Positions 1 through 64,000 of a stretch of 64,000 bases of DNA are shown here, in pieces (the first letter of the stretch is position 1; every line of letters begins with the position of its first letter). The translations under genes and the position numbers were made by a program. The notes below the pieces were generated by a model. That model had not been told where the DNA came from. It did no database searches and worked only from the letters and a program-made list of their open reading frames with translations. This DNA comes from Deltaproteobacteria bacterium (lineage in GTDB: Bacteria > Myxococcota_A > Polyangia > HGW-17 > JAJRWW01), in contig JAOZUO010000015.1 in NCBI GenBank assembly GCA_029938605.1, forward strand, positions 779 through 64,778. The letters run 5' to 3'.

Positions 1-587
1 ACCAGCGGAGCCACCTTGTAGGCCGCCCCATTTGCGGTGTCTATCACCAACCGCGTCCCCTCGAGGGTCTGGTCGGTGGGGAAGGATTGCTTGCAGAAGG
101 CCACGTAGCGGCCGATGGCATCGTCGATGCGGCGCGCCCGGCCCACGGCGTTCGCGGCGGGGCGGAATTCGATCAGCTCGTCGGACTGCATGAGCGCTTC
201 GATCTCCGTCTCCTGCTCGTCGGGGAGCTTGAACCCGTCAGCGGCGAAGATCTTGATGCCGTTGTCGGTGAAGACGTTGTGGCTGGCGCTGATGACCAGG
301 CCTGCGTCGGCCCGCATGGACGAGGTAATGTGGGCGATGCCCGGGGTGGGCAAGGGGCCGACGATCATGACGTCGGCGCCCATGGACATGATGCCGGCTG
401 CCAGCGCGTTCTCGAACATGTAGCACGACAGCCGCGTGTCCTTGCCGATGACGATGCGCCCGGAGCGGCCGGCCCGCCGGGAGAACATCAGCGCCACGGC
501 CTGCCCCAGCCGAGTGGCCGTCTCCACGGTCATGGGCTCTACATTTGCGACCCCGCGGATGCCGTCGGTGCCAAATATCTTACGCAT
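1..587 (-). CDS. glmM: Phosphoglucosamine mutase GlmM (5' part; gene continues past window start)
   Basis: Not in the ORF track because it has no stop in the window. The reverse-strand translation from ATG (rc of 585-587) reads [20 protein letters not shown]...[18 protein letters not shown]...[17 protein letters not shown]... This matches the GlmM N-terminus and the phosphoserine SASHN motif. It lies 14 bp downstream of the stop of the Mo-hydroxylase large subunit on the same strand. Confidence 0.85.
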
Positions 588-601
588 GGGGTTGTTCCAA
601 C

Positions 602-2950
602 CTATTCTTTGCCCAGCATGTTCAGGATCCGCTCGGGGATCAGGGGTATGGTGGTTACCGGGCGTCCCAGGGCGGCGGCTACGGCGTTGGCGATGGCGGC
701 GGCGCCGGGGATGAAAGAGGGCTCGCCTATGCCCCGGGCGCCGAAGGGGCCCAGGGGCTCAGGGTCTTCGAGGAACACCATGTTCACGGTCGGCGCGTCC
801 ACGGCGGTGGGGATGAGATAGTCGGCGAAGCTCGGGTTCATGAGCTTGCCCTCTTGCAAAGACAGGTTCTCCATGCAGGCCCAGCCCATGGCTTGGACGG
901 CGCCGCCCTCCACCTGCCCCTCGATGGCGGTGGCGTGGATGACGCGTCCCACGTCGTGAATGGCCGTGATGGACAGGACCTCGAGCTTACCGGTCCAGGT
1001 GTCCACCCGCACCCGGGTGGCGTGGGCGCCGAAACTGTAGAACATGTACGCCTGGCCCTGGCCGGTCTCGGCGTCGTAGTCCCGGGGCTTGCTGCGGTAC
1101 CAGCCCACGGCGGCCGGATTTTCGCGTCGGGCGTGCAGCAGGGCAGCCACCTCCTCGAAGGCGACCCGGCGTTTGGTGTCGGGAGACTCGAAGCCCCCCT
1201 CTACCACGACGAGGGCGTCCGGATCCGGTGCGTCGAGCAGCTCGGCGGCCAGGGGGAGCAGACGGGCCTGGAGCTGATCGGCTGCGTCGCAGATGGCCCG
1301 GCCGCCCACCAGGGTGGCGCGGGAGGCCACCGTGGGACCGGAGTCCGCGACCATATCTGTGTCCACCTCGGTGATCCGGATCCGTTCTTCGTCCGCGCCC
1401 AGGGCGGTGGCGGCGATGGCCCGGGCCGCGGTCAGCGCGCCCTGGCCCATCTCCGTGACGCCGATGGCCACCGACACCGAGCCGTCCGCCTGTACCTGGA
1501 CCAGCGCGCCGCCCCGGTCCAGGGGCTGGCCGCCGTGGTGCAGGTTGGCACCGTAGATGAATACCGAGATGCCGGTGCCCTGGCGATAGCGTTCGTCGTC
1601 TTCCACCAGGCTCGCGGCCGGGCTTGCGGCGGGGCCGTGGACGTCCGCCGTGACCCCACTGTCGGTCATGACCTCACTGTCGGTCATGACCTCACTGTCG
1701 GTCATGACCTCACTGTCGGCCAGGGCGTCGAGCACCGCGCCCAGACGCTCGGTCTGCGCGATGGTCTCGCCCGTGGACCACAGGGGGCGGTCCGGAGTCA
1801 GCGCGTTCAGGCGCCGCACCTGTAGGGGGGGGAGGCCCACCTGCCGGGCCAGGCGGTCCATCTGACACTCATGGACCACGGTGACCTGCGGGGCGCCGAA
1901 GCCGCGGAAGGGGCCGCCAAAGAGGTTGTTGGTGCGCACCACCTGGGTACGGATGCGAACGTTGTCCACCGCGTAGGGCCCCACCAACGAGGTGTTGGCG
2001 CGCTCTGACACCACCGTGGACATGCCCACATAGGCACCCGCGTCCACGATGACCTCGGCGTCCACGCCCAGGATGCATCCCGAGGAGTCAGCGTAGAGCT
2101 TGTGGTGGACGGTCATGCTGTGCCGCTTGGTGGAGGCCTGGAAGTCGAGCTCACGCGGCAGGAGCAACCGCACGGGGCGTCTGGTGCGCTGGGCCAGCAG
2201 CGCCGCGCAGGCGGCGATCTCGTTGGGGTAGTCCTCCTTGCCCCCGAAGCCTCCGCCGGTGGGCGTCTGCAGGACGCGGACTTCGGCCAGGGGCAGATCG
2301 AGCACCTTGGCCACGGCGCTTCGCACGTAGAAAGGGCACTGGGTGGAAGAGTACAGCCACATGCCGCCCGTGGGAGCAGGCACGGCGAGGCAGCCCTGGG
2401 GCTCGAGGTAGGCGTGCTCCTGGCCGCCGATGCGGTAGGTCTCCTCAATGACCACCTCGGCGGTGTCGAGGGCCGATGACAGGTCGCCGCGATCCACGGA
2501 GAAGGTCCTGATGAGGTTGCCGTCGGGGTGAACCTGGGGGGCGTCTGCGTCCAGGGCGTGCTCGGCATCGTAGACGCCGGGCAGGGGCTCTGTCTCCAGC
2601 GCCACGGCCTCCAGTCCCGCCTGACAGGCCGCGGGGGTCTCGGCCACTACCAGGGCCAGCCGCTCGCCCACCATGCGGATCTCCGTCTCCACGAGGAGGG
2701 GCTGGTCGTCGAAGATGATGCCGATCCGGTTTTTGTCGCCCAGGTCGGCGGCGGTCACCACCGCCAACACGCCCTCCACCTGCCGGGCGGCGGCTACGTC
2801 CAGCCGGAGGATGCGCGCCGGTGCCTGGTCACTGGCCAGGATCGCCGCGTGAAGCATGCCCGGGGGGTGTATGTCGCCCACGTAGGGCTGCTTTCCCTGG
2901 ACCTTGGCAGCCGCGTCGGGCCGAATGGACCGTCCACCCACGCCGCTCAT
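602..2950 (-). CDS. Xanthine dehydrogenase/aldehyde oxidase-family molybdopterin-binding large subunit (CoxL/XdhA-like; lacks the CODH VAYRCSFR loop)
   Basis: 782-aa ORF with Ald_Xan_dh_C-type motifs ([22 protein letters not shown]...ECQMD) and an a/b-hammerhead N-terminus. A 4-nt ATGA overlap joins it to the upstream 2Fe-2S subunit. It contains an in-frame 18-bp x ~4 tandem repeat (DSEVMT)n. Confidence 0.88.
1647..1720 (-). repeat. In-frame 18-bp tandem repeat (gtcggtcatgacctcact, ~4 copies) inside the Mo-hydroxylase large subunit; encodes (MTDSEV)n
   Basis: Direct reading shows three perfect 18-mers at 1661-1714 plus a degenerate flanking copy. Confidence 0.9.
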
Positions 2951-3467
2951 GGCTGCTCCTTTGAATGGTCAGAGGTCGCCTGCGCGTCGGGTGCGGCGGC
3001 GCCGACCTTCCGGACGGCGTCCACGACCTTTTTGTAGCCCGTGCAGCGGCAGATGTTTCCCGCCAGGGCCGTGCGGACGACCTCGTCGGTGAGCTCTTTA
3101 TCGCTATCCACCAACGCCCGGGCGCTCATGACGAGCCCGGGGGTGCAGTAGCCGCACTGCACCGCCCCCTCTTCCACGAAGGCCTGCTGGACAGGATCCA
3201 GCCCCCCGGCGCCGTCGCCGAGTCCCTCCACCGTAGTGACCTGACGCTCCGCCGCTGAGCCGAGCACCATGAGGCAGCTACAGATGGGGGCGCCGTCCAC
3301 CAGCACCGTACAGGCGCCGCACTCCCCGCCGCCGCAGCCCTCCTTGGCGCCGGTGAGACCCAGCTCGTTGCGTAGGAAGTCCAGCAGTCGCATGGTGGGA
3401 GAGGCGTCGGTGACATGCACCGTGCCGTTGACCGTGATTCTTATCTTTATAGCGGGCGCGCTCATGA
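2947..3467 (-). CDS. (2Fe-2S)-binding small subunit of Mo-hydroxylase (CoxS/XdhC-iron-sulfur type)
   Basis: Translation MSAPAIKIRITVNG...CGGGECGACTV...QCGYCTPG...CRCTGY shows plant-type and second [2Fe-2S] Cys clusters. Start set at the internal ATG (rc 3465-3467) by homology; the ORF-track 5' extension is Arg/Pro-rich read-through. Confidence 0.85.
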
Positions 3468-4319
3468 CTTCATGCACTCCAGCAGGTGCTCGCGCACCAG
3501 GGCCGCCACCAGCCGGCGGCGGTACTCGCCTGTGGCCCGGTGGTCGTCGATGGGTTGGGCCTGGGCCGCTGCTGCCGCCGCCGCGGTGCGGCAGAGCTCC
3601 TCGGTGAGGGGCTCGCCATGTACCAGCGCCTCGGCCCGGCTCGGCCTCAAGCAGGTGGGGCCCACGGCGGCCAGAGCCAGGCGGCACTGTTGCACCACGC
3701 CGTCGGTGATCTGCGTCACGCCTGCCACGGCGGTCAGACTGCACACCAGGGCGTTGCGACCGCCCACCTTGTTAAAGGACTGATGGGCCGCGGTGTCGTC
3801 CGGGAGCAGGGGGATGGAGAAGGCCTCCAGCAGCTCCCCGGGCGCCAGGGCCGTTGTGCCGGGCCCGCGCAAAAACTCCCCGATGGGGAGGGAGCGGACG
3901 CCGCCCACCGAGCGGAGCATCACCCGGGCCTCAAGCGCCACCAGCGCACAGGCGGTGTCCGCCGCGGGCGAGGCGTTGCAGACGTTGCCGCCCACGGTGG
4001 CCATGTTCTGGATCTGGGCGGCTCCCACCTTGGACGCGGCCTGCGCCAGGGCCGGGAGCTGTCGGACCACCACGGCGTCACCCAGGAGCTGGGTCATGGT
4101 GCACATGGCGCCGATGACGACGGCGTCCCCGGTGGGATGGATGGTGTCGAGGCCGATACGTCCGATGTCCACCAGGACACTGGGCTTCATGTGTCCGACG
4201 CGCATGCGGACCAGCAGGTCGGTGCCGCCCCCCAGGGGGCGCGCGCCGGCTCCTTCGCCCGAAAGGATCGTCAGGGCCTCGGTGATTTTCTTGGGCCGAT
4301 AGTATCTGGGTTCATTCAT
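3462..4319 (-). CDS. FAD-binding subunit of Mo-hydroxylase (CoxM/XdhB-like, FAD_binding_5 + CO_deh_flav_C)
   Basis: Translation MNEPRYYRPKKITEALTIL...GGGTDLLV...ATVGGNVCNASPAAD. The start is taken at the ATG at 4319; an alternative GTG at 4337 would add 6 aa. Order M-S-L matches cox-type operons. Confidence 0.82.
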   Translation of the reverse strand: MNEPRYYRPKKITEALTILSGEGAGARPLGGGTDLLVRMRVGHMKPSVLVDIGRIGLDTIHPTGDAVVIGAMCTMTQLLGDAVVVRQLPALAQAASKVGAAQIQNMATVGGNVCNASPAADTACALVALEARVMLRSVGGVRSLPIGEFLRGPGTTALAPGELLEAFSIPLLPDDTAAHQSFNKVGGRNALVCSLTAVAGVTQITDGVVQQCRLALAAVGPTCLRPSRAEALVHGEPLTEELCRTAAAAAAAQAQPIDDHRATGEYRRRLVAALVREHLLECMKS

Positions 4320-4377
4320 CGGGTGTGACGCTAGCACAAAGAAGAAGTCGCCTCAATTCGATGATACACTTAGGACC

Positions 4378-4602
4378 ATGGACATCCTCCTGTACGTAGT
4401 CCTGGGCATCGGTGTTTTGTGGTTCACCTTCCGGTTCGTGTGGTTCATTCGCAAGCGCGTGATCCTGCGGTGGGCGGGGCGTGTCCGCAACATGCGGTGC
4501 CCGGCCTGCAAATCCAAGCGGCTGGACGACTTCAGCGATGCGGATAGCGGCATGTGCCTATCCTGCGGTCACGTCTGGGGCGTGGATGGTCCTGATTCCT
4601 GA
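4378..4602 (+). CDS. Small membrane protein with C-terminal zinc-ribbon (CPAC...CLSCGH)
   Basis: 74-aa ORF with an N-terminal TM helix, a CxxC...CxxC motif and GC3-rich codon usage. No homology is recognised. Confidence 0.35.
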   Translation: MDILLYVVLGIGVLWFTFRFVWFIRKRVILRWAGRVRNMRCPACKSKRLDDFSDADSGMCLSCGHVWGVDGPDS

Positions 4603-4760
4603 ATAGCGCGGAGGGGTGGCCCCGGCGCCAGCGGGGAACGTATGCGATCAAATGGGTGTCGTAGGACGGTCTTGCCGCGGCCTAGGGAGTGCTGTTACGT
4701 TCGGCGGGTTCGGTGCCCTTGCGCGCCGTTGGACTGCTGACATAGACGTGGAGTCAACCT

Positions 4761-5294
4761 ATGGATCAATACGCTGTGCTCACCGCTGTGGGGCCCGACC
4801 GGCCCGGGTTGGTGGATGTCATCTCCAAGTTCATTCTCGACGCCGGGTGTAACATTGAGGACAGCCGCATGGCCGTGTTGGGCGGCGAGTGCGCCATGGT
4901 GATCCTCGTGGCGGGCGACGTCGACGGGGTCTCGGCGGTGGTCGACGGCGTCGAGGCCGCGGGGACCGCCGCGGGGCTCGTCGTGGGGATCAAGCGCACC
5001 GGCCCTCCCGGCGAGGGGGTCAGCGCCGGGGCCATCCCCTATCGGGTGAGCGCCTACTCCATGGATCACCCGGGCATCGTGCAGCAGGTGACCCACTTCC
5101 TGGGTGAGCTCGGCATTAACGTGCGGGCGCTCGACACCCATGTGACGTCCGCGCCGATCACCGGGCAGCCGCTGTTCTCCCTCAATGCCGTCATCGACGT
5201 GCCCTCCGGCCAGAGCGTCAGGGAGTTGCGTCGGGGGTTGGAGGAGATCGGAGCCGTGGAGAATGTCGATATCGAGGTCAAGCCCGCTGGTTAG
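4761..5294 (+). CDS. Tandem ACT-domain regulatory protein (GcvR-like)
   Basis: 177 aa with two ACT-like halves (GPDRPGLVDVISKFILDAGCNIED... / MDHPGIVQQVTHFLGELGINV...). Confidence 0.7.
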   Translation: MDQYAVLTAVGPDRPGLVDVISKFILDAGCNIEDSRMAVLGGECAMVILVAGDVDGVSAVVDGVEAAGTAAGLVVGIKRTGPPGEGVSAGAIPYRVSAYSMDHPGIVQQVTHFLGELGINVRALDTHVTSAPITGQPLFSLNAVIDVPSGQSVRELRRGLEEIGAVENVDIEVKPAG

Positions 5295-5350
5295 GGCCCA
5301 CCGGTTAGGATGGTTCATTTCCCGAACCCGATGTCTGCGAGAGGTACACG

Positions 5351-6226
5351 ATGAGTGACGTTTTTCGAGAGGTGGCGCGGCTGCGCGACGCAGGTGAGCG
5401 GGGCGTGTTGGTAGTGGTGGTGGAGTCGGTGGGTTCCACCCCGGCCAAGGCCGGAGCGCGTATGATCGTGCGGTCCGATGGCACCACCTTCGGCACCGTG
5501 GGCGGCGGCGCCCTGGAACACCACGCCATCGGGCTCGCTCCCCAGGTGTTGGCCGACGGTGTCCCCCGGTTGTTGCCGCTACACCTGGCCAACGATCTTG
5601 CCATGAGCTGCGGCGGTCAGACCACGCTCTTTGTCGAGCCCTTCGGTGCTGGATCCCGGCTCTACCTCTTTGGCGCGGGGCACATCGCGGTGCAGGTTTG
5701 TGAGATGGCGGCGCGTTGCGGTTTCACCGTGGTGGTGTGCGACGAGCGGGAGGAGCTTTGCAACCCCACGCGCTTTCCGCGCGCGGCGCGGCTGTACGGG
5801 TCGACGGAGGCTGCCGGGCTGGAGGAGCTCGGGATCCGGGATCACCTGGACCAGGCCTACGTGGTGGTGGTCACCCATACCCACGAGCGGGACTTCCGGC
5901 TCGTGCGGGCCATCGCCCCCATGGGGCCGGTCTATATGGGCATGATCGGGTCCAAGCGGAAGCGTCGTACCCTCGACAAGTACCTCGCCGATGCGGGGCT
6001 CGATCCGTCGCTGGGCGAGGCGGTGCGTTGCCCGGCGGGGTTGGGCCTGGGGGGCGACAGCCCGGCCGAGATCGCCCTGGATATCACCGCGGAGCTGGTG
6101 TCCGTCCGATCCGCACGGAGCGCTGCGCTCTCTGCGCTCTCTGCGCCCGCTGCGCCCTCTGCGCCCTCTGCGCCTGCTGCCAAACCGGTTGTTCCAACCG
6201 ACAGCGATCCGGCGAAAAATGGCTGA
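5351..6226 (+). CDS. XdhC/CoxI-family molybdenum-cofactor insertion/sulfuration accessory protein
   Basis: The N-terminal XdhC_CoxI domain reads VLVVVVESVGSTPAKAGARMIVRSDGTTFGTVGGGALE, followed by a Rossmann XdhC_C domain. The C-terminal tail is a low-complexity (SALSAPAAPSAPSAP) repeat. The stop overlaps the next start (ATGGCTGA). Confidence 0.85.
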   Translation: MSDVFREVARLRDAGERGVLVVVVESVGSTPAKAGARMIVRSDGTTFGTVGGGALEHHAIGLAPQVLADGVPRLLPLHLANDLAMSCGGQTTLFVEPFGAGSRLYLFGAGHIAVQVCEMAARCGFTVVVCDEREELCNPTRFPRAARLYGSTEAAGLEELGIRDHLDQAYVVVVTHTHERDFRLVRAIAPMGPVYMGMIGSKRKRRTLDKYLADAGLDPSLGEAVRCPAGLGLGGDSPAEIALDITAELVSVRSARSAALSALSAPAAPSAPSAPAAKPVVPTDSDPAKNG

Positions 6227-6875
6227 GCCGACCCACATCGGGGCGCTGATTCCGGCGGCGGGACGTTCTCGTCGTATGGGGCGGGCCAAGCCGCTTCTGC
6301 CCCTCGGCGATTCTGACTTTGTCGGTTGTATTCTGGGGACCCTGCGGCGCCACGCTCCGGGGGTCGCGCCGGTGGTGGTGATCCACCGGGAGGGGGACCG
6401 GGCGTTGGCGGCACGGCTCGAAGCGCTGGGTGAGGCGCTGGGCGAGGCGAATGTCGGGGTGGCCACGATAGACGATGGCCCGGGAGATATGCTGCGGTCG
6501 CTGCGCGCCGGCGTGGGGCTGCTCGGTGACGCGGTGGGCGCTCTGGTGTGGCCCGTGGACGTCCCGGTAGTGTTGGGCGCCACGGTAGCGAAGGTGCTTG
6601 GTGCGGCCTTCGGGCGGCCGGATCGCGTGGTGATGCCGCTCACGGGTGGGCGGACCGGGCACCCGACGTATGTGCCGCGCACCCTGCTCGAGCCCGGGGC
6701 AGATGCCGGGGTAGCCGCGGACGCACCCCCGGGTTTGCGGGGCGTCCTGGCTTCGGCGAACAAACCCAGAATCGAGGTAGTGGTCGAAGATCGTTTCAGT
6801 CTTTTGAATGTGAACACACCCGAGGACTACGATCTGATCCAAGGATGGTTGCTTCAGGACGGTCCTACGTTATGA
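6219..6875 (+). CDS. MobA-like NTP transferase, probable molybdenum-cofactor cytidylyltransferase (MocA-like)
   Basis: Translation MAEPTHIGALIPAAGRSRRMGRAKPLLPLG matches the MocA/MobA N-terminal motif. The start is taken at the ATG at 6219; the ORF-track 5' extension is read-through of the xdhC tail. An 8-bp overlap with xdhC suggests translational coupling. Confidence 0.75.
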   Translation: MAEPTHIGALIPAAGRSRRMGRAKPLLPLGDSDFVGCILGTLRRHAPGVAPVVVIHREGDRALAARLEALGEALGEANVGVATIDDGPGDMLRSLRAGVGLLGDAVGALVWPVDVPVVLGATVAKVLGAAFGRPDRVVMPLTGGRTGHPTYVPRTLLEPGADAGVAADAPPGLRGVLASANKPRIEVVVEDRFSLLNVNTPEDYDLIQGWLLQDGPTL

Positions 6876-6913
6876 TTGATTAGAGAGAGGGTTACGCTTA
6901 GAGCTCCGGTTTA

Positions 6914-7648
6914 ATGGACTACGTCGTGATTTATATATTGTTGGCGCTGGCCCTGGCGGCTTTCGTGCTGGCGCTTGGGCTCTGGTGGCGGGGTCGGCGG
7001 ATTCATCGGAATGAGGCGGCCGCGGCTGATCTTACACCCCTGTCGGCCGAGAACTTGCGGCAGCTCCGCTCTCGTCTTCGCACCGTGGCCAACCATCTGC
7101 CGCGCCAGCGGGCGCTGACCTACTGCGACTTTCCCGCCATTGACGCGGCCGCCACCATCGAGGCCTGGCTCCTGCAGCAGAGGCCCGAGAACGCTCGCGC
7201 CGCGGCGACCATCGCCCTGCGCTCGGATCCCCGGAACTGGCGGGTTCGCCTCCATCTGGCGCGCACACTGTTTTACTGCGAGGAGATGGAGGCAGCGGCT
7301 CGGGAGCTGGTGCGGGCCCGTTTGCTGGGGGACAACTCTCCGGCGCAGGACTATCTCGAGGCCAGGATCCGCCTCGCCGCGACGGAGATTGCGTGTTCCC
7401 GGGATCAAACCGCCGCCGACGATCTGGCCTTTCGGCTGCGCAACGAGTCCGCCGAGGCCCTGGAGATGCTCCTGGACGTGGTGGAGCGGGACCCGGCCTT
7501 CGGGGACGCCGCCTACCACGCCGGGCGCCTGGCCATTCGCATCGGCTTGGAGCAGGAGGGCCGCGAAATTCTGTACCACGTTGCCCCTCTCATGGAGGCC
7601 AGCCCCGAACGAGCCGACTACCTCCACGAGGTATCTCGCCTGAATTAG
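6914..7648 (+). CDS. Hypothetical N-terminally membrane-anchored helical-repeat protein
   Basis: 244-aa ORF with one N-terminal TM helix and TPR-like helical content. No specific homology is recognised. Confidence 0.5.
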   Translation: MDYVVIYILLALALAAFVLALGLWWRGRRIHRNEAAAADLTPLSAENLRQLRSRLRTVANHLPRQRALTYCDFPAIDAAATIEAWLLQQRPENARAAATIALRSDPRNWRVRLHLARTLFYCEEMEAAARELVRARLLGDNSPAQDYLEARIRLAATEIACSRDQTAADDLAFRLRNESAEALEMLLDVVERDPAFGDAAYHAGRLAIRIGLEQEGREILYHVAPLMEASPERADYLHEVSRLN

Positions 7649-7878
7649 GGCCCTTGCCCCCCAATGCCAGTTATTTTTGCACTTTCCCTTTTTGACTCCG
7701 GGAGCTTAAACGCTGGGCGGTTACATTGTTTTTACCCCAGAAGTGGGTTCGAAGCGAAAGCGTTCCAGGTGCGTCGGATGGGCACTACCAATTTGTGCGA
7801 GCACTACCAAAACAGTTGACTGATTCATCCACATTAGACTATGGCTAGTGTATACAAACGTAAACGGGGAGGTCGATC

Positions 7879-8982
7879 ATGAAAACAAGAATACTAACAT
7901 CACTGATAACAGTAGTTGCATTGGTACCGCTTGTTTACTCATGCAATAGCTCCTCTGAGGGGACTGATGTAAGTAAATCGGATGTGGCCTCAGATATGGG
8001 CGGTGGTAAGGCCGACGGGTGGGACTTATGTCTGCTCAATGAGTGGTACAACGATGGAGAATGTGACACTTTTTGTCCTGAACCTGATCCAGACTGTGGC
8101 GAAACGGTCTGTAGACCTATCTGCGACGCCGTAGGAACCAGGTCTGAGGGGTGGTATGATTCGTGTACAAACGAGCTGATCGGTTGGGCCCAATGTAGCA
8201 ATTGTACCGCTTTGTGCCAGGCAGTTGGCTCTCGATCCGAGGGTTGGTATGATTCGTGTGGCACGGGTATGGATGGAACTGGACTGATTCGGTGGGAGAG
8301 GTGTGGAACTCAGTTTGAATGTCCACTGACCGGTATCCTCTGCACCCCAAGCTGTCCCCCCGAGGAAGAAATTAATGGTGCCCCCTGTCAACGAGGTCTG
8401 TTTAACGAAGCCACTTGTACTTGTGAACCTATTGAGGAGGATTGCAAACCGATCTGTGACGCAATAGGCAGCAGATCTGAAGGTTGGTATGACTCCTGTA
8501 GCGGCGACCTGATCGGTTGGGGATCGTGCGGTGAGGATTGTGAGGCGGTGTGTCGCAATGTTGGCACCAGATCAGTAGGCTGGTATGACTCCTGTGACAT
8601 CGGCTTGAATGGAATAGGGCTGATTGTCTGGGATTCCTGCGGAGAACAAGGTTGCCCACTATCCGGTATTGCTTGTTCCCCAGACTGCCCCGTCAGCGGA
8701 GAAATCAATGGCGCTCCCTGTCAGCAAGGTAACTTCAACGAAGAGACCTGTGTTTGTGAGCCTCTAGAAACATACTGCATGCCCGTATGCGACGCCATTG
8801 GGTCAAACTCTGAAGGCTGGTATCAATCCTGTACTGGTGACCTGATTGGCTGGGCTCCCTGCGCTGGCTGTGTGGCAGATTGTCGAAATGTTGGAACTCC
8901 CTCAGAAGGCTGGTATGACGACAGTTGTGGTGGGTTGGGTTTTGATGAGCTCATTACCTATGCAACCTGTGGCCTCCCGTAG
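7879..8982 (+). CDS. Secreted cysteine-rich repeat lipoprotein (6 copies of C..ICDAxGSRSEGWYDSC-type repeat); low-GC, probably horizontally acquired
   Basis: Signal peptide with a lipobox-like ...LVYSC. Repeated CDA[VI]G[ST]RSEGWYDSC units recur six times. Codon usage is markedly AT-richer than the neighbours, as is the 230-bp upstream region. Confidence 0.7.
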   Translation: MKTRILTSLITVVALVPLVYSCNSSSEGTDVSKSDVASDMGGGKADGWDLCLLNEWYNDGECDTFCPEPDPDCGETVCRPICDAVGTRSEGWYDSCTNELIGWAQCSNCTALCQAVGSRSEGWYDSCGTGMDGTGLIRWERCGTQFECPLTGILCTPSCPPEEEINGAPCQRGLFNEATCTCEPIEEDCKPICDAIGSRSEGWYDSCSGDLIGWGSCGEDCEAVCRNVGTRSVGWYDSCDIGLNGIGLIVWDSCGEQGCPLSGIACSPDCPVSGEINGAPCQQGNFNEETCVCEPLETYCMPVCDAIGSNSEGWYQSCTGDLIGWAPCAGCVADCRNVGTPSEGWYDDSCGGLGFDELITYATCGLP

Positions 8983-9012
8983 CCAACCCCGGGCCCGACA
9001 ACGATGAACTCT

Positions 9013-9245
9013 GGGCCCGACCAGGAATAAGCGAAGCGCTCAGCTCGCCGATCTATCCCCGTTGACTGCGTCGCTCGTCACTCGGAATCATAGAGATTTT
9101 CTCGCTCCTCGGTTCTTGCCAGCGGCACCGGTCCCCATATCGAAATACTGAGCCTGTAGGGATGCGATTCGTCAGCGATCTTGATCGCTTGGAGCATATT
9201 TGATCGGCATTGCCCTTGGTCCGGACCTTATTCCTGGACGGGCCC
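9013..9245. repeat. 19-bp inverted repeat pair (gggcccgaccaggaataag / cttattcctggacgggccc, 1 mismatch) separated by ~195 bp, between convergent genes
   Basis: Direct reading places the arms at 9013-9031 and 9227-9245. The right arm overlaps the pepP stop codon. Confidence 0.8.
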
Positions 9246-10547
9246 TTTGCCCGAGCCCACTTCGCGCTCGACCTCTTCCACTGCTTTGGGGACCGCTGAG
9301 GTGAGCACTTCGCAGCCCGTTGAGGTCACCAGGATGTCGTCCTCTATGCGCACGCCCAGCCCGGCCAGGTCGGCGGGGCATCCTTCGGCCCCCGCCGGGA
9401 AGTAGAGCCCGGGCTCGATGGTAAACACCATGCCGGGCTTCAGCTCGATATCCGCGGTCTGTACGTCCAGGGGGGCTGCGTCATGTACGTCCAGACCCAA
9501 CCAGTGACTGGTTTGATGTGGATAGAAGGGCGCGAGGGCCGACTGGCTCAGGAGCTCCTCCGGATCCCCGGCGAGCACCTCCAGCGCCATTAACCCGTCG
9601 ATGAGGCGACGGCAGGCGACGTGGTGCACCGCCCCGAGGGTGGTGCCTGGCGCCACCGCTCGGATGGCGGCGAGCTCGGCCTCCAGCACCACCTCGTAGA
9701 CCTGCCGCTGGCGGTTGGTGAACCGACCGTTGACGGGGTAGGTGCGGCTGATGTCGCCCTTATAGTGATCCTGGTCAGCGCCCGCGTCCACCAGCACGAG
9801 GTCGCCGTCTCGCAGCGGGGCATCGTTCCGATCGTAGTGCAGCACGGTGGCGTTGACCCCGCTCCCGACGATGGACGGGTTGGCGGGCCCCACACCGCCA
9901 TGGCGTCGAAAGGCGTAGTCGAGCTCCGCCTCTAGATCGCGTTCGTTCATTCCCGGGCGGCAAGCGCGCATGGCGGCCAGTTGGGCGGCGGCGGTGGTGT
10001 CACAGACCCGGCGCAGGGCGGCGATCTCGTCGTCGTCCTTGATCAGCCGCATGGCGCCGAGGTGCGCCTCGGGATGGACGATGGTGTAGGGGAAGACGGT
10101 GCGCTCCTTTCGCGCGAGGCGGCGGGCACCCTCCACCGCCGCCAGCACCAGGTCGTCCATGGGCCGTTGCCTCCCGAGGGCGAAGTGCAGGGTGTCTACA
10201 CCCACGAGCAGCTCGGGCAGCTTCGCCGAGAGGTCTCCGATGGGATAGGCCGCATCGGCGCCAAAGTTTTCTATCGCTCCTTGGGGACCGAGCCGGCGTC
10301 CGCTCCAGGTTTCGGCCAGCTCGTCCCGGGGACGCACGAAAAGCGTCAAAGTGGGCTCGTCCCCTTGCAGTCGCAGTACGGCTACGGATTCGGGCTCCTC
10401 CCAGCCGGTCAGGTAGTACAGGTTGGGGTCCGGCCGGTAGCGGTAGGTGATGTCGTGGGCCATGCGCGCCCGCGGGGAGGCGGGGAGCACGAAGACGGCC
10501 CTCGGGTGTTTGTGCGCCAGGTGGTGGCGGCGGTCTTGGAAGGTCAA
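9228..10547 (-). CDS. pepP: Xaa-Pro aminopeptidase (M24B, PepP)
   Basis: Colinear with E. coli PepP over its length (YRYRPDPNLYYLTGWEEPE; HYDRNDAPLRDGDLVLVDAGADQDHYKGDISRTYPVNGRFT; HWLGLDVHD). The proposed start is TTG at 10547, giving 439 aa (E. coli PepP 441 aa) and an N-terminal TFQDRRHHLAHK that parallels EFQRRRQALVAQ. It overlaps the upstream stop as TTGA. The ORF-track 5' extension to 10958 is read-through. Confidence 0.85.
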   Translation of the reverse strand: MTFQDRRHHLAHKHPRAVFVLPASPRARMAHDITYRYRPDPNLYYLTGWEEPESVAVLRLQGDEPTLTLFVRPRDELAETWSGRRLGPQGAIENFGADAAYPIGDLSAKLPELLVGVDTLHFALGRQRPMDDLVLAAVEGARRLARKERTVFPYTIVHPEAHLGAMRLIKDDDEIAALRRVCDTTAAAQLAAMRACRPGMNERDLEAELDYAFRRHGGVGPANPSIVGSGVNATVLHYDRNDAPLRDGDLVLVDAGADQDHYKGDISRTYPVNGRFTNRQRQVYEVVLEAELAAIRAVAPGTTLGAVHHVACRRLIDGLMALEVLAGDPEELLSQSALAPFYPHQTSHWLGLDVHDAAPLDVQTADIELKPGMVFTIEPGLYFPAGAEGCPADLAGLGVRIEDDILVTSTGCEVLTSAVPKAVEEVEREVGSGKGPVQE

Positions 10548-13261
10548 GAGGGGGTCCGCCGAGAGCGGCGGAGGGCCAGGCCCAACACGAGCAGCACGAG
10601 CAGCGCACTGGCGGGCCACTGCTCGAAGGGGTCTGCGCCCCGGTGGGAGCAGTTGCAGGCCGCGGCGCACTTGGAGTTCACCGGCGCGATGCCGTCGCAG
10701 TTGCGGTCGCCCGTGTCGCAGCCCTCCGTGGCCCCTGGGTGTATATTGGGATCCTCGTCGTTGCAGTCCCGCACGGTACAGAAGGGACCCACTCCGTATC
10801 CGTCGCCGTCGTGGTCGGTGCATAGGATGCAGCCCTCGTCGGGCACGCCGTCGGCGGACTGATCGATGCCGTCGCCACAGATCTCCGGCGCGCCGGGCCA
10901 GGTGGCCGGATCGTTGTCGTCGGGGTCTTCGACCACGCAGTCTTCGCCCACGCCCCAACCATCGCCGTCGTTGTCCACGCAGTCCACCCCCGGGCAGCCG
11001 TCGTCGGGGGTTTGGTCGCAGTCCTGGTCAATCCCGTCTTCGCAGATTTCCTGCTCACCCGGGTTGCGACTACTGTCCGCGTCATCACAGTCTGGCACCA
11101 CACAGCCCGAGCCTGAGCCCCAGCCGTCGCCGTCGTTATCGATGCAGTTCAGCTCCGGGCAGTCCGCCTCGCAGGTGGCGTCTCCCGCACAAGCCAGGAC
11201 GCAGTCGGGGTCGGGGCACAGGTTGCCGGGAGTCCCCTCGTCGATGGTGTAGTCGCAGTCGTTGTCCACGAGGTCACAGACCTCGGTGGCCCCGGGGTTC
11301 ACGGCGTTGTTAGTGTCGTCGCAGTCGCGCTGGCGGTCCTGGCATAAGGGATCGTCGCCGTTACCCACGAACCAGCCGTCGCCGTCGGTGTCCACGCAGG
11401 TGTCGCAGCCGTCGTCGGGGATGCCGTTGCCGTCGTTGTCGATACCGTCGCCGCAGACCTCCCCACCGCCGGGGATGTTCGGGTCATTGTCGTCGGGATC
11501 CTGTATCCCCGTGCACCCTTCGCCCACGCCGTAGCCGTCGTCGTCTTCGTCCCAGCAGAAAGAGCCCTCACAGTTCTCGTCGATGAGCCCGTCGCAGTCG
11601 TTGTCCTGGTTGTCGTTGCAGAGCTCCTCGGCGTCCGATGAGCCCGCCGCGGGGTTGGTGTCGTCGCAGTCCTGTACGCCCCCCGGGCACCCGCCGCCCA
11701 CGCCGTAGCCGTCGCCGTCCATGTCGCAGCAGCTCACTCCCTCGCAGCAGTCGTCCACGATGCCGTCGCAGTCCTGGTCGATGCCGTCGCCGGTTCCGTC
11801 GATGCCGCACGAATCTTCGGCGTAGGGGAAGCGGGAGGGGTCGCCATCGTCGCAGTCTGGGAGTACGCAGTCGGAGCCGGAGGGCCACCCGTCGCCGTCC
11901 AGGTCCTGGCAGTCGACGCCTTCGCAACCGTCGTCCGGGGTCAAGTTGCAGTTCTGGTCGAGGCCGTCGCCGCAGATCTCCGGGGCTTCTGGGAAGATGG
12001 ATGAGTCGTTGTCGTTGCAGTCCTCTGCCGTGAGACAGTCCGATCCGATGCCGTAGCCGTCGCCGTCCTGGTCGGAGCAGCCCGACACCACCGTCCCACC
12101 AGGCACCGTGATCTTCAGCGATCCCTCGAGGTTGGTGGAGCGGTCCGGGTCATAGACGAACTCGTCGGCGTCCACCTGTACCCAGGACTCGTAGTACTCC
12201 TTGCCCGGTCCGGTGGGGAGCAGGGTGAGCGGGTCGTTCCAGGTGAAGGTCATGGGCTCGCACTGATCGGGCGGGAGTGAGCCCCAGCGGAGGTGCTGGT
12301 CGCCCGGCTCTCCGACCTGGGGAGGTTCCATCTCCGAGCGGTCGTAGTACAGGTCGATCCAGAACACCCCGGCGGTGCAGGCGCCGCGGTTGCAGACGGT
12401 CACGTCGTAGTTTACTTCCCAGGGCGCTGACGGGCTCACCGTGGCCTGGAACTGCTCAACCACCAGATCGGCGTTGCACATCTCGTAGACGAAGGGACCC
12501 ATGATGTTGTTGTCCTCGTGGACCTCTTCCTCGAAGTCTCCGTCGTCCACCTTGACCCAGGAGCGGTAGGTGCCGTTGGGGGTCGGTATACGTTTGTATT
12601 CCACCGCCAGGCACATGGACAGGTCGAAGTATTCCCAGCCGTTCCACCAGGAGCGGAATGCCGGGGCGAGGGCCTCGTAGGATTTGAAGGCGTCGGAGTA
12701 GGTGGTGTCGGTGGGGGCGCGATCGTAGTAAAAGCCCACGCGGAAGTTGTAGGCCACGTCCGTTCCGGTGTTGCAGACGATGGCGTTGTAGTTGGTGGTG
12801 TCTCCGTCCAGGGTGATCCAGAAGGCCCAGGGCCACAGGTCCGGTCCGACGACGTATTCGAAGGGGCCCGCGATGTTGTTCAGTGGCGAGGCGTCGCTGG
12901 GGTGGTCCGCCCGACACCAGAGCTGATACACCCCGTTGGGCATGGTGATCGGATCCAGCCAGGGGCCGGACTCCACGATGTGCGCGGGGGAACCGCTGGT
13001 GGCGTCGACGAACGAAAGGTTGAGGTCAGAAGGGTCGGTGGCGTTGGGCCCCGGAGTGGTATCCGGACCGTTCAGGAACACCTTGAGGATACCGGTGGAC
13101 TGGTCGTTGTCGCGGTTGTAGACATCGGCGCGGATTCGGACCTGGAACTCGGCCACGTCGGCCTCACAGAGCGTCACGTCGAAGTCCACCGCGTGGACCG
13201 TTGGGGCGCCCACCGCCAGCGAAATGAGGACCGTCGTCACCGCAACTATTTGTCTACCCAT
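10544..13261 (-). CDS. Large secreted protein with ~10 MopE-type putative metal-binding motifs (DxDGDGYG...CDDxDxxxxPGAxExCDGIDQDCDG) and MYXO-CTERM-like C-terminal anchor
   Basis: The start is taken at the ATG at 13261 (MGRQIVAVTTVLISLAVGAPTVHA signal peptide). Repeated Cys/Asp-rich units follow. The C-terminus is CAAACNCS...ALLVLLVLGLALRRSRRTPS, a Cys-rich box plus hydrophobic helix plus Arg cluster. Confidence 0.8.
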   Translation of the reverse strand: MGRQIVAVTTVLISLAVGAPTVHAVDFDVTLCEADVAEFQVRIRADVYNRDNDQSTGILKVFLNGPDTTPGPNATDPSDLNLSFVDATSGSPAHIVESGPWLDPITMPNGVYQLWCRADHPSDASPLNNIAGPFEYVVGPDLWPWAFWITLDGDTTNYNAIVCNTGTDVAYNFRVGFYYDRAPTDTTYSDAFKSYEALAPAFRSWWNGWEYFDLSMCLAVEYKRIPTPNGTYRSWVKVDDGDFEEEVHEDNNIMGPFVYEMCNADLVVEQFQATVSPSAPWEVNYDVTVCNRGACTAGVFWIDLYYDRSEMEPPQVGEPGDQHLRWGSLPPDQCEPMTFTWNDPLTLLPTGPGKEYYESWVQVDADEFVYDPDRSTNLEGSLKITVPGGTVVSGCSDQDGDGYGIGSDCLTAEDCNDNDSSIFPEAPEICGDGLDQNCNLTPDDGCEGVDCQDLDGDGWPSGSDCVLPDCDDGDPSRFPYAEDSCGIDGTGDGIDQDCDGIVDDCCEGVSCCDMDGDGYGVGGGCPGGVQDCDDTNPAAGSSDAEELCNDNQDNDCDGLIDENCEGSFCWDEDDDGYGVGEGCTGIQDPDDNDPNIPGGGEVCGDGIDNDGNGIPDDGCDTCVDTDGDGWFVGNGDDPLCQDRQRDCDDTNNAVNPGATEVCDLVDNDCDYTIDEGTPGNLCPDPDCVLACAGDATCEADCPELNCIDNDGDGWGSGSGCVVPDCDDADSSRNPGEQEICEDGIDQDCDQTPDDGCPGVDCVDNDGDGWGVGEDCVVEDPDDNDPATWPGAPEICGDGIDQSADGVPDEGCILCTDHDGDGYGVGPFCTVRDCNDEDPNIHPGATEGCDTGDRNCDGIAPVNSKCAAACNCSHRGADPFEQWPASALLVLLVLGLALRRSRRTPS

Positions 13262-13325
13262 GGAGTGAGTCCTTTTCTTACCTGAACCCTTATACGTTAC
13301 CGGTCCGGAGCGGATCTCGTCAAGC

Positions 13326-13364
13326 GGATCGCAACAGAGGATCGCAACAGAGGATCGCAACAGC
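13326..13364. promoter_or_regulatory. Three tandem 13-bp direct repeats (ggatcgcaacaga x3) in divergent promoter region
   Basis: Perfect copies at 13326-13338 and 13339-13351; the third copy at 13352-13364 has one change. They lie between the divergent starts at 13261 and 13392. Confidence 0.6.
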
Positions 13365-13391
13365 GGTGGCTGTGATAGACTGCGCCTCGCC

Positions 13392-14288
13392 ATGGCCAAA
13401 GAGAAAACCCATAGCATCGAGCAGGGTGAAGCCCAGGATCCGGCGGAGGAGCTCGCTTCCCTGGTAGGGGCGCTGCGCACCCACCTGGGCTGGCTCACCG
13501 AGCGGGGCGTACCCTATCTCCCGGCGGCCCCATCGCCGCGCTTCTCCGAGCCGGTGGCCGAGTCGGTGGCCGAGTCGGTGCAAGCGCCGGACGTTGCGCC
13601 GGCAAACGCACCAACCCACGCCCATGCTCGACCGGTGGATCTGTCGGAGCCCCGTGGCGGCGTTTCGGACCAGACCTCCTCGGCCGAGGACCTCGCCACG
13701 CTCACCAGCCCCGGGGTCGGCGCGTCGGGTCTGGCGCGGATCCGGGAGTGCCTCGGCGACTGTCACCGCTGTGGGTTGTCCCAGGACCGTGTGCAGGTGG
13801 TCTTTGGTCAGGGCGCTCCGGATGCCGATCTTCTCTTCGTGGGCGAGGCGCCGGGTCGAGACGAGGATCTTGCCGGCGAGCCCTTCGTAGGGGCAGCGGG
13901 AAAGCTGCTCACCAAGATGCTCAAGGCCATGGGCTTTGACCGGGACCAGGTATACATCGGCAACGTGATCAAGTGCCGCCCCCCGCGCAACCGAAACCCT
14001 CTGCCCGAGGAGCTCGCCGGGTGTGAACCCTTTCTCCTGGCGCAGATTCGGGCCATTCAGCCCAAGATCATTGTGACCCTGGGGCGGTTCGCCGCGCAGG
14101 CTTTGCTCCGGTCGGACGAATCCATCGGGCGCCTCCGTGGTCGGCTGCACTCCGTCGTGCTCGACGGCCGCGAGGTGGTCCTGGCGCCCACGTACCACCC
14201 GGCCTATCTGCTTCGAAACGCCCAGGCCAAGCGTCCGGTTTGGGAGGATTTGCAGCGCGTCATGGCCTGGCTCAAGGAGCACCCATAG
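13392..14288 (+). CDS. Uracil-DNA glycosylase, family 4
   Basis: Translation CHRCGLSQDRVQVVFGQGAPDADLLFVGEAPGRDEDLAGEPFVGAAGKLL...VIKCRPP carries the family-4 UDG motifs, including the Fe-S Cys. Confidence 0.85.
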   Translation: MAKEKTHSIEQGEAQDPAEELASLVGALRTHLGWLTERGVPYLPAAPSPRFSEPVAESVAESVQAPDVAPANAPTHAHARPVDLSEPRGGVSDQTSSAEDLATLTSPGVGASGLARIRECLGDCHRCGLSQDRVQVVFGQGAPDADLLFVGEAPGRDEDLAGEPFVGAAGKLLTKMLKAMGFDRDQVYIGNVIKCRPPRNRNPLPEELAGCEPFLLAQIRAIQPKIIVTLGRFAAQALLRSDESIGRLRGRLHSVVLDGREVVLAPTYHPAYLLRNAQAKRPVWEDLQRVMAWLKEHP

Positions 14289-14363
14289 GACGGCCGACGA
14301 TCCCTGGTCGTTGCCTGGGGTCGACGGTCGGGCTACAAAGGCCATCTCAAGAGAAGGACATCC

Positions 14364-15572
14364 ATGTACACCACGCTCAAGCTACGTATCCCTCCTCGGG
14401 CGCCCCACCTGGCCGATGGCTCGGTGCAGGGCACCTTCCTGTTGGAGCTCTTCGGCGACATGGCGGCGGAGCTGCTCATCGGCATCGACGGTGACGAGGG
14501 GATACTGCGTGGGCTGGCTGATGTGGAGTTTCCCTCGCCGGCCTATCTGGGTGACTTCATCGAGGCGGAGGCGGAGGTCATCCACTGGGGGGACGGCACC
14601 CGGCGCATCTCCTTTACGGCCCACAAGGTGGCTTCGAGCCTCACGCCCACCCTGCCGCGCTCTTCGGCGGCCCAGCAGCTTCCCCACGCCAAGCCCATCT
14701 GCTCGGCCAAGGCGCTGTACTTCGTCCCTGAGAAGCGTCGGCGCATCCAGAACGCGCCGGACCCGTTGATCATCACCTGTGCCCCGGTGGGCAGCGAGAC
14801 CACCCGGGAGGACAACCCCTATCTGCCCCTCACACCGGACGAGATCGCCGCCGAGGTAGCTCGCTGCGCGGCGGAGGGGGCCACGGTGGCGCATCTGCAT
14901 GTGCGGGACGAGGCGGGCGAGGCCACCCAGAGCCGGGAGATCTTCGCCGACGCCATTCAAAAGATCCGGCAGCGGTGCGATATCATCATCCAGGTCTCCA
15001 CCGAGGGAGACGCCGCCATGGAGGTCACGGCCCGCTGTCAGCCCCTGGAGGCCGGGGGCGACATGGCCTCCCTGGCCACGGGCACCGTGAACCGCGGGGA
15101 TCACATCTTCTTCAACTCCAAGCCCCTGGTGGAGCACGTGGCCCTGCTCATCAAGCAGGCCAACCTGGTGCCGTGCATTGAGGTCTATGATCTGGGTCAT
15201 GTGGAGAACGTGAAGCTGTTGGCAAAAAAGGGCCTGGTGACCCTGCCGGGCCATTATGAGTTCGTCCTGGGCGCTAAGGGCGGCATGGGCGCGCGTACCG
15301 AAGTGGTTCACCTTCTCGCCGAGATGATTCCCCGCGGATCCACCTGGTCAGTCACGGGTGTGGGCCGGCACCAGCTTCGCATGGCCGAGCTCGCCGTCCG
15401 CCGCGGCGGTCACACCCGGGTAGGCCTGGAGGACAACGTGAACCTAAGCCGCGACGTCCAGGCCCAAGGCAGCGCCCCGCTCGTAGCCAAGGTCGCCGAA
15501 TACGCCAAATCCATCGGCCGCCCCATCGCCGACGTGGCCGCCGCCCGCAAGATCCTCGGGATTCAGAAGTAG
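14364..15572 (+). CDS. Fusion protein: N-terminal hotdog-fold domain (3-aminobutyryl-CoA ammonia-lyase/thioesterase-like) + C-terminal BKACE/DUF849 (3-keto-5-aminohexanoate cleavage enzyme family)
   Basis: C-terminal ~270 aa: IITCAPVGSETTREDNPYLPLTPDEIAAEVARCAAEGATVAHLHVRDEAGEAT...IIIQVSTEG, the BKACE signature. N-terminal ~110 aa: DGSVQGTFLLELFGDMAAELL...EAEAEVIHWGDGTRRISFTAHKV, hotdog-like. Confidence 0.7.
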   Translation: MYTTLKLRIPPRAPHLADGSVQGTFLLELFGDMAAELLIGIDGDEGILRGLADVEFPSPAYLGDFIEAEAEVIHWGDGTRRISFTAHKVASSLTPTLPRSSAAQQLPHAKPICSAKALYFVPEKRRRIQNAPDPLIITCAPVGSETTREDNPYLPLTPDEIAAEVARCAAEGATVAHLHVRDEAGEATQSREIFADAIQKIRQRCDIIIQVSTEGDAAMEVTARCQPLEAGGDMASLATGTVNRGDHIFFNSKPLVEHVALLIKQANLVPCIEVYDLGHVENVKLLAKKGLVTLPGHYEFVLGAKGGMGARTEVVHLLAEMIPRGSTWSVTGVGRHQLRMAELAVRRGGHTRVGLEDNVNLSRDVQAQGSAPLVAKVAEYAKSIGRPIADVAAARKILGIQK

Positions 15573-15585
15573 CTGACCGGGTCGC

Positions 15586-16596
15586 CTACACCTTCGACAG
15601 ATCGCCGAGCTCGGGTTCGAAGGCGTGACCGTTTTGCCAGCCTATCGTGCCGGTGGTGCGGTAATGTTCGAGGCGACGGATGGTGAGCTCGCAGTAGACG
15701 GGATCGATGTCGGCGGTGAGGGCGCGGCGGTTGAGGCGTTCACAGGCCAGCAGGGTGGTGCCGGAGTGGGCGAAGCTGTCGAGGACCACGTCGCCGGGGT
15801 TTGAGGCCGCGGCGACGATGCGCTCGATGGCGAGCAGGGGCTTTTGGGCGTAGCAGCCCGAGACGTTCTCTTCCAGGCGGTAGAACACCTGCTGCACGTC
15901 CACCCACACGTTGCCTGGGCGGATGGTCTTGCCGCGTCCGCGCTCGGTGTTCTCCGTTCGGCGGCCGTCGACTTCCTTGTAGTAGCCGCGGAGGATCTTG
16001 GGGATGTCGGTGTACTGCACGGTGAAGGGCGGAGCGCCACGGGTGTAGATGAGCAGCTCCTGGCGTACGGCCATCCAGTTTTTCTGGGTGCCGTATCCCC
16101 GCTGGTTGCGCAGAGTCACGAAGGATCGTGTCTGTAGGGGCTGGTCGCGCATCATGATCATGAAGTCGGGCAGGGGCCCGAACCCGTGGCGCTGGTCGGC
16201 TCCGAGCCACACGTAGAGGCTGGCGTCGTCGGCCATGCAGTCCAGGGTGACTTCCACCCAGCGTCGGCACCAGGTCACGTACTCATCGAGTCGCTGCTGA
16301 TGGAAAGCCACCAGGTTGTAGGGCGGGTCCTGCACGGCGAGGGTCGCGGGTCGTCCTTCGGCGAGGCGCGCCATCTGCGCCGGGTCCGCTGCGTCCAGGC
16401 AGCCCACTCGGTGCTGGTTCGTGGGGTCGGTCCACACCTCGCCTGCTCGCAGCCGGCACAGGGGCAGCAACCGTTCACGCATGGCCGGGTCGCGATCCAG
16501 CCGGGGCAGGGGAGTACCTTTCATGGGGCCATTGAATGCGCGGAGGCCAGGTGAGTCAAGCACGGTCCCGGTTTCCTTGCGCGTCGGGGCTGCCAA
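15586..16596 (-). CDS. DNA methyltransferase, beta-class (N6-adenine or N4-cytosine), apparently orphan
   Basis: DPPYN (motif IV) precedes FAHSGTT (motif I), the beta-class order. No restriction-endonuclease-like neighbour is present. Confidence 0.75.
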   Translation of the reverse strand: MAAPTRKETGTVLDSPGLRAFNGPMKGTPLPRLDRDPAMRERLLPLCRLRAGEVWTDPTNQHRVGCLDAADPAQMARLAEGRPATLAVQDPPYNLVAFHQQRLDEYVTWCRRWVEVTLDCMADDASLYVWLGADQRHGFGPLPDFMIMMRDQPLQTRSFVTLRNQRGYGTQKNWMAVRQELLIYTRGAPPFTVQYTDIPKILRGYYKEVDGRRTENTERGRGKTIRPGNVWVDVQQVFYRLEENVSGCYAQKPLLAIERIVAAASNPGDVVLDSFAHSGTTLLACERLNRRALTADIDPVYCELTIRRLEHYRTTGTIGWQNGHAFEPELGDLSKV

Positions 16597-16624
16597 CGGC
16601 GTCGGATTGCGCTACTGTTGATCC

Positions 16625-17329
16625 ATGGACGACGTGCTCATTATTTTGCCCACGTATAACGAGCGGGAGAACCTGGAGCGGATGGTGGCCGCTATCGGCC
16701 GGGAGATGCCGGGCGCCCACGTGCTCATCATCGACGACGGCTCTCCAGACGGTACCGGAGACATCGCCGACGGTCTCGCCGAGTCCCACGAGGGGGTCTT
16801 CGTACACCACCGGAGCGGTAAGCTGGGTCTGGGCACGGCGTACCTGTGGGGGTTTGGCTGGGCCTTGGAACGGGACTACCGCCACGTGTTCGAGATGGAC
16901 TGCGACTTCAGTCACGACCCGGCGGATCTGCCGCGGCTGTTGGAGCAGTCGCGGCGTGGAGCGGATCTCGTCATCGGCTCGCGGTACGTGGATGGGGGCG
17001 GCACCGAGGACTGGGGGCTGCTCCGTCGCCTCATCAGCCGGGGCGGCGGCTTCTATTCTCGCCTGGTGCTTGGCATCGGCGTGCGAGATCTCACGGCCGG
17101 CTTCAAGTGTTTCAGCCGGGAGGGGCTCGAAGCGCTCCCCCTCCACCGCATCCGTTCCGAGGGGTTCTCCTTCCAGATTGAGGTCAACTACCTCGCCTCC
17201 AAGTCCGGTCTGCGCATTGTAGAGGTTCCGGTGACCTTTCGCGATCGCCAGGAGGGCACGTCGAAGATGTCGGGCGGCATCTTTGCCGAGGCCCTGCTCG
17301 TGGTGTGGCGGATCCGGTTGGGGAGCTGA
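16625..17329 (+). CDS. GT2 glycosyltransferase, polyprenol-phosphate mannose/glucose synthase-like (Dpm1/ArnC-like)
   Basis: Translation ILPTYNERENL...LIIDDGSPDGT...DCDFSHDP. The DxD and GT-A signature motifs are present. Confidence 0.8.
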   Translation: MDDVLIILPTYNERENLERMVAAIGREMPGAHVLIIDDGSPDGTGDIADGLAESHEGVFVHHRSGKLGLGTAYLWGFGWALERDYRHVFEMDCDFSHDPADLPRLLEQSRRGADLVIGSRYVDGGGTEDWGLLRRLISRGGGFYSRLVLGIGVRDLTAGFKCFSREGLEALPLHRIRSEGFSFQIEVNYLASKSGLRIVEVPVTFRDRQEGTSKMSGGIFAEALLVVWRIRLGS

Positions 17330-17334
17330 GCTGG

Positions 17335-19509
17335 ATGCGTCGTTGGTGGAAAGCGATGCTGCCGGCGTTGGCGGTTTTGGGGCCGGCCATGGTGCTGGCC
17401 TTTCTCGGGCTGCGCTCTTACAAGGCGGAGCAGGTGCTGGACGAGAGCCGGTTCAAGCGATCCATTGAGTCTATCGCAGATCTCATGGCCTCGGGGCTCG
17501 AGGAGTCGGCGCTGGCCGCCATCCGGGAGCTCGTGGACATGGCCCGTGCGGGGATCCCCTCGGCGGTGGACGTAAAGCGGGTGCGCAGCCGGCACTCCCT
17601 GGTGGGGCAGGTGTTCATCCTGGACAGGTACGGGCGACTGCTGTACCCGGCGCTGTCCAAACGGCAGCCCATCGTTCGGCGCAAGATCGCGCTGTCGATC
17701 ATCGCCTCGGCCGAGGCGGCCACGGCCCGGCCCGGAGCGAACCTCTTTCAGGAGGTGGCGATCTACCATCGCCGGGTGAAGCGGGAGCTGGAGGCCCGGC
17801 GGCTGTTGTCCAAGGCGGATCTCGCCGAGGTCCAAGGGCAACGCAGCCAGGCGTTTGGGGCCTATCGGGCGGTGGCCAAGCGATCGGCGAGGTTGGCGCC
17901 GGGGGCCTATCTGGGCATGGCCCGGGTGGCTGTAGCCCAGGGGCGCTGGCAGGACGCGGCCTACGCGCAGTCGGTGCTGGTGCAGAGATACGGGATCCGG
18001 CTCGATTGGGCCGGGGTGCCCTACGCGCTCCTCGGACGAATCGGTTTGTTTACGGTGGCCAAGCGCTGCCGAGCCGGGGCTGGGAAAGGGGGCGGGCAAT
18101 CCGGGGCGGGTAAGGCTCCGGCGGGTAAGCGGCTCTGCCCAAAGGGGCTGGGCGAGCCGCAGCGTCTGGCGCTTCGCTTGTATTCGGACCTGGTGAATGA
18201 TCGGCTGCATACGGAGCTGCGCACGCGGATCTACTTCATCGACTGGATCCGCAAGCAGATCCATCCGCCCGCCACGTCCGAGCTACGGCGTCGACTCTCC
18301 GAGTTGGACGCCGGAGTGGTCTTGCTACGCGTGGGGATCCGCTTCGCCGTGGAGCTGGGGCGAACCGGATCCGAGGCCATCTTGCGCCAGGCGGGATACC
18401 GTCCCCGAGCCCTACGGAGCGACGCCTTCCGCCAGGGGCGCGCCCTGGTGGTGGTGCAGAGTCTGGGATCCATGGTGGTGGGCTTCGTGCTCAGAAGGGA
18501 GCAGGTGAGCAGGAACCTGCGCAAGCAGCAGCGGCGCAAGCAGCTCCCCGAGGGGTACACGGTGCAGCTACACCGGCTGCCCCTGCCTCGGGATCTGCGG
18601 CCGGCGCCGAGCCACGTGCGCCCCCTGGGCGAAGTGCTGGGGGATCTCGGACTGGCTATTTTCGGATCCCAGCACCAGGACCGCGGGCTCCTGGCCAGCG
18701 GAATGGCGCAGTATCTGGGGTTGGTGGTGGCGCTGGTGTTCGTGCTGGTGGCGGGGCTGTTGACCATGTACCGCGGGGTGCGACAGGAGATGGAGCTCGC
18801 TCGTCTCAAGAGCGAGTTTGTGTCCAACGTCTCCCACGAGCTGAAGACGCCCCTGACGTCCATCCGCATGTTCGGGGAGATGTTACAACAGGGGCTCGCC
18901 GCGGATCAGAAGAAGCGCTCCAAGTACTACGGCATCATCGTGGCAGAGTCTGAGCGTTTGGGTAGATTGATCAACAATGTTCTGGATTTCTCCCGCATGG
19001 AGCGTGGCACCAAGACCTACGATTTCGAGGCGTACTCCACGGGAGATCTCGCCCGGGAGGCGGTGGAGACCTTCGGAAATTTTCGGGAGGCCGAACAGTT
19101 CGAGCTTCGACTCGAGATCCTGGAGGAGCCCGAGGTGCGAGTGGATCGCGACGCCGTCGTGCAGTCGCTCATCAACCTCTTGACCAACGCGGTGAAGTAT
19201 TCGGGGGACTCCAGGCGCATCCTGGTGCGCGTGTACGGGCGCAGCGACAACGGCGTGCTGGAGGTGATTGACCAGGGCATCGGCATCCCGGACAAGGAGC
19301 AGCGCCGGATCTTCGAGGACTTCTATCGGGCCACCAATGTGCAGCACGGAGGTGCCGAGGGAACGGGCCTCGGTCTGGCCCTGGTGCGACGCCATTGCCT
19401 CAACATGGGCGGATCCATAGAGATGGAAAGCACCCTCGACAGGGGCAGCGCTTTTCGCATGGTGCTTCCCGTCACCGAAGGGGCCCAATCTCGCGGGTCA
19501 GATAAATAA
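17335..19509 (+). CDS. Membrane sensor histidine kinase (HisKA + HATPase_c)
   Basis: The start is taken at the ATG at 17335, 5 bp after the upstream stop. It has an N-terminal TM helix, the H-box LKSEFVSNVSHELKTPLTSI, and N/G boxes in the C-terminus (GTGLGLALV). Confidence 0.85.
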   Translation: MRRWWKAMLPALAVLGPAMVLAFLGLRSYKAEQVLDESRFKRSIESIADLMASGLEESALAAIRELVDMARAGIPSAVDVKRVRSRHSLVGQVFILDRYGRLLYPALSKRQPIVRRKIALSIIASAEAATARPGANLFQEVAIYHRRVKRELEARRLLSKADLAEVQGQRSQAFGAYRAVAKRSARLAPGAYLGMARVAVAQGRWQDAAYAQSVLVQRYGIRLDWAGVPYALLGRIGLFTVAKRCRAGAGKGGGQSGAGKAPAGKRLCPKGLGEPQRLALRLYSDLVNDRLHTELRTRIYFIDWIRKQIHPPATSELRRRLSELDAGVVLLRVGIRFAVELGRTGSEAILRQAGYRPRALRSDAFRQGRALVVVQSLGSMVVGFVLRREQVSRNLRKQQRRKQLPEGYTVQLHRLPLPRDLRPAPSHVRPLGEVLGDLGLAIFGSQHQDRGLLASGMAQYLGLVVALVFVLVAGLLTMYRGVRQEMELARLKSEFVSNVSHELKTPLTSIRMFGEMLQQGLAADQKKRSKYYGIIVAESERLGRLINNVLDFSRMERGTKTYDFEAYSTGDLAREAVETFGNFREAEQFELRLEILEEPEVRVDRDAVVQSLINLLTNAVKYSGDSRRILVRVYGRSDNGVLEVIDQGIGIPDKEQRRIFEDFYRATNVQHGGAEGTGLGLALVRRHCLNMGGSIEMESTLDRGSAFRMVLPVTEGAQSRGSDK

Positions 19510-19652
19510 ACTCATTATTTTCAGGCTCTTGATTGCTTTGGGTGGCGGGATCCATGGGGATCCCCGCCACCCAAAATGTCCATTGCATCAGTCGGATTCG
19601 AAATGCTATAGTTCCGCACCCCTTAGGTAGTAGACTAGGGTCGCCGAATTTC

Positions 19653-22142
19653 ATGGAATCCGCTGTACAAAAACGCCGTCCGTCCGGCCAGGTGCTCGCC
19701 CTGGTGCTCCCTCCGCCGGATCCCGAGCCTTCCGCGCCCAAGTCTAAGCGGCGATGGACCTTTTTCCTGAAGCTGGGCCTGGGTTTCGTGGTGGTGGTGG
19801 GGTCCTTGGTGGCCACGGGGTATGTGGTGTACCAGCAGGCACAGGACAAGGCCGTCAAGAAGGATCTGGTCCGGGCTAGGACCCTGGCCGGCCTGGATAC
19901 GCCGGCGGCCTATCGCGCGGCCCTGCAGATCCTGAAAAAGGTGTCGTTGAAGCGGCCCAATGACGCTCGCCTCGCGGCCCTCGTGGCGGAGATTCGGGCT
20001 TTTCTTTGGGGGCGTTACGGTGGAGACGAGAAGGCCCGCCTGGTGGCCGTGGCCGCCCTGAACCGCGCGAAGGAGCTCGAGGCCAGCGCCGAGCGCCTCG
20101 CGGCCCTCAAGGGGTACCATCTGTTGTTCAAGGGGCGCTTTATCAAGGCCGCCCGTCACGCAGAGGCGGCGCTGCTGATCCACAAGCGGTCGGCGCGGTT
20201 GGACTACGTTTTGGGCGTGGCGCGCTACTATCTCGGAGATCTGACCGCCGCGGTGGCGACCTTCAAGCTGGCGGTGGCCCACGACTCAACGTTCCTCCCG
20301 ACGCGTATCGCCCTGGGGCGTCTGCAGCGGCAGCGAGGGCATTTGAAGCTCGCGGAGGCCACCCTCAAGCAGGTGCTCGTCGAGAGCCCGGATCACCTGG
20401 AGGCCCGCCTCGAGCGTCGGCTCATCACGGTGGCCCTGGGCAAGGCGAAAGACGACGTCGAGCAGCAGCGCCTTGTGCGGCTGGCCACTCCCCATCCACC
20501 CCTGCTCGCCCTTGCCAAGCTGGCGACGGCCCGCGAGGCGCTCGGCGATCGAAGCTGGGATCGGGCTCGGAGGCTGCTTAGGGAGAGCGCGCTCTTGTCG
20601 CCCGACGACCCCGAGATCGCCCTGCAGTTGGTGGCGTCACAGCTCCTGCCCGGTGGCGATGCCCGCAAGGCTTGGGTGGACCACGAGCGACTGGCCGAAC
20701 GGTCCAGGGAGTATCGTTCGGCCGCGTCTGTTTTCGCCCGGGCCGCACTGGCGGCGGGGCGGCCCGGAGAGGGACTGCGGTTTCTCCGCAAGCCCGTGGC
20801 GGCGACTTTGCCCCCGAAGGTGGTGGAGCAGCGCACCGTGGCTACCGTGAGCGCTGCGCAAGAGCTGGATCAACCCGAAATCGCGGACCGTGCCTGCGCG
20901 ATGGTCTTCAAGCAGAGACGGCCCGGTCCGCGGGCGTGGGCGGTTTGCCTGGTGCATGTGGCGCGAGCCCGGCGGGGCGACGAGCTCAAGGAGCGGGCCA
21001 AGCTGACCGGAGGAAAGCACAGCAAGCTGGTGTCGGGGCTGATCAGCTTTCAACAGCGCAAGTACCCCCGGGCCGCACGTCTCCTTACGGGCGTGGCGCG
21101 GCGTCCCAATGTGACCCCGTGCACGCTGCTAGTGCTCGCCCAATCCCTGCAAAAGAGTGAGCGCCCGGCGGCGGCCCTGCCGGTGCTACGGCGAGCCGTG
21201 TCACTGAGCTCTCAGGCCGTGCGTCCCCGCCTCGAGCTGGCTTGGGGGCTGATGCGAGTCCGCCGCATAGTCCAGGCAAAGCGGCTGTTTCACGCCCTGA
21301 TGAGTGATAAGCCCCGTGGAGCGCGTACGCTCATGGATCTGGGGCGCCTTGGGTTGCGACTGGGGCTACTCAAGGAGGTGGCTCAACTCGCCAAGACCCT
21401 CACCCGGAGCTACGCGAGCTCAGGGCACGGGCCCTATCTCGAGGGCATGCTGGATCTTCGCGCCGAGCGGCGACGAAAGGCCCGGGCGCATCTGGACGCC
21501 GCGCTCCTGCGGGATCCCAGTCACGTACCAAGCAAGCTGGCCCTGGCGCGGCTCGCCTTCTGGCAGGGCGACGTAGACGGCGGGCGCGTGCTGTATGAGA
21601 GCGCCTGGCGGGCCTCACGCAAGAACCCCGGCGTCCTGTTGGACCTCGCCCGAGACTACTTCAAGCACAAGTACGTCAACCGCGCCCGCAAGACGTACGT
21701 GCGGGCCACGCTGCAGTACCGGGGCTCGGGCTCGGGGTACCTCGCCTCGGGTGTCATGTCGGAGTTGGCCGAGCGGCTGGGGAGTCTGAAGAAGTATCGC
21801 CGCAGCGCCATCGCACGGGTTCTGAAGTGGTCGTTGCAGCTCTACTGGGCCAACCCGCGTTCCCAACTGCGCAACGGCCTGTTCCAAGAGTCTCGTGGCT
21901 ACCACGTCGACGCACGGCGCTCCTACCAGCGGGCCATCCGGTACGGTCCGGAGATCTCGGAGGGCTACTACCACCTCGGCGCGCACCTGTTGGCGTGGAA
22001 GCGGGATCTCAAGCAAGCCGAGCGCGCCCTGGAGCGCTTCTTGGAGATGGAGGGATCGCGAGGAGGCCGCAGGGTGCACAACGCCCGCAAGTGGTTGGCG
22101 CGGATCAAGGCCCGGCGGAAGTTCTTCAAGCGCCGCAAGTGA
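19653..22142 (+). CDS. Membrane-anchored TPR-repeat protein
   Basis: The start is taken at the ATG at 19653, after an AT-rich leader. One TM helix (FFLKLGLGFVVVVGSLVATGYVVY) is followed by ~750 aa of TPR-like Ala/Leu/Arg-rich repeats. Confidence 0.65.
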   Translation: MESAVQKRRPSGQVLALVLPPPDPEPSAPKSKRRWTFFLKLGLGFVVVVGSLVATGYVVYQQAQDKAVKKDLVRARTLAGLDTPAAYRAALQILKKVSLKRPNDARLAALVAEIRAFLWGRYGGDEKARLVAVAALNRAKELEASAERLAALKGYHLLFKGRFIKAARHAEAALLIHKRSARLDYVLGVARYYLGDLTAAVATFKLAVAHDSTFLPTRIALGRLQRQRGHLKLAEATLKQVLVESPDHLEARLERRLITVALGKAKDDVEQQRLVRLATPHPPLLALAKLATAREALGDRSWDRARRLLRESALLSPDDPEIALQLVASQLLPGGDARKAWVDHERLAERSREYRSAASVFARAALAAGRPGEGLRFLRKPVAATLPPKVVEQRTVATVSAAQELDQPEIADRACAMVFKQRRPGPRAWAVCLVHVARARRGDELKERAKLTGGKHSKLVSGLISFQQRKYPRAARLLTGVARRPNVTPCTLLVLAQSLQKSERPAAALPVLRRAVSLSSQAVRPRLELAWGLMRVRRIVQAKRLFHALMSDKPRGARTLMDLGRLGLRLGLLKEVAQLAKTLTRSYASSGHGPYLEGMLDLRAERRRKARAHLDAALLRDPSHVPSKLALARLAFWQGDVDGGRVLYESAWRASRKNPGVLLDLARDYFKHKYVNRARKTYVRATLQYRGSGSGYLASGVMSELAERLGSLKKYRRSAIARVLKWSLQLYWANPRSQLRNGLFQESRGYHVDARRSYQRAIRYGPEISEGYYHLGAHLLAWKRDLKQAERALERFLEMEGSRGGRRVHNARKWLARIKARRKFFKRRK

Positions 22143-22255
22143 CTCGGCAGCCGAAGAAGGTTGGAACAAGCGCGGGCGTGTTTTGTCTGACTTCTGGAAG
22201 GTCGAGATTGCCCTCCTTTCCCCGGCGGCGAACGGCCTGAGAGGTTTGGTGACCC

Positions 22256-23647
22256 ATGCGAAAATCCACTTGGATACTCATCATCGCTACCGTGATTCTC
22301 AACGTGGTGGCGCAGGCCTATTCCATCCCGGTGACCCGGTATATACGCGACTCCTCCACGTCGGTGAGCGCGGACATCGCCCTGCGATTCGCCTACTTCG
22401 CTTTCATGCTCATTACCGCCGGGCTGGAGGCGTTGCTCTTCGATGACATCGTCTCGGGGGGGGCCTGGCGGAAGCGGTTCCTGGGCGGCGCCGGGACCAG
22501 GGCCGGAAAGCCGCTGGTCATGGACAAAGAGGAGGACGCGCTGGAGCTCACCGACGAGGAGTTCGAAGCAGCCCTCGGCTCCCGCCGCAGCCCCGTGCGC
22601 TCCCTCATCGCCGAGAATTCCCTACCGTTTTTCATCGCCTTCTTCGTACTGCTGGGGCTCAATTGGGTGGCCTTCAACGCGCTCAATGGCTGGTTCGACC
22701 TCTACTACGGGCGGGGGGGCCACCATGTGACCCAGCTTCGTTCCAAGGACGCCGACGAGCGGTGCAAGGCCATGCTCGAGCTGTCGTACAAGCGCAGCAA
22801 GCGCATGGGGCTCGATCTGGAGAAGGTGTTCTCCGACCGGCTGGAGAAGGGCACCGCCAAGGAGAAGATCTGGGCGGCCTGGGCCCTGGGCTATCGCCGC
22901 AAGCTGAGGCTTCCGGGCAAGCCTGTCCATCAGCTCGAGCGTGCCGAGGATCTGCTGGTGCGGCTCCTGGAAAAGGGCACGCCTCGGCAGCAGCGCGTCG
23001 CCGTGGTGGCCGCCGCGCGGTACTCCCTTGCCCGGGGAGATGACGCCAGCGCGACGCTGCTTCCGGCCCTGCGGAATCTCGTCGGGCGTCAGGCCATGGC
23101 CGACAAGGTCCCCGTGGAGTCTGTGGTGGCGTTGGGGCTGCTTCGGGAAAAATCGGCGGTGAAGCTGCTCGGTGACCTACTCCTGAAAAAGGGTGAGGAG
23201 CGGGCCGTGGCCGCGGCTTGGGGATTGGGGCGTATGCAGCACGCCAGCGCTCTCGGGCCGCTGCTCGCTGCGCTGGACAAGGCCGAGCCCACCGTACGTT
23301 GCGCCATCGTTCGGGCTTTCCAGAAGCTGGGTAGCGCGGCCCGGGTGTCGAAGCGACTCATGGATCAGTTCAACCGGAAGGGGTCCAAGTTCTCCTGTGG
23401 CGTGCTCAAGATTGTGCTGCGCCCGGACGGACGGGGTTCCAAGATCGTGGACAAGCTCCCCCTGGCGATGATGTCCGATCGCTACCGGGTGCTGCTGCTC
23501 AAGACCATGGCCAAGGTGAGCTTTCTGCCCGACGCCTTGCCCTGGCTCAAGCGGGTGTCCGAGGACCCGGTCTTCCACAAGCAGGTTCGCGGGTACGCTC
23601 GAGAGTATCGCCGCGCCCTGCTGCGACAGCTTGCCAAGGAGCAGTAG
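22256..23647 (+). CDS. Membrane protein with C-terminal HEAT/PBS-lyase-like repeats
   Basis: Two N-terminal TM segments precede repeated AAWALGR... / AIVRAFQKLG HEAT-like units. Confidence 0.55.
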   Translation: MRKSTWILIIATVILNVVAQAYSIPVTRYIRDSSTSVSADIALRFAYFAFMLITAGLEALLFDDIVSGGAWRKRFLGGAGTRAGKPLVMDKEEDALELTDEEFEAALGSRRSPVRSLIAENSLPFFIAFFVLLGLNWVAFNALNGWFDLYYGRGGHHVTQLRSKDADERCKAMLELSYKRSKRMGLDLEKVFSDRLEKGTAKEKIWAAWALGYRRKLRLPGKPVHQLERAEDLLVRLLEKGTPRQQRVAVVAAARYSLARGDDASATLLPALRNLVGRQAMADKVPVESVVALGLLREKSAVKLLGDLLLKKGEERAVAAAWGLGRMQHASALGPLLAALDKAEPTVRCAIVRAFQKLGSAARVSKRLMDQFNRKGSKFSCGVLKIVLRPDGRGSKIVDKLPLAMMSDRYRVLLLKTMAKVSFLPDALPWLKRVSEDPVFHKQVRGYAREYRRALLRQLAKEQ

Positions 23648-23658
23648 GGATTCGGGGG

Positions 23659-24624
23659 GTGACCTGTATGACCGCGTGGAGTCCCATGGTTTCCCGGACC
23701 CTGGCTTTGGCCCAGACCCAGTCCCTGACCGTGACCCAGACCCAGGCGCGGTCGCTTGCGTTTGCGTTGGTGCTGGTGCTCGAAGCGGGAACAGTCGGAC
23801 CTGGATGCGGCGGCCGCAAGGAGTCGGGCGACGCCCCGGCCGATCGTGTGCAACGAAGGAGCGCCGTTCCCTCAAGGAGCGCCGTCCCATCCCCTCCGCT
23901 GCTGTTCGTCGACGGGTTCGAGTCGGGGACGCTGGACCGGTGGAGCTTTCGGTGGCTGCGGCGACGAGAGTCGGCGCGCATCGTGACCCAGCCGGTGCGA
24001 CATGGCCGCCGCGCCCTGGAGATGTCTCTGCGTCGGGGCGACCCCATGTTCTCCAAGGGCAAGCGATCGGAATTGCAGATTCGCGGCCACTACGATCTGG
24101 GCAAGGCGTACTGGTACGGCTTCAGCGTGTATCTGCCCCGGGGTTGGAAAGAGGACTACCGGGCGGAGGTGGTGGCCCAGTGGTTTGCCACCCGGGATGA
24201 GGATCTCGGAGAGCGGCCGCGCAGCCCTTCGCTGGCGCTGCGCATCAAGAAGAAGCACTGGATCGTCACCTACCGCTATGATCGCAAGCGGCTCTCGGTG
24301 GGAAATACCGCGCCCAAGGGCAAGGTGTACAAGGTCCTCTACCGCCTCGGTGCATGGACCGACTGGGTCTTTCAAGTGCGCTGGTCCGCGGCCGACGACG
24401 GCCTCACCCGTGTGTGGAGAGACGGTCAGCTCGTGGCCACGCGCAAGGGGCCCAACACCTACAACGACGCAGTGGGCCCCATCCTCAAGCTCGGCATCTA
24501 CAAAGCCCCCTGGAACAAGCCCGAGACCAAGTCGGCGGTCAGCGTCCGCCTGCTGTATTTTGATGAGGTCCGGGTGGGCACCAGCGCCGCGGGCTACGCA
24601 GGAGTAGCGCCGCGGGGCAGGTGA
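23659..24624 (+). CDS. Putative secreted polysaccharide-lyase-family / concanavalin-like protein
   Basis: The N-terminus is signal/lipoprotein-like (GPGCGG). The C-terminal domain pattern (WYGFSVYLPRGW...QWF...KLGIYK) resembles the Pfam Polysacc_lyase family. Tentative. Confidence 0.45.
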   Translation: MTCMTAWSPMVSRTLALAQTQSLTVTQTQARSLAFALVLVLEAGTVGPGCGGRKESGDAPADRVQRRSAVPSRSAVPSPPLLFVDGFESGTLDRWSFRWLRRRESARIVTQPVRHGRRALEMSLRRGDPMFSKGKRSELQIRGHYDLGKAYWYGFSVYLPRGWKEDYRAEVVAQWFATRDEDLGERPRSPSLALRIKKKHWIVTYRYDRKRLSVGNTAPKGKVYKVLYRLGAWTDWVFQVRWSAADDGLTRVWRDGQLVATRKGPNTYNDAVGPILKLGIYKAPWNKPETKSAVSVRLLYFDEVRVGTSAAGYAGVAPRGR

Positions 24625-24634
24625 AATCAAGGGT
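24607..24634. repeat. Left copy of 28-bp direct repeat gcgccgcgggg[c/t]aggtgaaatc[a/g]agggt (second copy 25689-25716)
   Basis: Direct comparison gives 26/28 identity. The copy overlaps the stop codon of the 23659..24624 gene. Confidence 0.85.
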
Positions 24635-25007
24635 ACGCGTAAGACAACGCGTAAGACAATTCATCGGCCCCATCGCCCCTGCTTCACATCAAGTTACGTT
24701 TGGGGAACTGCGAAAAAGTGGCCTCAACTACTCACTGAATGATTCTGGGATCCAGCCGGGATTTGAATCCGATGTACCGATTGGAGGTTTTTGACATACG
24801 CAGTGGGGATATTAGCTCTCTGTTGCGATCTGCCGTAGCGGTTTGTTCGTTATTATTGCTGAGTATTAACGGATATAATGGCGTTGTTGATTGGATGTGA
24901 GCTAAAGCGAAAAACACGAAAAACAGTAGCGACTCAATGAGCAAAATGTTGTATGCATCTTCCGTCGCCGCGGGGGTTTGGTTGGCGGCAGAAGGAGAGT
25001 CTTCGTT

Positions 25008-25577
25008 ATGTCCGTTGTCAATGCAGTCAATCCGGTCACGGACCAAGAAGAGCAGATTCAGGACCTGTTTCAGCGTGTGAAAGCTCTCGAGGCGGCTGCG
25101 CCAGGGGACAGGCTCACTCTGGGCGTCATGAGCGGTAATCTTGATTACACCATGGCGGCCTTTATCATCTCGTTGGGGGCGGTGGCCTACGATATGGAGG
25201 TGGATCTGTTCTTTACCTTTTGGGCCACCGCGGCGCTCCGGGATCCGAAGAAGAGACCACCCAAGAATTTTCTGGACAGGATGTTTGGGTGGATGCTGCC
25301 CAAGGGGACCGGCCAGCTTCCAATCTCCAAAATGCAGATGGGGGGCGTGGGTCCCCAGATGATCAAATACGTCATGAAAAAGAACGGCGCCAAATCACTG
25401 GATGAGCTGATTCAGGATGCCGGCGATTTCGGCGTGAGGATTCACGTTTGTGAGATGTCCATGGACATCATGGGGCTCAAAAAAGAGGAGATGATCGACT
25501 ATCCCTACCTGGACTATGTCGGTGTAGGGACCTTCTTGAGCCTGGTGCAGGACTCGAAATCGACCTGGTTCCTGTAG
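25008..25577 (+). CDS. DsrE/DsrF-like family protein (sulfur-relay/peroxiredoxin-like fold)
   Basis: The start at 25008 has a strong SD (gaaggagag) 8 nt upstream. Translation MSVVNAVNP...MSGNLDYTMAAFIISLGAVAYDMEVDLFFTFWA...VRIHVCEMS. It sits in a lower-GC segment. Confidence 0.65.
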   Translation: MSVVNAVNPVTDQEEQIQDLFQRVKALEAAAPGDRLTLGVMSGNLDYTMAAFIISLGAVAYDMEVDLFFTFWATAALRDPKKRPPKNFLDRMFGWMLPKGTGQLPISKMQMGGVGPQMIKYVMKKNGAKSLDELIQDAGDFGVRIHVCEMSMDIMGLKKEEMIDYPYLDYVGVGTFLSLVQDSKSTWFL

Positions 25578-25690
25578 TCCCCGGTCCCCCGGTCCCCCGG
25601 TCCCCCGGTCCTCCGGTCCCCCGGTCCTCCGGTCCCCCGGTCCCTCCGGTCCCCCGGTCCCTCCGTCCCTCCGTCTCCCCGTCCTGTCGC
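25578..25690. repeat. (CCGGTCCC)n octanucleotide microsatellite, ~13 units, imperfect; the G-rich strand (GGGACCGG)n is on the minus strand
   Basis: Direct reading shows it immediately 3' of the DsrE-family stop codon. Confidence 0.9.
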
Positions 25691-25716
25691 GCCGCGGGGT
25701 AGGTGAAATCGAGGGT
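25689..25716. repeat. Right copy of the 28-bp direct repeat (see 24607-24634)
   Basis: Sequence gcgccgcggggtaggtgaaatcgagggt. Confidence 0.85.
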
Positions 25717-25860
25717 GTGGACATTGCCGACGCGGTACCCCTTTGGGGAAGAATTGATGCGATCCCGCTGGCTTATCACCGTCACCTTGAAAGGGACCCG
25801 GTGATCATCTATATTTCAGTGACTTAGCACCCCCCATTCAGGAACGAGGTAGAGCGGAAA

Positions 25861-27843
25861 ATGAGCGACGCACCTCCCAACGCCCCCGAGGGCGGCGCCT
25901 CGGCGTCTGCTATTTCGACTGATATCGAGCCAGGAGCGCTCATTGGCGGGACCTACCGCATTGAGAAGCGGCTGGGTGAAGGTGGCCTCGGCCCCCTGTA
26001 CCGCGCCGTGGATGAGCGGTCTGATGCCATGGTGGCGCTGCGGGCCCTGGTGCCGGAGCTCACCGGGCATCCGGAGGTGGCCGCGAGCCTGCGGGCGCAG
26101 ATCGAGGTCGCCACCTCCCTTAAGCACAAGAACATCGTCAAGACCTTCGGCATCGCGGCCGAGGGTGAGCTGCTGTTTGTGATCACCGAGCACGTGGTGG
26201 GTCAGTCCCTGCGGGAGATCATGGATCGCAAGCGGCGTTCGAACAAACCCTTCACTCTCAAGGGGGCGTACAACATCGTTGCTCACCTGTGCAACGCCTG
26301 CGGCTACGCCCATGAGACCTCCCTGCACGGCGCCCTGAATCCGGGGAACATCCTGGTGAATAAGGCCGGGCGTATCAAGATCGGCGAGTTCGGCTACGCC
26401 AGGGCGCTCTCGGGCCTGGGCAATTTCGAGAGCCTGCTCGGCGGTAGTGGGTATCTGTATCTGGCCCCGGAGCTGACCCAGAACCCGGCCAGCGCCGATG
26501 GTCGCGCGGATGTCTACGCCATCGGAGTCATCCTGAATGAGCTCATCACGGGGCGCTCTCCGGCGGAGAGCTTCGAGTCGCCCAGTACGGTGCGGCCCGG
26601 CCTTCCCGTGGAGGTGGACCAGGTCATCGGTCGTTGCATGCGGCCGGTGCCCGACGAGCGGTTCGAGTCCATCCAGATGCTCAAGCTGGCTCTCATGAGC
26701 GCTTTGGAGGACGTCTCCGAGGCGCCGACCTCCGGGCAGGTCAAAAAGCCTGTCGCGGCGTCGGCCGGGGTCGATGTAGACATCGATATCGATATCGATA
26801 TCGACATCGATATGGACATCGATGTGGATGTCGATATGGACGACGACGATGACCAACCCGCACCTGAGGCGGCGGTCTCCGCATCGCCTTCAGGCCGGCC
26901 CGGGCTCCCGGCGGATCTGCCTCCGCCACCGGCGGCGGACGAAGATCCCTTTGCCGCGGGACCGGGCGGCGGTGGCGCGGAGGGCGGCCCGCCGCTCATC
27001 GGCGGCGCGGATGACGCCTTCGATCTCGAAACCCTCATCACCGAGGCCGCGGGTGAGGATGAGGATAAGTTCCTCATCTCCAAGCAGGGGCTCGAGTATG
27101 GTCCCTTCGCGGTGACCGAGATCAAGCGGCAGATCGCCTCGGGCGAGATCGAGCCCGTCGATTCGGTGGTGGACGTGGATTCGGGAAAACGGATTAAGGT
27201 CAAGGTTCACCCGCTGTTCAAGGATTTCACGCAGGAGGTGGTGCGTCGACGGGAGGCCCAGCGGAGGGCCGTGGCGGAGAGCGCTACTGAGACCACCGAG
27301 AAGCACAAGTCTCGCGTGATGCTTATCGTCGGGATCGTCGCCGTGGCGGTGATCGGGTTGGGTGTGGGGTCGGTGCTGATCTACCAGGGCATCACCAAGA
27401 AGAAGAAGGGGATGTCCAAGCGTGGTGGGGCAGGGGACAGCGACTATATCGGGAGCGCCGAAGATATCGCGGCCATGAAGAAGCGACGGGGACGACGGGG
27501 GCGGCGACGGGGCGGCCGTAGCGGTGGTTACGGACTGGACATGCAGGTGGCCGGCATGGACTCCTTCAACTTTGGCGGTATGCACGGTGGCCAGGAGCGG
27601 CTCAGCCCGTCGGTGATCCGGTCAATCATCGACCGTCGGAAGAATCGCGTGGGCAACTGTATGATCAGCGCCGGCTCCAAATCGATCCGCGTTTTCGTTC
27701 ATGTACGGGGCAGCGGCAAGCTGGGCTATGTGGGCACCAAGCCCAAGAGCGCCTCCGGTTGCGTGCGGCGGGCCCTGAGCGGTCTGCGATTCCCCAAGTT
27801 CAACGGCTCGGTCACCAAGGGAAGCTACTACCTGAGCATGTGA
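25861..27843 (+). CDS. Ser/Thr protein kinase-like protein, predicted pseudokinase; central acidic (DI)n repeat, GYF/DUF4339-like segment, TM helix, C-terminal AgmX/PglI-type domain
   Basis: The kinase fold is recognisable (GTYRIEKRLGEGGLG...SLKHKNIV...APE). The catalytic motifs are degenerate: VAIK becomes VALRAL, HRDLKPxN becomes HGALNPGN, and DFG becomes EFG. (GATATC)n encodes VDVDIDIDIDIDIDMDIDVDVDMDDDDD. The C-terminus IRSIIDRRKNRVGNCMISAG...GCVRRALSGLRFPKF matches the AgmX/PglI C-terminal family. Confidence 0.8.
   Translation: MSDAPPNAPEGGASASAISTDIEPGALIGGTYRIEKRLGEGGLGPLYRAVDERSDAMVALRALVPELTGHPEVAASLRAQIEVATSLKHKNIVKTFGIAAEGELLFVITEHVVGQSLREIMDRKRRSNKPFTLKGAYNIVAHLCNACGYAHETSLHGALNPGNILVNKAGRIKIGEFGYARALSGLGNFESLLGGSGYLYLAPELTQNPASADGRADVYAIGVILNELITGRSPAESFESPSTVRPGLPVEVDQVIGRCMRPVPDERFESIQMLKLALMSALEDVSEAPTSGQVKKPVAASAGVDVDIDIDIDIDIDMDIDVDVDMDDDDDQPAPEAAVSASPSGRPGLPADLPPPPAADEDPFAAGPGGGGAEGGPPLIGGADDAFDLETLITEAAGEDEDKFLISKQGLEYGPFAVTEIKRQIASGEIEPVDSVVDVDSGKRIKVKVHPLFKDFTQEVVRRREAQRRAVAESATETTEKHKSRVMLIVGIVAVAVIGLGVGSVLIYQGITKKKKGMSKRGGAGDSDYIGSAEDIAAMKKRRGRRGRRRGGRSGGYGLDMQVAGMDSFNFGGMHGGQERLSPSVIRSIIDRRKNRVGNCMISAGSKSIRVFVHVRGSGKLGYVGTKPKSASGCVRRALSGLRFPKFNGSVTKGSYYLSM
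26770..26853 (+). repeat. (GATATC/GACATC)n hexanucleotide repeat inside the kinase-like gene
   Basis: Direct reading: about 12 hexamer units containing repeated EcoRV-type palindromes. Confidence 0.9.
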
Positions 27844-27889
27844 CGGCGTCTTTTGTAGAGGCGCCGCTTCATCCCCAGACCGGTCCACC

Positions 27890-29869
27890 ATGATCAAGCG
27901 CAGAGCTATCATAACCCCGTTGGGGTGCTTTTTGCTCGGGTTGATCCTGGCCACGATCATGTTTGCGGTGGCCACGTTGGATCTGGCCCTGCCGCCCCAA
28001 GACTACCCCAAGGTAGGTGAGCCCGCACCCATTAGCTATCGGGTGCCCACGGTGCATGTCGTTCAGGAGCTCGACGAGAAGAGCCTCTACTGGCGCGTGC
28101 GGTTCGAGGTGGGGGCCGGCACCGCCATCACCCAGAGTACGCTCAAGAAGCTGCGCGCCCTGGAGGAGCACCGGCGTCCTCCCGGCCTGGGGTTCTCCCT
28201 CGGCCTGGGGGCGCTGCTGTTCTCTTTGTTCGTGTTGGCCAGTTTCTGCGTGCGGTTCTTCGTGCGAAACGGGGATCAGCTCCGGGTGCAGCTCGTTCTC
28301 TTTTTGCCCTTGGTGGTGCTGCTGGGTCTGGCCAAGGTGCTGTTCGTGTTTACGCCCTTGTCCATGTTCTGGATCCCCCTGGCGGCTCTCAGTATGACCT
28401 GGGCCATCATTCACACCCGCATCTCGGGCATCGCCGTGGGGGTCACCGGCGCCGTGGCAGCGGCTACGTTGTTTCCGCTGGATCTGGGGCTTCTCATCGT
28501 CTTGAGCGCCCAGGCGCTGGTGCCACCGCTGCTCATGGACCGCTTGCGTAAGCGCCGCTCCCCGGGGATTGCGTGGCTCGGGGGATGCGCTGCCGCGATG
28601 TTGACCTATGTGGGCTACCACTGGTTCGCCCAGGGCAGCCTGCCGGCCGAGGACCTGAGTGATCTCCAGCGATCGGGGCTGCTCGCGGTCATCGGCGCTG
28701 CGGCCATGGCTCCGTTGCTCACCTATGCCGCCAAGCCCCTGTTCCAACCCCTGCTGGGGGTGGTCTCCCCTGGGCGCCTCATGCAGTTGTCGGATCTGGA
28801 TCATCCACTTCTGGCCGAGCTGGCCGAGGAGGCGCCGGGCACCTGGCAGCACACCCTCGCCATGGCCAACCTGGCCGAGGTGGTGTGCACCACCATCGGC
28901 GCCAACTCCAAGCTGGTGCGGGTGGGGGCCTACTATCATGACGTGGGCAAGCTCACCAATCCCAAGTATTTCGCGGAGAACCTCGAATCGGGTGATGTCT
29001 CTCCCCACGGCGATCTCGCTCCGGAGGAGTCTGCGGGCTTCATTTTCGAGCACGTCACCGAGGGCGCTCGCCTGGCCAGGCAGCACAACCTCCCCTACGC
29101 CGTAAGGGAGTTCATTTTCACGCACCATGGGGACGGGGTGCTGGAGTTCTTTTGGCACAAGTGCCAGGAGCAGGGGAACCCGCGGGATCTGCCCGAGGAG
29201 GCCTTCCGATACCCGGGCATCCGTCCGCAGACCAAGGAGACGGCCATCCTGACCATGGTAGACGCGGTGGAGGCGGCTGCCAGAACCCTGCGGGACCCAG
29301 ACGTCGACCGCATCGACAGCCTGGTGCGGCGTATCATCTTTGGCAAGCTCAAGTCTGGCCAACTCGACGAGGCCGGGCTCACGGGCGCGGACCTCGGGGC
29401 CATCATCACCACTTTGCAGGAGGTCTTGCGCAGCCAGCACCATGTGCGCCCCGAGTACCCCTGGCAGAAGAAGGAGCGAGAGGCAAAGGCCCAGGCGGAG
29501 GCTCAGGTCCAGGCCCAGACTCTGGAACGTCCGCCCGCTCCGTCGCCGTCGCCGTCTCCGGATCTCCCTGTGGAGGAGTCGCCGGCCCCGGATCTCCCTG
29601 TGGAGGAGTCGCCGGCCCCGGAGGATCCGCCCGTGGAGTCGATGATCGTGGTTCCCCCGGGGGAGGCCGCTGGTGTGCCCCAGGAGTCCGAGTCTCCCAG
29701 CGAAGAGCTGTCCGCTGCCTTGGAGGGAGACCTCAGTGGGCCGGTGCCCATCCCGAGTGATCCGCAAACCGCGCCCGTGGCGACCGAACCCGGGCCCCGG
29801 CTCGAAGAGGATGTGCCCGACGACACCATTCGCGATCCGAGTCCCACGTCGCGCGATTCCGATGGGTGA
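27890..29869 (+). CDS. 7TM receptor with intracellular HD hydrolase domain (7TMR-HD / PgpH-like HDIG phosphohydrolase)
   Basis: Multiple TM helices precede the HD motif (HTLAMANLAEVV...YYHDVGKL...HHGDGV). The acidic/proline C-terminal tail carries a 30-bp x2 repeat (PDLPVEESPA)x2 at 29558-29617. Confidence 0.8.
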   Translation: MIKRRAIITPLGCFLLGLILATIMFAVATLDLALPPQDYPKVGEPAPISYRVPTVHVVQELDEKSLYWRVRFEVGAGTAITQSTLKKLRALEEHRRPPGLGFSLGLGALLFSLFVLASFCVRFFVRNGDQLRVQLVLFLPLVVLLGLAKVLFVFTPLSMFWIPLAALSMTWAIIHTRISGIAVGVTGAVAAATLFPLDLGLLIVLSAQALVPPLLMDRLRKRRSPGIAWLGGCAAAMLTYVGYHWFAQGSLPAEDLSDLQRSGLLAVIGAAAMAPLLTYAAKPLFQPLLGVVSPGRLMQLSDLDHPLLAELAEEAPGTWQHTLAMANLAEVVCTTIGANSKLVRVGAYYHDVGKLTNPKYFAENLESGDVSPHGDLAPEESAGFIFEHVTEGARLARQHNLPYAVREFIFTHHGDGVLEFFWHKCQEQGNPRDLPEEAFRYPGIRPQTKETAILTMVDAVEAAARTLRDPDVDRIDSLVRRIIFGKLKSGQLDEAGLTGADLGAIITTLQEVLRSQHHVRPEYPWQKKEREAKAQAEAQVQAQTLERPPAPSPSPSPDLPVEESPAPDLPVEESPAPEDPPVESMIVVPPGEAAGVPQESESPSEELSAALEGDLSGPVPIPSDPQTAPVATEPGPRLEEDVPDDTIRDPSPTSRDSDG

Positions 29870-31001
29870 TTCGACCCGATACCTTCGCAAGCCGCATCAG
29901 ATCGTTTCCGGTAACGAGGTGCGGCTGCTCGTCGACGGAACGGAGGCCTATCCTGCCATGCTGGAGGCCATCGGCGGGGCGCGAGACACCATCAACCTCG
30001 AGACGTACATCTTCGCCTCGGACGAGACGGGTTGGCGTTTCGCCCGCGCCCTGGCCCAGTCCGCCCAGCGCGGCGTGGAGGTGAACGTGCTGTTGGACGG
30101 CTACGGCTCAGTGGGTTGCTCCTCGGCGCTGCTGGAGTACCTCGCCGAGGCCGGGATCCGGGTGACCTGGTACAAGCCCCTGGCGCCTTGGCGGTCGGGC
30201 TGGGGCTGGTGGCGGCGAGATCACAAGAAGATCCTGGTGGTGGACGGTGGCGTGGCCTTCGTGGGGGGGCTGAACATCGCCGACGACTACGCCGACCCGG
30301 CGTGCGGTGGGCGGGGATGGCGTGATACCCACGCCCGCCTCGCGGGGCCCGTGGTGGTCGGGCTACAGGAGTCTTTTGGGCGCACCTGGCGCAAGTCCAA
30401 GGGTGCGCACCTGGATCCGTCGCGCCACTATCCTGAGCTGGCCGCCATGGGACCATCGGACGCGGCGATCTTAACCAACCGGATCCATAAGGAGCGGCGC
30501 CAGATCCGCAAGGCGTACCTCCACGCGCTCAAACACGCCCAACGATACATCTATCTCACAAGCGCCTATTTTGTGCCGAGCTACCGGATCCGGAGTCGTC
30601 TGCGCAAGGCCTGCGCTCGGGGTGTTGACGTACGGATTCTGCTCGCTGGTACCAGCGACATCGCCCTGGTGACCCGGGCCGCCCGCCACCTGTACACCAA
30701 GCTGCTCAAGTGCGGTGTCAGGATCTATGAGTGGGGGGGGCCCATGATCCACGCCAAGACCGCCGTGGTGGACGGCGTCTGGTCCACCGTGGGCAGTTGC
30801 AACCTGGACTTCATGTCCATGCGCTACAACCTGGAGTCCAACGTCGTGGTGCTCGGCGACTGCCTGGCCGATCCCCTCACGGAGCTTTTTGTCCGGGATC
30901 TGGAACACGCCACCGAGATCAACCTGGCCCAGTGGCGCCGGCGCTCAGGGTGGCAGCAGTTTTGGGACAGCCTGGCCTACCGCCTCCGCAACTGGCTCTA
31001 G
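29862..31001 (+). CDS. cls: Cardiolipin synthase / phospholipase D family (two HKD motifs, ClsB-like, no N-terminal TM)
   Basis: The start is taken at the ATG at 29862 (MGDSTRY), overlapping the upstream stop by 8 bp (ATGGGTGA). The HKD motifs are WRRDHKKILVVDG and IHAKTAVVDGVWSTVGSCNLD. Confidence 0.85.
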   Translation: MGDSTRYLRKPHQIVSGNEVRLLVDGTEAYPAMLEAIGGARDTINLETYIFASDETGWRFARALAQSAQRGVEVNVLLDGYGSVGCSSALLEYLAEAGIRVTWYKPLAPWRSGWGWWRRDHKKILVVDGGVAFVGGLNIADDYADPACGGRGWRDTHARLAGPVVVGLQESFGRTWRKSKGAHLDPSRHYPELAAMGPSDAAILTNRIHKERRQIRKAYLHALKHAQRYIYLTSAYFVPSYRIRSRLRKACARGVDVRILLAGTSDIALVTRAARHLYTKLLKCGVRIYEWGGPMIHAKTAVVDGVWSTVGSCNLDFMSMRYNLESNVVVLGDCLADPLTELFVRDLEHATEINLAQWRRRSGWQQFWDSLAYRLRNWL

Positions 31002-31832
31002 CTACTTGCCGAAGAGGCGGACCATTTTGGCGTAGGTCCTGTTGGTGGCCCGCCGAACGCCCTTGATGCCGGTGTTGCGACAGAGCTTGCGCCCCAGGGG
31101 ACCGCTGCACATGGCGGAGACGACCTTTTTCATCTTGCTGATGTCGCCACCGCGAGCGTACCTGCCCAGGGCCACCAGGGGCGCTCCCGGAAGGCGCGGG
31201 GACTTGTGCAGCACCACCAGCGGGTACCCGCGACGCTTCATGATGCGCAGTTGCTCGTCGTTGATGATGGTGGCGTCGGCGCGGCCTCGCTTCACGTCGC
31301 GCATTCCCTTGGTAGTGGCGCGGACTTTTTTGAGCTTGAAGTGCGTGGTCACGTTGATCTTGCCGCCGAACATCACCTTGTTCAAAAAAGTGGTCTCTTC
31401 CAGGTGATCCGAGGTGAGCCGCTTTCCTTGAAGCTGGGCCAGGCTCGTGTACGTCCCCTTCTTCACCACCAGGTACAGACGCTGACCGGCACCGTATAGG
31501 ATGTCGACCTGGCCGATGACCCGCAGCTTGAGCCGGGTTCGCTGCTCGAGGTACACGCCCAGGGAGAGGACGGCGAAGCCCGGTCGGATGGAACGCACGC
31601 GGGCCAGGCAGCTCGCGTAGGTCGGGTGGAAGCTTCCGTTGATGGTGCTCGCCGGCCAGGCTGCCAACGATTCGATTCGGCGGAAAAACGGCGCCATATA
31701 GGTCTTGGCGCCGATGGTGGAGCCCGGGCTCCCTGGCATGCAGATGACGAGGTCCCGGCCGCCGGCCAGGGCCTGCCGACCACCGATGAGGCTCACGAGT
31801 AGGATCGCGGTTACAATGAGAATGCGCTTCAT
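31002..31832 (-). CDS. Periplasmic solute-binding protein, PhnD/SsuA/transferrin-like (putative)
   Basis: The start is taken at the internal ATG (MKRILIVTAILLVSLIGGRQALA signal peptide). A type-2 PBP-like alternation of beta/alpha segments is seen. It lies 49 bp downstream of the MMPL exporter. Confidence 0.45.
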   Translation of the reverse strand: MKRILIVTAILLVSLIGGRQALAGGRDLVICMPGSPGSTIGAKTYMAPFFRRIESLAAWPASTINGSFHPTYASCLARVRSIRPGFAVLSLGVYLEQRTRLKLRVIGQVDILYGAGQRLYLVVKKGTYTSLAQLQGKRLTSDHLEETTFLNKVMFGGKINVTTHFKLKKVRATTKGMRDVKRGRADATIINDEQLRIMKRRGYPLVVLHKSPRLPGAPLVALGRYARGGDISKMKKVVSAMCSGPLGRKLCRNTGIKGVRRATNRTYAKMVRLFGK

Positions 31833-31881
31833 GGCTGGTTCCTCCGTAGGCTCTGGATGGTAGACGTCGCCCCCGGGGGGA

Positions 31882-34800
31882 CTATTCACCGTCCTTTGGG
31901 GGAGGTGGCTGGGGCTCGTCGCTTTTTCCACCGGGGGATGGTTGGTCTGAATCCGTCCCCTGCTTCACGGGGGTGATTTTGGACTGACCGGACTTCACAC
32001 GGTCGGCCTCGGCCTTGCGTACCTTGGGCAGCATTCGCAGCATGGCCGGCAGCACCACCAGCGCCGTTACCATGCAGGTGCTGATGCCGATGAGCATGGT
32101 CTGGCCCATGGACTTCATGCCTCCGTGGGATCCCGCCGTCAGAGCGCCGAAGCCGATCATGGTGGTCATGGCCGCCAGGAACACCGCGCCCCCCGTGTGG
32201 CGAATTACTTCGAATACCTTGTCCTCGCCCTCTTGTCGGAAGCGGTGGATGATGTGCACGCAGTACACCACTCCTATGCCCATGAGCAGCGGAACCGCTA
32301 CGATGTTGGCGAGGTTGTAGTCGATCTTGAACAGGCTCATCATGCCGATCATCCAGGCCGCACCCATGGCCAGTGGGATCAGCGCCAGCAGCATATAGCC
32401 CACCGCCTTCATGTCGAACATGGCCATACCGCCCACCATCACCAGCACGAAGCCCGCCGCTCCCGTCCAGCCCGACATCTGGTAGGACCACACCGCGAGC
32501 ACCGCCAAAGGAACCACGGCCAGCACGGCGTACTTGTCCTCGGTGAAGTCCAGCAGCAGCAGCAGCATGATGGCCAGGGCCGCCAGGAAGGCTGCGTTCA
32601 GGATCCCGTCCTTGATCATCTCGATGTGCACGTAGAAGGTCACCGGGAACCCGGTGGGAGACGCCTTGCGCTTGGCGGCCACCTTGGTGGTGGATTTGAC
32701 GAACTTACCCAGGAAGATGCGGTTCCACACGCTCTTGTTGGGGTAGACGTACACGGCGATGCCGCCGCTCTTTCCCACGTAACGCTCCCGGGCGAAGGGC
32801 GGCAGGGACTTGGCGGTGATCTTTTTGACCCGGAGCATCTTGAGCACCATGGTCAGCCCCTTACCCAGCATGGTGAACAGCGCCTGCTGGAAGGCCTCCA
32901 CGCGTTTTTTGGCGCCGGGGCGCGCGATGGGGCCGTCGGCCCCTTCGGTCACGAGCAGCTTCTTCACCCGCACGATCTGACGGCGCAGCTTGCCCAGGGC
33001 TTTGGCCTCGGACTTGCGGCCGTGGCGGCGGGCCAGGATGGACACCTCGTCGAAGGTCTCTTCCAAGCCGTCGAGGCGCTCCTCCAGCTTCACCGGATCC
33101 ACCGGCGGAAGCTTTTCGTAGCGGTTCTTGAGCCCGGAGAACATCTTGCGAAAGGTTCCGATGATCTCGAGCTTTTTAGGCTGGTCGGGAGGCACCGCCT
33201 TGCCGATGTGGTCGACCTTGAGCACCTCCGCCAGACCCTCGAGCTCCTTGCCGATGGCTCGCGCCTCGGCCATGGTTTTGACGAGGATGCCGATGAACTC
33301 GGTCTTGAAGTCCGACTCCTCGATCATCTTGATGTAGGCCTCTTTGGACTCGGTGTCCTCGGGCATCATCGAGGTGATGTTGTAGTCCAGGGGCGGCTCC
33401 TTCTGTAGGGCAAAGGCGCCGGTGACCACCGCTCCCACCAGCAGGATCGCGATGGGATAACGGACCAGCAGCCGCACGGCCGCCGAGCGCTTGTGTCCCG
33501 TGCCGGGACGAGCGAGCTTGGGCAGGGGGCCGGGCTTGAGCACCAACATGGCCGGCAGGATCCCCAGGGCCGCGATGAGCATGAAGATCATCCCCGTGCC
33601 GGCGATGACCCCGAGCTCGGAGAAGGCAGTGAACTCGCTGATGGCCGTGGTGTAGAAAGCCGTGGCCGTGGTCAGGGCGCCGGTGAGCAGCCCGGGGCCC
33701 ACGCCCATGATGGCCGTTTCCACGGCCTGCTTCGGATCCTCGCCGTTGCCTCGCGCCTCGTTGAACCGCGCGATGATGTGGATGCCGAAGTCGATACCCA
33801 ACCCCAACAATATGGCCGCGAACAGCGACGTGATGAGGTTGAATCCTCCGTACAGTACGACCGTGAAGGCCACGGTCCAAAGCAGCCCCACCAGCAGCGC
33901 TGAGTTGGCCAGCACCGCCTGGCGAACCACCCGGAAGACCAGCATGAAGATGAGGGCGATGCCCACCAGCGCCAGGATGGTGGTGGTGAACATGTCCCGC
34001 TGGATGATCTTCATCTCGTCCACCACCAGGGCGGGGTACCCGGTGAACTGGACCCGGACGCCCTTGTGGCTCCGCACGATCTGCTTGGCCAGGGCCCTGG
34101 CGCGCTCCACCAGGGGGATGAGGGCCTTGGTTTCGTCGGAGTCCGTGACCGGGCGGATGAACAGGTAGAGGCGCTTGTACTGCCGGTCCGCCAGGTAGCC
34201 CTGGGGATCCAGGTTGGCCTTGGACAGGTCGAAGCGCTTCATGTACCGGTCCTCGAGCCCGGTGATCCTCTTGCGATCGGGGTCTACCAGCCAGGACTCG
34301 ATCTCCTTGAAGAGCTGCTCAAAGATCTCGATGCCTTTGCCCTGGGCGCCGGACTTGAGCACGATGGGATCGGGGTTGGCCACCGTCTCTTTCACCAGGT
34401 CCTGGACGGCCTTGAGCATGGTGTCCAGGTCGGTGATGGAGATGAAGCGCTGCACCATCTTCGGCGACATGAGTCCCTGGCGCTTGAGCGAATCCTTGAG
34501 GTTCTCCAGCTCCTTGAGCGGCACGTACAAAAGTGCCCGCTCCTTGATCTTGTCTATGTCCACGTGATGCATCACGTGCTTGTAGAGCTTGGGCTCGGCC
34601 CGCAGCGCTTTGGCGAGCTTGTCTGACACTTTCCGTCGCTGATCCAGGGTTCCCCCCTCCACCACGGCGATGAGGTGGTTGGGGTTTCCGAACTCCCGCA
34701 AAAATGAATTGAGCTGCTTCTGGTAGGGGTTGTCCTCGTCCATGAGGTTCGTTCGGGACGTGGAGATGGTCAGGAAGGGCAGCGCCGCCAGGGAGGTCAG

Positions 34801-35016
34801 GGTCAGCGCCGCGGCCACCCCCAGCACGATGAGCGGCTTGTTTGTCACCGCGTATACGAAGCCGCGCAGGATTCGGTCCCGCAGCATCACCAGGGTCAAC
34901 GATAGGATCAGCAGCATCATCAGCGCCAGCACCATCCAAGGCTTGCTGAACAGCGCCGCGCGCGCAAAGACGAGGGTCAGATCCACAGGGGTTCTCCAAA
35001 CATAGCCACAGGCCAC
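31882..35016 (-). CDS. MMPL-family RND-superfamily exporter (HpnN-like), ~12 TM with two large periplasmic domains
   Basis: 1044 aa with two blocks of 5-6 TM helices typical of MMPL/RND. The C-terminal tail is Pro-rich. Confidence 0.8.
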   Translation of the reverse strand: MACGYVWRTPVDLTLVFARAALFSKPWMVLALMMLLILSLTLVMLRDRILRGFVYAVTNKPLIVLGVAAALTLTSLAALPFLTISTSRTNLMDEDNPYQKQLNSFLREFGNPNHLIAVVEGGTLDQRRKVSDKLAKALRAEPKLYKHVMHHVDIDKIKERALLYVPLKELENLKDSLKRQGLMSPKMVQRFISITDLDTMLKAVQDLVKETVANPDPIVLKSGAQGKGIEIFEQLFKEIESWLVDPDRKRITGLEDRYMKRFDLSKANLDPQGYLADRQYKRLYLFIRPVTDSDETKALIPLVERARALAKQIVRSHKGVRVQFTGYPALVVDEMKIIQRDMFTTTILALVGIALIFMLVFRVVRQAVLANSALLVGLLWTVAFTVVLYGGFNLITSLFAAILLGLGIDFGIHIIARFNEARGNGEDPKQAVETAIMGVGPGLLTGALTTATAFYTTAISEFTAFSELGVIAGTGMIFMLIAALGILPAMLVLKPGPLPKLARPGTGHKRSAAVRLLVRYPIAILLVGAVVTGAFALQKEPPLDYNITSMMPEDTESKEAYIKMIEESDFKTEFIGILVKTMAEARAIGKELEGLAEVLKVDHIGKAVPPDQPKKLEIIGTFRKMFSGLKNRYEKLPPVDPVKLEERLDGLEETFDEVSILARRHGRKSEAKALGKLRRQIVRVKKLLVTEGADGPIARPGAKKRVEAFQQALFTMLGKGLTMVLKMLRVKKITAKSLPPFARERYVGKSGGIAVYVYPNKSVWNRIFLGKFVKSTTKVAAKRKASPTGFPVTFYVHIEMIKDGILNAAFLAALAIMLLLLLDFTEDKYAVLAVVPLAVLAVWSYQMSGWTGAAGFVLVMVGGMAMFDMKAVGYMLLALIPLAMGAAWMIGMMSLFKIDYNLANIVAVPLLMGIGVVYCVHIIHRFRQEGEDKVFEVIRHTGGAVFLAAMTTMIGFGALTAGSHGGMKSMGQTMLIGISTCMVTALVVLPAMLRMLPKVRKAEADRVKSGQSKITPVKQGTDSDQPSPGGKSDEPQPPPPKDGE

Positions 35017-35295
35017 CCAGAATCCGGCCCCTGGGTCTGACTGTCAAGGTGAGATTGAGGGGAGGGGAGTGCGCGACCCCCGGCCTTCGCGGGGGCAGGC
35101 TCTACGTCATAGGACAAAAGTGTAGGTCGGTGTCTCAGGACGCAAGCCGCACGCGCCCGACATTTCGGAGTCGGTTGACGGCTGAGTTCACCCAATGTAA
35201 TACTGCCGATAATTATTTTGCTGGAATCGGCTTTCTGAAAGCAATTTTGGGCCCTGGCTAGTGAGTCTTACACCATCAATTCAGGTGAATGTGCA

Positions 35296-36222
35296 ATGCA
35301 AACACGTAGTCCCCATGGGAGTTTTTACGGAGGCAGAAAGCTGTTTCGACGCTTTGCCTTCTCGGTGAGCGTTGGGCTGCTATTGGGCAGTCTGGCGGGG
35401 TGCGGCGACCAATGCCCGGCAGACACTCCGACGGACGCTGGAGCGGGTGACGCCGGGGATGCGGCGACGCGCGAGTGCATCGTGCCCGAGGTGTCCTGTG
35501 GCCCGGGCGAAATCGCTGAATATGGGCTCTGCTTCCCGAATACGGATGAGACCGTGGTGACTGCCGGCACCTTTGATATGGGCGCTCCCAGCGGCACGGA
35601 GTTTCCCGTGCACGCCGTGACACTCAGTGAGTTCACTATCGACGTGACCGAAGTCACCAACGAGCGATTCGAGGCTTGTGTGGACGCCGGATGCTGCGAT
35701 CCGCCGAGCTATGACGGCTCCTATACCGGCCGCGAGCCCTACTACGGGAACCCTCAATACGCGCAGTATCCCGTGGTCTTCGTTACCTGGGACCAGGCCC
35801 GACAGTACTGCGAAGGCCTGGAAAAAAGGTTGCCGACCGAGGCCGAGTGGGAGTACGCGGCCCGGGGTGACGATGGCCGAACCTACCCCTGGGGCTCGGG
35901 ACCGCCAGACGACTCACTGGCCAATTTCGATTCGGCGCAAAATGGTGACACCGAAGCGGTGGGAGACTACCCGGACGGTGCTTCGCCCTTCGGCGCTTTG
36001 GATATGGCAGGCAATATCTGGGAATGGGTCGCCGACTGGTACGATGTTGACTACTACGACTCGAGCCCGGGCACCGACCCAACGGGGCCGGAGTCGGGGG
36101 TGTTCCGGGGTGCCCGCGGGGGTTCCTTCGGGTCCGGAGCGACGACGCTCTACTCCTTCTACCGGATGTCGTATCTGCCCACCGAGTCATTTGGTAACCT
36201 GGGCTTTCGTTGCGCCAGATAG
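35296..36222 (+). CDS. FGE-sulfatase (formylglycine-generating enzyme/SUMF1) family lipoprotein
   Basis: Lipobox LLGSLAGC. FGE-domain motifs: RVTEVTNERFEACV...PVVFVTWDQARQYCEGLEKRLPTEAEWEYAARG...PWG...GNIWEWVADWY...RGGSF...FRC. Confidence 0.85.
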   Translation: MQTRSPHGSFYGGRKLFRRFAFSVSVGLLLGSLAGCGDQCPADTPTDAGAGDAGDAATRECIVPEVSCGPGEIAEYGLCFPNTDETVVTAGTFDMGAPSGTEFPVHAVTLSEFTIDVTEVTNERFEACVDAGCCDPPSYDGSYTGREPYYGNPQYAQYPVVFVTWDQARQYCEGLEKRLPTEAEWEYAARGDDGRTYPWGSGPPDDSLANFDSAQNGDTEAVGDYPDGASPFGALDMAGNIWEWVADWYDVDYYDSSPGTDPTGPESGVFRGARGGSFGSGATTLYSFYRMSYLPTESFGNLGFRCAR

Positions 36223-36237
36223 CGCTGGAGGATCATC

Positions 36238-37167
36238 ATGAGCAAAAATAGGAACAATGACGATGGACGTACGTCCTCCAGCCTCGGACGTCGGATGCTG
36301 CTCAAGCTCGCCGGAGCTGCCACGGTGGGCTTACCTCTCGCCGCCTACCTGGGGAGAGCACCCTGGAAAGGCGCGCCTTCGGCGCGAGCAGACTCGGGCG
36401 AGCCCCGCAGTCGAGAGTCGTACTGGCACGGTACGCACTTCGTACAAGAGACCGTCGACTACAGCGCCTTGGACAGCGGAGTCATCAGGGCGCGGATCAA
36501 CGGCGAGTGGCGGGACTTCATGAACCGTCCACTACATCAGGACTTCATCGACTGGAATTTCGGGGCGCGGCTGGACATGATCAACGGCGCGGGCCCCATG
36601 TGCCTTGACGGCCCGCACAGCGGGTGTCTGGCCACCTACGGAGCGAACCGCGGCGACAGCGTCTTCTCGCTCAACAACGCCTTCAAGGGGTTCGGCTTTT
36701 ACCCCAAGGAGTCAGTCCTCGAAAACTCCCTCCAGGTCATTCTCGATAACTGGAGTGCGGACATGACGACGAAGCTAAACATCCTGAAGGGCTTTTATGA
36801 AGACCAGTCCATGTGGGATTTCCGCCTGCTGAGCTCCCTGGAGCTCTACACCACGCGGGTATTCGAGACCCACAGCTTCCTCAATCAGATGGCCAACCCC
36901 ATTGCCACAATCTGCTGGCTGGCCATCCCCGGCTCCTACGAAGTGCGGGCCATTGCGCGATTAATCCACCCGGACGACCCGGACATTCCGGAGATGGACC
37001 TCAAGCGAATTCACTGGACCAATGCTTTGCACGATTTCTACCACGGCGGGCCCTTCCCCGAGGCGGACAACCTCAGAAATATCGGCTGTATCTACTACAA
37101 CGTTGAGACGTTCGACAACTCGCCCTATCCCGGCCTGATGGGTGTTCGTGTGACGCCGACGCTGTAG
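36238..37167 (+). CDS. Tat-signal-bearing secreted protein of unknown function, co-operonic with the FGE-family lipoprotein
   Basis: Twin-arginine-like n-region (LGRRMLLKLAGAATVGLPLAAYLG). It starts 15 bp after the upstream stop. No family is recognised. Confidence 0.5.
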   Translation: MSKNRNNDDGRTSSSLGRRMLLKLAGAATVGLPLAAYLGRAPWKGAPSARADSGEPRSRESYWHGTHFVQETVDYSALDSGVIRARINGEWRDFMNRPLHQDFIDWNFGARLDMINGAGPMCLDGPHSGCLATYGANRGDSVFSLNNAFKGFGFYPKESVLENSLQVILDNWSADMTTKLNILKGFYEDQSMWDFRLLSSLELYTTRVFETHSFLNQMANPIATICWLAIPGSYEVRAIARLIHPDDPDIPEMDLKRIHWTNALHDFYHGGPFPEADNLRNIGCIYYNVETFDNSPYPGLMGVRVTPTL

Positions 37168-37197
37168 AAGACTTCTTTCGTTCCTACCGGACGTTTC

Positions 37198-37893
37198 TCA
37201 CATATCCACCACACCGTTGACATGCAGGGCCGGATTCACAATCTGCCCGTTGGACCACACGGATCCGTGGCAATCACAAGCCACCTGTCCGTGGTAGTTT
37301 TGCGCATGGCAGGAGCCACAGTGTGTGGGCGTAGTGTCGGTCCAGGAGGGGGTCGTGTTGCTGCCCCCCTGGAGTGTCGCTCCGTGGCAGTAGGTCATGG
37401 AGCAACTGCCGGTGGTGCGATCCCAGGCCGGATAGGTTCCGCCGGTGGTCGCCGTGGTACCAAACGTCACCTCCGCCGGAGAGGGGCTGTCGCAGTGCCC
37501 TTCATCCAGCACGCCCTGGGGCGTAACGTGGCAGTCCGCGCAGGTCATCGCCGCGGCCGTAGTGCTGGCGGTGGAGTGGGCCAGATGCGCTCCCACGGTG
37601 ATTTCAGAGGGATCCGTGAGTCCATCCAGGTTCGGTGGCGGGGCTGGGTTGGAGGTCGTACCGTGGCAGTCTCCACAACCTTCGCCACCCGATCCGCAGC
37701 GACTCAAATCCGCATCGATGGCGGCGGCGTCTTGCACCACCTGTACGTCCGGTGTCACCTGCACATCGGGCGTCACGCTCGCGTCTGGTTCCTGACCGTC
37801 GTCGTCACCACATCCTCCCACCAAGCAAAGGATCAGCGGGAGCGCCACCAAATACAGGGTTTGCGGCCGGGGGAAATGATTGACATCACGCAT
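37198..37893 (-). CDS. Small c-type cytochrome lipoprotein (3 canonical CxxCH heme-binding motifs)
   Basis: The start is taken at the ATG at 37893, with an AGGAGG SD 5 nt upstream. Lipobox LVGGC. Heme motifs: CGDCH, CADCH and CGSCH, plus CSMTYCH. Confidence 0.7.
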   Translation of the reverse strand: MRDVNHFPRPQTLYLVALPLILCLVGGCGDDDGQEPDASVTPDVQVTPDVQVVQDAAAIDADLSRCGSGGEGCGDCHGTTSNPAPPPNLDGLTDPSEITVGAHLAHSTASTTAAAMTCADCHVTPQGVLDEGHCDSPSPAEVTFGTTATTGGTYPAWDRTTGSCSMTYCHGATLQGGSNTTPSWTDTTPTHCGSCHAQNYHGQVACDCHGSVWSNGQIVNPALHVNGVVDM

Positions 37894-38102
37894 GATTCCT
37901 CCTGATGAACAACAGTCTGGCCGCCGAAAGGCGACGAGGGGCAGCTTTGTGCCATTCTCTAGCACGATTCAATATCAGCAGAGTAGTGATTGTTTTTCGT
38001 CGGCTCGAGTTGAGCCATCGGAATTATGAGAATTGAATCTGCAATACGGGACTGGTATATGTGTGTTGAAACCAATTGCTCTGCTTGCGTAGGAGAATTC
38101 TA

Positions 38103-39062
38103 ATGATGACCAAAATAGGGTGTTGTATTTTTTCGGTCGCTCTCGTCCTTTCGCTCTCCGTGGCGGGTTGTGGCGACGACGACGGCCAACCGGCCACCGA
38201 GACTCTGTGCTCGGATACCGAGGACAACGACGGGGATGGTCTCACCGATTGCGACGATCCGGACTGCGTCGACGCCACGGAGTGCCAAGGCCCGGTCTGT
38301 GGAGACAACGTCATTGATGACGGCGAGGACTGCGATGGCGATGAGCTCGGTGAGGCCACGTGCCAATCGGCTGGGTACGACGACGGGACGCTCACCTGTA
38401 GCGAGTTCTGTGGCCTCGATTTGAGTGATTGTTTCGACTTCGAGACCTGCGGAGATGACCAGGCCGGCGGCGACGAGGAGTGTGACGGCGACGACTTCGA
38501 TGGCCAGACCTGCAGCGACTTCGGCTTTAGCGGCGGTTCGCTTACCTGTGACGAGTTCTGTACCGTTGACGACTCCGGCTGCTTCGACAGCCTCGACACC
38601 TGCACTACGGTGGGTAGCACCTCCATCCCGATGGCCGGCACCCTCACCTGTGCCACCGAAACAGGAACCTCGATCGAGTGGGACTGGTACCACGTCGCGG
38701 TCATCGCCGGTGACTGCGTGTACATCTTCGCCGACAACGGAGTAGGCGCCGCCGATCTCCTCGCCTTGGCCGTGGACCCCGATGGGGAGACCTCCTACGG
38801 CTTGACGGATGACTATAGCCAGCTAGACGACGAGCGCGACTGTTCCACCGACACCTGGGCCGGTTTCGAGTGTCCCGAAGCCTCGGTGGTTGCCGAGTCG
38901 GATGGCGACATGGTCATCATGATTGGTCAGTGGGCCGGAGATGGCACAACCCCCGGCATGGACACCTGCAATGATGGCATGAGCGAGTATACGCTGTACG
39001 TGGCCGTGAACGGCACCGACGCCACCCCGATTCTGGACTCCGACGACACCGCGATGATGTAG
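38103..39062 (+). CDS. Lipoprotein with three Myxococcus-type cysteine-rich repeats (CGDxxxxxGExCDG...TC...LTCxxFCxxDxSxCF; TIGR02232-like) and C-terminal unknown domain
   Basis: Lipobox SVAGC. Three ~45-aa acidic Cys-rich repeats are readable by eye. Confidence 0.7.
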   Translation: MMTKIGCCIFSVALVLSLSVAGCGDDDGQPATETLCSDTEDNDGDGLTDCDDPDCVDATECQGPVCGDNVIDDGEDCDGDELGEATCQSAGYDDGTLTCSEFCGLDLSDCFDFETCGDDQAGGDEECDGDDFDGQTCSDFGFSGGSLTCDEFCTVDDSGCFDSLDTCTTVGSTSIPMAGTLTCATETGTSIEWDWYHVAVIAGDCVYIFADNGVGAADLLALAVDPDGETSYGLTDDYSQLDDERDCSTDTWAGFECPEASVVAESDGDMVIMIGQWAGDGTTPGMDTCNDGMSEYTLYVAVNGTDATPILDSDDTAMM

Positions 39063-39069
39063 CCGGCGG

Positions 39070-39858
39070 GTGGGTCAACAAATGAACGAGCTGCTCGACA
39101 CGGCGCGGCGGGCGGCGCGGCGGGCTGGGGACCTTCAGCGGGAGCGGTTTGGCGATCCCGGCGTGATCCGGACCAAGCATCCCATGGAGCTGGTGACCGA
39201 GGTGGACGTGGCCTGCGAGGACGCCATTCGGGAGATCATCGGCGCGACGTACCCCGACCACGATTTTCTGGGCGAGGAGTCCGGTGATAGTGGTGGCGGA
39301 TCGCCCCACCGGTGGATCGTGGACCCCTTGGACGGGACCACGAACTTTGCTCGGGGGCTGCCCATCTTTGCGTCGTCGGTGGCCTATGCCCATCAGGGCG
39401 AGGTGCAGGTGGCGGCCTGTGTGATCCCCCTGTGGAGCGAGGAGCTCTGGGCCGTTCGGGGCGGCGGGGCTTTTTGCAACGGCCGGCCCCTGCGCGTGTC
39501 GGATACGGGTTCCCTGGATCGGGCCTTTGTGGCCACGGGCTTTCCCTACGACGTGAAGGAGCGCGCCGACAACGGGCTGGACCAGTTTGAACGCATGGTG
39601 ATGTCCACCTTGGCCGTGCGGCGGCCCGGCGCCGCGGTGGTGGACCTGTGCTGTCTGGCGGCGGGACGATTCGACGGGTTCTGGGAGCTACGGCTCAAGC
39701 CCTGGGATACGGCGGCGGCGGGGCTTCTGGTCACCGAGGCCGGCGGGCGGATCACGACCTATGACGGCTCCCCTTGGGATCCCTCGAGCCCCAATATCCT
39801 GGCCTCCAACGGTCACCTCCACCAGGCCATGATGGACGTGCTCGCGGATCGGGGCTGA
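39070..39858 (+). CDS. Inositol monophosphatase family protein (SuhB/IMPase-like)
   Basis: Translation FLGEESGDSGG...WIVDPLDGTTNFARGLP...ATGF matches the IMPase signature motifs. Confidence 0.85.
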   Translation: MGQQMNELLDTARRAARRAGDLQRERFGDPGVIRTKHPMELVTEVDVACEDAIREIIGATYPDHDFLGEESGDSGGGSPHRWIVDPLDGTTNFARGLPIFASSVAYAHQGEVQVAACVIPLWSEELWAVRGGGAFCNGRPLRVSDTGSLDRAFVATGFPYDVKERADNGLDQFERMVMSTLAVRRPGAAVVDLCCLAAGRFDGFWELRLKPWDTAAAGLLVTEAGGRITTYDGSPWDPSSPNILASNGHLHQAMMDVLADRG

Positions 39859-39869
39859 GCAGCACTGCC

Positions 39870-40733
39870 ATGGCGCGAAGTAGCGTGCGCGGACGGATCA
39901 TCTTGTCGGCTTCCCGGCGCACCGACCTGCCGGGCTGGCACGCGGACCGGCTCGCCGGGCGGCTGCGGGAGGTCCTGGCTGGCCGTGGTCCCGAGGGGAT
40001 CTACGGGGTGGTTTTCTGGACGCGATTCCCGGGGGCGCTCACGTCCTCGCCGCTCAAGGAGCTGCTCACCGATGACCTGACCAACGTCTGTGTGAACCTC
40101 ACCTTGACCGGTCTGGGAGGTACGCGGCTTGAGCCCCGCGGACCGGCCGCCGAGGAGGTGCTCGGGGACCTGCCGGAGCTCATCGCGCTGATCGGCGGGC
40201 CTGAGCGTGTGCGTTGGCGGTTCGATCCGCTGATCCCCACCGACGATCTTCTCGAGCGGTTCAATGCCCTGGCTCCTCGCTTCGCCGCCCTGGGAGTGGA
40301 CACCTGCACCTTCGCCTTTCCGTCGGCGCGCAGCCTCCGGGGCAACCTGGAGGCGCGGTACCGGGACCTGGGCGTCCCCCGGTGGCCGGACGAGGCCGCC
40401 CGCCGAGACTTCGTGGCCCGTATGGCAGCCGTAGCCGGGCCGCTGGGGATCCAACTCCTGAGCTGCTCCCAGCCCGAGGTGCTCGGCTACCATCCGGCGG
40501 TGCGCCCGGCCCAGTGCATCCCCGGCCACGTGCTCGCCACTGCCCACCCACCGGGGACCCCCGGGCCCAGTGGCAAGGATCCCAGCCAGCGCCGCCACTG
40601 CACCTGTCCGCCCAGTCAGGACCTGGGCGACTACCGCACTGACGCCTGCTCCACGGGCTGCCTCTACTGCTACTCCACCCTGGGCGGCCCCGACGCCGGC
40701 CAGACCCTGCCCTGGTTCCTGCGGGGGCGTTGA
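39870..40733 (+). CDS. DUF1848-family protein (C-terminal Cys cluster CTCPPS...C..GCLYCY)
   Basis: The start is taken at the internal ATG (MARSSVRGRIILSASRRTDLPGWH). The N-terminal ISASRRTD and C-terminal Cys motif fit DUF1848 as I remember it. Tentative. Confidence 0.5.
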   Translation: MARSSVRGRIILSASRRTDLPGWHADRLAGRLREVLAGRGPEGIYGVVFWTRFPGALTSSPLKELLTDDLTNVCVNLTLTGLGGTRLEPRGPAAEEVLGDLPELIALIGGPERVRWRFDPLIPTDDLLERFNALAPRFAALGVDTCTFAFPSARSLRGNLEARYRDLGVPRWPDEAARRDFVARMAAVAGPLGIQLLSCSQPEVLGYHPAVRPAQCIPGHVLATAHPPGTPGPSGKDPSQRRHCTCPPSQDLGDYRTDACSTGCLYCYSTLGGPDAGQTLPWFLRGR

Positions 40734-40834
40734 CCCGACCGCTCCCCGATTCCCATTGACAGTCACCGGACCGACTCATGGTGCAAGCGGTGTGATACGC
40801 TGAGTTTTTCGCCCGAAGTTGCAGGAGGTGTATT

Positions 40835-42058
40835 GTGGAGCGTGCCAAGCTGGTCCCGGCAAATCTGTGCGTTGGTTTGACGGCCCTTGGGCGCATGGGC
40901 TTGCTTCTGACTGCCGCGTGGTTGCTGGGAGGGTGTGTCGTAGCTGGTTCCTGGCAACCTTCGTATGTGAGGAAGGCGGAGCGACGGGTGGAGCAACTGC
41001 CTGACGATCCGCGGGACCGGTCCGGGGCGTTTTCTGCTTTCTTCGAGCAGAATAAGCCTGGGGTGCTCCATCTCCGTGGCCAGATTCGTACCCGTTGCCG
41101 ATATTCTGAGCAGCAGGTGTACCGGGAGAGTGAGTACTATCGGTGCCCGGAGTGTGGTCCCTCCTATCATTGGGGTGGATGGCTCATGGGTACCGGCACC
41201 GTGCTGGGGGCGATCGGTGCGGGGTTGGTCGGCGCGGGCGCGCACGAGGACCGCACAGGGGATCCACCCGACAGCAAGAAGGTATATCGCCAAGTGGGCA
41301 CGGGCATCTTCCTGCTGGCCTTTGCCGCGGGCCTCATCCCCGCCGCCATTTTGACACTGCTGAACGTAGTCAAAGTGAAGCGACAGCTGAAAAACAGGGT
41401 GAGGCTGCTTGAGACGTCGCATGTTGAGCGGCGTGAGTTCACTCGTGCCTGCGGTGTCACTACGCTGACCAACACGCCAGTGGACATCTTCGTGAACCTA
41501 CGCGGCATGTCGCGTCGCGGTGAACCGTATCTGCTCAGGCGAGTCACGGGAGATGCCAACGGAGTGGTCCAAGTCGACCTCGCTAAGGCCATGGCAAAAA
41601 CGTGGGCCAAGGAGATCGGGGGTCATTTGCTCATCAGATGGAAGAGGACGGGGCGGAAGGAGAGGGTGCTCATGGGAGCCACCATGGACGGGTTGAGCGA
41701 ATCGCTGGTAGTGGTGCTCAAGCCACGGGAGGTGGGAGTCGGATCCCAGCAATGGAAGGTAGCGCTAGGGGGAGCTGGGCGTTCTCGTATCGCCCGAGTG
41801 TCCTTGCGATGCGCCGGCAATATACCCCTTGAGGTGAAGGTGCTCGCCTCGCACCCGAGTCGCCTGCTGCGCGTCTATGTGCGGGGCTTGCCCGTGCGCA
41901 AGGATGCTCCTGCCTTGCTACGCAAGGGGCGCGCCTTGCGTGTGAAATGTATGCCCAACCGGGTGCTCGAGGTGCAGCTTCTGGCCAGGGCCTGCTGCCA
42001 GACCTCCGTGACGATCACCGCGCGTATGGCGTCGCGTACGAAAACTTCGCCGAGGTGA
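40835..42058 (+). CDS. Hypothetical lipoprotein/membrane protein
   Basis: Signal peptide with LLGGC lipobox, an internal TM segment and an Arg/Lys-rich C-terminal half. No homology is recognised. Confidence 0.45.
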   Translation: MERAKLVPANLCVGLTALGRMGLLLTAAWLLGGCVVAGSWQPSYVRKAERRVEQLPDDPRDRSGAFSAFFEQNKPGVLHLRGQIRTRCRYSEQQVYRESEYYRCPECGPSYHWGGWLMGTGTVLGAIGAGLVGAGAHEDRTGDPPDSKKVYRQVGTGIFLLAFAAGLIPAAILTLLNVVKVKRQLKNRVRLLETSHVERREFTRACGVTTLTNTPVDIFVNLRGMSRRGEPYLLRRVTGDANGVVQVDLAKAMAKTWAKEIGGHLLIRWKRTGRKERVLMGATMDGLSESLVVVLKPREVGVGSQQWKVALGGAGRSRIARVSLRCAGNIPLEVKVLASHPSRLLRVYVRGLPVRKDAPALLRKGRALRVKCMPNRVLEVQLLARACCQTSVTITARMASRTKTSPR

Positions 42059-42178
42059 TTTCAGCGTGAGAACGGTCCTCGAAATAGCCTGTACCGGAAC
42101 CGAGATCCAGGATTGGACCGAGGTTCGGCGGTGCGATATCGGCTCAGAGCACGCGACGAGAGTTCCTGGTAACAAGGA

Positions 42179-43747
42179 GTGTCCATGATTCACGGCCCAA
42201 GACTGCTTCCTGTTCTTGCCCTTGCCATCGGCGTTGTCTGTGGCGTCGGTGGCGCTGCCTGTCACCCGCCTGCCGGGGGTTGGGGTCGGGTGCGGATTTT
42301 GGAGAGTCACCTGACCTCCACGAGCTGGACCGTGGTGGTGGACGATCAGGGTCAAGGCGTGGAGCTCTTCGTGGACGGCTCTCCCAGGCGAGGCCTGTGC
42401 CGGCGGGGAGGGCAGGGGGTTCGCTGCTGGGTGAGCGGTCTGCGGCCGGGGTACCACCGGTTGGCGGTGACCGTGGCGGGCAAGGGGACCTCGCGGCGAT
42501 CGGGACTGTCGGCCACGCGAAAGCCCTTGGATGAGATCTTCTACGGTGTGCTGCTGGACCGCTTCGCCGATGGCGATGCGTCGAACAACTTGCGGGTGAA
42601 TCCCGAGGACCCCTTGGCCGCCCACGGAGGGGATCTGCGCGGTTTGCGACGGCGGCTGGGGCATTTGAAGCGGCTCGGGGTGACGACCCTGGTGGTCTCG
42701 CCCCTTTGGGAGTCGGGTCGCCAGAAGCCAAAGGTCGGGGCGCTCGGGCTGTACGTGGGTGCGCGGCCCCTGCGGCCGCGGCTCCTGTCGCGCGCCCTCG
42801 GTTCGTCCAGATCGCTGATGCGGCTCCTGCGGGCTGCCCGTCGGCGGGGGCTGCGGGTGGTGCTCGATCTGCCACGTGCGGGCGCCGACCTGGGCTCCTA
42901 CCTGGTCACGCTGCGCACCTGGCTCACCCGGACCTTGGCCGACGGTGTACGGATGGGGCCCTTTGCGCCCGGAGAGGAGGCGGCCTGGGCCAAGGCGACC
43001 GGTCAGTTGGTCCGTTCTTTCACGCCGCTGCTGCTCATTCACCACGGCACCGGCGATGTCGGGCGGCTGCGTTCGGCCCTGGCTAAGGTCCCGGCGGGCG
43101 CCGGCCTCATCGAAAGTAAGGCGGCCGGTCGCGCGTTGCTCGCGTGGGTGGGCGGGGCGTCTGGCGTCGCCGCACCCTCGGGCCCGCTGACCAAGCCGTT
43201 GCCCCGGGGCGTGGTGCGCGTGCTGAGCAGCCATCGGGCCCCGGTCCTCGCCAGGAGGTTGGGCTCGGGCGCGCGCGGTTCCTTGACCTTGACATTGCAT
43301 CTGCTTCTGGCCGAAATACCTAAGGTGTACTACGCAGACGAGATGGACCAGCCCCCGCGTGGCCAGGCCCACCCGGACATGGATTGGTCTGAGGTCAAAG
43401 GTGGCCCCCGGGGGCAGCTCATCCGGAAGATCCTCGGCCTGCGCCGGGGCGTGGCGGCCCTGCGGCGCGGCGATCAGACGGTGGTTCGTCGGGGCGACCT
43501 TTTGACGGTGGGGCGGAGCCTGGGGCGGTGCCGGGTCATCGTGGTGGCCAACCGCTCGAACAAGCCGCGTACGCTGGTGCTCGATACCACGCAGTTGGGG
43601 TGGCCACCTCAATCCGGCGAGTTGGAGCTTGTGGATCGACTCGGTGGGCGCGGCTACACCCTCGTGAAAAATCGGCTCACCATCGAGCTTACGCCTGTGT
43701 CGGCGCGGGTGCTCGTGCCGGCGGGCAGCGGAGCGTGCAGTGGCTGA
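42179..43747 (+). CDS. Alpha-amylase (GH13)-family protein, probably catalytically degenerate
   Basis: The N-terminal region [18 protein letters not shown]...[31 protein letters not shown] aligns with the GH13 N-terminal barrel start (IYQ.FPDRF.NGD..ND..GGDL.GI..KLDYL..LG..AIWL.P). Downstream catalytic regions (GFR.DAAKH, EVW, NHD) are not recognisable. Confidence 0.6.
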
Positions 43748-44852
43748 AGTCAGGTTCGAAGACGTCAAGAAGTCCTTCGGCAAGGTCACGGTCATTGAGC
43801 ACCTGGATCTCACCATCTCCGGCGGTTCGTTTGTGGTGTTGGTGGGGCCTTCGGGCTGCGGTAAATCCACCACCCTGCGCATGATCGCCGGCCTGGAGGA
43901 GATCACCGACGGAGAGTTGTTCATCGACGACCGGGTGGTCAACGACGTATCCCCCAAGGACCGCGACATCGCCATGGTCTTCCAGAGCTACGCGCTCTAC
44001 CCGCACATGACCATCTACAAGAACCTCGCCTTCGGGTTGCTATTGCGAAAGACCCCCAAAGCGGAGATCGACAAGCGGGTGCGGGGCGTGGCCGAAGTGC
44101 TCGGGCTCGAGCCCTTTTTAGATCGTCTGCCCAAGCAGCTCAGCGGCGGTCAGCGGCAACGGGTGGCCATGGGGCGCGCCATCGTGCGCGAGCCCAAGGT
44201 GTTTCTCTTCGACGAACCCCTGTCCAACCTGGACGCCAAGTTGCGCGCCCAGATGCGTCGGGAGATTGCTCAGCTCCACCGAGACAAGGGCACCACCATC
44301 GTGTACGTGACCCACGACCAGGTGGAGGCCATGACCCTCGCCGATATCATCGTGGTCATGCACGAGGGGAGGATCATGCAGCAGGGGTCGCCCCTGCATC
44401 TGTACGACCGCCCGGTCAACCGGTTCGTGGCCGAGTTCATCGGCAGCCCGCAGATGAACATCGTTGCGGTGACGGTCCAGAACAAGGGGGGGGAGCTGGT
44501 GCTCGCGGGAGAGGGATTCGTTCTCGCCGCGCCTCAGAGCTTTGACGTAGAGGCGGACCAGTCGGTGCTGGTGGGGATCCGCCCCGCGGACGTTCGGATC
44601 CTGAGCGGTGACGCGGATGATGCGGAGGTCACCTGCGTCGGCGAGGTGGAGGTCCATGAGCCCATGGGCGCCGAGGCCATGAGCACGGTGGTCACCAAGC
44701 TCGGCACCATCACCGTACGCGAGGAGGGTCACGGATCGGCGTCCATCGGCGAAACGGTCCGGTTGGGCTTTGGGGCGGACCTGGTGCACCTGTTCGACGG
44801 CGAGACCGAACAGTCCCTTCGCAAGGGCTCCCAAAGTGAGGAGGAGGCGTGA
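43740..44852 (+). CDS. ABC transporter ATP-binding protein, sugar type (MalK/UgpC-like)
   Basis: The GTG start overlaps the upstream stop. Motifs: Walker [11 protein letters not shown]-loop, signature [16 protein letters not shown], Walker [12 protein letters not shown], and a C-terminal TOBE-like domain. Confidence 0.9.
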
Positions 44853-46357
44853 TCCACCGGCTCGTTCCACGATCCGGAAGTCTGTTCCGGCTTTCGACGG
44901 CTCCGAACGCCGATGTCTGCGTTGCTCCTCAGTTGAGTACTCCCGGTACGCGCCCTCGTCGCGCCTTGCCCTCGTCGCTCGGCCCTCGCCGAAAACCCGG
45001 AACGCTTTTCCGGGTCGTAGAACGAGTGCTCGCCGCCCCGGTGTGGGTGGTAGTTTTCGGCTTGAGCCTGGGCTTGGCGTGGCCGTTGGCGGGGTGCAAC
45101 CGCCAACGCAGCGAACATGTGGTTACCCTTTGGCACTCCTACCGTGGCACGGAGCGCAAGGCGTTGAAGCGGCTGGTTCGCGCCTTCAACGAAAAGGAGC
45201 GTACCCGAGCGAAGGCCTTCACCGGCTACACCCCCGCACGGGTCCGGCTGCTGCAGATCTCCTTCGACAATCTGCCCAACAAGATCACCAACGCCGTGCC
45301 CCGCGGCCATGGACCGGACCTGTTCGTTTTTGCCCACGATCGTGTGGGCGACTGGGTCTCCAAGGAGCTCGTTGAGCCCATCGGTTACTGGGTGGGTCCT
45401 GCGTTGGCGGGGCGGTTTCTGCCCAAGACCCTGGGCGCTTTCGCCATGGGGCAGCGGCTCTACGGGCTGCCCCTCACCTACAAGAGCGTGGCACTTTTTT
45501 ACCACGCGGATCTCATTCAGACGCCGCCGCGTACCACCGAGGAGCTGCTTTCGGCGGGGCGCCGGTTCATGAAGAACCGCGGTAAGGGCTACTACGGGCT
45601 GGTGTACGAGGCCGCGGACACCTACTTCCACGCGCCCTGGCTTTTTGGTTTCGGCGGGCGGTTTTTGACCCGCTGCGCCGCGGGGGAGGCCCCGGCGGGG
45701 AGCTGCAAAAAGCGGAGCCTGCCCATCCACACCCCCGAGGCCGTACGGGCCCTGACCTTCGCCCGGCGCCTGGCGGGCTCCGGAGGCATCGTACCGCCGG
45801 AGGTCACGGGCCAACTGGTGACCTCGCTGTTCACCCAGAAGAAGGCGGCCATGGCCATCTCGGGCCCCTGGTTCATCAGCGATCTGCAGGCTGCCTCCAA
45901 GCATCGTGTCCTGCGTGTGCGCGTGGCACCTCTGCCGAAGGTCTCCGAGGCGGGCAACCGCCCCGCCGCGCCGTTGCTCACCGTGGAGGGGATCTTCCTG
46001 TCTCGGTTCAGTCGTCAGAAGCGCCTGGCCTTCCGGGTCATGCGGGCGCTCACCAGTGACTCGGCCTCGGAGTTTCGTCTGAGAGCGGCCCGCCAGCTAC
46101 CGGCCAACGTGCTGGTGGATAAGAAGCTCAGTGATCCCCGGTCCAGGCTCCACTCCCCCATGCTGTCGGCCTTCCGGCAGCAACTGGACTACGCCCGCCC
46201 TACGCCCAAGACGCCCTTCATGCGGGTGATCTGGGAGCCTTACAAGAAGGCCCTCGCTGCGGTGATCCAGCGGGGAGAGGATCCGGACGCCGCGCTGAAG
46301 CGGGCTGCTAAGGAGATCCGGCGCGTGCTGGGCTCCTGTCTGGGGAGGAGGCAGTGA
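44849..46357 (+). CDS. Sugar ABC transporter substrate-binding lipoprotein (MalE/maltodextrin-binding family-like)
   Basis: Lipobox PLAGC. The length and pattern (HSYRG...FNEKE..., [14 protein letters not shown]...) fit cluster-B sugar-binding proteins. Confidence 0.7.
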
Positions 46358-48141
46358 AGCAGCGGACCGCCAGCCTCCGCGGTGTGATCCTGACCTGGTT
46401 CCTGGGCGCCGTGGTGTTGGGTGTGTTCACGTTGGGCGCCATGGTGCGTCAGCGGAACCTGGCCACGCGCGCTTCCAACGAGCGCGCTGCCCGGCAGCGG
46501 CTCGCCGATTTGCAGGGGCCGGTGCGTATTGCCCTGGCCCGGGGCGAGACTGCGCGGGTGCAGGAGCTGCTGGAGGGGGCGGCGAGTCGGGCCGACGTGT
46601 CAGAGGCGGTGCTGCTCCGGTCCAAGACGCTGTCGACGAATCTGGCGTTTTTGAGGGATGTACACCTGGTGGCGCACGGCGATCGAACCATCGGGGTGGG
46701 GCCCATCCGCGGTGAAGTGCGGTCGCGAGCCCTGTCGCCCGCCTACGCCAAACAGCTCTACGACTGGACGGGGCGGGTGCTCGAGCGCAAGCGGACGGAT
46801 CTGCGCTGGCTCAGCCCGCCGGGCGTGGCGGAGCGTATGGAGGTGGGGCAGCGGATCTCCCTGCCCAAGGGGGACTACGTCCTGGGGTTGCGAGTGAGGC
46901 CGCTGATTCGGCCGGTAGCCGTGCCGGTGTTGCTGCTGGTGGTGTTGCTGCTGATGGGCCTGGCGGTGCCCCTTGCGAACCGCGCGGCCACGGGGCGTTG
47001 GCAGTGGCTCGCCAGCGGCGCGGGCATGGCGTTCATGGGCGCGGCCTGCGGGGTGCTCCTGGCGGGATACGAAACCTGGGTGGTGCGGGCGCCGGCTTCC
47101 ACGGGCGTGGGCGGGCTCCTCTCCACGGGGATCTCCCAGGGGGTGCCCGGCGGAGGTGTGGGGTACGTCTGGGGGCTGGTGTCGCTGGTCGTTCTCGGCC
47201 TGGTGGGGCTGGCCTGGCGCGGCACGGGGCATCGGGTGGCCAGCGCATTCAAAGAGCACCGGATCGCCATGGCCTACATCGTGCCCGCCGCCCTGGGCAT
47301 GATCGTGCTGGTTTTGGTGCCCTTCGCCGTGGGCATTGTGCTGGGCTTCTTCAACCACTGCGACGGGCGCTTCGAGTACGTGGGGTTGGCCAACTTCACC
47401 GACATCTTATCGGGGGGCGGCACCTCCGTCACGGACCCGCTGAACTTCTGGTTCACCCTGGGCGTGACGCTCCTTTGGACGAGCCTGAACGTGGTGCTCC
47501 ACGTCTCCATCGGCCTGGGGTTGGCGCTGCTGCTCAAGGACCCGCTGCTCAAGGGCAAGGGGGTCTACCGGGTGCTGCTCATCCTGCCCTGGGCGGTGCC
47601 CAACTACATCACCGCCCTCATGTGGAAGGGCATGTTCCACCAACAGTTCGGCGCGGTGAACCAGGTACTCGGGGTCTTCGGCATCGACAAGGTGAGCTGG
47701 TTCTCCCACTTCTGGACCTCCTTTACGGCGAACGTGGTGACCAACACCTGGCTGGGTTTTCCCTTCATGATGGTGGTGACCCTGGGCGCCCTGCAGTCCA
47801 TTCCCACGGACCTGTATGAGGCCGCCGAAGTGGACGGCGCCTCCAAGTGGTATCAGTTCAGCCGGATCACGCTGCCGCTGCTCAAGCCCGCGCTCTTACC
47901 GGCGGTGATTCTGGGCGCCATCTGGACCTTCAATATGTTCAACGTGATCTACCTGGTGTCTGCTGGAGAGCCCGCGGGGTCCACTGACATTCTGATCACC
48001 GAGGCCTACCGCTGGGCCTTCATCCGCCACGAGCGCTACGGCCTCGCCGCGGCCTACGCCACGCTCATCTTCTTGATCCTACTGGCGTATTCACTCATTA
48101 CCAACCGGGTCGCCAAGGGTGCCGAGGGGACGTTTAAATGA
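46354..48141 (+). CDS. ABC transporter permease (MalF-like) with long N-terminal extension
   Basis: EAA loop EAAEVDGASKWYQFSRITLPLLKPAL, at least 8 TM helices, and an extra ~290-aa N-terminal region with 3 TM. Confidence 0.85.
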   Translation: MKQRTASLRGVILTWFLGAVVLGVFTLGAMVRQRNLATRASNERAARQRLADLQGPVRIALARGETARVQELLEGAASRADVSEAVLLRSKTLSTNLAFLRDVHLVAHGDRTIGVGPIRGEVRSRALSPAYAKQLYDWTGRVLERKRTDLRWLSPPGVAERMEVGQRISLPKGDYVLGLRVRPLIRPVAVPVLLLVVLLLMGLAVPLANRAATGRWQWLASGAGMAFMGAACGVLLAGYETWVVRAPASTGVGGLLSTGISQGVPGGGVGYVWGLVSLVVLGLVGLAWRGTGHRVASAFKEHRIAMAYIVPAALGMIVLVLVPFAVGIVLGFFNHCDGRFEYVGLANFTDILSGGGTSVTDPLNFWFTLGVTLLWTSLNVVLHVSIGLGLALLLKDPLLKGKGVYRVLLILPWAVPNYITALMWKGMFHQQFGAVNQVLGVFGIDKVSWFSHFWTSFTANVVTNTWLGFPFMMVVTLGALQSIPTDLYEAAEVDGASKWYQFSRITLPLLKPALLPAVILGAIWTFNMFNVIYLVSAGEPAGSTDILITEAYRWAFIRHERYGLAAAYATLIFLILLAYSLITNRVAKGAEGTFK

Positions 48142-48989
48142 TCGGTCGCCGCAGCCGGGTCAAGTCCGTACTGATCCACGCCGTGCTGATCACGGTGACC
48201 GTGGTGACGCTCTTCCCCGTGGCCCTGGTGATGCGCAAATCCCTGTCGCCGGGCAACGAGTTTGAGCTGAGCCTCAATCCCATTCCGGAAAAAACCACCA
48301 TCAGCCACTACAAGACCGTACTGAGTGCGCGTGACTTCTCCGGCCGCTGGCTTTTCGGGCGCCAGCTTTGGAACTCCTTCGTGGTGGCCGTGCTCACCAC
48401 CATCATGGGCGTGTTTCTCGCCTCCACGGCGGCGTATGCTCTCAGTCGGTTCCGGTTCCCGGGGCGCCGCTTCGGCATGATGATTTTCTTGGTGGTCCAG
48501 ATGTTCCCGGCCACGCTGATCATGATCCCGCTGTACGTGATCCTGGACAGGCTGGGCCTGCTCGATTCGGTCCTGGGGTTGGTGCTGGTGTACTCCACCA
48601 CGGCGATCCCTTTTTGTGTGTTCATGCTCAAGGGGTACTTCGACACCATCCCGCGTGAGCTCGAGGAGGCCGCCTGGATCGACGGCGCCTCCCGTTTCGG
48701 CATGTTCTGGCGGGTGGTCCTACCCCTGTCCAAGCCCGCCCTGGCGGTGACCGCGCTCTTCTCTTTCATGACCGCCTGGAACGAGTACATCCTCGCCGAG
48801 ACCTTCCTCAACAATGAGGCCTCCTACACCCTGCCGGTGATGCTCAAGCACTACGTGGGCGACAAGTCCGCTGACTGGGGATCCTTCGCCGCCGGTGCCA
48901 TCCTCGTGTCCCTGCCGGTCATGGCCCTGTTCTACATGCTACAAAAGGCCCTGGTCTCCGGACTCACCGCCGGAGGCGTGAAGGGGTAG
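48138..48989 (+). CDS. ABC transporter permease (MalG-like)
   Basis: EAA loop EAAWIDGASRFGMFWRVVLPLSKPAL and 6 TM helices. Confidence 0.9.
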   Translation: MIGRRSRVKSVLIHAVLITVTVVTLFPVALVMRKSLSPGNEFELSLNPIPEKTTISHYKTVLSARDFSGRWLFGRQLWNSFVVAVLTTIMGVFLASTAAYALSRFRFPGRRFGMMIFLVVQMFPATLIMIPLYVILDRLGLLDSVLGLVLVYSTTAIPFCVFMLKGYFDTIPRELEEAAWIDGASRFGMFWRVVLPLSKPALAVTALFSFMTAWNEYILAETFLNNEASYTLPVMLKHYVGDKSADWGSFAAGAILVSLPVMALFYMLQKALVSGLTAGGVKG

Positions 48990-49012
48990 CTGGTGGGCTG
49001 GGGAATTCGCCG

Positions 49013-50437
49013 TCAGGGGGTCCGAACGCACCGGAAACCGGTGTTGACCGGCTCGCGTGTGGGGTCGTCCCACTCGCGCCCCGTGACCCTTTGATAGATG
49101 GTGTCGGAGTGGTAGAAGCCCCCGCCTCGGATGACCTTGTTTGCGCTGTTTGTCCCGGAGTTCACCGGGTCCGTGCAGCCGCTCGCGCAGTCGTTGTAGA
49201 TGTTGTCGTCGTAGGTATCCAACATCCACTCCCACACGTTCCCCGCCATGTCCATGAGCCCGTAAGGTGAGTCTCCATTACCGCTCGACAGGTACCCCAC
49301 TGGCCAGGTTTGCGGGGCGGTGGCCGAGTAGCACTGGTTAAAGTTACTGTAACTGCAGCCGGGCCCCGGGGAGTCTCCCCAGGGGTACATTCGCTGGTCT
49401 GGGGATGCGCCCCGGGCGCCCTTTTCCCACTGCGCCTCGGTGGGAAAGTCGCCGCCCAGCCAGGCCTGACAGTACTCACGGGAGTCCAGCCAGGGCAGGC
49501 AGTTGATGGGGTGGGATTCCCGCCCCGCCGAGGTCGTGGTCCAGTTGCACAGCTCACTGGTGCCGGTGTCGTTGGGCGTGCTGGTGCACGCTCCCGCGGT
49601 GCGACAAGAGCGGTACATGGCCAAGCTCACCTCGGTCTTCTGGATGCAGTAGGCGGTGAGGGTCACCGTGTGGCGGGGCTGCTCGTCCGTTTCACAGGTG
49701 CCGCCCAGCTCACCGGAGTTGCAGCCCATCTGGAAGTCTCCGGCGGGGATGTGGGCCCAGCCAATCGGGCAGCCGTTGGCGTGGCACTCTCCGACGCCGG
49801 GCGCGTTGTCGTCGCAGTCGGCGGCCAGGTCGCAGTCCGTGCCGCGCAGGGAGTCGCCGTCGGCGTCGGTGCAGTTGGCGCAGCCGCTTGCGGTCCAGTT
49901 CTGGTCGTCTTCGTCGCAGGAGTCCTCGGGAAGATCGCACCCCGTGCCGCGGTACCCGTCCCCGTCGCCGTCAGCGCAGGCCGCGCAGCCCGCCACCGTC
50001 CAGTTCTGCCCATCGCTGTCGCAGGCGTCGTCTCCCGCCAGGCAGTCCACGCCATGGTTGTCACCGTCGTTGTCCTGGCAGGTGAGACTTTCGCACGTTC
50101 CGTTGGCGCAGGCGGTTCCCGAGGTGGTGGTGCAGTTCTGGCAGCTCCCGCCGCCGGCGCCGCAGTAGCTGTCGGTGATTCCGGTCTGGCACACGTCCGC
50201 CAAGTCACAGCATCCGGCGCAATTGGTTGGGTTGCACTGGGATCCGGCGTCGGGGCTCCCGTCTGGGGGAAGGCCTGCGTCGTCGGTGTCGGCGTTGGTG
50301 TTATCGTTAGCGTTGGCGTTAGCGTTGGCGTTGGTCCCGGGGTTGAAGCTGACCAGGCAGCCCCCGAGCAGCAGTGAAGCCGATAGCACTGTTTGGGTCA
50401 ACCACAGACCACAAAATGACCAGACAGCATCTTTCAT
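49013..50437 (-). CDS. Lipoprotein: N-terminal Cys-rich region with MopE-like DGDG motifs fused to C-terminal FGE-sulfatase domain
   Basis: Lipobox LLLGGC and an (NA)n repeat. The N-terminus has CQDNDGDNHGVDC...CADGDGDGYRGTGC...CTDADGDSLRGTDC. FGE-domain motifs follow: RHTVTLTAYCIQKTEVS...WLGGDFPTEAQWEKGARG...PWGD...GNVWEWMLD...RGGGF...FRC. Confidence 0.8.
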   Translation of the reverse strand: MKDAVWSFCGLWLTQTVLSASLLLGGCLVSFNPGTNANANANANDNTNADTDDAGLPPDGSPDAGSQCNPTNCAGCCDLADVCQTGITDSYCGAGGGSCQNCTTTSGTACANGTCESLTCQDNDGDNHGVDCLAGDDACDSDGQNWTVAGCAACADGDGDGYRGTGCDLPEDSCDEDDQNWTASGCANCTDADGDSLRGTDCDLAADCDDNAPGVGECHANGCPIGWAHIPAGDFQMGCNSGELGGTCETDEQPRHTVTLTAYCIQKTEVSLAMYRSCRTAGACTSTPNDTGTSELCNWTTTSAGRESHPINCLPWLDSREYCQAWLGGDFPTEAQWEKGARGASPDQRMYPWGDSPGPGCSYSNFNQCYSATAPQTWPVGYLSSGNGDSPYGLMDMAGNVWEWMLDTYDDNIYNDCASGCTDPVNSGTNSANKVIRGGGFYHSDTIYQRVTGREWDDPTREPVNTGFRCVRTP

Positions 50438-50578
50438 GCGAACCTATTCGACTCTCGAGGTGTGGACATTACTTGAGTATTACGCAAGTGGGGCAACAGC
50501 GTCAACTCGATGTCGACTCAGTGAAGATCGGTGGGGTGTCTGGATCCGGCTTGGTGGCGGTCATCGTAGGGGAGTGAT

Positions 50579-52390
50579 CTAGGTGTCTGTTTTCGACGTC
50601 GGATCGGCTTCGGCGGTGGCCTCGGCTTCGGCTTCGGCGGTGGCTTCGGCGACCATTTCAGCGACGGTTTCGGCGACCCCTTCGGCGTCGGCCTTGGCCT
50701 TGGGATCGGCGTAGAAGGCGTTGTACCGGGCATCGTTGTACGGCGCGTAGTCGATGGGCCAGGCGTCGATCTCGGTGTTGCCGTCGAGGCCACCCTCATG
50801 TCGGATGGTCAGCGCCATGGGGCGGACTCTGCGGTAGCTGCTGGTCTCGGGCAGATCCTCGTTGTCTTCGCCCCCGGCGGAAAACAGCGTCAGGAGCTGT
50901 ACGTGGTCGTCGTCGAATTTGCGCTCGAAGCCCTGCTCGATCTTTTCGTGGCCCCGGATGAGCGTGTGGCAGCCGAGCTGCTGAAGGAAGGCCTGGGCCT
51001 GCAGCCGACCGAAGCCGAAGCGATAGGTCTCGCTCTGGAGCTTCCGCGGGATCACGTCCGCGATGCTGGGATCGCTCCAACGCATCTGGAAGGCGGTCAT
51101 TGGCTCATTGAGGCTGGGCAGGTCCCGGTCCGCGTTCTCCACCACGCCGTCGGCGGGGATGCCGCCGTGGGTGAACAGGATGCGTCCGAAGATCAGCACA
51201 TGGGGCAGGGCGTTGAACAGATCCCGGTAGCTAAGTAGCAGCACCGGGGGCGCCACCTTTCGGAACGCCTCGATGGATTCTGCTGGGCGTACGGCGCTGT
51301 CCACGCGATCGTTCCGCGGATCCACGAAGAAGTCTTCGTGGTTACCGCGCAGCAGATGGACGTGGTCGGGCGCCAGCGCCACGAGGCGCAGGGCCAGCCT
51401 CAGGACGCCGTCAAAGCCGAACCTCCCACGGTCCAGGTAGTCGCCCATTAGCACCAGCTTCGGGTTGGGGGCGTTCATGGGATCGGCTCGGTAGGCTTCC
51501 AGACGCTCCAAGAAGGCCGACTGTTGGATCGCCGCCTTCAGGCAACTGTAGCAGCCATGCAGATCTCCGATGACCGTGAGCTCGTATGACTGCACCGGAT
51601 GTGGCGGCAGCACCCACACGTGCTCTTGCAGGAAGGGCGCCATTCCGGAGAGGTCGTCCACCCGCTTGATGCCGTCGAGTTTGCCGCGCCCCAGGCGCCG
51701 CTGTTGGCGGAGCAGGGTTTGGAGGGTGAGCACGGCCGCCTGATCTCGGGCCAGCTCATCGCCCAGATCGCCATCGAAGCCCTCGCCGGGGAGGTGGCGT
51801 TCCAGCTTCTTGAAGTAGTCATGGGTCGAGGGCTCGTGGGGCAGGGCGTCGAGCTCGGTGATCTTCATGTGCCGCGGAACCAGCACCCGGTCCGTGGGGG
51901 CCTCCTCACCGTCTGTGTGGTTCAGCAGATCCGAGAGCTCGTGGCGCAGCTTCAGCTCCGCCGGGTGAGCTTCGCCGTCGGCCCACAGCAGGCCGTTCAG
52001 GGCCGAGATCAGGAGTTTTTGCTGCTCCTCATCGAAGGACCCAAAGGTCTCGAAGCAACGCTGTCGCAGCTTGCTCGTAACGAAGTCCTGGTGGGACTCC
52101 TCCTCGGTCACCGACTCATGCATGAGATCGATGACCTCCTCCTCCACCAGCTTGAGCATGTCCTCGAAGTAGCCGGCGTACAGGGCGATCTGCTCGTCGC
52201 GGTCGCCCGGCTCGGCGCCCTCGGGAGGGTGGTCCACGCGGTACTCCACCACCTGCCGGATCACGTCCTTGATAAAGGCCATCTCCGAAGGATCAAAGTG
52301 GCCATCAATGTACCCGAACGTCACCAGATAAAAGATGATGCCGCTCATCTGCTCCTGGGCTACGTCGGGATCTGTGCTGAGTACGAGCAT
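50579..52390 (-). CDS. TerB-like domain protein fused to PPP-family Ser/Thr metallophosphatase (calcineurin-like)
   Basis: The N-terminus has two TerB/DjlA-N-like half-repeats (FGYIDGHFDPSEMAFIKDVI; LLWADGEAHPAELKLRHELSDLL). The phosphatase motifs are GDLHG, GDYLDRG and GNHE. The C-terminal tail is low-complexity (AEATAEAEA)n. Confidence 0.7.
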   Translation of the reverse strand: MLVLSTDPDVAQEQMSGIIFYLVTFGYIDGHFDPSEMAFIKDVIRQVVEYRVDHPPEGAEPGDRDEQIALYAGYFEDMLKLVEEEVIDLMHESVTEEESHQDFVTSKLRQRCFETFGSFDEEQQKLLISALNGLLWADGEAHPAELKLRHELSDLLNHTDGEEAPTDRVLVPRHMKITELDALPHEPSTHDYFKKLERHLPGEGFDGDLGDELARDQAAVLTLQTLLRQQRRLGRGKLDGIKRVDDLSGMAPFLQEHVWVLPPHPVQSYELTVIGDLHGCYSCLKAAIQQSAFLERLEAYRADPMNAPNPKLVLMGDYLDRGRFGFDGVLRLALRLVALAPDHVHLLRGNHEDFFVDPRNDRVDSAVRPAESIEAFRKVAPPVLLLSYRDLFNALPHVLIFGRILFTHGGIPADGVVENADRDLPSLNEPMTAFQMRWSDPSIADVIPRKLQSETYRFGFGRLQAQAFLQQLGCHTLIRGHEKIEQGFERKFDDDHVQLLTLFSAGGEDNEDLPETSSYRRVRPMALTIRHEGGLDGNTEIDAWPIDYAPYNDARYNAFYADPKAKADAEGVAETVAEMVAEATAEAEAEATAEADPTSKTDT

Positions 52391-52476
52391 GGTGTCCCTC
52401 CGGGCAAAAACAAACCCTGACCCTACACCCGGGCCCGATTTCTCACAAGAATCGAACCGGTGAGGGGACTTTCACT

Positions 52477-52920
52477 TCACCGGCGCCCGCTCCCGTGCAT
52501 GGGCATCGTCCCCGCCGGAAAAAGGATCTTCATGCAGTCCGCCATGTCCTCCATTTTCTTCATCTTTAGAAAGCACCGCGCCGCCTCGTCGGCTTTTTGC
52601 CCGCCGGTTTTCTTGAGGCCGTTGATGCAGGCCCGGCGTCCACGGCGTGCCTTGTCCGTGGGCGCGCCGGTGACCTGAGCGAACACTCCGAGGGCGTGGG
52701 TGCAGGCCCGGGTCCACAGCGCTTCGCCGGACTGCGGTTCACCCGCCATGGTCTGGGACACCGCGGGTTGCGGGGGCTTTTTGTCCTGGCAGCCGCTCAG
52801 TGTCGCCAGTACCGCCAGTGCCGCCAGTGCCGCCAGTGCCGCCAGTGCCGCCAGTGCCGCCAGTGCCGGGATTGTGGCCGACGGGATGGAAAACGAAACG
52901 TAGGATGTACCGGTTCTCAT
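52477..52920 (-). CDS. Small lipoprotein; signal peptide contains 9-bp x7 tandem repeat encoding (AAL)n
   Basis: Lipobox TLSGC. A cgccagtgc x7 repeat at 52804-52867 encodes ALAALAALAALAALAALAVLATLSGC. Confidence 0.55.
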   Translation of the reverse strand: MRTGTSYVSFSIPSATIPALAALAALAALAALAALAVLATLSGCQDKKPPQPAVSQTMAGEPQSGEALWTRACTHALGVFAQVTGAPTDKARRGRRACINGLKKTGGQKADEAARCFLKMKKMEDMADCMKILFPAGTMPMHGSGRR

Positions 52921-53196
52921 GGTCGCGCACTACACCACCGTAGCTGGCGGTGGTCAACCGCGTGCGCTGTCAGGGTGGTCGCAAAGTCGGAAAATAGGTG
53001 TCATCCCGACCGAGCGCAGCGAGCGGAGGGATCTCTTACGTGCTCAAGTAGGAGAGATTCCTCAACTCGCCTTCGGCTCGCTCGGAATGACAACCGTCGA
53101 CAAGCGGGTCAACAACGACTTTGCGACTGCCCTGCGTGCACAGTTGTGTCTTATTGCTTCGATGGTAGAAGCGGCTATATTGTAGGCTCTCTGCGC

Positions 53197-54282
53197 ATGA
53201 TTTGGCGTGGAAACCGAGGAGTTGAGGCTTTGTTTGAGAAACGTGATTTTAGCCGGCTGACTGCGCTGGCCTCCTGCGCGGGCTGAGCGGCCAAGACCTC
53301 CCCGGAGGTTCTGGCGCAGGTCGTGCGTCCGTTGATGGATTTTTTCCCGGCCGATCTGGCGCCGGACGTGATCATTGGCTTGGGCGCCGTGGATGATGCC
53401 GCCGTGCACCGCATCGGGGACGGGCGGGTGAGCGTGGTGTCCCTGGACTTTTTCCCCCCCGTGGTGGATGACGCCACCGACTATGGCGCCATCGCCGCCG
53501 CTAACTCCATGTCCGACGTCTGGGCCATGGGCGCGGATCCGGTGCTGGCGCTGTGCATCGCGCTTTTTCCGAAGGACATGCCCACCGGGGTCGCGTCGAA
53601 AATCCTGCTGGGCGCGGCGGAGCGGGTGCGTGCCGCGGGAGCTGTGATCGCCGGTGGCCACACCATGGACAGCCAGGAACCGGTTTTTGGGCTCGCGGTC
53701 ATTGGTCTCGGCGACGAGGACGGACTGATGCTCAAGGGCGGCCTGAAGGTGGGGCAGAAGCTGGTGCTGAGCAAACCCCTGGGGTCAGGTCTGCTGACCA
53801 CGGTGGCCAAGCGTGGAGACCTCTCGGCCGAGGACCTGTCTGACGCCATAGGAATCATGAAACGCCTCAACGGCCCGGCGGCCCGGGTGGGGCGTCAGTA
53901 CGGCGTGCGGGGCGCCACGGATATCACGGGGTTCGGCTTGGCGGGTCACGCCTTGGAGATGGCTGCGGGCGCGGGCGTAGGGTTGCGTCTCGGGCTCGAC
54001 GAGGTGCCCCTCATGGGGTCGGTGATGCGCTGGGCTGAGCAGGGGGCCTTCGCCGGAGGCGCCCACCGCAATCGGAAGGCCTACGAGGGACGGATCACCT
54101 TCGCCTCCTCGGTGTCCGAGGCCCTACAGATGTTGCTGTTTGATCCGCAGACCAGCGGCGGTCTGCTCATGGGCGTGGACGCGGACCGCGCCGACGCGCT
54201 GGTCGCCCAGCTCCGCGAGACCGATCCTGAGACCGCCATCGTCGGCGACGTCGTACAGGGGTCGGGCATGGAAGTCGGGTAG
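53197..54282 (+). CDS. selD: Selenide, water dikinase (selenophosphate synthetase) SelD, selenocysteine-containing: in-frame TGA at 53284-53286 recoded as Sec
   Basis: The ORF track starts at GTG 53323, but the frame is homologous upstream through a single TGA: ...RLTALASCAG-U-AAKTSPEVLAQVV... aligns with E. coli SelD RLTQYSHGAG-C17-GCKISPKVLETIL. Downstream homology is unambiguous (DDAAV..., AAANSMSDVWAMG, GGHT). Start candidates are the ATG at 53197 or TTG at 53230 (GAGGAG SD 8 nt upstream). A hairpin at 53290-53315 immediately 3' of the UGA is a SECIS candidate. Confidence 0.8.
53290..53315 (+). promoter_or_regulatory. Candidate bacterial SECIS hairpin downstream of the selD UGA
   Basis: gcca/uggc lower stem, accuc/gaggu upper stem, 4-nt apical loop containing G. 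It begins 4 nt after the UGA. Confidence 0.4.
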
Positions 54283-54321
54283 CACCCGGCCTGAGCGATC
54301 GAGGTGTTTTGAGACAGGTCC

Positions 54322-57108
<2,787 letters not shown>

Positions 57109-57152
57109 CGCAAATTGATCCTGGGGTAGGTGATCCCGCTGCGGCGGTGGGA

Positions 57153-57536
57153 TTAGGCGGTCTTTCCGAAGTACGCCAGGCCGATGAAGCTACCCAGGAG
57201 GCAGACGCCGATGGTGAGGGCGATGTAGAGCGCCGCGGTGAGGGTGTGGCCGCTTCGGGCCAGGGTCACGGTCTCGACGGAGAAGGTGGAGAAGGTGGTG
57301 AAGGCGCCGCAGAAGCCCGTGGCGAGCAGCGCCTTAGCGGTGGGGGAGGTCATGCGCTCGCTGAGCAGCAGCCCCAACAGGACGCCGAGGGCCAGGGAGC
57401 CGATGATGTTGGCGGCGAAGGTGCCCCAGGGGATGGTGGTGGTGTTCTTGGGGTTGAGCCACAGGCCCAGGGCGGCGCGCGCCACCGCGCCGGCTGCACC
57501 GCCCAGTCCAATCGCTAGCCACTGCTTGAGCATCAT
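57153..57536 (-). CDS. crcB: Fluoride ion channel CrcB/FluC
   Basis: 127 aa with 4 TM helices and the hallmark motifs [14 protein letters not shown] and [12 protein letters not shown]. Confidence 0.9.
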
Positions 57537-57682
57537 GATGGTGATCGCGTCCCTGTTGTCGTAGTGGGCTTATAATACCATCATCAGCGCTGGATTCGAG
57601 ACTTGACGACGGCTCCTCTCCCGCGAATAAAGAGTCCATGATCAGAGTGGTTATTTGCGTTGTACTGCAGTGATTTCCGACA

Positions 57683-59551
57683 GTGAGCTTTTCAGATAAC
57701 AGCGGACACCCCATCGATGGCCCGATGACGGCGGATCCCAAGGGGCAAGACGACTTCGTGAGCGACGGCATCGTCTCCTCGGAGATCACCCGGATCTGGG
57801 GCGCCCGGATCCGGCTGGTGGTCGCGTCCACGGCGCTGGTGCTGGCGCTGGTGGGGCTACCGGTGAGCCCGCTGCTCTTTGGGGTGCTGGGGGGCTATCT
57901 CGGCCTGGCTGGGGTGGCTTTGGTGTGGGCTCAGGACATGCGCTGGCCCGCTTGGCACCTGGGCATATTCCTGGTGCTGGACGTGGCCGCCACGAGCCTT
58001 GGGGTCTATGCATTCGGGGTCAACACCATCATCGCCGCGTTCTTCTTCCCCCTGGTGGCGGGCTACGTCTTGAGCTGGGGCGCCCGGGTGGGTTTTGCGA
58101 CCATGGTCTTGACCCTGGCAGTCTACACGGTGCTCGTACTGCTGCAGCGGTACTCCGTGCTGCCGCCCGCGCCCCTGGCCCCGGTGCCGGCGCCGCCCGC
58201 CGGGCCGGCGTACTACGGCTTGACCCCCATCCCCCTGTTCCTGGTGGCCTTGGCGGGCGTGTACTTCTTCATGCACTACTCCATCCGCCGCATCGGGCGG
58301 CAGAACGAGCTCCTCCAGCAAAACCTGGTGGCCGCCCAGGAGGCCGAGGGGCGGCAGCGCACCTTACAGGAGCGCCTCGCCGAGGTGCAGCGCCTCGAGA
58401 GCCTCGGGCGTCTCGCCGGCGGCGTAGCCCACGACTTCAACAACATGCTCACGGCCATCCAGGGGTACGCCGAGCTGCTCAAGGATGCCGTGGCGGACGA
58501 CCCGGTGTCCCTGGAGGATCTGGACGAGGTGCTGCGCGCCACGGGGCAGGCCGCCGAGCTGACCCAGCAGTTGCTGGCCTTCAGCCGCAAGCAGGTGGTC
58601 CGGCCCCAGGTGCTCGACCTCTGCCGGATGGTCCAGGGGCTCGAACGCATGCTGGTCCGGATCATCGGCGAAGACGTTGATTTCCAGGTGCGCGTGGGGC
58701 ATCAGAGGTGCTGGGTCAAGGCCGATGAAACCCAGCTCGAGCAGCTTATCGTCAACCTCGTGGTGAACTCCCGGGACGCCCTTCCCCAGGGCGGCAGCAT
58801 CGTCGTGGAGGTCAAGCCGGTAAAGGTGGCGGAGGCGGCCGCCCCGCCCTTGGATCTACCCGCCGGTGGGGACTACGTGCTGCTCACCGTCCGTGACTCG
58901 GGTACGGGCATGGACGCCGGTACCCTGGAGCGCATCTTCGAGCCGTTTTACACCACCAAGGAGAAGGGGCGCGGAACCGGGCTCGGCCTGGCTACAGCGT
59001 ATGGAGTCATCAAGCAGCACGGCGGCGGTGTGCGCGTGTCCAGCACGCTGGGCAGTGGCACCACCTTTCGTGTGTACCTCCCTCAGACTACCGAGGCGGT
59101 CGAAACCCGCGCCGACTCCGCTTCGAGCGCTACTGGCGGGGATGAGACTCTGCTCGTGGTGGAGGATGAGCCTACCTTGCGGCGCCTTGTGGAGCGAGTG
59201 CTCACCCGGGCGGGGTATCGGGTGTACACGGCGGGTGACGGCGCGGCGGCACTCGTTCTGTTAGAGGCGCATGGGGACTCGGTGGATCTGCTCCTCACCG
59301 ACGTGGTCATGCCGGGGATGTCCGGTCAGCAGCTCGCCCGGAAGGTGACCGAGCGTCTCGGCGACCTGCGGGTGCTCTTCATGTCGGGCTACACCGACGG
59401 CACCATGGTGGACGACGGTGGCCTCCTCGCCCAGGACGTGAGCCTGCTGGAGAAGCCCTTCCACGAGGCCGTCCTCCTTCAGGCCGTCCGTGCGGTGCTG
59501 GACCGGGGTCAGTGGCGTCAACCGGTGGATGTGGCGGCCAGCGAAAAGTAA
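57683..59551 (+). CDS. Membrane hybrid histidine kinase with C-terminal receiver domain
   Basis: ~5 N-terminal TM helices, H-box LGRLAGGVAHDFNNMLTAIQGY, HATPase (GTGLGLATAYGVI), and a C-terminal REC (LLVVEDEPTLRRL...DLLLTDVVMPGMSG). Confidence 0.85.
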   Translation: MSFSDNSGHPIDGPMTADPKGQDDFVSDGIVSSEITRIWGARIRLVVASTALVLALVGLPVSPLLFGVLGGYLGLAGVALVWAQDMRWPAWHLGIFLVLDVAATSLGVYAFGVNTIIAAFFFPLVAGYVLSWGARVGFATMVLTLAVYTVLVLLQRYSVLPPAPLAPVPAPPAGPAYYGLTPIPLFLVALAGVYFFMHYSIRRIGRQNELLQQNLVAAQEAEGRQRTLQERLAEVQRLESLGRLAGGVAHDFNNMLTAIQGYAELLKDAVADDPVSLEDLDEVLRATGQAAELTQQLLAFSRKQVVRPQVLDLCRMVQGLERMLVRIIGEDVDFQVRVGHQRCWVKADETQLEQLIVNLVVNSRDALPQGGSIVVEVKPVKVAEAAAPPLDLPAGGDYVLLTVRDSGTGMDAGTLERIFEPFYTTKEKGRGTGLGLATAYGVIKQHGGGVRVSSTLGSGTTFRVYLPQTTEAVETRADSASSATGGDETLLVVEDEPTLRRLVERVLTRAGYRVYTAGDGAAALVLLEAHGDSVDLLLTDVVMPGMSGQQLARKVTERLGDLRVLFMSGYTDGTMVDDGGLLAQDVSLLEKPFHEAVLLQAVRAVLDRGQWRQPVDVAASEK

Positions 59552-59566
59552 CTGTCCGCTCTCAGT

Positions 59567-62095
59567 TTAGAAGGGCTGGTACACTACCGAGCCGCTGGCC
59601 ATCCAGCAGCCGGCCTTGGGATCGCATCGGATCATGGCGTTCTCGTGGTAGAAGCTCTCGATGATGGTGTAGCGCTTCATGTCCGCGGCCACCACGTAGA
59701 ACAGGTCCCGGCTGTTGCGGAAGCGGCGATTGCCCACGTACCGGCCATCGCCCACTTTGCGCAGCCCGCGCCAATAGTGCTCGCGGTACTTGGACCAGGT
59801 CTGCCCCATGTCGGCGGATACCAGGTTGTGGAACACGATGCGTCCCTTGTCGTCGAGGTAGAACTCCTCCCCCGTACCGCCGGCGGACAGCGCTCCGATG
59901 ACCCGGAAGTGGAGGCCGTTGTTGTCGGATCGGAGGAGCGCGCCGTCCCCCCGGCCGCGACTCCACCAGCGCCCCTTGGTGGTGGTGGTCACCGCCAGGA
60001 TGGTCTTGCCCTTGGCGATCATGTTCACCACGGGGTTTGACTGGCCCGTGAAGATCTGCCGCCAGGTGCTGCCTTTGTTGGTTGAGCGGTACAGCTCACC
60101 CTTGAGTCCGGAGACGTAGAGCGCGTTCGAGGCCCGCAGCACCTTGAAGAAACCCGCCCAACGGTTGGCGTCCGTCGTAAGTTTGCGGAACACGCCCAGG
60201 TGCCCGGTGGCCTTGAGGAGTGTCGCCCTCTCCCCGCCCACGTAGACCGATCCATCGGTGTCGATGAAGGCCGACAGCAGCGGTCCCAGCCGCTTGGGCA
60301 GCAGGGCGTTGCGCCAGGTGCGCCCGCCGTTGACCGAGGTCAGCACCTGCCGGTGGGTCACCACCACCAGCCGCTTGCCTCGCACGGCGAGATCCTGGAT
60401 GTTGCCCCAGAATTTGTAGCCAAAGTTGTAGTTCCAGTTTGACCCGCCGTCAGGCGTCACCGCCACCAGCCCCTTGACGCCCACCAGGATGCCGAAGTCA
60501 CCGTTGAAGGTGAACGTACGTGCCCTTGGGAAGCTGTCGGGCGAGCTGATCTCCCGGCTCACCTTGCAGGCTTTGCCCGCCTTGGGGAGCACGTTGGCGC
60601 ACTTGGTCAGCCGCTCGCTTTTGGGGAGCTCACCATACTGGGACTTGTCCTCGGGCTCGCTCCAACTCGTGCCTCCGTCGGTGGATACGAACAGTGACCC
60701 TCCGGCAGGGAGGAGCAGGCTCGAGCCCTTTTTCACGATATTGGTGAAGTTCTTTCTGGCGCCGGGATCCACCGTCTTCCAGCTCTTGCCCTTGTTTGTG
60801 GAGAGCAGGATCGTGCCGCCGCTGCCCACGATGAGCGCCTTGCTGCCCGACACCCAGATGTCGTTGAGGCTGCCCTTGATTTCGAGCTGTACCTGGTTCC
60901 AGCCGTCCCCGTCGTCGCTTTTTGCGAGGTTGCCCCGGGCGCCCAGAGCGAAGTACGGACCGCCGGAGAAGCCTCCCACCTTCCGCGTGCGGCCAAAGGG
61001 CACACGGCCCTGGTTCCAGGTTTTTCCTCCGTCGGTGCTGGACTGGATGAGGTCCCCGTCCACCACGAAGATCTCCTTGCTTGTCACGGCGTAGCCCGCG
61101 CCCTTCACCCGGCACACCAGGCCCCAGGTCTTCTCCACGCTGCCCAGCTTGCAGATCCCCTGGCTCGTGGGCGCCACGCGGGCGTCCGGCACGGTGGGGT
61201 GTACACTGGTGGGGCCCCAGGTGCGGCCGCTGTTTTTCGTCGTCCACACCTCACGTCCCACCTGGATGAGGATCTTGTTGCCCAAAGAGTAGATCTTCGA
61301 GGGCCGTTTCCCCTTGGGGAAGCGGAAGCCGTGGAACAGTGAGCCATCGTGATGATAGGACACCACGATGCCGCCCCTGCTGATGGCCACGGCGATCTTC
61401 TGGTTGGCCGCCACATCCGTGAAGTTGGCGTTGGTGACCTTTGGCAGGTCTTCCCACAGCAATCCCTTTTTGGACCAGGCGGCGAAGCCGACCTTGCCCA
61501 CCACGTAGTACGGCCCGCCGGCCCGCCCGTGCACCGCGAAGCTTTTACCGTGTTGGACGCGCTGGTAGTGCCAGTTGCGGCCCGAGTTCTTCGTGACACC
61601 CACGTGGTTGTCGTTGGTCAGCACGATGGCGTTGCCGTTGCCGATGGCTGCCGCATCGTAGATCTTGTCTGCCAGGAACACCGGCAGGGGCCGCCAGTGC
61701 AAAAAGCCCTTGGCCAGCGTGTTGGCCTGGACCGAGCCCTTGCGAAGCTTGGTGGGCGCCGCGGCCTTGGCGATGGGGTGGGCCGTGGCGCCCGACTTGC
61801 CCATTCCCTTGCCCGGGGCCATGGAGGAGGACTTGAAGAGCTTCGTGGCGTCGGCGAGGGCCCCCTTCTGCTTCCCCTTGTTTTGCTTTTTGCCCTTCGT
61901 GCTCTTTGGGGACTTTTTCTTGTCTGCGTCGCCACAGCCCAGGGTTGGGGAAAGGAGCATCGTTCCACAAAGGAGGCAAAGTAGTGTCCGAGTTCGTCTA
62001 TTCAAGGCAGCCCTCCATATTAGGCATCGTCGGGAACCCAGCGTACTGTGATCTTTGTCAAACGCCAGGAAAAACCGTTCGGCAGGTCTGGCCAA
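59567..62095 (-). CDS. BNR/Asp-box repeat beta-propeller lipoprotein with Lys-rich N-terminal linker
   Basis: The lipobox follows a signal (LLSPTLGC). At least 7 Asp-box motifs S/TxD/NxGxT/SW are present (STDGGKTWN, STNKGKSWK, STDGGTSWS, TPDGGSNWN, SVNGGRTWR, STNKGSTWR, SADMGQTWS). The start position is uncertain. Confidence 0.75.
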   Translation of the reverse strand: MARPAERFFLAFDKDHSTLGSRRCLIWRAALNRRTRTLLCLLCGTMLLSPTLGCGDADKKKSPKSTKGKKQNKGKQKGALADATKLFKSSSMAPGKGMGKSGATAHPIAKAAAPTKLRKGSVQANTLAKGFLHWRPLPVFLADKIYDAAAIGNGNAIVLTNDNHVGVTKNSGRNWHYQRVQHGKSFAVHGRAGGPYYVVGKVGFAAWSKKGLLWEDLPKVTNANFTDVAANQKIAVAISRGGIVVSYHHDGSLFHGFRFPKGKRPSKIYSLGNKILIQVGREVWTTKNSGRTWGPTSVHPTVPDARVAPTSQGICKLGSVEKTWGLVCRVKGAGYAVTSKEIFVVDGDLIQSSTDGGKTWNQGRVPFGRTRKVGGFSGGPYFALGARGNLAKSDDGDGWNQVQLEIKGSLNDIWVSGSKALIVGSGGTILLSTNKGKSWKTVDPGARKNFTNIVKKGSSLLLPAGGSLFVSTDGGTSWSEPEDKSQYGELPKSERLTKCANVLPKAGKACKVSREISSPDSFPRARTFTFNGDFGILVGVKGLVAVTPDGGSNWNYNFGYKFWGNIQDLAVRGKRLVVVTHRQVLTSVNGGRTWRNALLPKRLGPLLSAFIDTDGSVYVGGERATLLKATGHLGVFRKLTTDANRWAGFFKVLRASNALYVSGLKGELYRSTNKGSTWRQIFTGQSNPVVNMIAKGKTILAVTTTTKGRWWSRGRGDGALLRSDNNGLHFRVIGALSAGGTGEEFYLDDKGRIVFHNLVSADMGQTWSKYREHYWRGLRKVGDGRYVGNRRFRNSRDLFYVVAADMKRYTIIESFYHENAMIRCDPKAGCWMASGSVVYQPF

Positions 62096-62175
62096 CTCCG
62101 GCGGTCATGGTACTATTTGGGCAGCCTACGCATTCGCCTCCGCTGGGTGTTCGGGGCGATTAGGGGACACGGCCG

Positions 62176-62736
62176 ATGAAAGACAAAAAGTACGAACGAA
62201 CGGAGACAGTCGCGTACGACCCCGGGCGCCAGCGTCGGGACGGCATCGACGTGTCGGTGAAGCTGACGCCGGCCATACACAGCAAGGCGCTGGACATCCG
62301 CCGTATCACCGGGGTCGCCAATCTCAAGGCGGTCTTCCTCGCGGCATTGGACAAGCACGTGGGGACGTTGCGGTTGGTCATGGAGGACTACCGCATCTTT
62401 GCGGCGCCCGAGGACTTTGGGGATGAGAACTCCGTGCCGGTGACCACGGCCATCAAGAGCGTGGACGCCTCAGAGGTGGAGGACGACGACGTCATCACCG
62501 AGATGCGTTTCGGCTTCGAGGTGGTGGAGCTCAAGCTCATCGCCGAGATCCAGGATATGCTCATGCTGGGCTCCACTGACATCTCCACGCCGGTGACCCA
62601 GGCGGTCATGGCCTACTTCTGGATGTTGGACAAGCAGGCCAACGGCTATCCATCCATTCACGCCGTGAAGGAGGCGCCTCCCCGCTGTGTGGAGCTGGTC
62701 TTCAACCACTCCACCCTGCTCATCGAAGGCGGATGA
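62176..62736 (+). CDS. Hypothetical cytoplasmic protein with N-terminal ribbon-helix-helix-like segment
   Basis: 186 aa. Residues ~25-60 (VSVKLTPAIHSKALDIRRITGVANLKAVFLAALDKHV) fit a beta-strand/helix/helix RHH pattern. The acidic rest is unrecognised. Confidence 0.45.
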   Translation: MKDKKYERTETVAYDPGRQRRDGIDVSVKLTPAIHSKALDIRRITGVANLKAVFLAALDKHVGTLRLVMEDYRIFAAPEDFGDENSVPVTTAIKSVDASEVEDDDVITEMRFGFEVVELKLIAEIQDMLMLGSTDISTPVTQAVMAYFWMLDKQANGYPSIHAVKEAPPRCVELVFNHSTLLIEGG

Positions 62737-62752
62737 CGGGTTCTTAGCTGCC

Positions 62753-63973
62753 TTAGCGGGGTACGCAGACCAGAGCGGTGGACGGGGTGGCTCCGCTTTC
62801 GAGGATGAAACGGTCCTCGTCCCGGGCCTGGGAGCCGGGGATGGTGGCGCAGGACTCATTCTGTGGATAGGCCTTTGACACGCAGATCCCCTCGCTGGGG
62901 GTGGGGGACTCGGCGCAGAACGTGGGGGCGGTCCCGTCCAGGTCTGGGCAGTAACCGTCGCAGGGCAGCGAGCAGAATCCGAAGAGCTCATTGGTATCCG
63001 AGGTCTGGTAGGTGAAGCAGAAACCGGGGACATCGCCCGACAGGAAATCGCATTCACTGTGGTCTTCACAGGGGTCGCCCACCCACGTTTGCCGGGGAGG
63101 GGTCACACCGTTGAGCAGCGGAAAGGTGTCCACATCGTCGAGGCGGGTGAAGGTGAATCCAGCCTCCTCGAGCTCGGTGAGCATGGCGTCCAGGTTTTCA
63201 GGAGTGTAGGATTTGGTGTCGTGCATGAGCAGGATCCCGCCGTTTTGGGCGCGGGCCTGACTCAGCACCCAGCCGGGGAAGTTGGCCCGGTACTCATCGG
63301 GTACGTACCGGAAGGTGGACTCCGCGCAGTAGCCGTAGCCGCCCGTGGAGCTGTTGAAGCACCAGTCCGCGGTGTCGATGTGCCAACCTGTGACGTGATA
63401 GTCCAGGTCGGTGACCACCGCGTAGGTGGTGCAGTTCGTCGACCCGAAGGGGAACCGGAAGAAGGTGGGAGTCAGGCCGGCCTCGGCCAACAGCGGCGCC
63501 AGGATGTCGTGGGTCAGCTGCACCTCGGTCCGCCAGGTGTCTGCTGAGAGATTGGAGGCGTTCAGGTGGTTCTGGCTGTGATTCCCGATGATGTGCCCGT
63601 CGACGATCATCTGCCGGATCAGGTCCCGATGGGCGTCAGTGGTGATTCGTTTGCCGTTGACGAAAAAGGTCCCCGTGGCGTTGTGAGCCTTGAGCACGGC
63701 GAGCACTATCGGAGTCCGGACCAGGTCGGGACCGTCGTCGAAGGTCAAGGCGATACGGCCATCGAACCCCGAGTTGTCGGGGGGGCGGACACCGCTGCAG
63801 GTGGCTCCGTCAGCCTTACCTTCGGTGAGCAGCAACTCGGCGAAGGCGTCGTTGAGATCCTCTTCCTCTTCGACGTCGCCCTTGGTGTCGCCCTGACAGC
63901 CCATGAGGCCTACCGCCACACCGAGCACCAGGATGGCGCGTCCCACATGCAATTCTTTTAGGAAACCAGTCAT
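62753..63973 (-). CDS. Polysaccharide deacetylase (CE4, NodB-homology) lipoprotein with Cys-rich C-terminal extension
   Basis: Lipobox LMGC. NodB motifs: IALTFDDGPD, the HxxxH region GHIIGNHSQNH, RFPFG and LMHD. Confidence 0.8.
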   Translation of the reverse strand: MTGFLKELHVGRAILVLGVAVGLMGCQGDTKGDVEEEEDLNDAFAELLLTEGKADGATCSGVRPPDNSGFDGRIALTFDDGPDLVRTPIVLAVLKAHNATGTFFVNGKRITTDAHRDLIRQMIVDGHIIGNHSQNHLNASNLSADTWRTEVQLTHDILAPLLAEAGLTPTFFRFPFGSTNCTTYAVVTDLDYHVTGWHIDTADWCFNSSTGGYGYCAESTFRYVPDEYRANFPGWVLSQARAQNGGILLMHDTKSYTPENLDAMLTELEEAGFTFTRLDDVDTFPLLNGVTPPRQTWVGDPCEDHSECDFLSGDVPGFCFTYQTSDTNELFGFCSLPCDGYCPDLDGTAPTFCAESPTPSEGICVSKAYPQNESCATIPGSQARDEDRFILESGATPSTALVCVPR

Positions 63974-64000
63974 TTTGAACTCCCAAACAGTAAGCTAACT

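Follow-up and report, generated by a model that had tools for sequence, protein, structure and literature searches.

The window, the 64-kb stretch of Myxococcota DNA analysed here, carries on its + strand (to which all coordinates below refer) a polysaccharide lyase gene (23659..24624; Polysacc_lyase PF14099, Pfam 6.2e-43) and, as its downstream flank, a Ser/Thr protein kinase gene (25861..27843; Pkinase, Pfam 6.3e-29). Between them lies an intact gene for a 189-aa DsrE-family sulfurtransferase (25008..25577; DrsE_2 PF13686, Pfam 6.9e-42). This gene sits in a 1,054-bp insert (24635-25688) made up of an AT-rich leader, the gene itself and a microsatellite, and the insert is enclosed by direct repeats, the first of which contains the final 21 nt of the target gene, the lyase, including its stop codon. 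The repeats had been described from the letters alone as imperfect 28-bp copies, and they are confirmed as such: the 28-mer GCGCCGCGGGGCAGGTGAAATCAAGGGT is found at 24607-24634 and again, differing at 2 positions (26/28), at 25689-25716, and the pair lengthens to 28/31 with starts at 24604 and 25686. Copy 1 (GTAGCGCCGCGGGGCAGGTGAAATCAAGGGT, 24604..24634) encodes ...V-A-P-R-G-R-stop and then runs for 10 nt; copy 2 (GTCGCGCCGCGGGGTAGGTGAAATCGAGGGT, 25686..25716) is non-coding, and A-P-R-G-R-stop, the lyase C-terminus APRGR*, can be read in frame in both. The overlap of copy 1 with the upstream stop codon (TGA 24622-24624 of ORF 23659-24624) and the duplication of a host gene's 3' end, with APRGR* encoded by both copies, are as the sequence-only reading had them. 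The longest stretch identical between the copies is 11 nt, and the only symmetry in the 31-mer is a CCGCGG-centred 12-nt imperfect palindrome, the arms across the 31-mer being asymmetric. The search for further copies that had been proposed found none at <=3 mismatches in the 64-kb window, where the chance expectation for 28-mer matches is 0 (100 shuffles), nor was the 28-mer seen as a dispersed repeat in the sequences reached. The window holds no other repeat-bracketed segment; its remaining direct repeats are coding repeats or microsatellites.

Past the lyase stop, the 10 nt of the repeat run on into host-like filler sequence. The filler (25717..25751, 35 nt) ends in GGGGAAG and abuts the conserved anchor AATTGATGCGATCCC; it may be an earlier duplicate of the lyase 3' end that has since decayed, the comparison with lyase ends being suggestive only (z about 2.2, p about 0.04) and the same test not significant at the orthologous loci L093 and L090. 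Copy 1, copy 2 and the relic at 25745-25751 provide three serial GGGGnAG motifs in the window, and the recurrent GGGGnAG at the junctions could serve as an overlap region. Beyond the filler, the kinase upstream region (25752..25860), conserved in L090-L093, is left intact by the insertion, and a promoter scan places a promoter-like TTGAAA-17-TATATT at 25787-25815, upstream of the kinase. A duplication of 28-31 bp thus preserves the lyase C-terminus and stop exactly and leaves the kinase promoter untouched.

At its left end the insert opens with a perfect 12-bp tandem duplication (ACGCGTAAGACA x2, 24635..24658; TRF) with a 7-bp hairpin, TACGCGT/ACGCGTA. The left 182 nt (24635..24816, GC 0.495) show no significant similarity to the fetched loci and no tRNA or Rfam match. 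They are followed by a leader block (24822..24890) and by the proximal leader (AATGTTGTATGCnTC ... GGCAGAAGGAGA, 24930..25007), which includes the Shine-Dalgarno AAGGAGAG at 24992-24999, 9 nt ahead of the ATG; altogether 373 nt of insert, promoter-like material included, precede the DsrE start codon. A riboswitch or structured leader was considered and rejected (no Rfam match at E<=1 over 23500-26500; leader fold z +0.23). The C-rich microsatellite (25579..25684; TRF score 147) repeats an 8-bp unit, (CCCCGGTC) x13, and is unique in the window; it begins 1 nt past the DsrE stop and ends 1-4 nt ahead of copy 2. Its bottom strand reads (GGGGGACC)n, and a hairpin or cruciform within it was rejected at a DNA fold z of -0.34, obtained with a fold tool that has no G-quadruplex model. 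The tandem duplication, the microsatellite, the strong Shine-Dalgarno and the AT-rich leader were all found where the sequence-only reading had placed them.

The same reading called the segment foreign-looking, a description that survives in part. With 0.477 for the leader and 0.544 for the DsrE gene, its GC lies below the 0.647 of the window (other intergenic spacers have 0.54-0.65), but much of the gene's low GC stems from the amino-acid make-up of its protein: GC2 is 0.35 against 0.44-0.53 in host genes, while GC3, at 0.73 against 0.80-0.84, shows just a mild departure of the gene at silent sites. The GC and codon-usage check that had been proposed sets leader and gene apart from the window by overall GC, and the gene only mildly by silent positions.

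PF13686 is matched over its full length (positions 5-154 of a profile of 156) at 143.5 bits, where the cut-off is 25, and the closest solved structure is 3PNX, a putative sulfurtransferase DsrE (2.8e-24). Under NF047629, the DsrE2 equivalog model, the gene scores 49 bits where the cut-off is 210, and hence does not qualify as a bona fide DsrE2. Purifying selection is directly observed, with a dN/dS of 0.06 between the window gene and its closest homologue, in genome L002. Homologues of the DsrE protein above 87% and of the lyase above 86% were not found in 5.8 billion proteins; the next DsrE relatives (73-77% aa) lie on low-GC contigs, inside DsrE-TusA-FlpD operons. TusA-DsrE sulfur relays use DsrE2/DsrE-type carriers (Liu et al. 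2014, PMC4175335; Tanabe et al. 2024, PMC11094781), with which this gene has the PF13686 fold family in common. In known sulfur-relay clusters TusA (and FlpD) adjoin, as is true of this gene's closest relatives, whereas TusA is absent beside the DsrE gene here and in L002, unlike in L084-L087, and relative to those carriers the gene is an orphan. In functional terms it would be an orphan, well-expressed-looking persulfide-carrier gene under strong purifying selection.

Lyase orthologues (73-86% identity) are present in L001 and L090-L097, with the synteny TPR-HEAT-lyase-kinase-HD conserved; the kinase keeps its place at every orthologous locus. Lyase and kinase are adjacent, without the DsrE gene, in four related lineages (L001, L091, L092 and L093-96), where about 100-145 bp separate the lyase stop from the kinase ATG. 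These empty orthologous loci make the segment a true insertion, directly observed as such, and bear out the earlier supposition that ectopic DNA entered at the lyase 3' end and downstream spacer. The empty-site comparison that had been proposed gave a partial answer at base level. In L092, the closest empty site, the first 18 nt of the repeat are present once, as GCGCCGCGGGGCAAGTGA (ending APRGK*), but the last 10 nt are not alignable at a lyase identity of 82% aa. The lineages sampled number 6 and the closest empty sites stand at only about 82-86% protein identity; without a closer one, the last 10 nt of the repeat and the 35-nt filler are not provably pre-existing in the host.

In a fifth relative, L090, an unrelated islet of 5.1 kb lies between GCGCCGCG and GGGGTAG-AATCGATGC, a position inside the window's 31-bp repeat interval. 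Its junctions have no repeat copy, with at most TAG duplicated, and the islet has no integrase, transposase or RT Pfam match. L093 has 32-38 nt of filler at the same point together with a duplicated GGGTAG; GGGGTAG+AAT(T/C)GATGC is contiguous in L090 and L091, as is GGGTAG+AATTGATGC in L093. The presence of the unrelated L090 islet at the same spot suggests a local hot spot for insertion.

Among the DsrE homologues, the closest (87% aa, about 82% nt) belongs to L002 (GCA_030591015.1, a related high-GC MAG), where the module has different neighbours: it occupies the spacer that separates a Fer4-nitroreductase gene from a gene for a 216-aa protein. The L002-type loci L098 and L099 are without the DsrE module and constitute orthologous empty sites; the L002 copy is an insertion there too, and its occurrence at this second locus is a direct observation. 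Window and L002 modules have in common the proximal leader (local alignment score 20, shuffles 11.7+-1.8, 0/300) and a related microsatellite at the same 3' boundary, which in L002 is a 12-bp array, TCCTGTCTCCGG x5, at the same 3' position. The leader block at 24822-24890 is likewise homologous to the leader of the sister gene (z 4.1 against the L002 left copy, 1/2000 shuffles), and it is weakly like the upstream region of the 216-aa gene, the insertion target at the L002-type locus. Against the empty site L098 this likeness reaches z 3.0-5.4, attained by 0/300 to 16/2000 shuffles in several comparisons tried, and there is no significant match against L099 or L002's own right flank. A derivation of the left 182 nt from the nitroreductase-side spacer or gene was rejected (not significant against L002, L098 or L099), as was a flanking duplication at L002, where the left side gives z 4.0 against the L098 target and nothing significant against its own right flank or L099. 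The notion of a small mobile cassette, raised by the sequence-only reading, gains from the same module standing at a second locus but is left weak by an L002 left boundary that differs from the window's and by a flanking repeat that is not clearly demonstrable there. Between window and L002, dS for DsrE is about 1.05; the host-gene dS is 0.44-1.0. The empty nitroreductase locus L098 comes from the same sequencing run as the window.

The recombinase screen covered 30 larger ORFs of the window, namely 29 of the 33 non-overlapping ORFs of >=250 aa and one 244-aa ORF (ORFs of >=250 aa at 2947-3744, 39774-40733, 59567-62095 and 62753-63973, and all shorter ORFs, lay outside it). Neither in these 30 nor in the insert, which holds only one ORF with a Pfam match, is there an integrase, transposase or reverse transcriptase Pfam match, and to that extent the earlier remark that no integrase or transposase is present holds good, as a direct observation. 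The insert, the 30 ORFs screened and the L090 islet yielded no integrase remnant or excisionase, and among the 6 lineages no related integrase-bearing element uses the same site, L090 being its sole other occupant. ARAGORN finds no tRNA or tmRNA in the window, and a tRNA-derived att site was rejected, the tRNA-like look of 24750-24790 being illusory. No inverted repeats join the insert ends; a DNA transposon, IS or MITE was rejected given the lack of terminal inverted repeats, the lack of a transposase among the ORFs screened and a duplication of 28-31 bp rather than 2-14 bp. An integron gene cassette was set aside likewise, there being no attC palindrome, no intI among the ORFs screened, a microsatellite as 3' end and a 373-nt leader. 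So was an Xer/dif module: the 28-mer split 11+6+11 yields GCGCCGCGGGG and AAATCAAGGGT, arms without mutual dyad symmetry. A plasmid or phage origin of the segment was also rejected, the 1.1-kb segment having no DNA match in PLSDB, and protein matches being <50% in plasmids and <40% in phages.

Our best explanation, to which we give about an even chance of being right, is that a non-autonomous DsrE module was relocated from an L002-type locus and inserted with a long target duplication. The module, which encodes no recombinase, lacks terminal inverted repeats and would bring its own expression signals in the leader, would have entered the few bases around the lyase stop, upstream of the kinase promoter, with duplication of 28-31 bp of target: 18-21 nt from the end of the lyase and the 10 nt that follow. 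Joining would have been recombinase-independent; either the ectopic DNA was joined at a staggered break, or it was copied in as a replication template was switched or a break repaired, and the 31-bp repeat would have arisen when the stagger was filled in. The duplication itself is directly observed, and the repeat is best read as duplicated host target sequence; target-site duplication appears to fit better than an element-borne att, in that the 10 nt beyond the stop continue into host-like filler. Because the window leader holds a block resembling the L002-type target, the module was most likely relocated or transferred from the nitroreductase/216-aa-gene type of locus, and it would not have come straight from a distant donor. 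Among the points that count against this explanation are these: the 3 mismatches in 31 nt fit a decayed duplication and non-identical attP/attB arms alike; 31 bp is the very bottom of the long-target-duplication range; repeated use of the spot (window, L090, L093) is what site-specific recombination predicts; and the leader block is only weakly similar to the L098 target, with no such similarity seen against L099 or the L002 right flank. The single assembly behind the right junction, the lack of a flanking duplication demonstrable at L002 on its own and the restriction of the recombinase screen to larger ORFs weigh in the same direction.

The sequence-only reading had offered attL and attR as one interpretation of the repeats, which would make the segment an integrative element at the lyase 3' end, either a CIME-like relic or a satellite whose integrase lies elsewhere. 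Integrases classically leave a footprint of this kind, in which direct repeats of about 30 bp restore a conserved gene's 3' end, and non-identical repeats suit hybrid att sites. The use of the same few bases in L090 (5-kb islet) and L093 (filler, duplicated GGGTAG) suggests a preferred crossover near GGGGTAG, and the three serial GGGGnAG motifs recall the tandem accretion of CIMEs (PMC5704250). We consider this reading unlikely. The site has neither an integrase, an excisionase or a remnant of one (insert, 30 ORFs screened, L090 islet) nor, among the 6 lineages, a related integrase-bearing element, and beyond the CCGCGG palindrome the 31-mer shows no clear dyad-symmetric core with recombinase-binding arms. 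The L090 junctions are without the repeat, TAG being duplicated at most; the L002 sister occupies a wholly different target with no related repeat detected; and the cargo comes from a chromosomal locus of a related bacterium, with no plasmid or phage DNA match.

The presence of the gene here could also be the older state, with DsrE ancestral at the lyase and the empty sites derived through deletion between the repeats in the relatives. Direct repeats of 31 bp are able to mediate precise deletion, and a DsrE dS at or above that of host genes (about 1.05 against 0.44-1.0) implies that the gene has been long in the clade. Such a history would nonetheless require the gene to have been lost precisely, and each time anew, from four lineages or more, the outgroup L001 among them, and the sister copy at the other locus is again the minority state; the leader block resembles that other, L002-type locus, and lyase distances suggest that the DsrE-bearing lineage is nested among empty-site lineages. 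Since deletion cannot make the lyase-end duplication, an insertion event is needed anyway, and we regard ancestral presence as very improbable. Still further down we would place retroposition, in which DsrE mRNA was reverse-transcribed and inserted by target-primed reverse transcription with a variable target duplication and a simple-repeat tail. A single gene with a long target duplication and a microsatellite exactly at the 3' boundary, at two loci, bears a formal resemblance to LINE-mediated processed copies, which combine a single gene with a target duplication and a 3' simple repeat. But no reverse transcriptase is found among the window ORFs screened, the insert extends 373 nt ahead of the ATG and takes in promoter-like material there, the microsatellite is equally explained as a fragile or slippage-prone boundary, and we know of no established process of this type in bacteria. 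The probability that a metagenome assembler mis-joined the DsrE segment into the lyase-kinase spacer is just as slight. An independent Logan assembly of SRR21545381 (L003) reproduces the lyase, copy 1, the leader and DsrE at 100% identity, and with them the left junction. Its contig breaks off within the microsatellite, which leaves a single assembly to support the right junction. The two copies, however, share <=11 consecutive identical bases, far below assembler k-mers and too short for a k-mer mis-join, a diverged second copy of the lyase end is not creatable by mis-joining, and what comes after copy 2 is the kinase upstream region that synteny calls for.

Most single-gene gains in bacteria have no identifiable vehicle; here, a filled site together with several empty ones gives the footprint base by base. 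If it was made without a dedicated recombinase, then insertion with long target duplication would not be peculiar to restriction-modification genes, and there would be a host route of relocation by break repair or template switching in high-GC Myxococcota. As a speculation that we think more probably wrong than right by a wide measure, a promoter-gene-microsatellite module may move between Myxococcota chromosomal sites by host-driven, recombinase-free events with target duplications of ~30-55 bp, the C-rich, G-quadruplex-prone microsatellite acting as a defined 3' end (e.g. a fork-stalling or template-switch point); long-target-duplication insertion would then be general and not tied to restriction-modification cargo. 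On this speculation the flanking repeats would also permit precise excision, with which the empty L098 from the same sequencing run would agree. If an integrase acted in trans, the 31-mer would be a new protein-gene att site with minimal one-gene satellites. The readings differ in what they predict: under target duplication the true empty site would consist of one 31-mer followed by GTGGACATT, under an element-borne att it would be without AAATCRAGGGT past the lyase stop, and a circularised module would have a junction reading ...CCGTCCTGTC-31-mer-ACGCGTAAGACA....

Insertion with long target duplication is said to form a Nobusato/Furuta class, with an earlier description reportedly from 2000 in Gene 259:99. 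Restriction-modification genes occur as insertions with target duplications of 26-49 bp and longer that overlap gene 3' ends and come without mobility genes, for example 46-bp repeats that overlap 15 bp of HI0105 and a 26/26 case in Neisseria; such inserts are often of deviant GC, their flanking repeat is single in the empty site, and the criterion used was >30 bp of duplication with an insert of <20 kb (Furuta et al. 2010, NAR 38:2428, PMC2853133). As in that class, the window has a small unit (1,054 bp) with neither transposase nor integrase, carried by one genome but not by its relatives, between direct repeats of tens of bp that overlap the neighbour's 3' end. It differs in that the repeats, at 28/31 bp, are imperfect and at the lower edge of >30 bp, that the insert is terminated by a microsatellite, and that the empty site is known from relatives at 73-86% protein identity. 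The cargo, moreover, is a DrsE_2 sulfurtransferase and not a restriction-modification system, so that a break made by the cargo's own endonuclease, as proposed for restriction-modification, cannot apply.

A CIME, that is, a decayed ICE or IME that keeps attL and attR (reviewed by Guedon et al. 2017, PMC5704250), would resemble the segment in being recombinase-less, in having direct repeats that include a conserved gene's 3' end and in possible serial copies of the site. Here, by contrast, the unit is 1 kb with one gene, and genes for integration or transfer have left no trace in it; the site is occupied by no related integrase-bearing element, and the other occupant, L090, lacks repeats. Genomic islets formed by (homology-facilitated) illegitimate recombination likewise comprise variable segments of ~1 kb between backbone genes with no known mobile element. 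About 10-18% of variable segments are flanked by short direct repeats, which are mostly read as deletion substrates, and a proposal has been made of hot spots at fragile sites (Touzain et al. 2010, PMC2884548). In the window, unlike in those, the repeat would be a duplication that arose with the insertion, and a second locus carries the same module as well. Set beside these systems, the DsrE module is a clean but not unprecedented case of single-gene relocation, and only moderately novel.

The DsrE-family segment has genuinely been inserted between a polysaccharide lyase gene and a Ser/Thr kinase gene, at what appears to be a hot spot for insertions. Lyase orthologues were compared from six lineages beyond the window, and in four of the six the lyase stop codon is followed after ~100-145 bp by the kinase ATG, with the gene order (HisKA)-TPR-HEAT-lyase-kinase-HD/7TM-PLD kept. 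These DsrE-less spacers, which support the insertion proposed in the sequence-only reading, are found in L091 (lyase 80% aa identity), L092 (82%, C-terminus APRGK*), L093-L096 (75%) and the outgroup-like L001 (73%; MAG Myxococcota bacterium Dive96_bin2.67); L097 (75%) is uninformative, its contig stopping 13 nt past the lyase stop. All loci that reach the kinase have in common a right-hand anchor, AAT(T/C)GATGCGATCCC…CTTGAAAGG…GATCATCTATATTTCAG, which includes a kinase promoter-like TTGAAA-17-TATATT and is intact in the window from 25752.

The segment is bracketed, as described from sequence, by 28-bp imperfect direct repeats: copy 1, GCGCCGCGGGGCAGGTGAAATCAAGGGT, at 24607-24634 and copy 2, with two mismatches, at 25689-25716. 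No third match with 3 or fewer mismatches occurs in the 64-kb window (0 expected from 100 shuffles), nor does any other repeat-bracketed segment. The repeat lengthens to 28 of 31 identical positions, starting at 24604 and 25686, and, of the other 98 loci fetched, only a contig of the same organism contains the 31-mer. Copy 1 does cover the stop codon (24622-24624) of the upstream lyase ORF (23659-24624; PF14099, 6e-43), and A-P-R-G-R-stop can be read in both copies. L092 has a single GCGCCGCGGGGCAAGTGA, which shows that the repeat begins with 18 nt belonging to the host lyase. The insertion duplicated 28-31 bp of its target and left both the kinase promoter and the C-terminus of the lyase intact.

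Between the repeats lie, in order, a 12-bp sequence perfectly duplicated in tandem (24635-24658), the leader upstream of the DsrE-family ORF (373 nt, 47.7% GC), a Shine-Dalgarno sequence (AAGGAGAG), the ORF itself (25008-25577, 189 aa, DrsE_2 PF13686 matched end to end, 6.9e-42) and a microsatellite of 13 CCCCGGTC units (25579-25684), the same features as first reported. GC dips to 0.45-0.56 over the segment, compared with 0.647 for the window and 0.54-0.65 for other intergenic spacers. The low GC thus stands, but the 'foreign' look is largely a matter of amino-acid composition, because the gene has a GC2 of 0.35 and a GC3 of 0.73 against 0.80-0.84 in neighbouring genes; relatives of the protein are typically 3-9 GC points under their own contigs. 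Non-coding long-unit microsatellites are not peculiar to this insert, since a 9-bp unit (CAGTGCCGC) is repeated nine times at 52798-52878, where 930 bp separate ORF 50579-52390 (-) from ORF 53323-54282 (+). Within the kinase gene, a 12-bp-period repeat (GATATCGACATC-like; 26759-26854, and 11850-11935 in L001) codes for an acidic (D-I/V)n tract that differs in length and sequence among orthologues. A second low-GC island (7650-9230, GC 0.48-0.55) has a 230-nt AT-rich leader, a 19-nt inverted repeat (9013-9031 / 9227-9245), no flanking direct repeat, and a 367-aa ORF (7879-8982, GC3 0.48, no Pfam match) with a lipoprotein-like N-terminus and six Cys-rich GxRSEGWYDSC repeats.

The lyase-kinase spacer has changed independently three times at the same few bases, since the window insert, an islet in L090 and a filler in L093 all map there. 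L090 (lyase 86% aa) carries an unrelated 5.1-kb islet between GCGCCGCG and GGGGTAG-AATCGATGC, inside the interval duplicated in the window, containing a hairpin element with 36-nt arms, a small Cys-rich secreted ORF, SatD and three unknown ORFs. The hairpin element, which opens the islet, spans 167 bp (6888-7054), has inverted-repeat arms that are 83% complementary and start CTAGTGCC…, and looks MITE-like; it provides the lyase stop codon, and the secreted ORF (7076-7363) comes next. In L093 (6826-6900), as in L094-L096, a filler of 32-38 nt between lyase stop and anchor is flanked by GGGCGGTAG and GGGTAG and may have been left behind when an earlier insert at this point was excised; it does not resemble the lyase end significantly. 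The window's own 35-nt filler (25717-25751) ends in GGGGAAG immediately before the anchor and may, as its sequence suggests (z ~2.2), represent a copy of the lyase end that is older and has decayed.

The protein falls in a large DsrE-family clade (1,390 hits), with 3PNX, a 'putative sulfurtransferase DsrE', as closest solved relative; identity with the DsrE2 equivalog was rejected (49 bits against a cut-off of 210). TusA follows the DsrE gene in most family members, and the next-closest homologues (73-77% aa) lie in DsrE-TusA-FlpD operons on low-GC contigs (0.41-0.45). The nearest homologue of all is P0002 (87% aa, ~82% nt), encoded on a contig of 65% GC, L002 (GCA_030591015.1). Between the two genes dN/dS is 0.06 and dS ~1.05; host gene pairs of L002 and L098 give dS of 0.44-1.0. 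Judged from these substitutions, the gene is functional and its presence in the high-GC clade goes back about as far as the split of these lineages; the same comparison of dS values rejects a recent arrival from a low-GC donor.

The L002 gene likewise has low GC (0.51) and no TusA, but its neighbours differ (Fer4-nitroreductase, two hypothetical genes, FHA, sigma-54 activator). In two orthologous loci, L098 and L099, the nitroreductase and a 216-aa gene stand divergently 167-183 bp apart without DsrE, and therefore the sister copy is also an insertion, in a different target. Elsewhere in L002 (4457-5097), the convergent 218-aa and FHA genes are separated by ~600 additional bases, which hold a high-GC ORF of 189 aa (no Pfam match), have no obvious flanking repeats and are missing from L098 and L099. 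A pyrimidine-rich array (TCCTGTCTCCGG x5), related to the window microsatellite, begins 23 nt past the L002 DsrE stop; at both loci homology to the empty site restarts within a few bases of the microsatellite end, so the module ends at the same right boundary in both. The two leaders are alike in their proximal 70 nt (score 20 against 11.7±1.8, 0/300 shuffles) and in a second block, TGCGAnnTGCCGTAGnGGT… (z 4.1). This block, at 24822-24890 in the window, also resembles the L098 target upstream of the 216-aa gene (z 3.0-5.4), with no significant similarity to L099 or to L002's own right flank, and the left 182 nt of the insert match nothing compared. These resemblances suggest that the window module may descend from an insertion at a nitroreductase-type locus, carrying along a piece of that target. 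L098 (Logan SRR21545381_3081318) and the Logan contig of the window were assembled from one sequencing run; should both be part of one genome, DsrE would have left the nitroreductase locus for its present place behind the lyase. The case hints that the module has moved from one chromosomal site to another.

The finding stands and is well resolved, and we give an assembly error little weight: from the lyase through copy 1 and the leader to DsrE, an independent Logan assembly (L003, SRR21545381) is 100% identical before it breaks within the microsatellite, and a k-mer mis-join is not credible because the longest exact run common to both repeat copies is 11 nt. Similarly small weight goes to a DsrE gene ancestral at the locus and lost multiple times, and to retroposition. 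Integrase, transposase and reverse transcriptase families were found neither in the L090 islet nor among 30 of the larger window ORFs (one of 244 aa and 29 of the 33 non-overlapping ones that reach 250 aa; 2947-3744, 39774-40733, 59567-62095, 62753-63973 and shorter ORFs generally fall outside this screen), in agreement with the sequence-only reading. The insert ends have no inverted repeats, the window has no tRNA or tmRNA, no Rfam families were found, and the leader RNA fold is not unusual; plasmid DNA gave no match, and plasmid and phage proteins only distant ones. Some 8-11 kb upstream are an N6/N4 DNA methylase (PF01555, 15586-16596, -), with no cognate restriction gene noticed among the tested window ORFs, and a UDG-family glycosylase (13392-14288, +).

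The main rival, site-specific recombination by an integrase acting in trans or a relic resembling a cis-mobilizable element (CIME; PMC5704250), would fit the GGGGnAG motifs in series and the fact that one spot has been used repeatedly, but no integrase was found, the L090 islet is not flanked by the repeat, and the sister module sits in a different target. We consider it rather unlikely; of the proposal of attL/attR integration or cassette insertion, the insertion holds, while an attL/attR nature of the repeats is unproven, target duplication being the likelier account on balance. Target-site duplication is the simplest reading because the repeat tail AAATCRAGGGT continues into host-looking filler and the cargo comes from a relative's chromosomal locus. 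A staggered break might have taken up ectopic DNA, or template switching might have copied it in. The C-rich microsatellite, whose bottom strand (GGGGGACC)n is by sequence a canonical G-quadruplex motif, is a plausible stalling or switch point as well as shared boundary. Insertion with target duplication and without a recombinase seems to us an even call. Insertions with long target duplication are known for restriction-modification (RM) genes; there the repeats measure 26-49 bp and more and overlap the 3' ends of genes, mobility genes are lacking, and the mechanism is unexplained (PMC2853133). The cargo here, unlike in those cases, is not an RM system, making this a new example of a kind of insertion that is known but still lacks a mechanistic explanation.

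Follow-up and report, generated by a model that had tools for sequence, protein, structure and literature searches.

Sec-type SelD proteins and the selD gene of the window

No bacterial selenoproteins are more widespread than FdhA and SelD, and every surveyed bacterium that uses selenocysteine (Sec) had at least one of them (PMC1794560). Sec-type SelD has been listed in the myxobacterium Anaeromyxobacter dehalogenans, as well as in Geobacter, Desulfovibrio, and Moorella (PMC1794560). SelD ranks as the second largest and second most widespread prokaryotic selenoprotein family, with Sec in an N-terminal loop (PMC13188914), and the SECIS elements of Sec-type SelD genes were recovered computationally in an earlier work (PMC4561486).

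We analyzed a stretch of 64,000 nucleotides (hereafter the window) and found in it a selD gene that is very probably a selenoprotein gene, where the UGA of the catalytic site would encode Sec and the complete SelD would span positions 53230 to 54282. The main features of the gene are the following:

53230-54282, plus strand: predicted coding sequence of selD (selenide, water dikinase), 350 codons long with one putative Sec codon among them, and the TAG stop at 54280-54282
53275-53277, plus strand: Cys codon three residues before the Sec position (C-A-G-U, a CxxU motif), invariant in UGA-type relatives, the Cys-type homologues having C-A-G-C, a CxxC motif
53284-53286, plus strand: in-frame UGA, putative Sec codon at the position of Cys17 of E. 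coli SelD in the alignment with structure 3u0o, found as TGA in 81/81 aligned sequences and in loci L088 and L089
53293-53295, plus strand: Lys codon equivalent to Lys20 of E. coli SelD in the 3u0o alignment, invariant in the family

The core of this reading, i.e., a selD selenoprotein gene with UGA at the catalytic Cys/Sec position, is supported because the match to the family extends across the UGA, the TGA is present in 83/83 relatives, Sec and Cys replace each other at this site among homologues, and a predicted SECIS of the consensus type lies downstream. It is from these comparisons that we infer the insertion of Sec. Since SelD is one of the two commonest bacterial selenoproteins, the finding is an ordinary one: the Sec-type selD described here is an ordinary member of a long-known class that includes a gene of a myxobacterium.

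The comparison with catalogued Sec-type SelD revealed no substantial difference. The proteins belong to the same family, share the AIRS/AIRS_C architecture, and have Sec in the N-terminal loop followed by a Lys three residues on, while at the DNA level both have a UGA and then a stem-loop within the coding region. The motif G-U-A-A-K of the window SelD is identical to that of Aquifex aeolicus SelD (PDB 2yye/2zod). The crystallised chain of the latter reads SSG-C-AAK at the site equivalent to the UGA, and this protein is a natural Sec enzyme that was crystallised as a Sec-to-Cys mutant. The clade of the window differs from it at position -3 of Sec, where it has an invariant Cys (C-A-G-U) instead of the Ser of A. 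aeolicus SelD. The second Cys is at -3 in this clade, at +2 of Cys17 in E. coli SelD, and missing in A. aeolicus. A further trait of the clade is that 32 nt, including a short extra hairpin, separate the UGA from the loop of the putative SECIS. E. coli SelD (3u0o) resembles the window SelD in its full-length match, catalytic loop, Lys20, and the Asp and Asn motifs for metal and ATP. However, it uses Cys (UGC) and has no SECIS, whereas the corresponding residue of the window SelD is encoded by UGA.

Family assignment across the UGA codon

In the track of open reading frames, selD runs from GTG 53323 to the TAG ending at 54282, and the TGA at 53284-53286 lies in the same frame, 39 nt before this start. 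Counting from ATG 53197, there are 29 codons, the TGA, and 12 further codons before position 53323. The translation around the TGA reads ...RLTALASCAG*AAKTSPEVLAQVV..., which is the peptide that the preliminary description had given as RLTALASCAG-U-AAKTSPEVLAQVV.

We searched the read-through translation of 53197-54282 against SelD families, with the stop written as Cys for both NCBIfam models. It scored above the cutoffs of TIGR00476, the SelD equivalog (322.4 bits, cutoff 125), and of NF002098 (304.1 bits, cutoff 299). The match to TIGR00476 covers positions 1-310 of the 311 of the profile and begins upstream of the TGA. The best match by HMMER among solved structures was E. coli SelD 3u0o (E = 1.4e-62, residues 19-357). 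The alignment, which starts at residue 6 of the chain, places the stop on Cys17 and the next Lys on Lys20 (S-C-A-G-[U]-A-A-K vs. H-G-A-G-C17-G-C-K20), in agreement with the earlier claim that the TGA occupies the Cys17/Sec site of SelD. Lys20 is essential in the E. coli enzyme. The motifs DDAAV, DFF (LDFF), N-x-x-SD (ANSMSD), and TD-x-TGFG (TDITGFG) are conserved between the two proteins; in E. coli SelD the ligands of ATP and metal are D51, D68, N87, D91, and D227. The domains PF00586 (AIRS) and PF02769 (AIRS_C) are recorded for the exact product of the window selD, which has a database match on a contig of 1.9 kb.

Almost all of the closest SelD proteins in the database have lengths of 315-323 aa and match only about 90% of the query, so gene callers evidently cut these genes at the UGA. 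The preliminary description had anticipated such 5'-truncated annotations, and nearly all of the closest proteins are indeed cut at the N-terminus. The practical value of the observation thus concerns annotation, since standard gene callers cut selD at the UGA and the catalytic loop is lost from the protein. Once corrected, the gene marks its host, an uncultured Myxococcota-like bacterium, as a likely user of Sec. Neither of these two points alters existing knowledge of SelD, whose UGA and SECIS are on record from many phyla.

Conservation of the UGA codon among relatives

A scan for relatives using one genome per species retrieved 80 loci (L001-L080). Five of these belong to Myxococcota or delta-type MAGs, at 54-76% identity, and the other 75 to Chloroflexota, for the most part Anaerolineae, at about 50% identity; the peptide patterns used in the search bias this list. 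The TGA is present at the homologous codon in 80/80 loci, in the context C-[A/S]-G-U-A-[A/S]-K. It is also found in L088 and L089, which are closer relatives from long contigs with 89% and 82% identity, and the overall count is 83/83 related genes from two phyla, Myxococcota and Chloroflexota, at 50-98% identity. The codons upstream of the TGA differ mostly synonymously between relatives, e.g., TGC GCG GGC vs. TGT GCC GGT. Since the upstream peptide is kept through synonymous changes, it must be translated in this frame. A separate assembly of run SRR21545381 (L081) had no mismatch with the window over positions 52839-54795, TGA included.

A sequencing error, or the conservation of another frame in close relatives, had been named in the preliminary description as what might overturn the Sec reading. 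The second, identical assembly, the same TGA throughout the relatives, and the synonymous conservation of the upstream frame all speak against these possibilities, and we rejected both a sequencing error and a pseudogene given the conservation of the TGA and the identity of the assemblies. More generally, the TGA could be a true stop, resulting from pseudogenization or a sequencing error, or leaving a functional truncated product that starts at GTG 53323 or ATG 53335. Such a product is what gene callers give for nearly all relatives, and no Sec machinery was seen in the window. We regard this as extremely unlikely: the TGA is found in all 83 relatives down to about 50% identity, the peptide upstream is under purifying selection, the second assembly is identical, and the TIGR00476 match starts before the TGA. 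Moreover, a truncated SelD would be devoid of the loop from Cys/Sec17 to Lys20, which E. coli SelD requires for catalysis. The conservation of the TGA effectively refutes a true stop.

Returning to the Sec reading, we compared the UGA-type genes with homologues where the site is occupied by Cys. Eight full-length homologues of the same subfamily, at 46-49% identity, have C-A-G-C-A-[A/S/G]-K, and the six Cys-type homologues that we checked at the DNA level have TGC or TGT at the site. On these alignments, the alternation of TGA with TGC or TGT among homologues is a standard Sec/Cys pair.

Outside the small Myxococcota group to which it belongs, this SelD has its nearest relatives almost exclusively in Anaerolineae (Chloroflexota), with which it shares the context of the UGA and the candidate SECIS. 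This likeness between Myxococcota and Anaerolineae could result from horizontal transfer of the Sec-type selD.

Position of the start codon

The preliminary description had placed the start at ATG 53197. We favor TTG 53230 instead, which is the more likely start from the sequence and from the relatives, giving a gene at 53230-54282. The TTG is preceded by a putative ribosome-binding motif:

53217-53222, plus strand: Shine-Dalgarno-like GAGGAG, read from the sequence, 7 nt upstream of TTG 53230

We found no Shine-Dalgarno motif before ATG 53197, and the 11 extra residues that this start would add are conserved no further than in the closest relative, L088. In the Myxococcota group, every relative has its start 2-4 codons ahead of the conserved RDF motif and a Shine-Dalgarno motif preceding that start. 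The arrangement of AGGAG, spacer, and TTG is also present in the close relatives L088 and L089, while L001 and L003-L005 have a motif of the AGGAG or GGAG type before an ATG or GTG start.

Two hairpins downstream of the UGA

The consensus model of the bacterial SECIS (bSECISearch) comprises an apical loop of 3-9 nt, a stem of 4-16 bp, and a minimum free energy of -7.5 kcal/mol or less, with a G at loop position 1 or 2, mostly as N1-G-[G/U]-N-N2, and a spacing of 16-37 nt from the UGA to the loop (PMC13188914, Fig. 2). Two hairpins follow the UGA of the window selD:

53290-53315, plus strand: H1, lower stem GCCA/UGGC, upper stem ACCUC/GAGGU, loop CCCG
53313-53329, plus strand: H2, best-supported SECIS candidate, 6-bp stem GGCGCA/UGCGUC, apical loop GGUCG at 53319-53323

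The first of these, H1, had been put forward as the SECIS candidate in the preliminary description. The hairpin itself stands (-13.6 kcal/mol), but it is probably not the SECIS: it departs from two consensus criteria, since its loop (CCCG) has no G at either of its first two nucleotides and begins only 14 nt past the UGA, and it is not conserved across the family. A fold of 52 nt at H1 gives z = -1.17 relative to shuffles, and 8% of the sequences that encode this peptide with other synonymous codons equal or exceed it in stability. H2 has an energy of -8.1 kcal/mol and a distance of 32 nt from the UGA to the loop, toward the upper limit of the published range of 16-37 nt, and the GTG 53323 start of the track of open reading frames falls inside it. 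Judged from the window alone, it is only slightly ahead of synonymous recodings that keep the peptide (p about 0.06). It is also the weakest H2 of its subgroup, owing to a G:U pair. In the window, neither hairpin stands out for the encoded peptide (p = 0.06-0.08), and folding statistics of the single sequence were uninformative overall (p = 0.06-0.18 relative to synonymous recodings). Hence, the assignment of H2 rests on comparative data. Rfam gave nothing relevant, either for the whole window at gathering thresholds or for 53230-53400 at E up to 10.

Across the family, H2 agrees with all four published criteria in 79/81 UGA-type genes, the window included, and 97% of its cells are paired. Its family consensus is G-[GUN]-C closed by a G:C pair, which fits N1-G-[G/U]-N-N2. 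The cells of H1 are paired in 36% of the cases across 77 distinct family sequences, which is the value of controls slid by 1-3 columns, and the H1 region conforms to the SECIS criteria in 5/81 sequences. Variation at third codon positions is 0-0.45 bits inside the stems of H2, compared with 1.7-2.0 bits in loops and flanks. At pair 31:45, 38 sequences have A:U, 30 have G:C, and 8 have G:U, with no A.C, and the pair couples the choice of a Thr or Ala codon to that of an Arg codon. This compensatory switch between A:U and G:C concerns one pair and may reflect few evolutionary events. Among the six Cys-type genes, the equivalent of H2 is unfolded in five (0 to -3.5 kcal/mol), and the sixth has a remnant stem with an AUC loop devoid of G. 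At the protein level, Cys forms mostly have Ile or Met in place of the loop Val (GUN) found in Sec forms. These comparisons suggest that the SelB-binding SECIS is probably H2 rather than H1.

The same pattern bears on whether the UGA might be read without selenium, as Cys, Trp, or Gly, by near-cognate decoding, a suppressor tRNA, or a reassigned code. In favor of such a reading, the Sec machinery is absent from the window. However, a hairpin of the SECIS type accompanies the UGA and is gone where the codon is TGC or TGT, which is the signature of SelB-dependent decoding. In addition, TGA terminates 18 of the 37 predicted genes of the window, where it is the commonest normal stop codon. The code is therefore the standard one and recoding is specific to this site, and we rejected a reassigned genetic code on this count. 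The probability of read-through without selenium is accordingly minimal.

Given that H2 is the preferred SECIS, we also weighed the opposite assignment, where H1 would be the functional element and H2 would be kept for another reason, such as a protein constraint on A-Q-V-L-R-P. H1 folds more stably than H2 in the window (-13.6 vs. -8.1 kcal/mol), its loop sits at roughly the distance from the UGA that the loop of the E. coli fdhF SECIS has, and some bacterial SECIS elements deviate from the consensus model (PMC13188914, PMC12013277). It is also kept within the Myxococcota subgroup, and L001 and L005 form 11 continuous pairs through changes in the codons GUN and YUG. However, the loop of H1 in L001 is UCCU, with no G, and, as given above, the pairing of H1 across the family equals that of slid controls and its region conforms to the model in only 5/81 sequences. 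Furthermore, a protein constraint can explain neither the loss of H2 in Cys-type genes nor the complete lack of synonymous variation at the four-fold sites of its stem, while the four-fold sites of the loop and flanks vary freely. We thus hold the assignment to H1 to be quite improbable, and keep H2 as the SECIS candidate.

H2 is comparable to the SECIS of E. coli fdhF, which is also a stem-loop of the coding region, downstream of the UGA, with a small apical loop beginning with G-G-U. The two are nearly the same at the apex, with GCA-GGUC-(G)UGC in H2 and UGCA-GGUC-UGCA in fdhF, the latter sequence being verified in 5,419 E. coli genomes. They differ in distance, since the G-U of the loop is at nt 37-38 in H2, counted from the U of the UGA, and at 23-24 in fdhF, i.e., 14 nt less. 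They also differ in the lower part, where the window has the separate short hairpin H1 and not a continuation of the same helix as in fdhF.

The hairpin that intervenes between the UGA and H2 (53296-53309 in the window, columns 16-29 of the alignment of L006-L080) is conserved as a structure, while its sequence and register change. It is ACCUC-CCCG-GAGGU in Myxococcota, whereas Chloroflexota have AGCGC-NGAN-GCGCU (88% paired), with little synonymous variation at columns 18, 27, and 30. Most Cys-type genes lack the hairpin. H1 may be an accessory or spacer hairpin, and is probably not the element bound by SelB. One could envisage a SECIS in two parts in this clade of SelD, where the distant H2 (32-33 nt) is brought to the right distance from the ribosome by the intervening hairpin acting as a spacer. 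We find this idea unlikely; if true, it would define a distinct sub-class of bacterial SECIS.

In the Myxococcales relative L002, the conserved H2 is lost and the segment reads CAG AUG GUG GCC (positions 1277-1330 of the locus). The same region has a substitute hairpin of 7 bp, GCGCCAG-AGGUG-CUGGCGC, whose loop is 19 nt after the UGA. It looks like a remodelled SECIS.

Sec machinery and proposed decoding

In the mechanism that we propose from the established bacterial pathway, the UGA at 53284-53286 would give Sec as the catalytic residue in the N-terminal glycine-rich loop, and its decoding would involve a hairpin bound by SelB, for which H2 is the best candidate (6-bp stem, GGUCG loop, 32 nt past the UGA). 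The resulting SelD would make selenophosphate from selenide and ATP, and selenophosphate would be used in the synthesis of Sec-tRNA(Sec). The expression of selD would then depend on its own product, because Sec-tRNA(Sec) synthesis requires selenophosphate.

We found no selA, selB, or tRNA-Sec in the 64-kb window, using Pfam and NCBIfam on all long ORFs and ARAGORN for the tRNA, and ARAGORN revealed no tRNA gene of any kind in it. There was also no match to SelU/YbbB among the long ORFs of the window (Pfam/NCBIfam). Nor did the surroundings of selD in the relatives examined (6-10 kb) reveal any: ARAGORN found no tRNA-Sec in L001-L060, and there were no Sec genes among the called genes within 10 kb of selD in L088 and L089. 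We infer that selA, selB, and selC are elsewhere in the genome. A scan of in-frame TGA codons for a second selenoprotein in the window gave two candidates that we rejected, at 4353 (an ordinary junction of a stop followed by a start) and at 26890 (an antisense frame).

The preliminary description had also remarked on a Mo-hydroxylase operon with XdhC and MocA maturation genes in the window, as a possible user of selenium. The operon is there, in a cluster of the xanthine dehydrogenase family:

602-6875: Mo-hydroxylase cluster, about 47 kb from selD
602-2950, minus strand: large subunit
about 2947-3744, minus strand: 2Fe-2S subunit
3462-4337, minus strand: FAD subunit
4761-5294: ACT-domain protein
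5351-6226: XdhC-like protein
about 6237-6875: MocA-like protein

Its link with selenium found no support in the window. All proteins of the cluster are below the NCBIfam equivalog cutoffs, including that of the Se-dependent xanthine dehydrogenase (TIGR03311 Se_dep_XDH, 392 vs. a cutoff of 830) and those for the XdhC-like protein (200 vs. 350 and 141 vs. 162). The trait of the Se cofactor is marked only by SelD, YqeB, and YqeC together (PMC9312934), and we found no match to YqeB or YqeC among the ORFs of the cluster or the other long ORFs of the window, to which the search was confined; the genome could encode the trait elsewhere. On these grounds, and because about 47 kb separate the two, we discarded a connection of selD with the Mo-hydroxylase operon.

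A DsrE2-like sulfur-carrier protein is encoded at 24978-25577 (PF13686, E = 8e-42), with an uninterrupted domain and no in-frame TGA. DsrE-like proteins are a selenoprotein family in some Deltaproteobacteria.

Genomic neighborhood of selD

The gene is apparently monocistronic. A small lipoprotein-like ORF diverges from it on one side and a hybrid histidine kinase converges on it from the other, an order common to the close relatives L088 and L089. Just upstream of selD, the ORF at 52477-52920 (minus strand) contains a 9-nt tandem repeat, GCCGCCAGT, in 8.4 copies with 92% matches (52792-52868). The GCCGCCAGT repeat encodes (Ala-Leu-Ala)n in the signal-peptide-like N-terminus of this small lipoprotein-like ORF. 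The hybrid histidine kinase (54322-57108, minus strand) has a perfect 18-nt tandem repeat in 3.1 copies at 54766-54821, encoding PEPSHQ three times in a linker, and a second 18-nt repeat at 54712-54753. Further away in the window, two proteins resemble formylglycine-generating enzymes (FGE-sulfatase domain), at 35296-36222 and 49013-50437 (minus). One of them adjoins a sugar ABC transporter operon at 43740-48989, in the same order as in L088 and L089.
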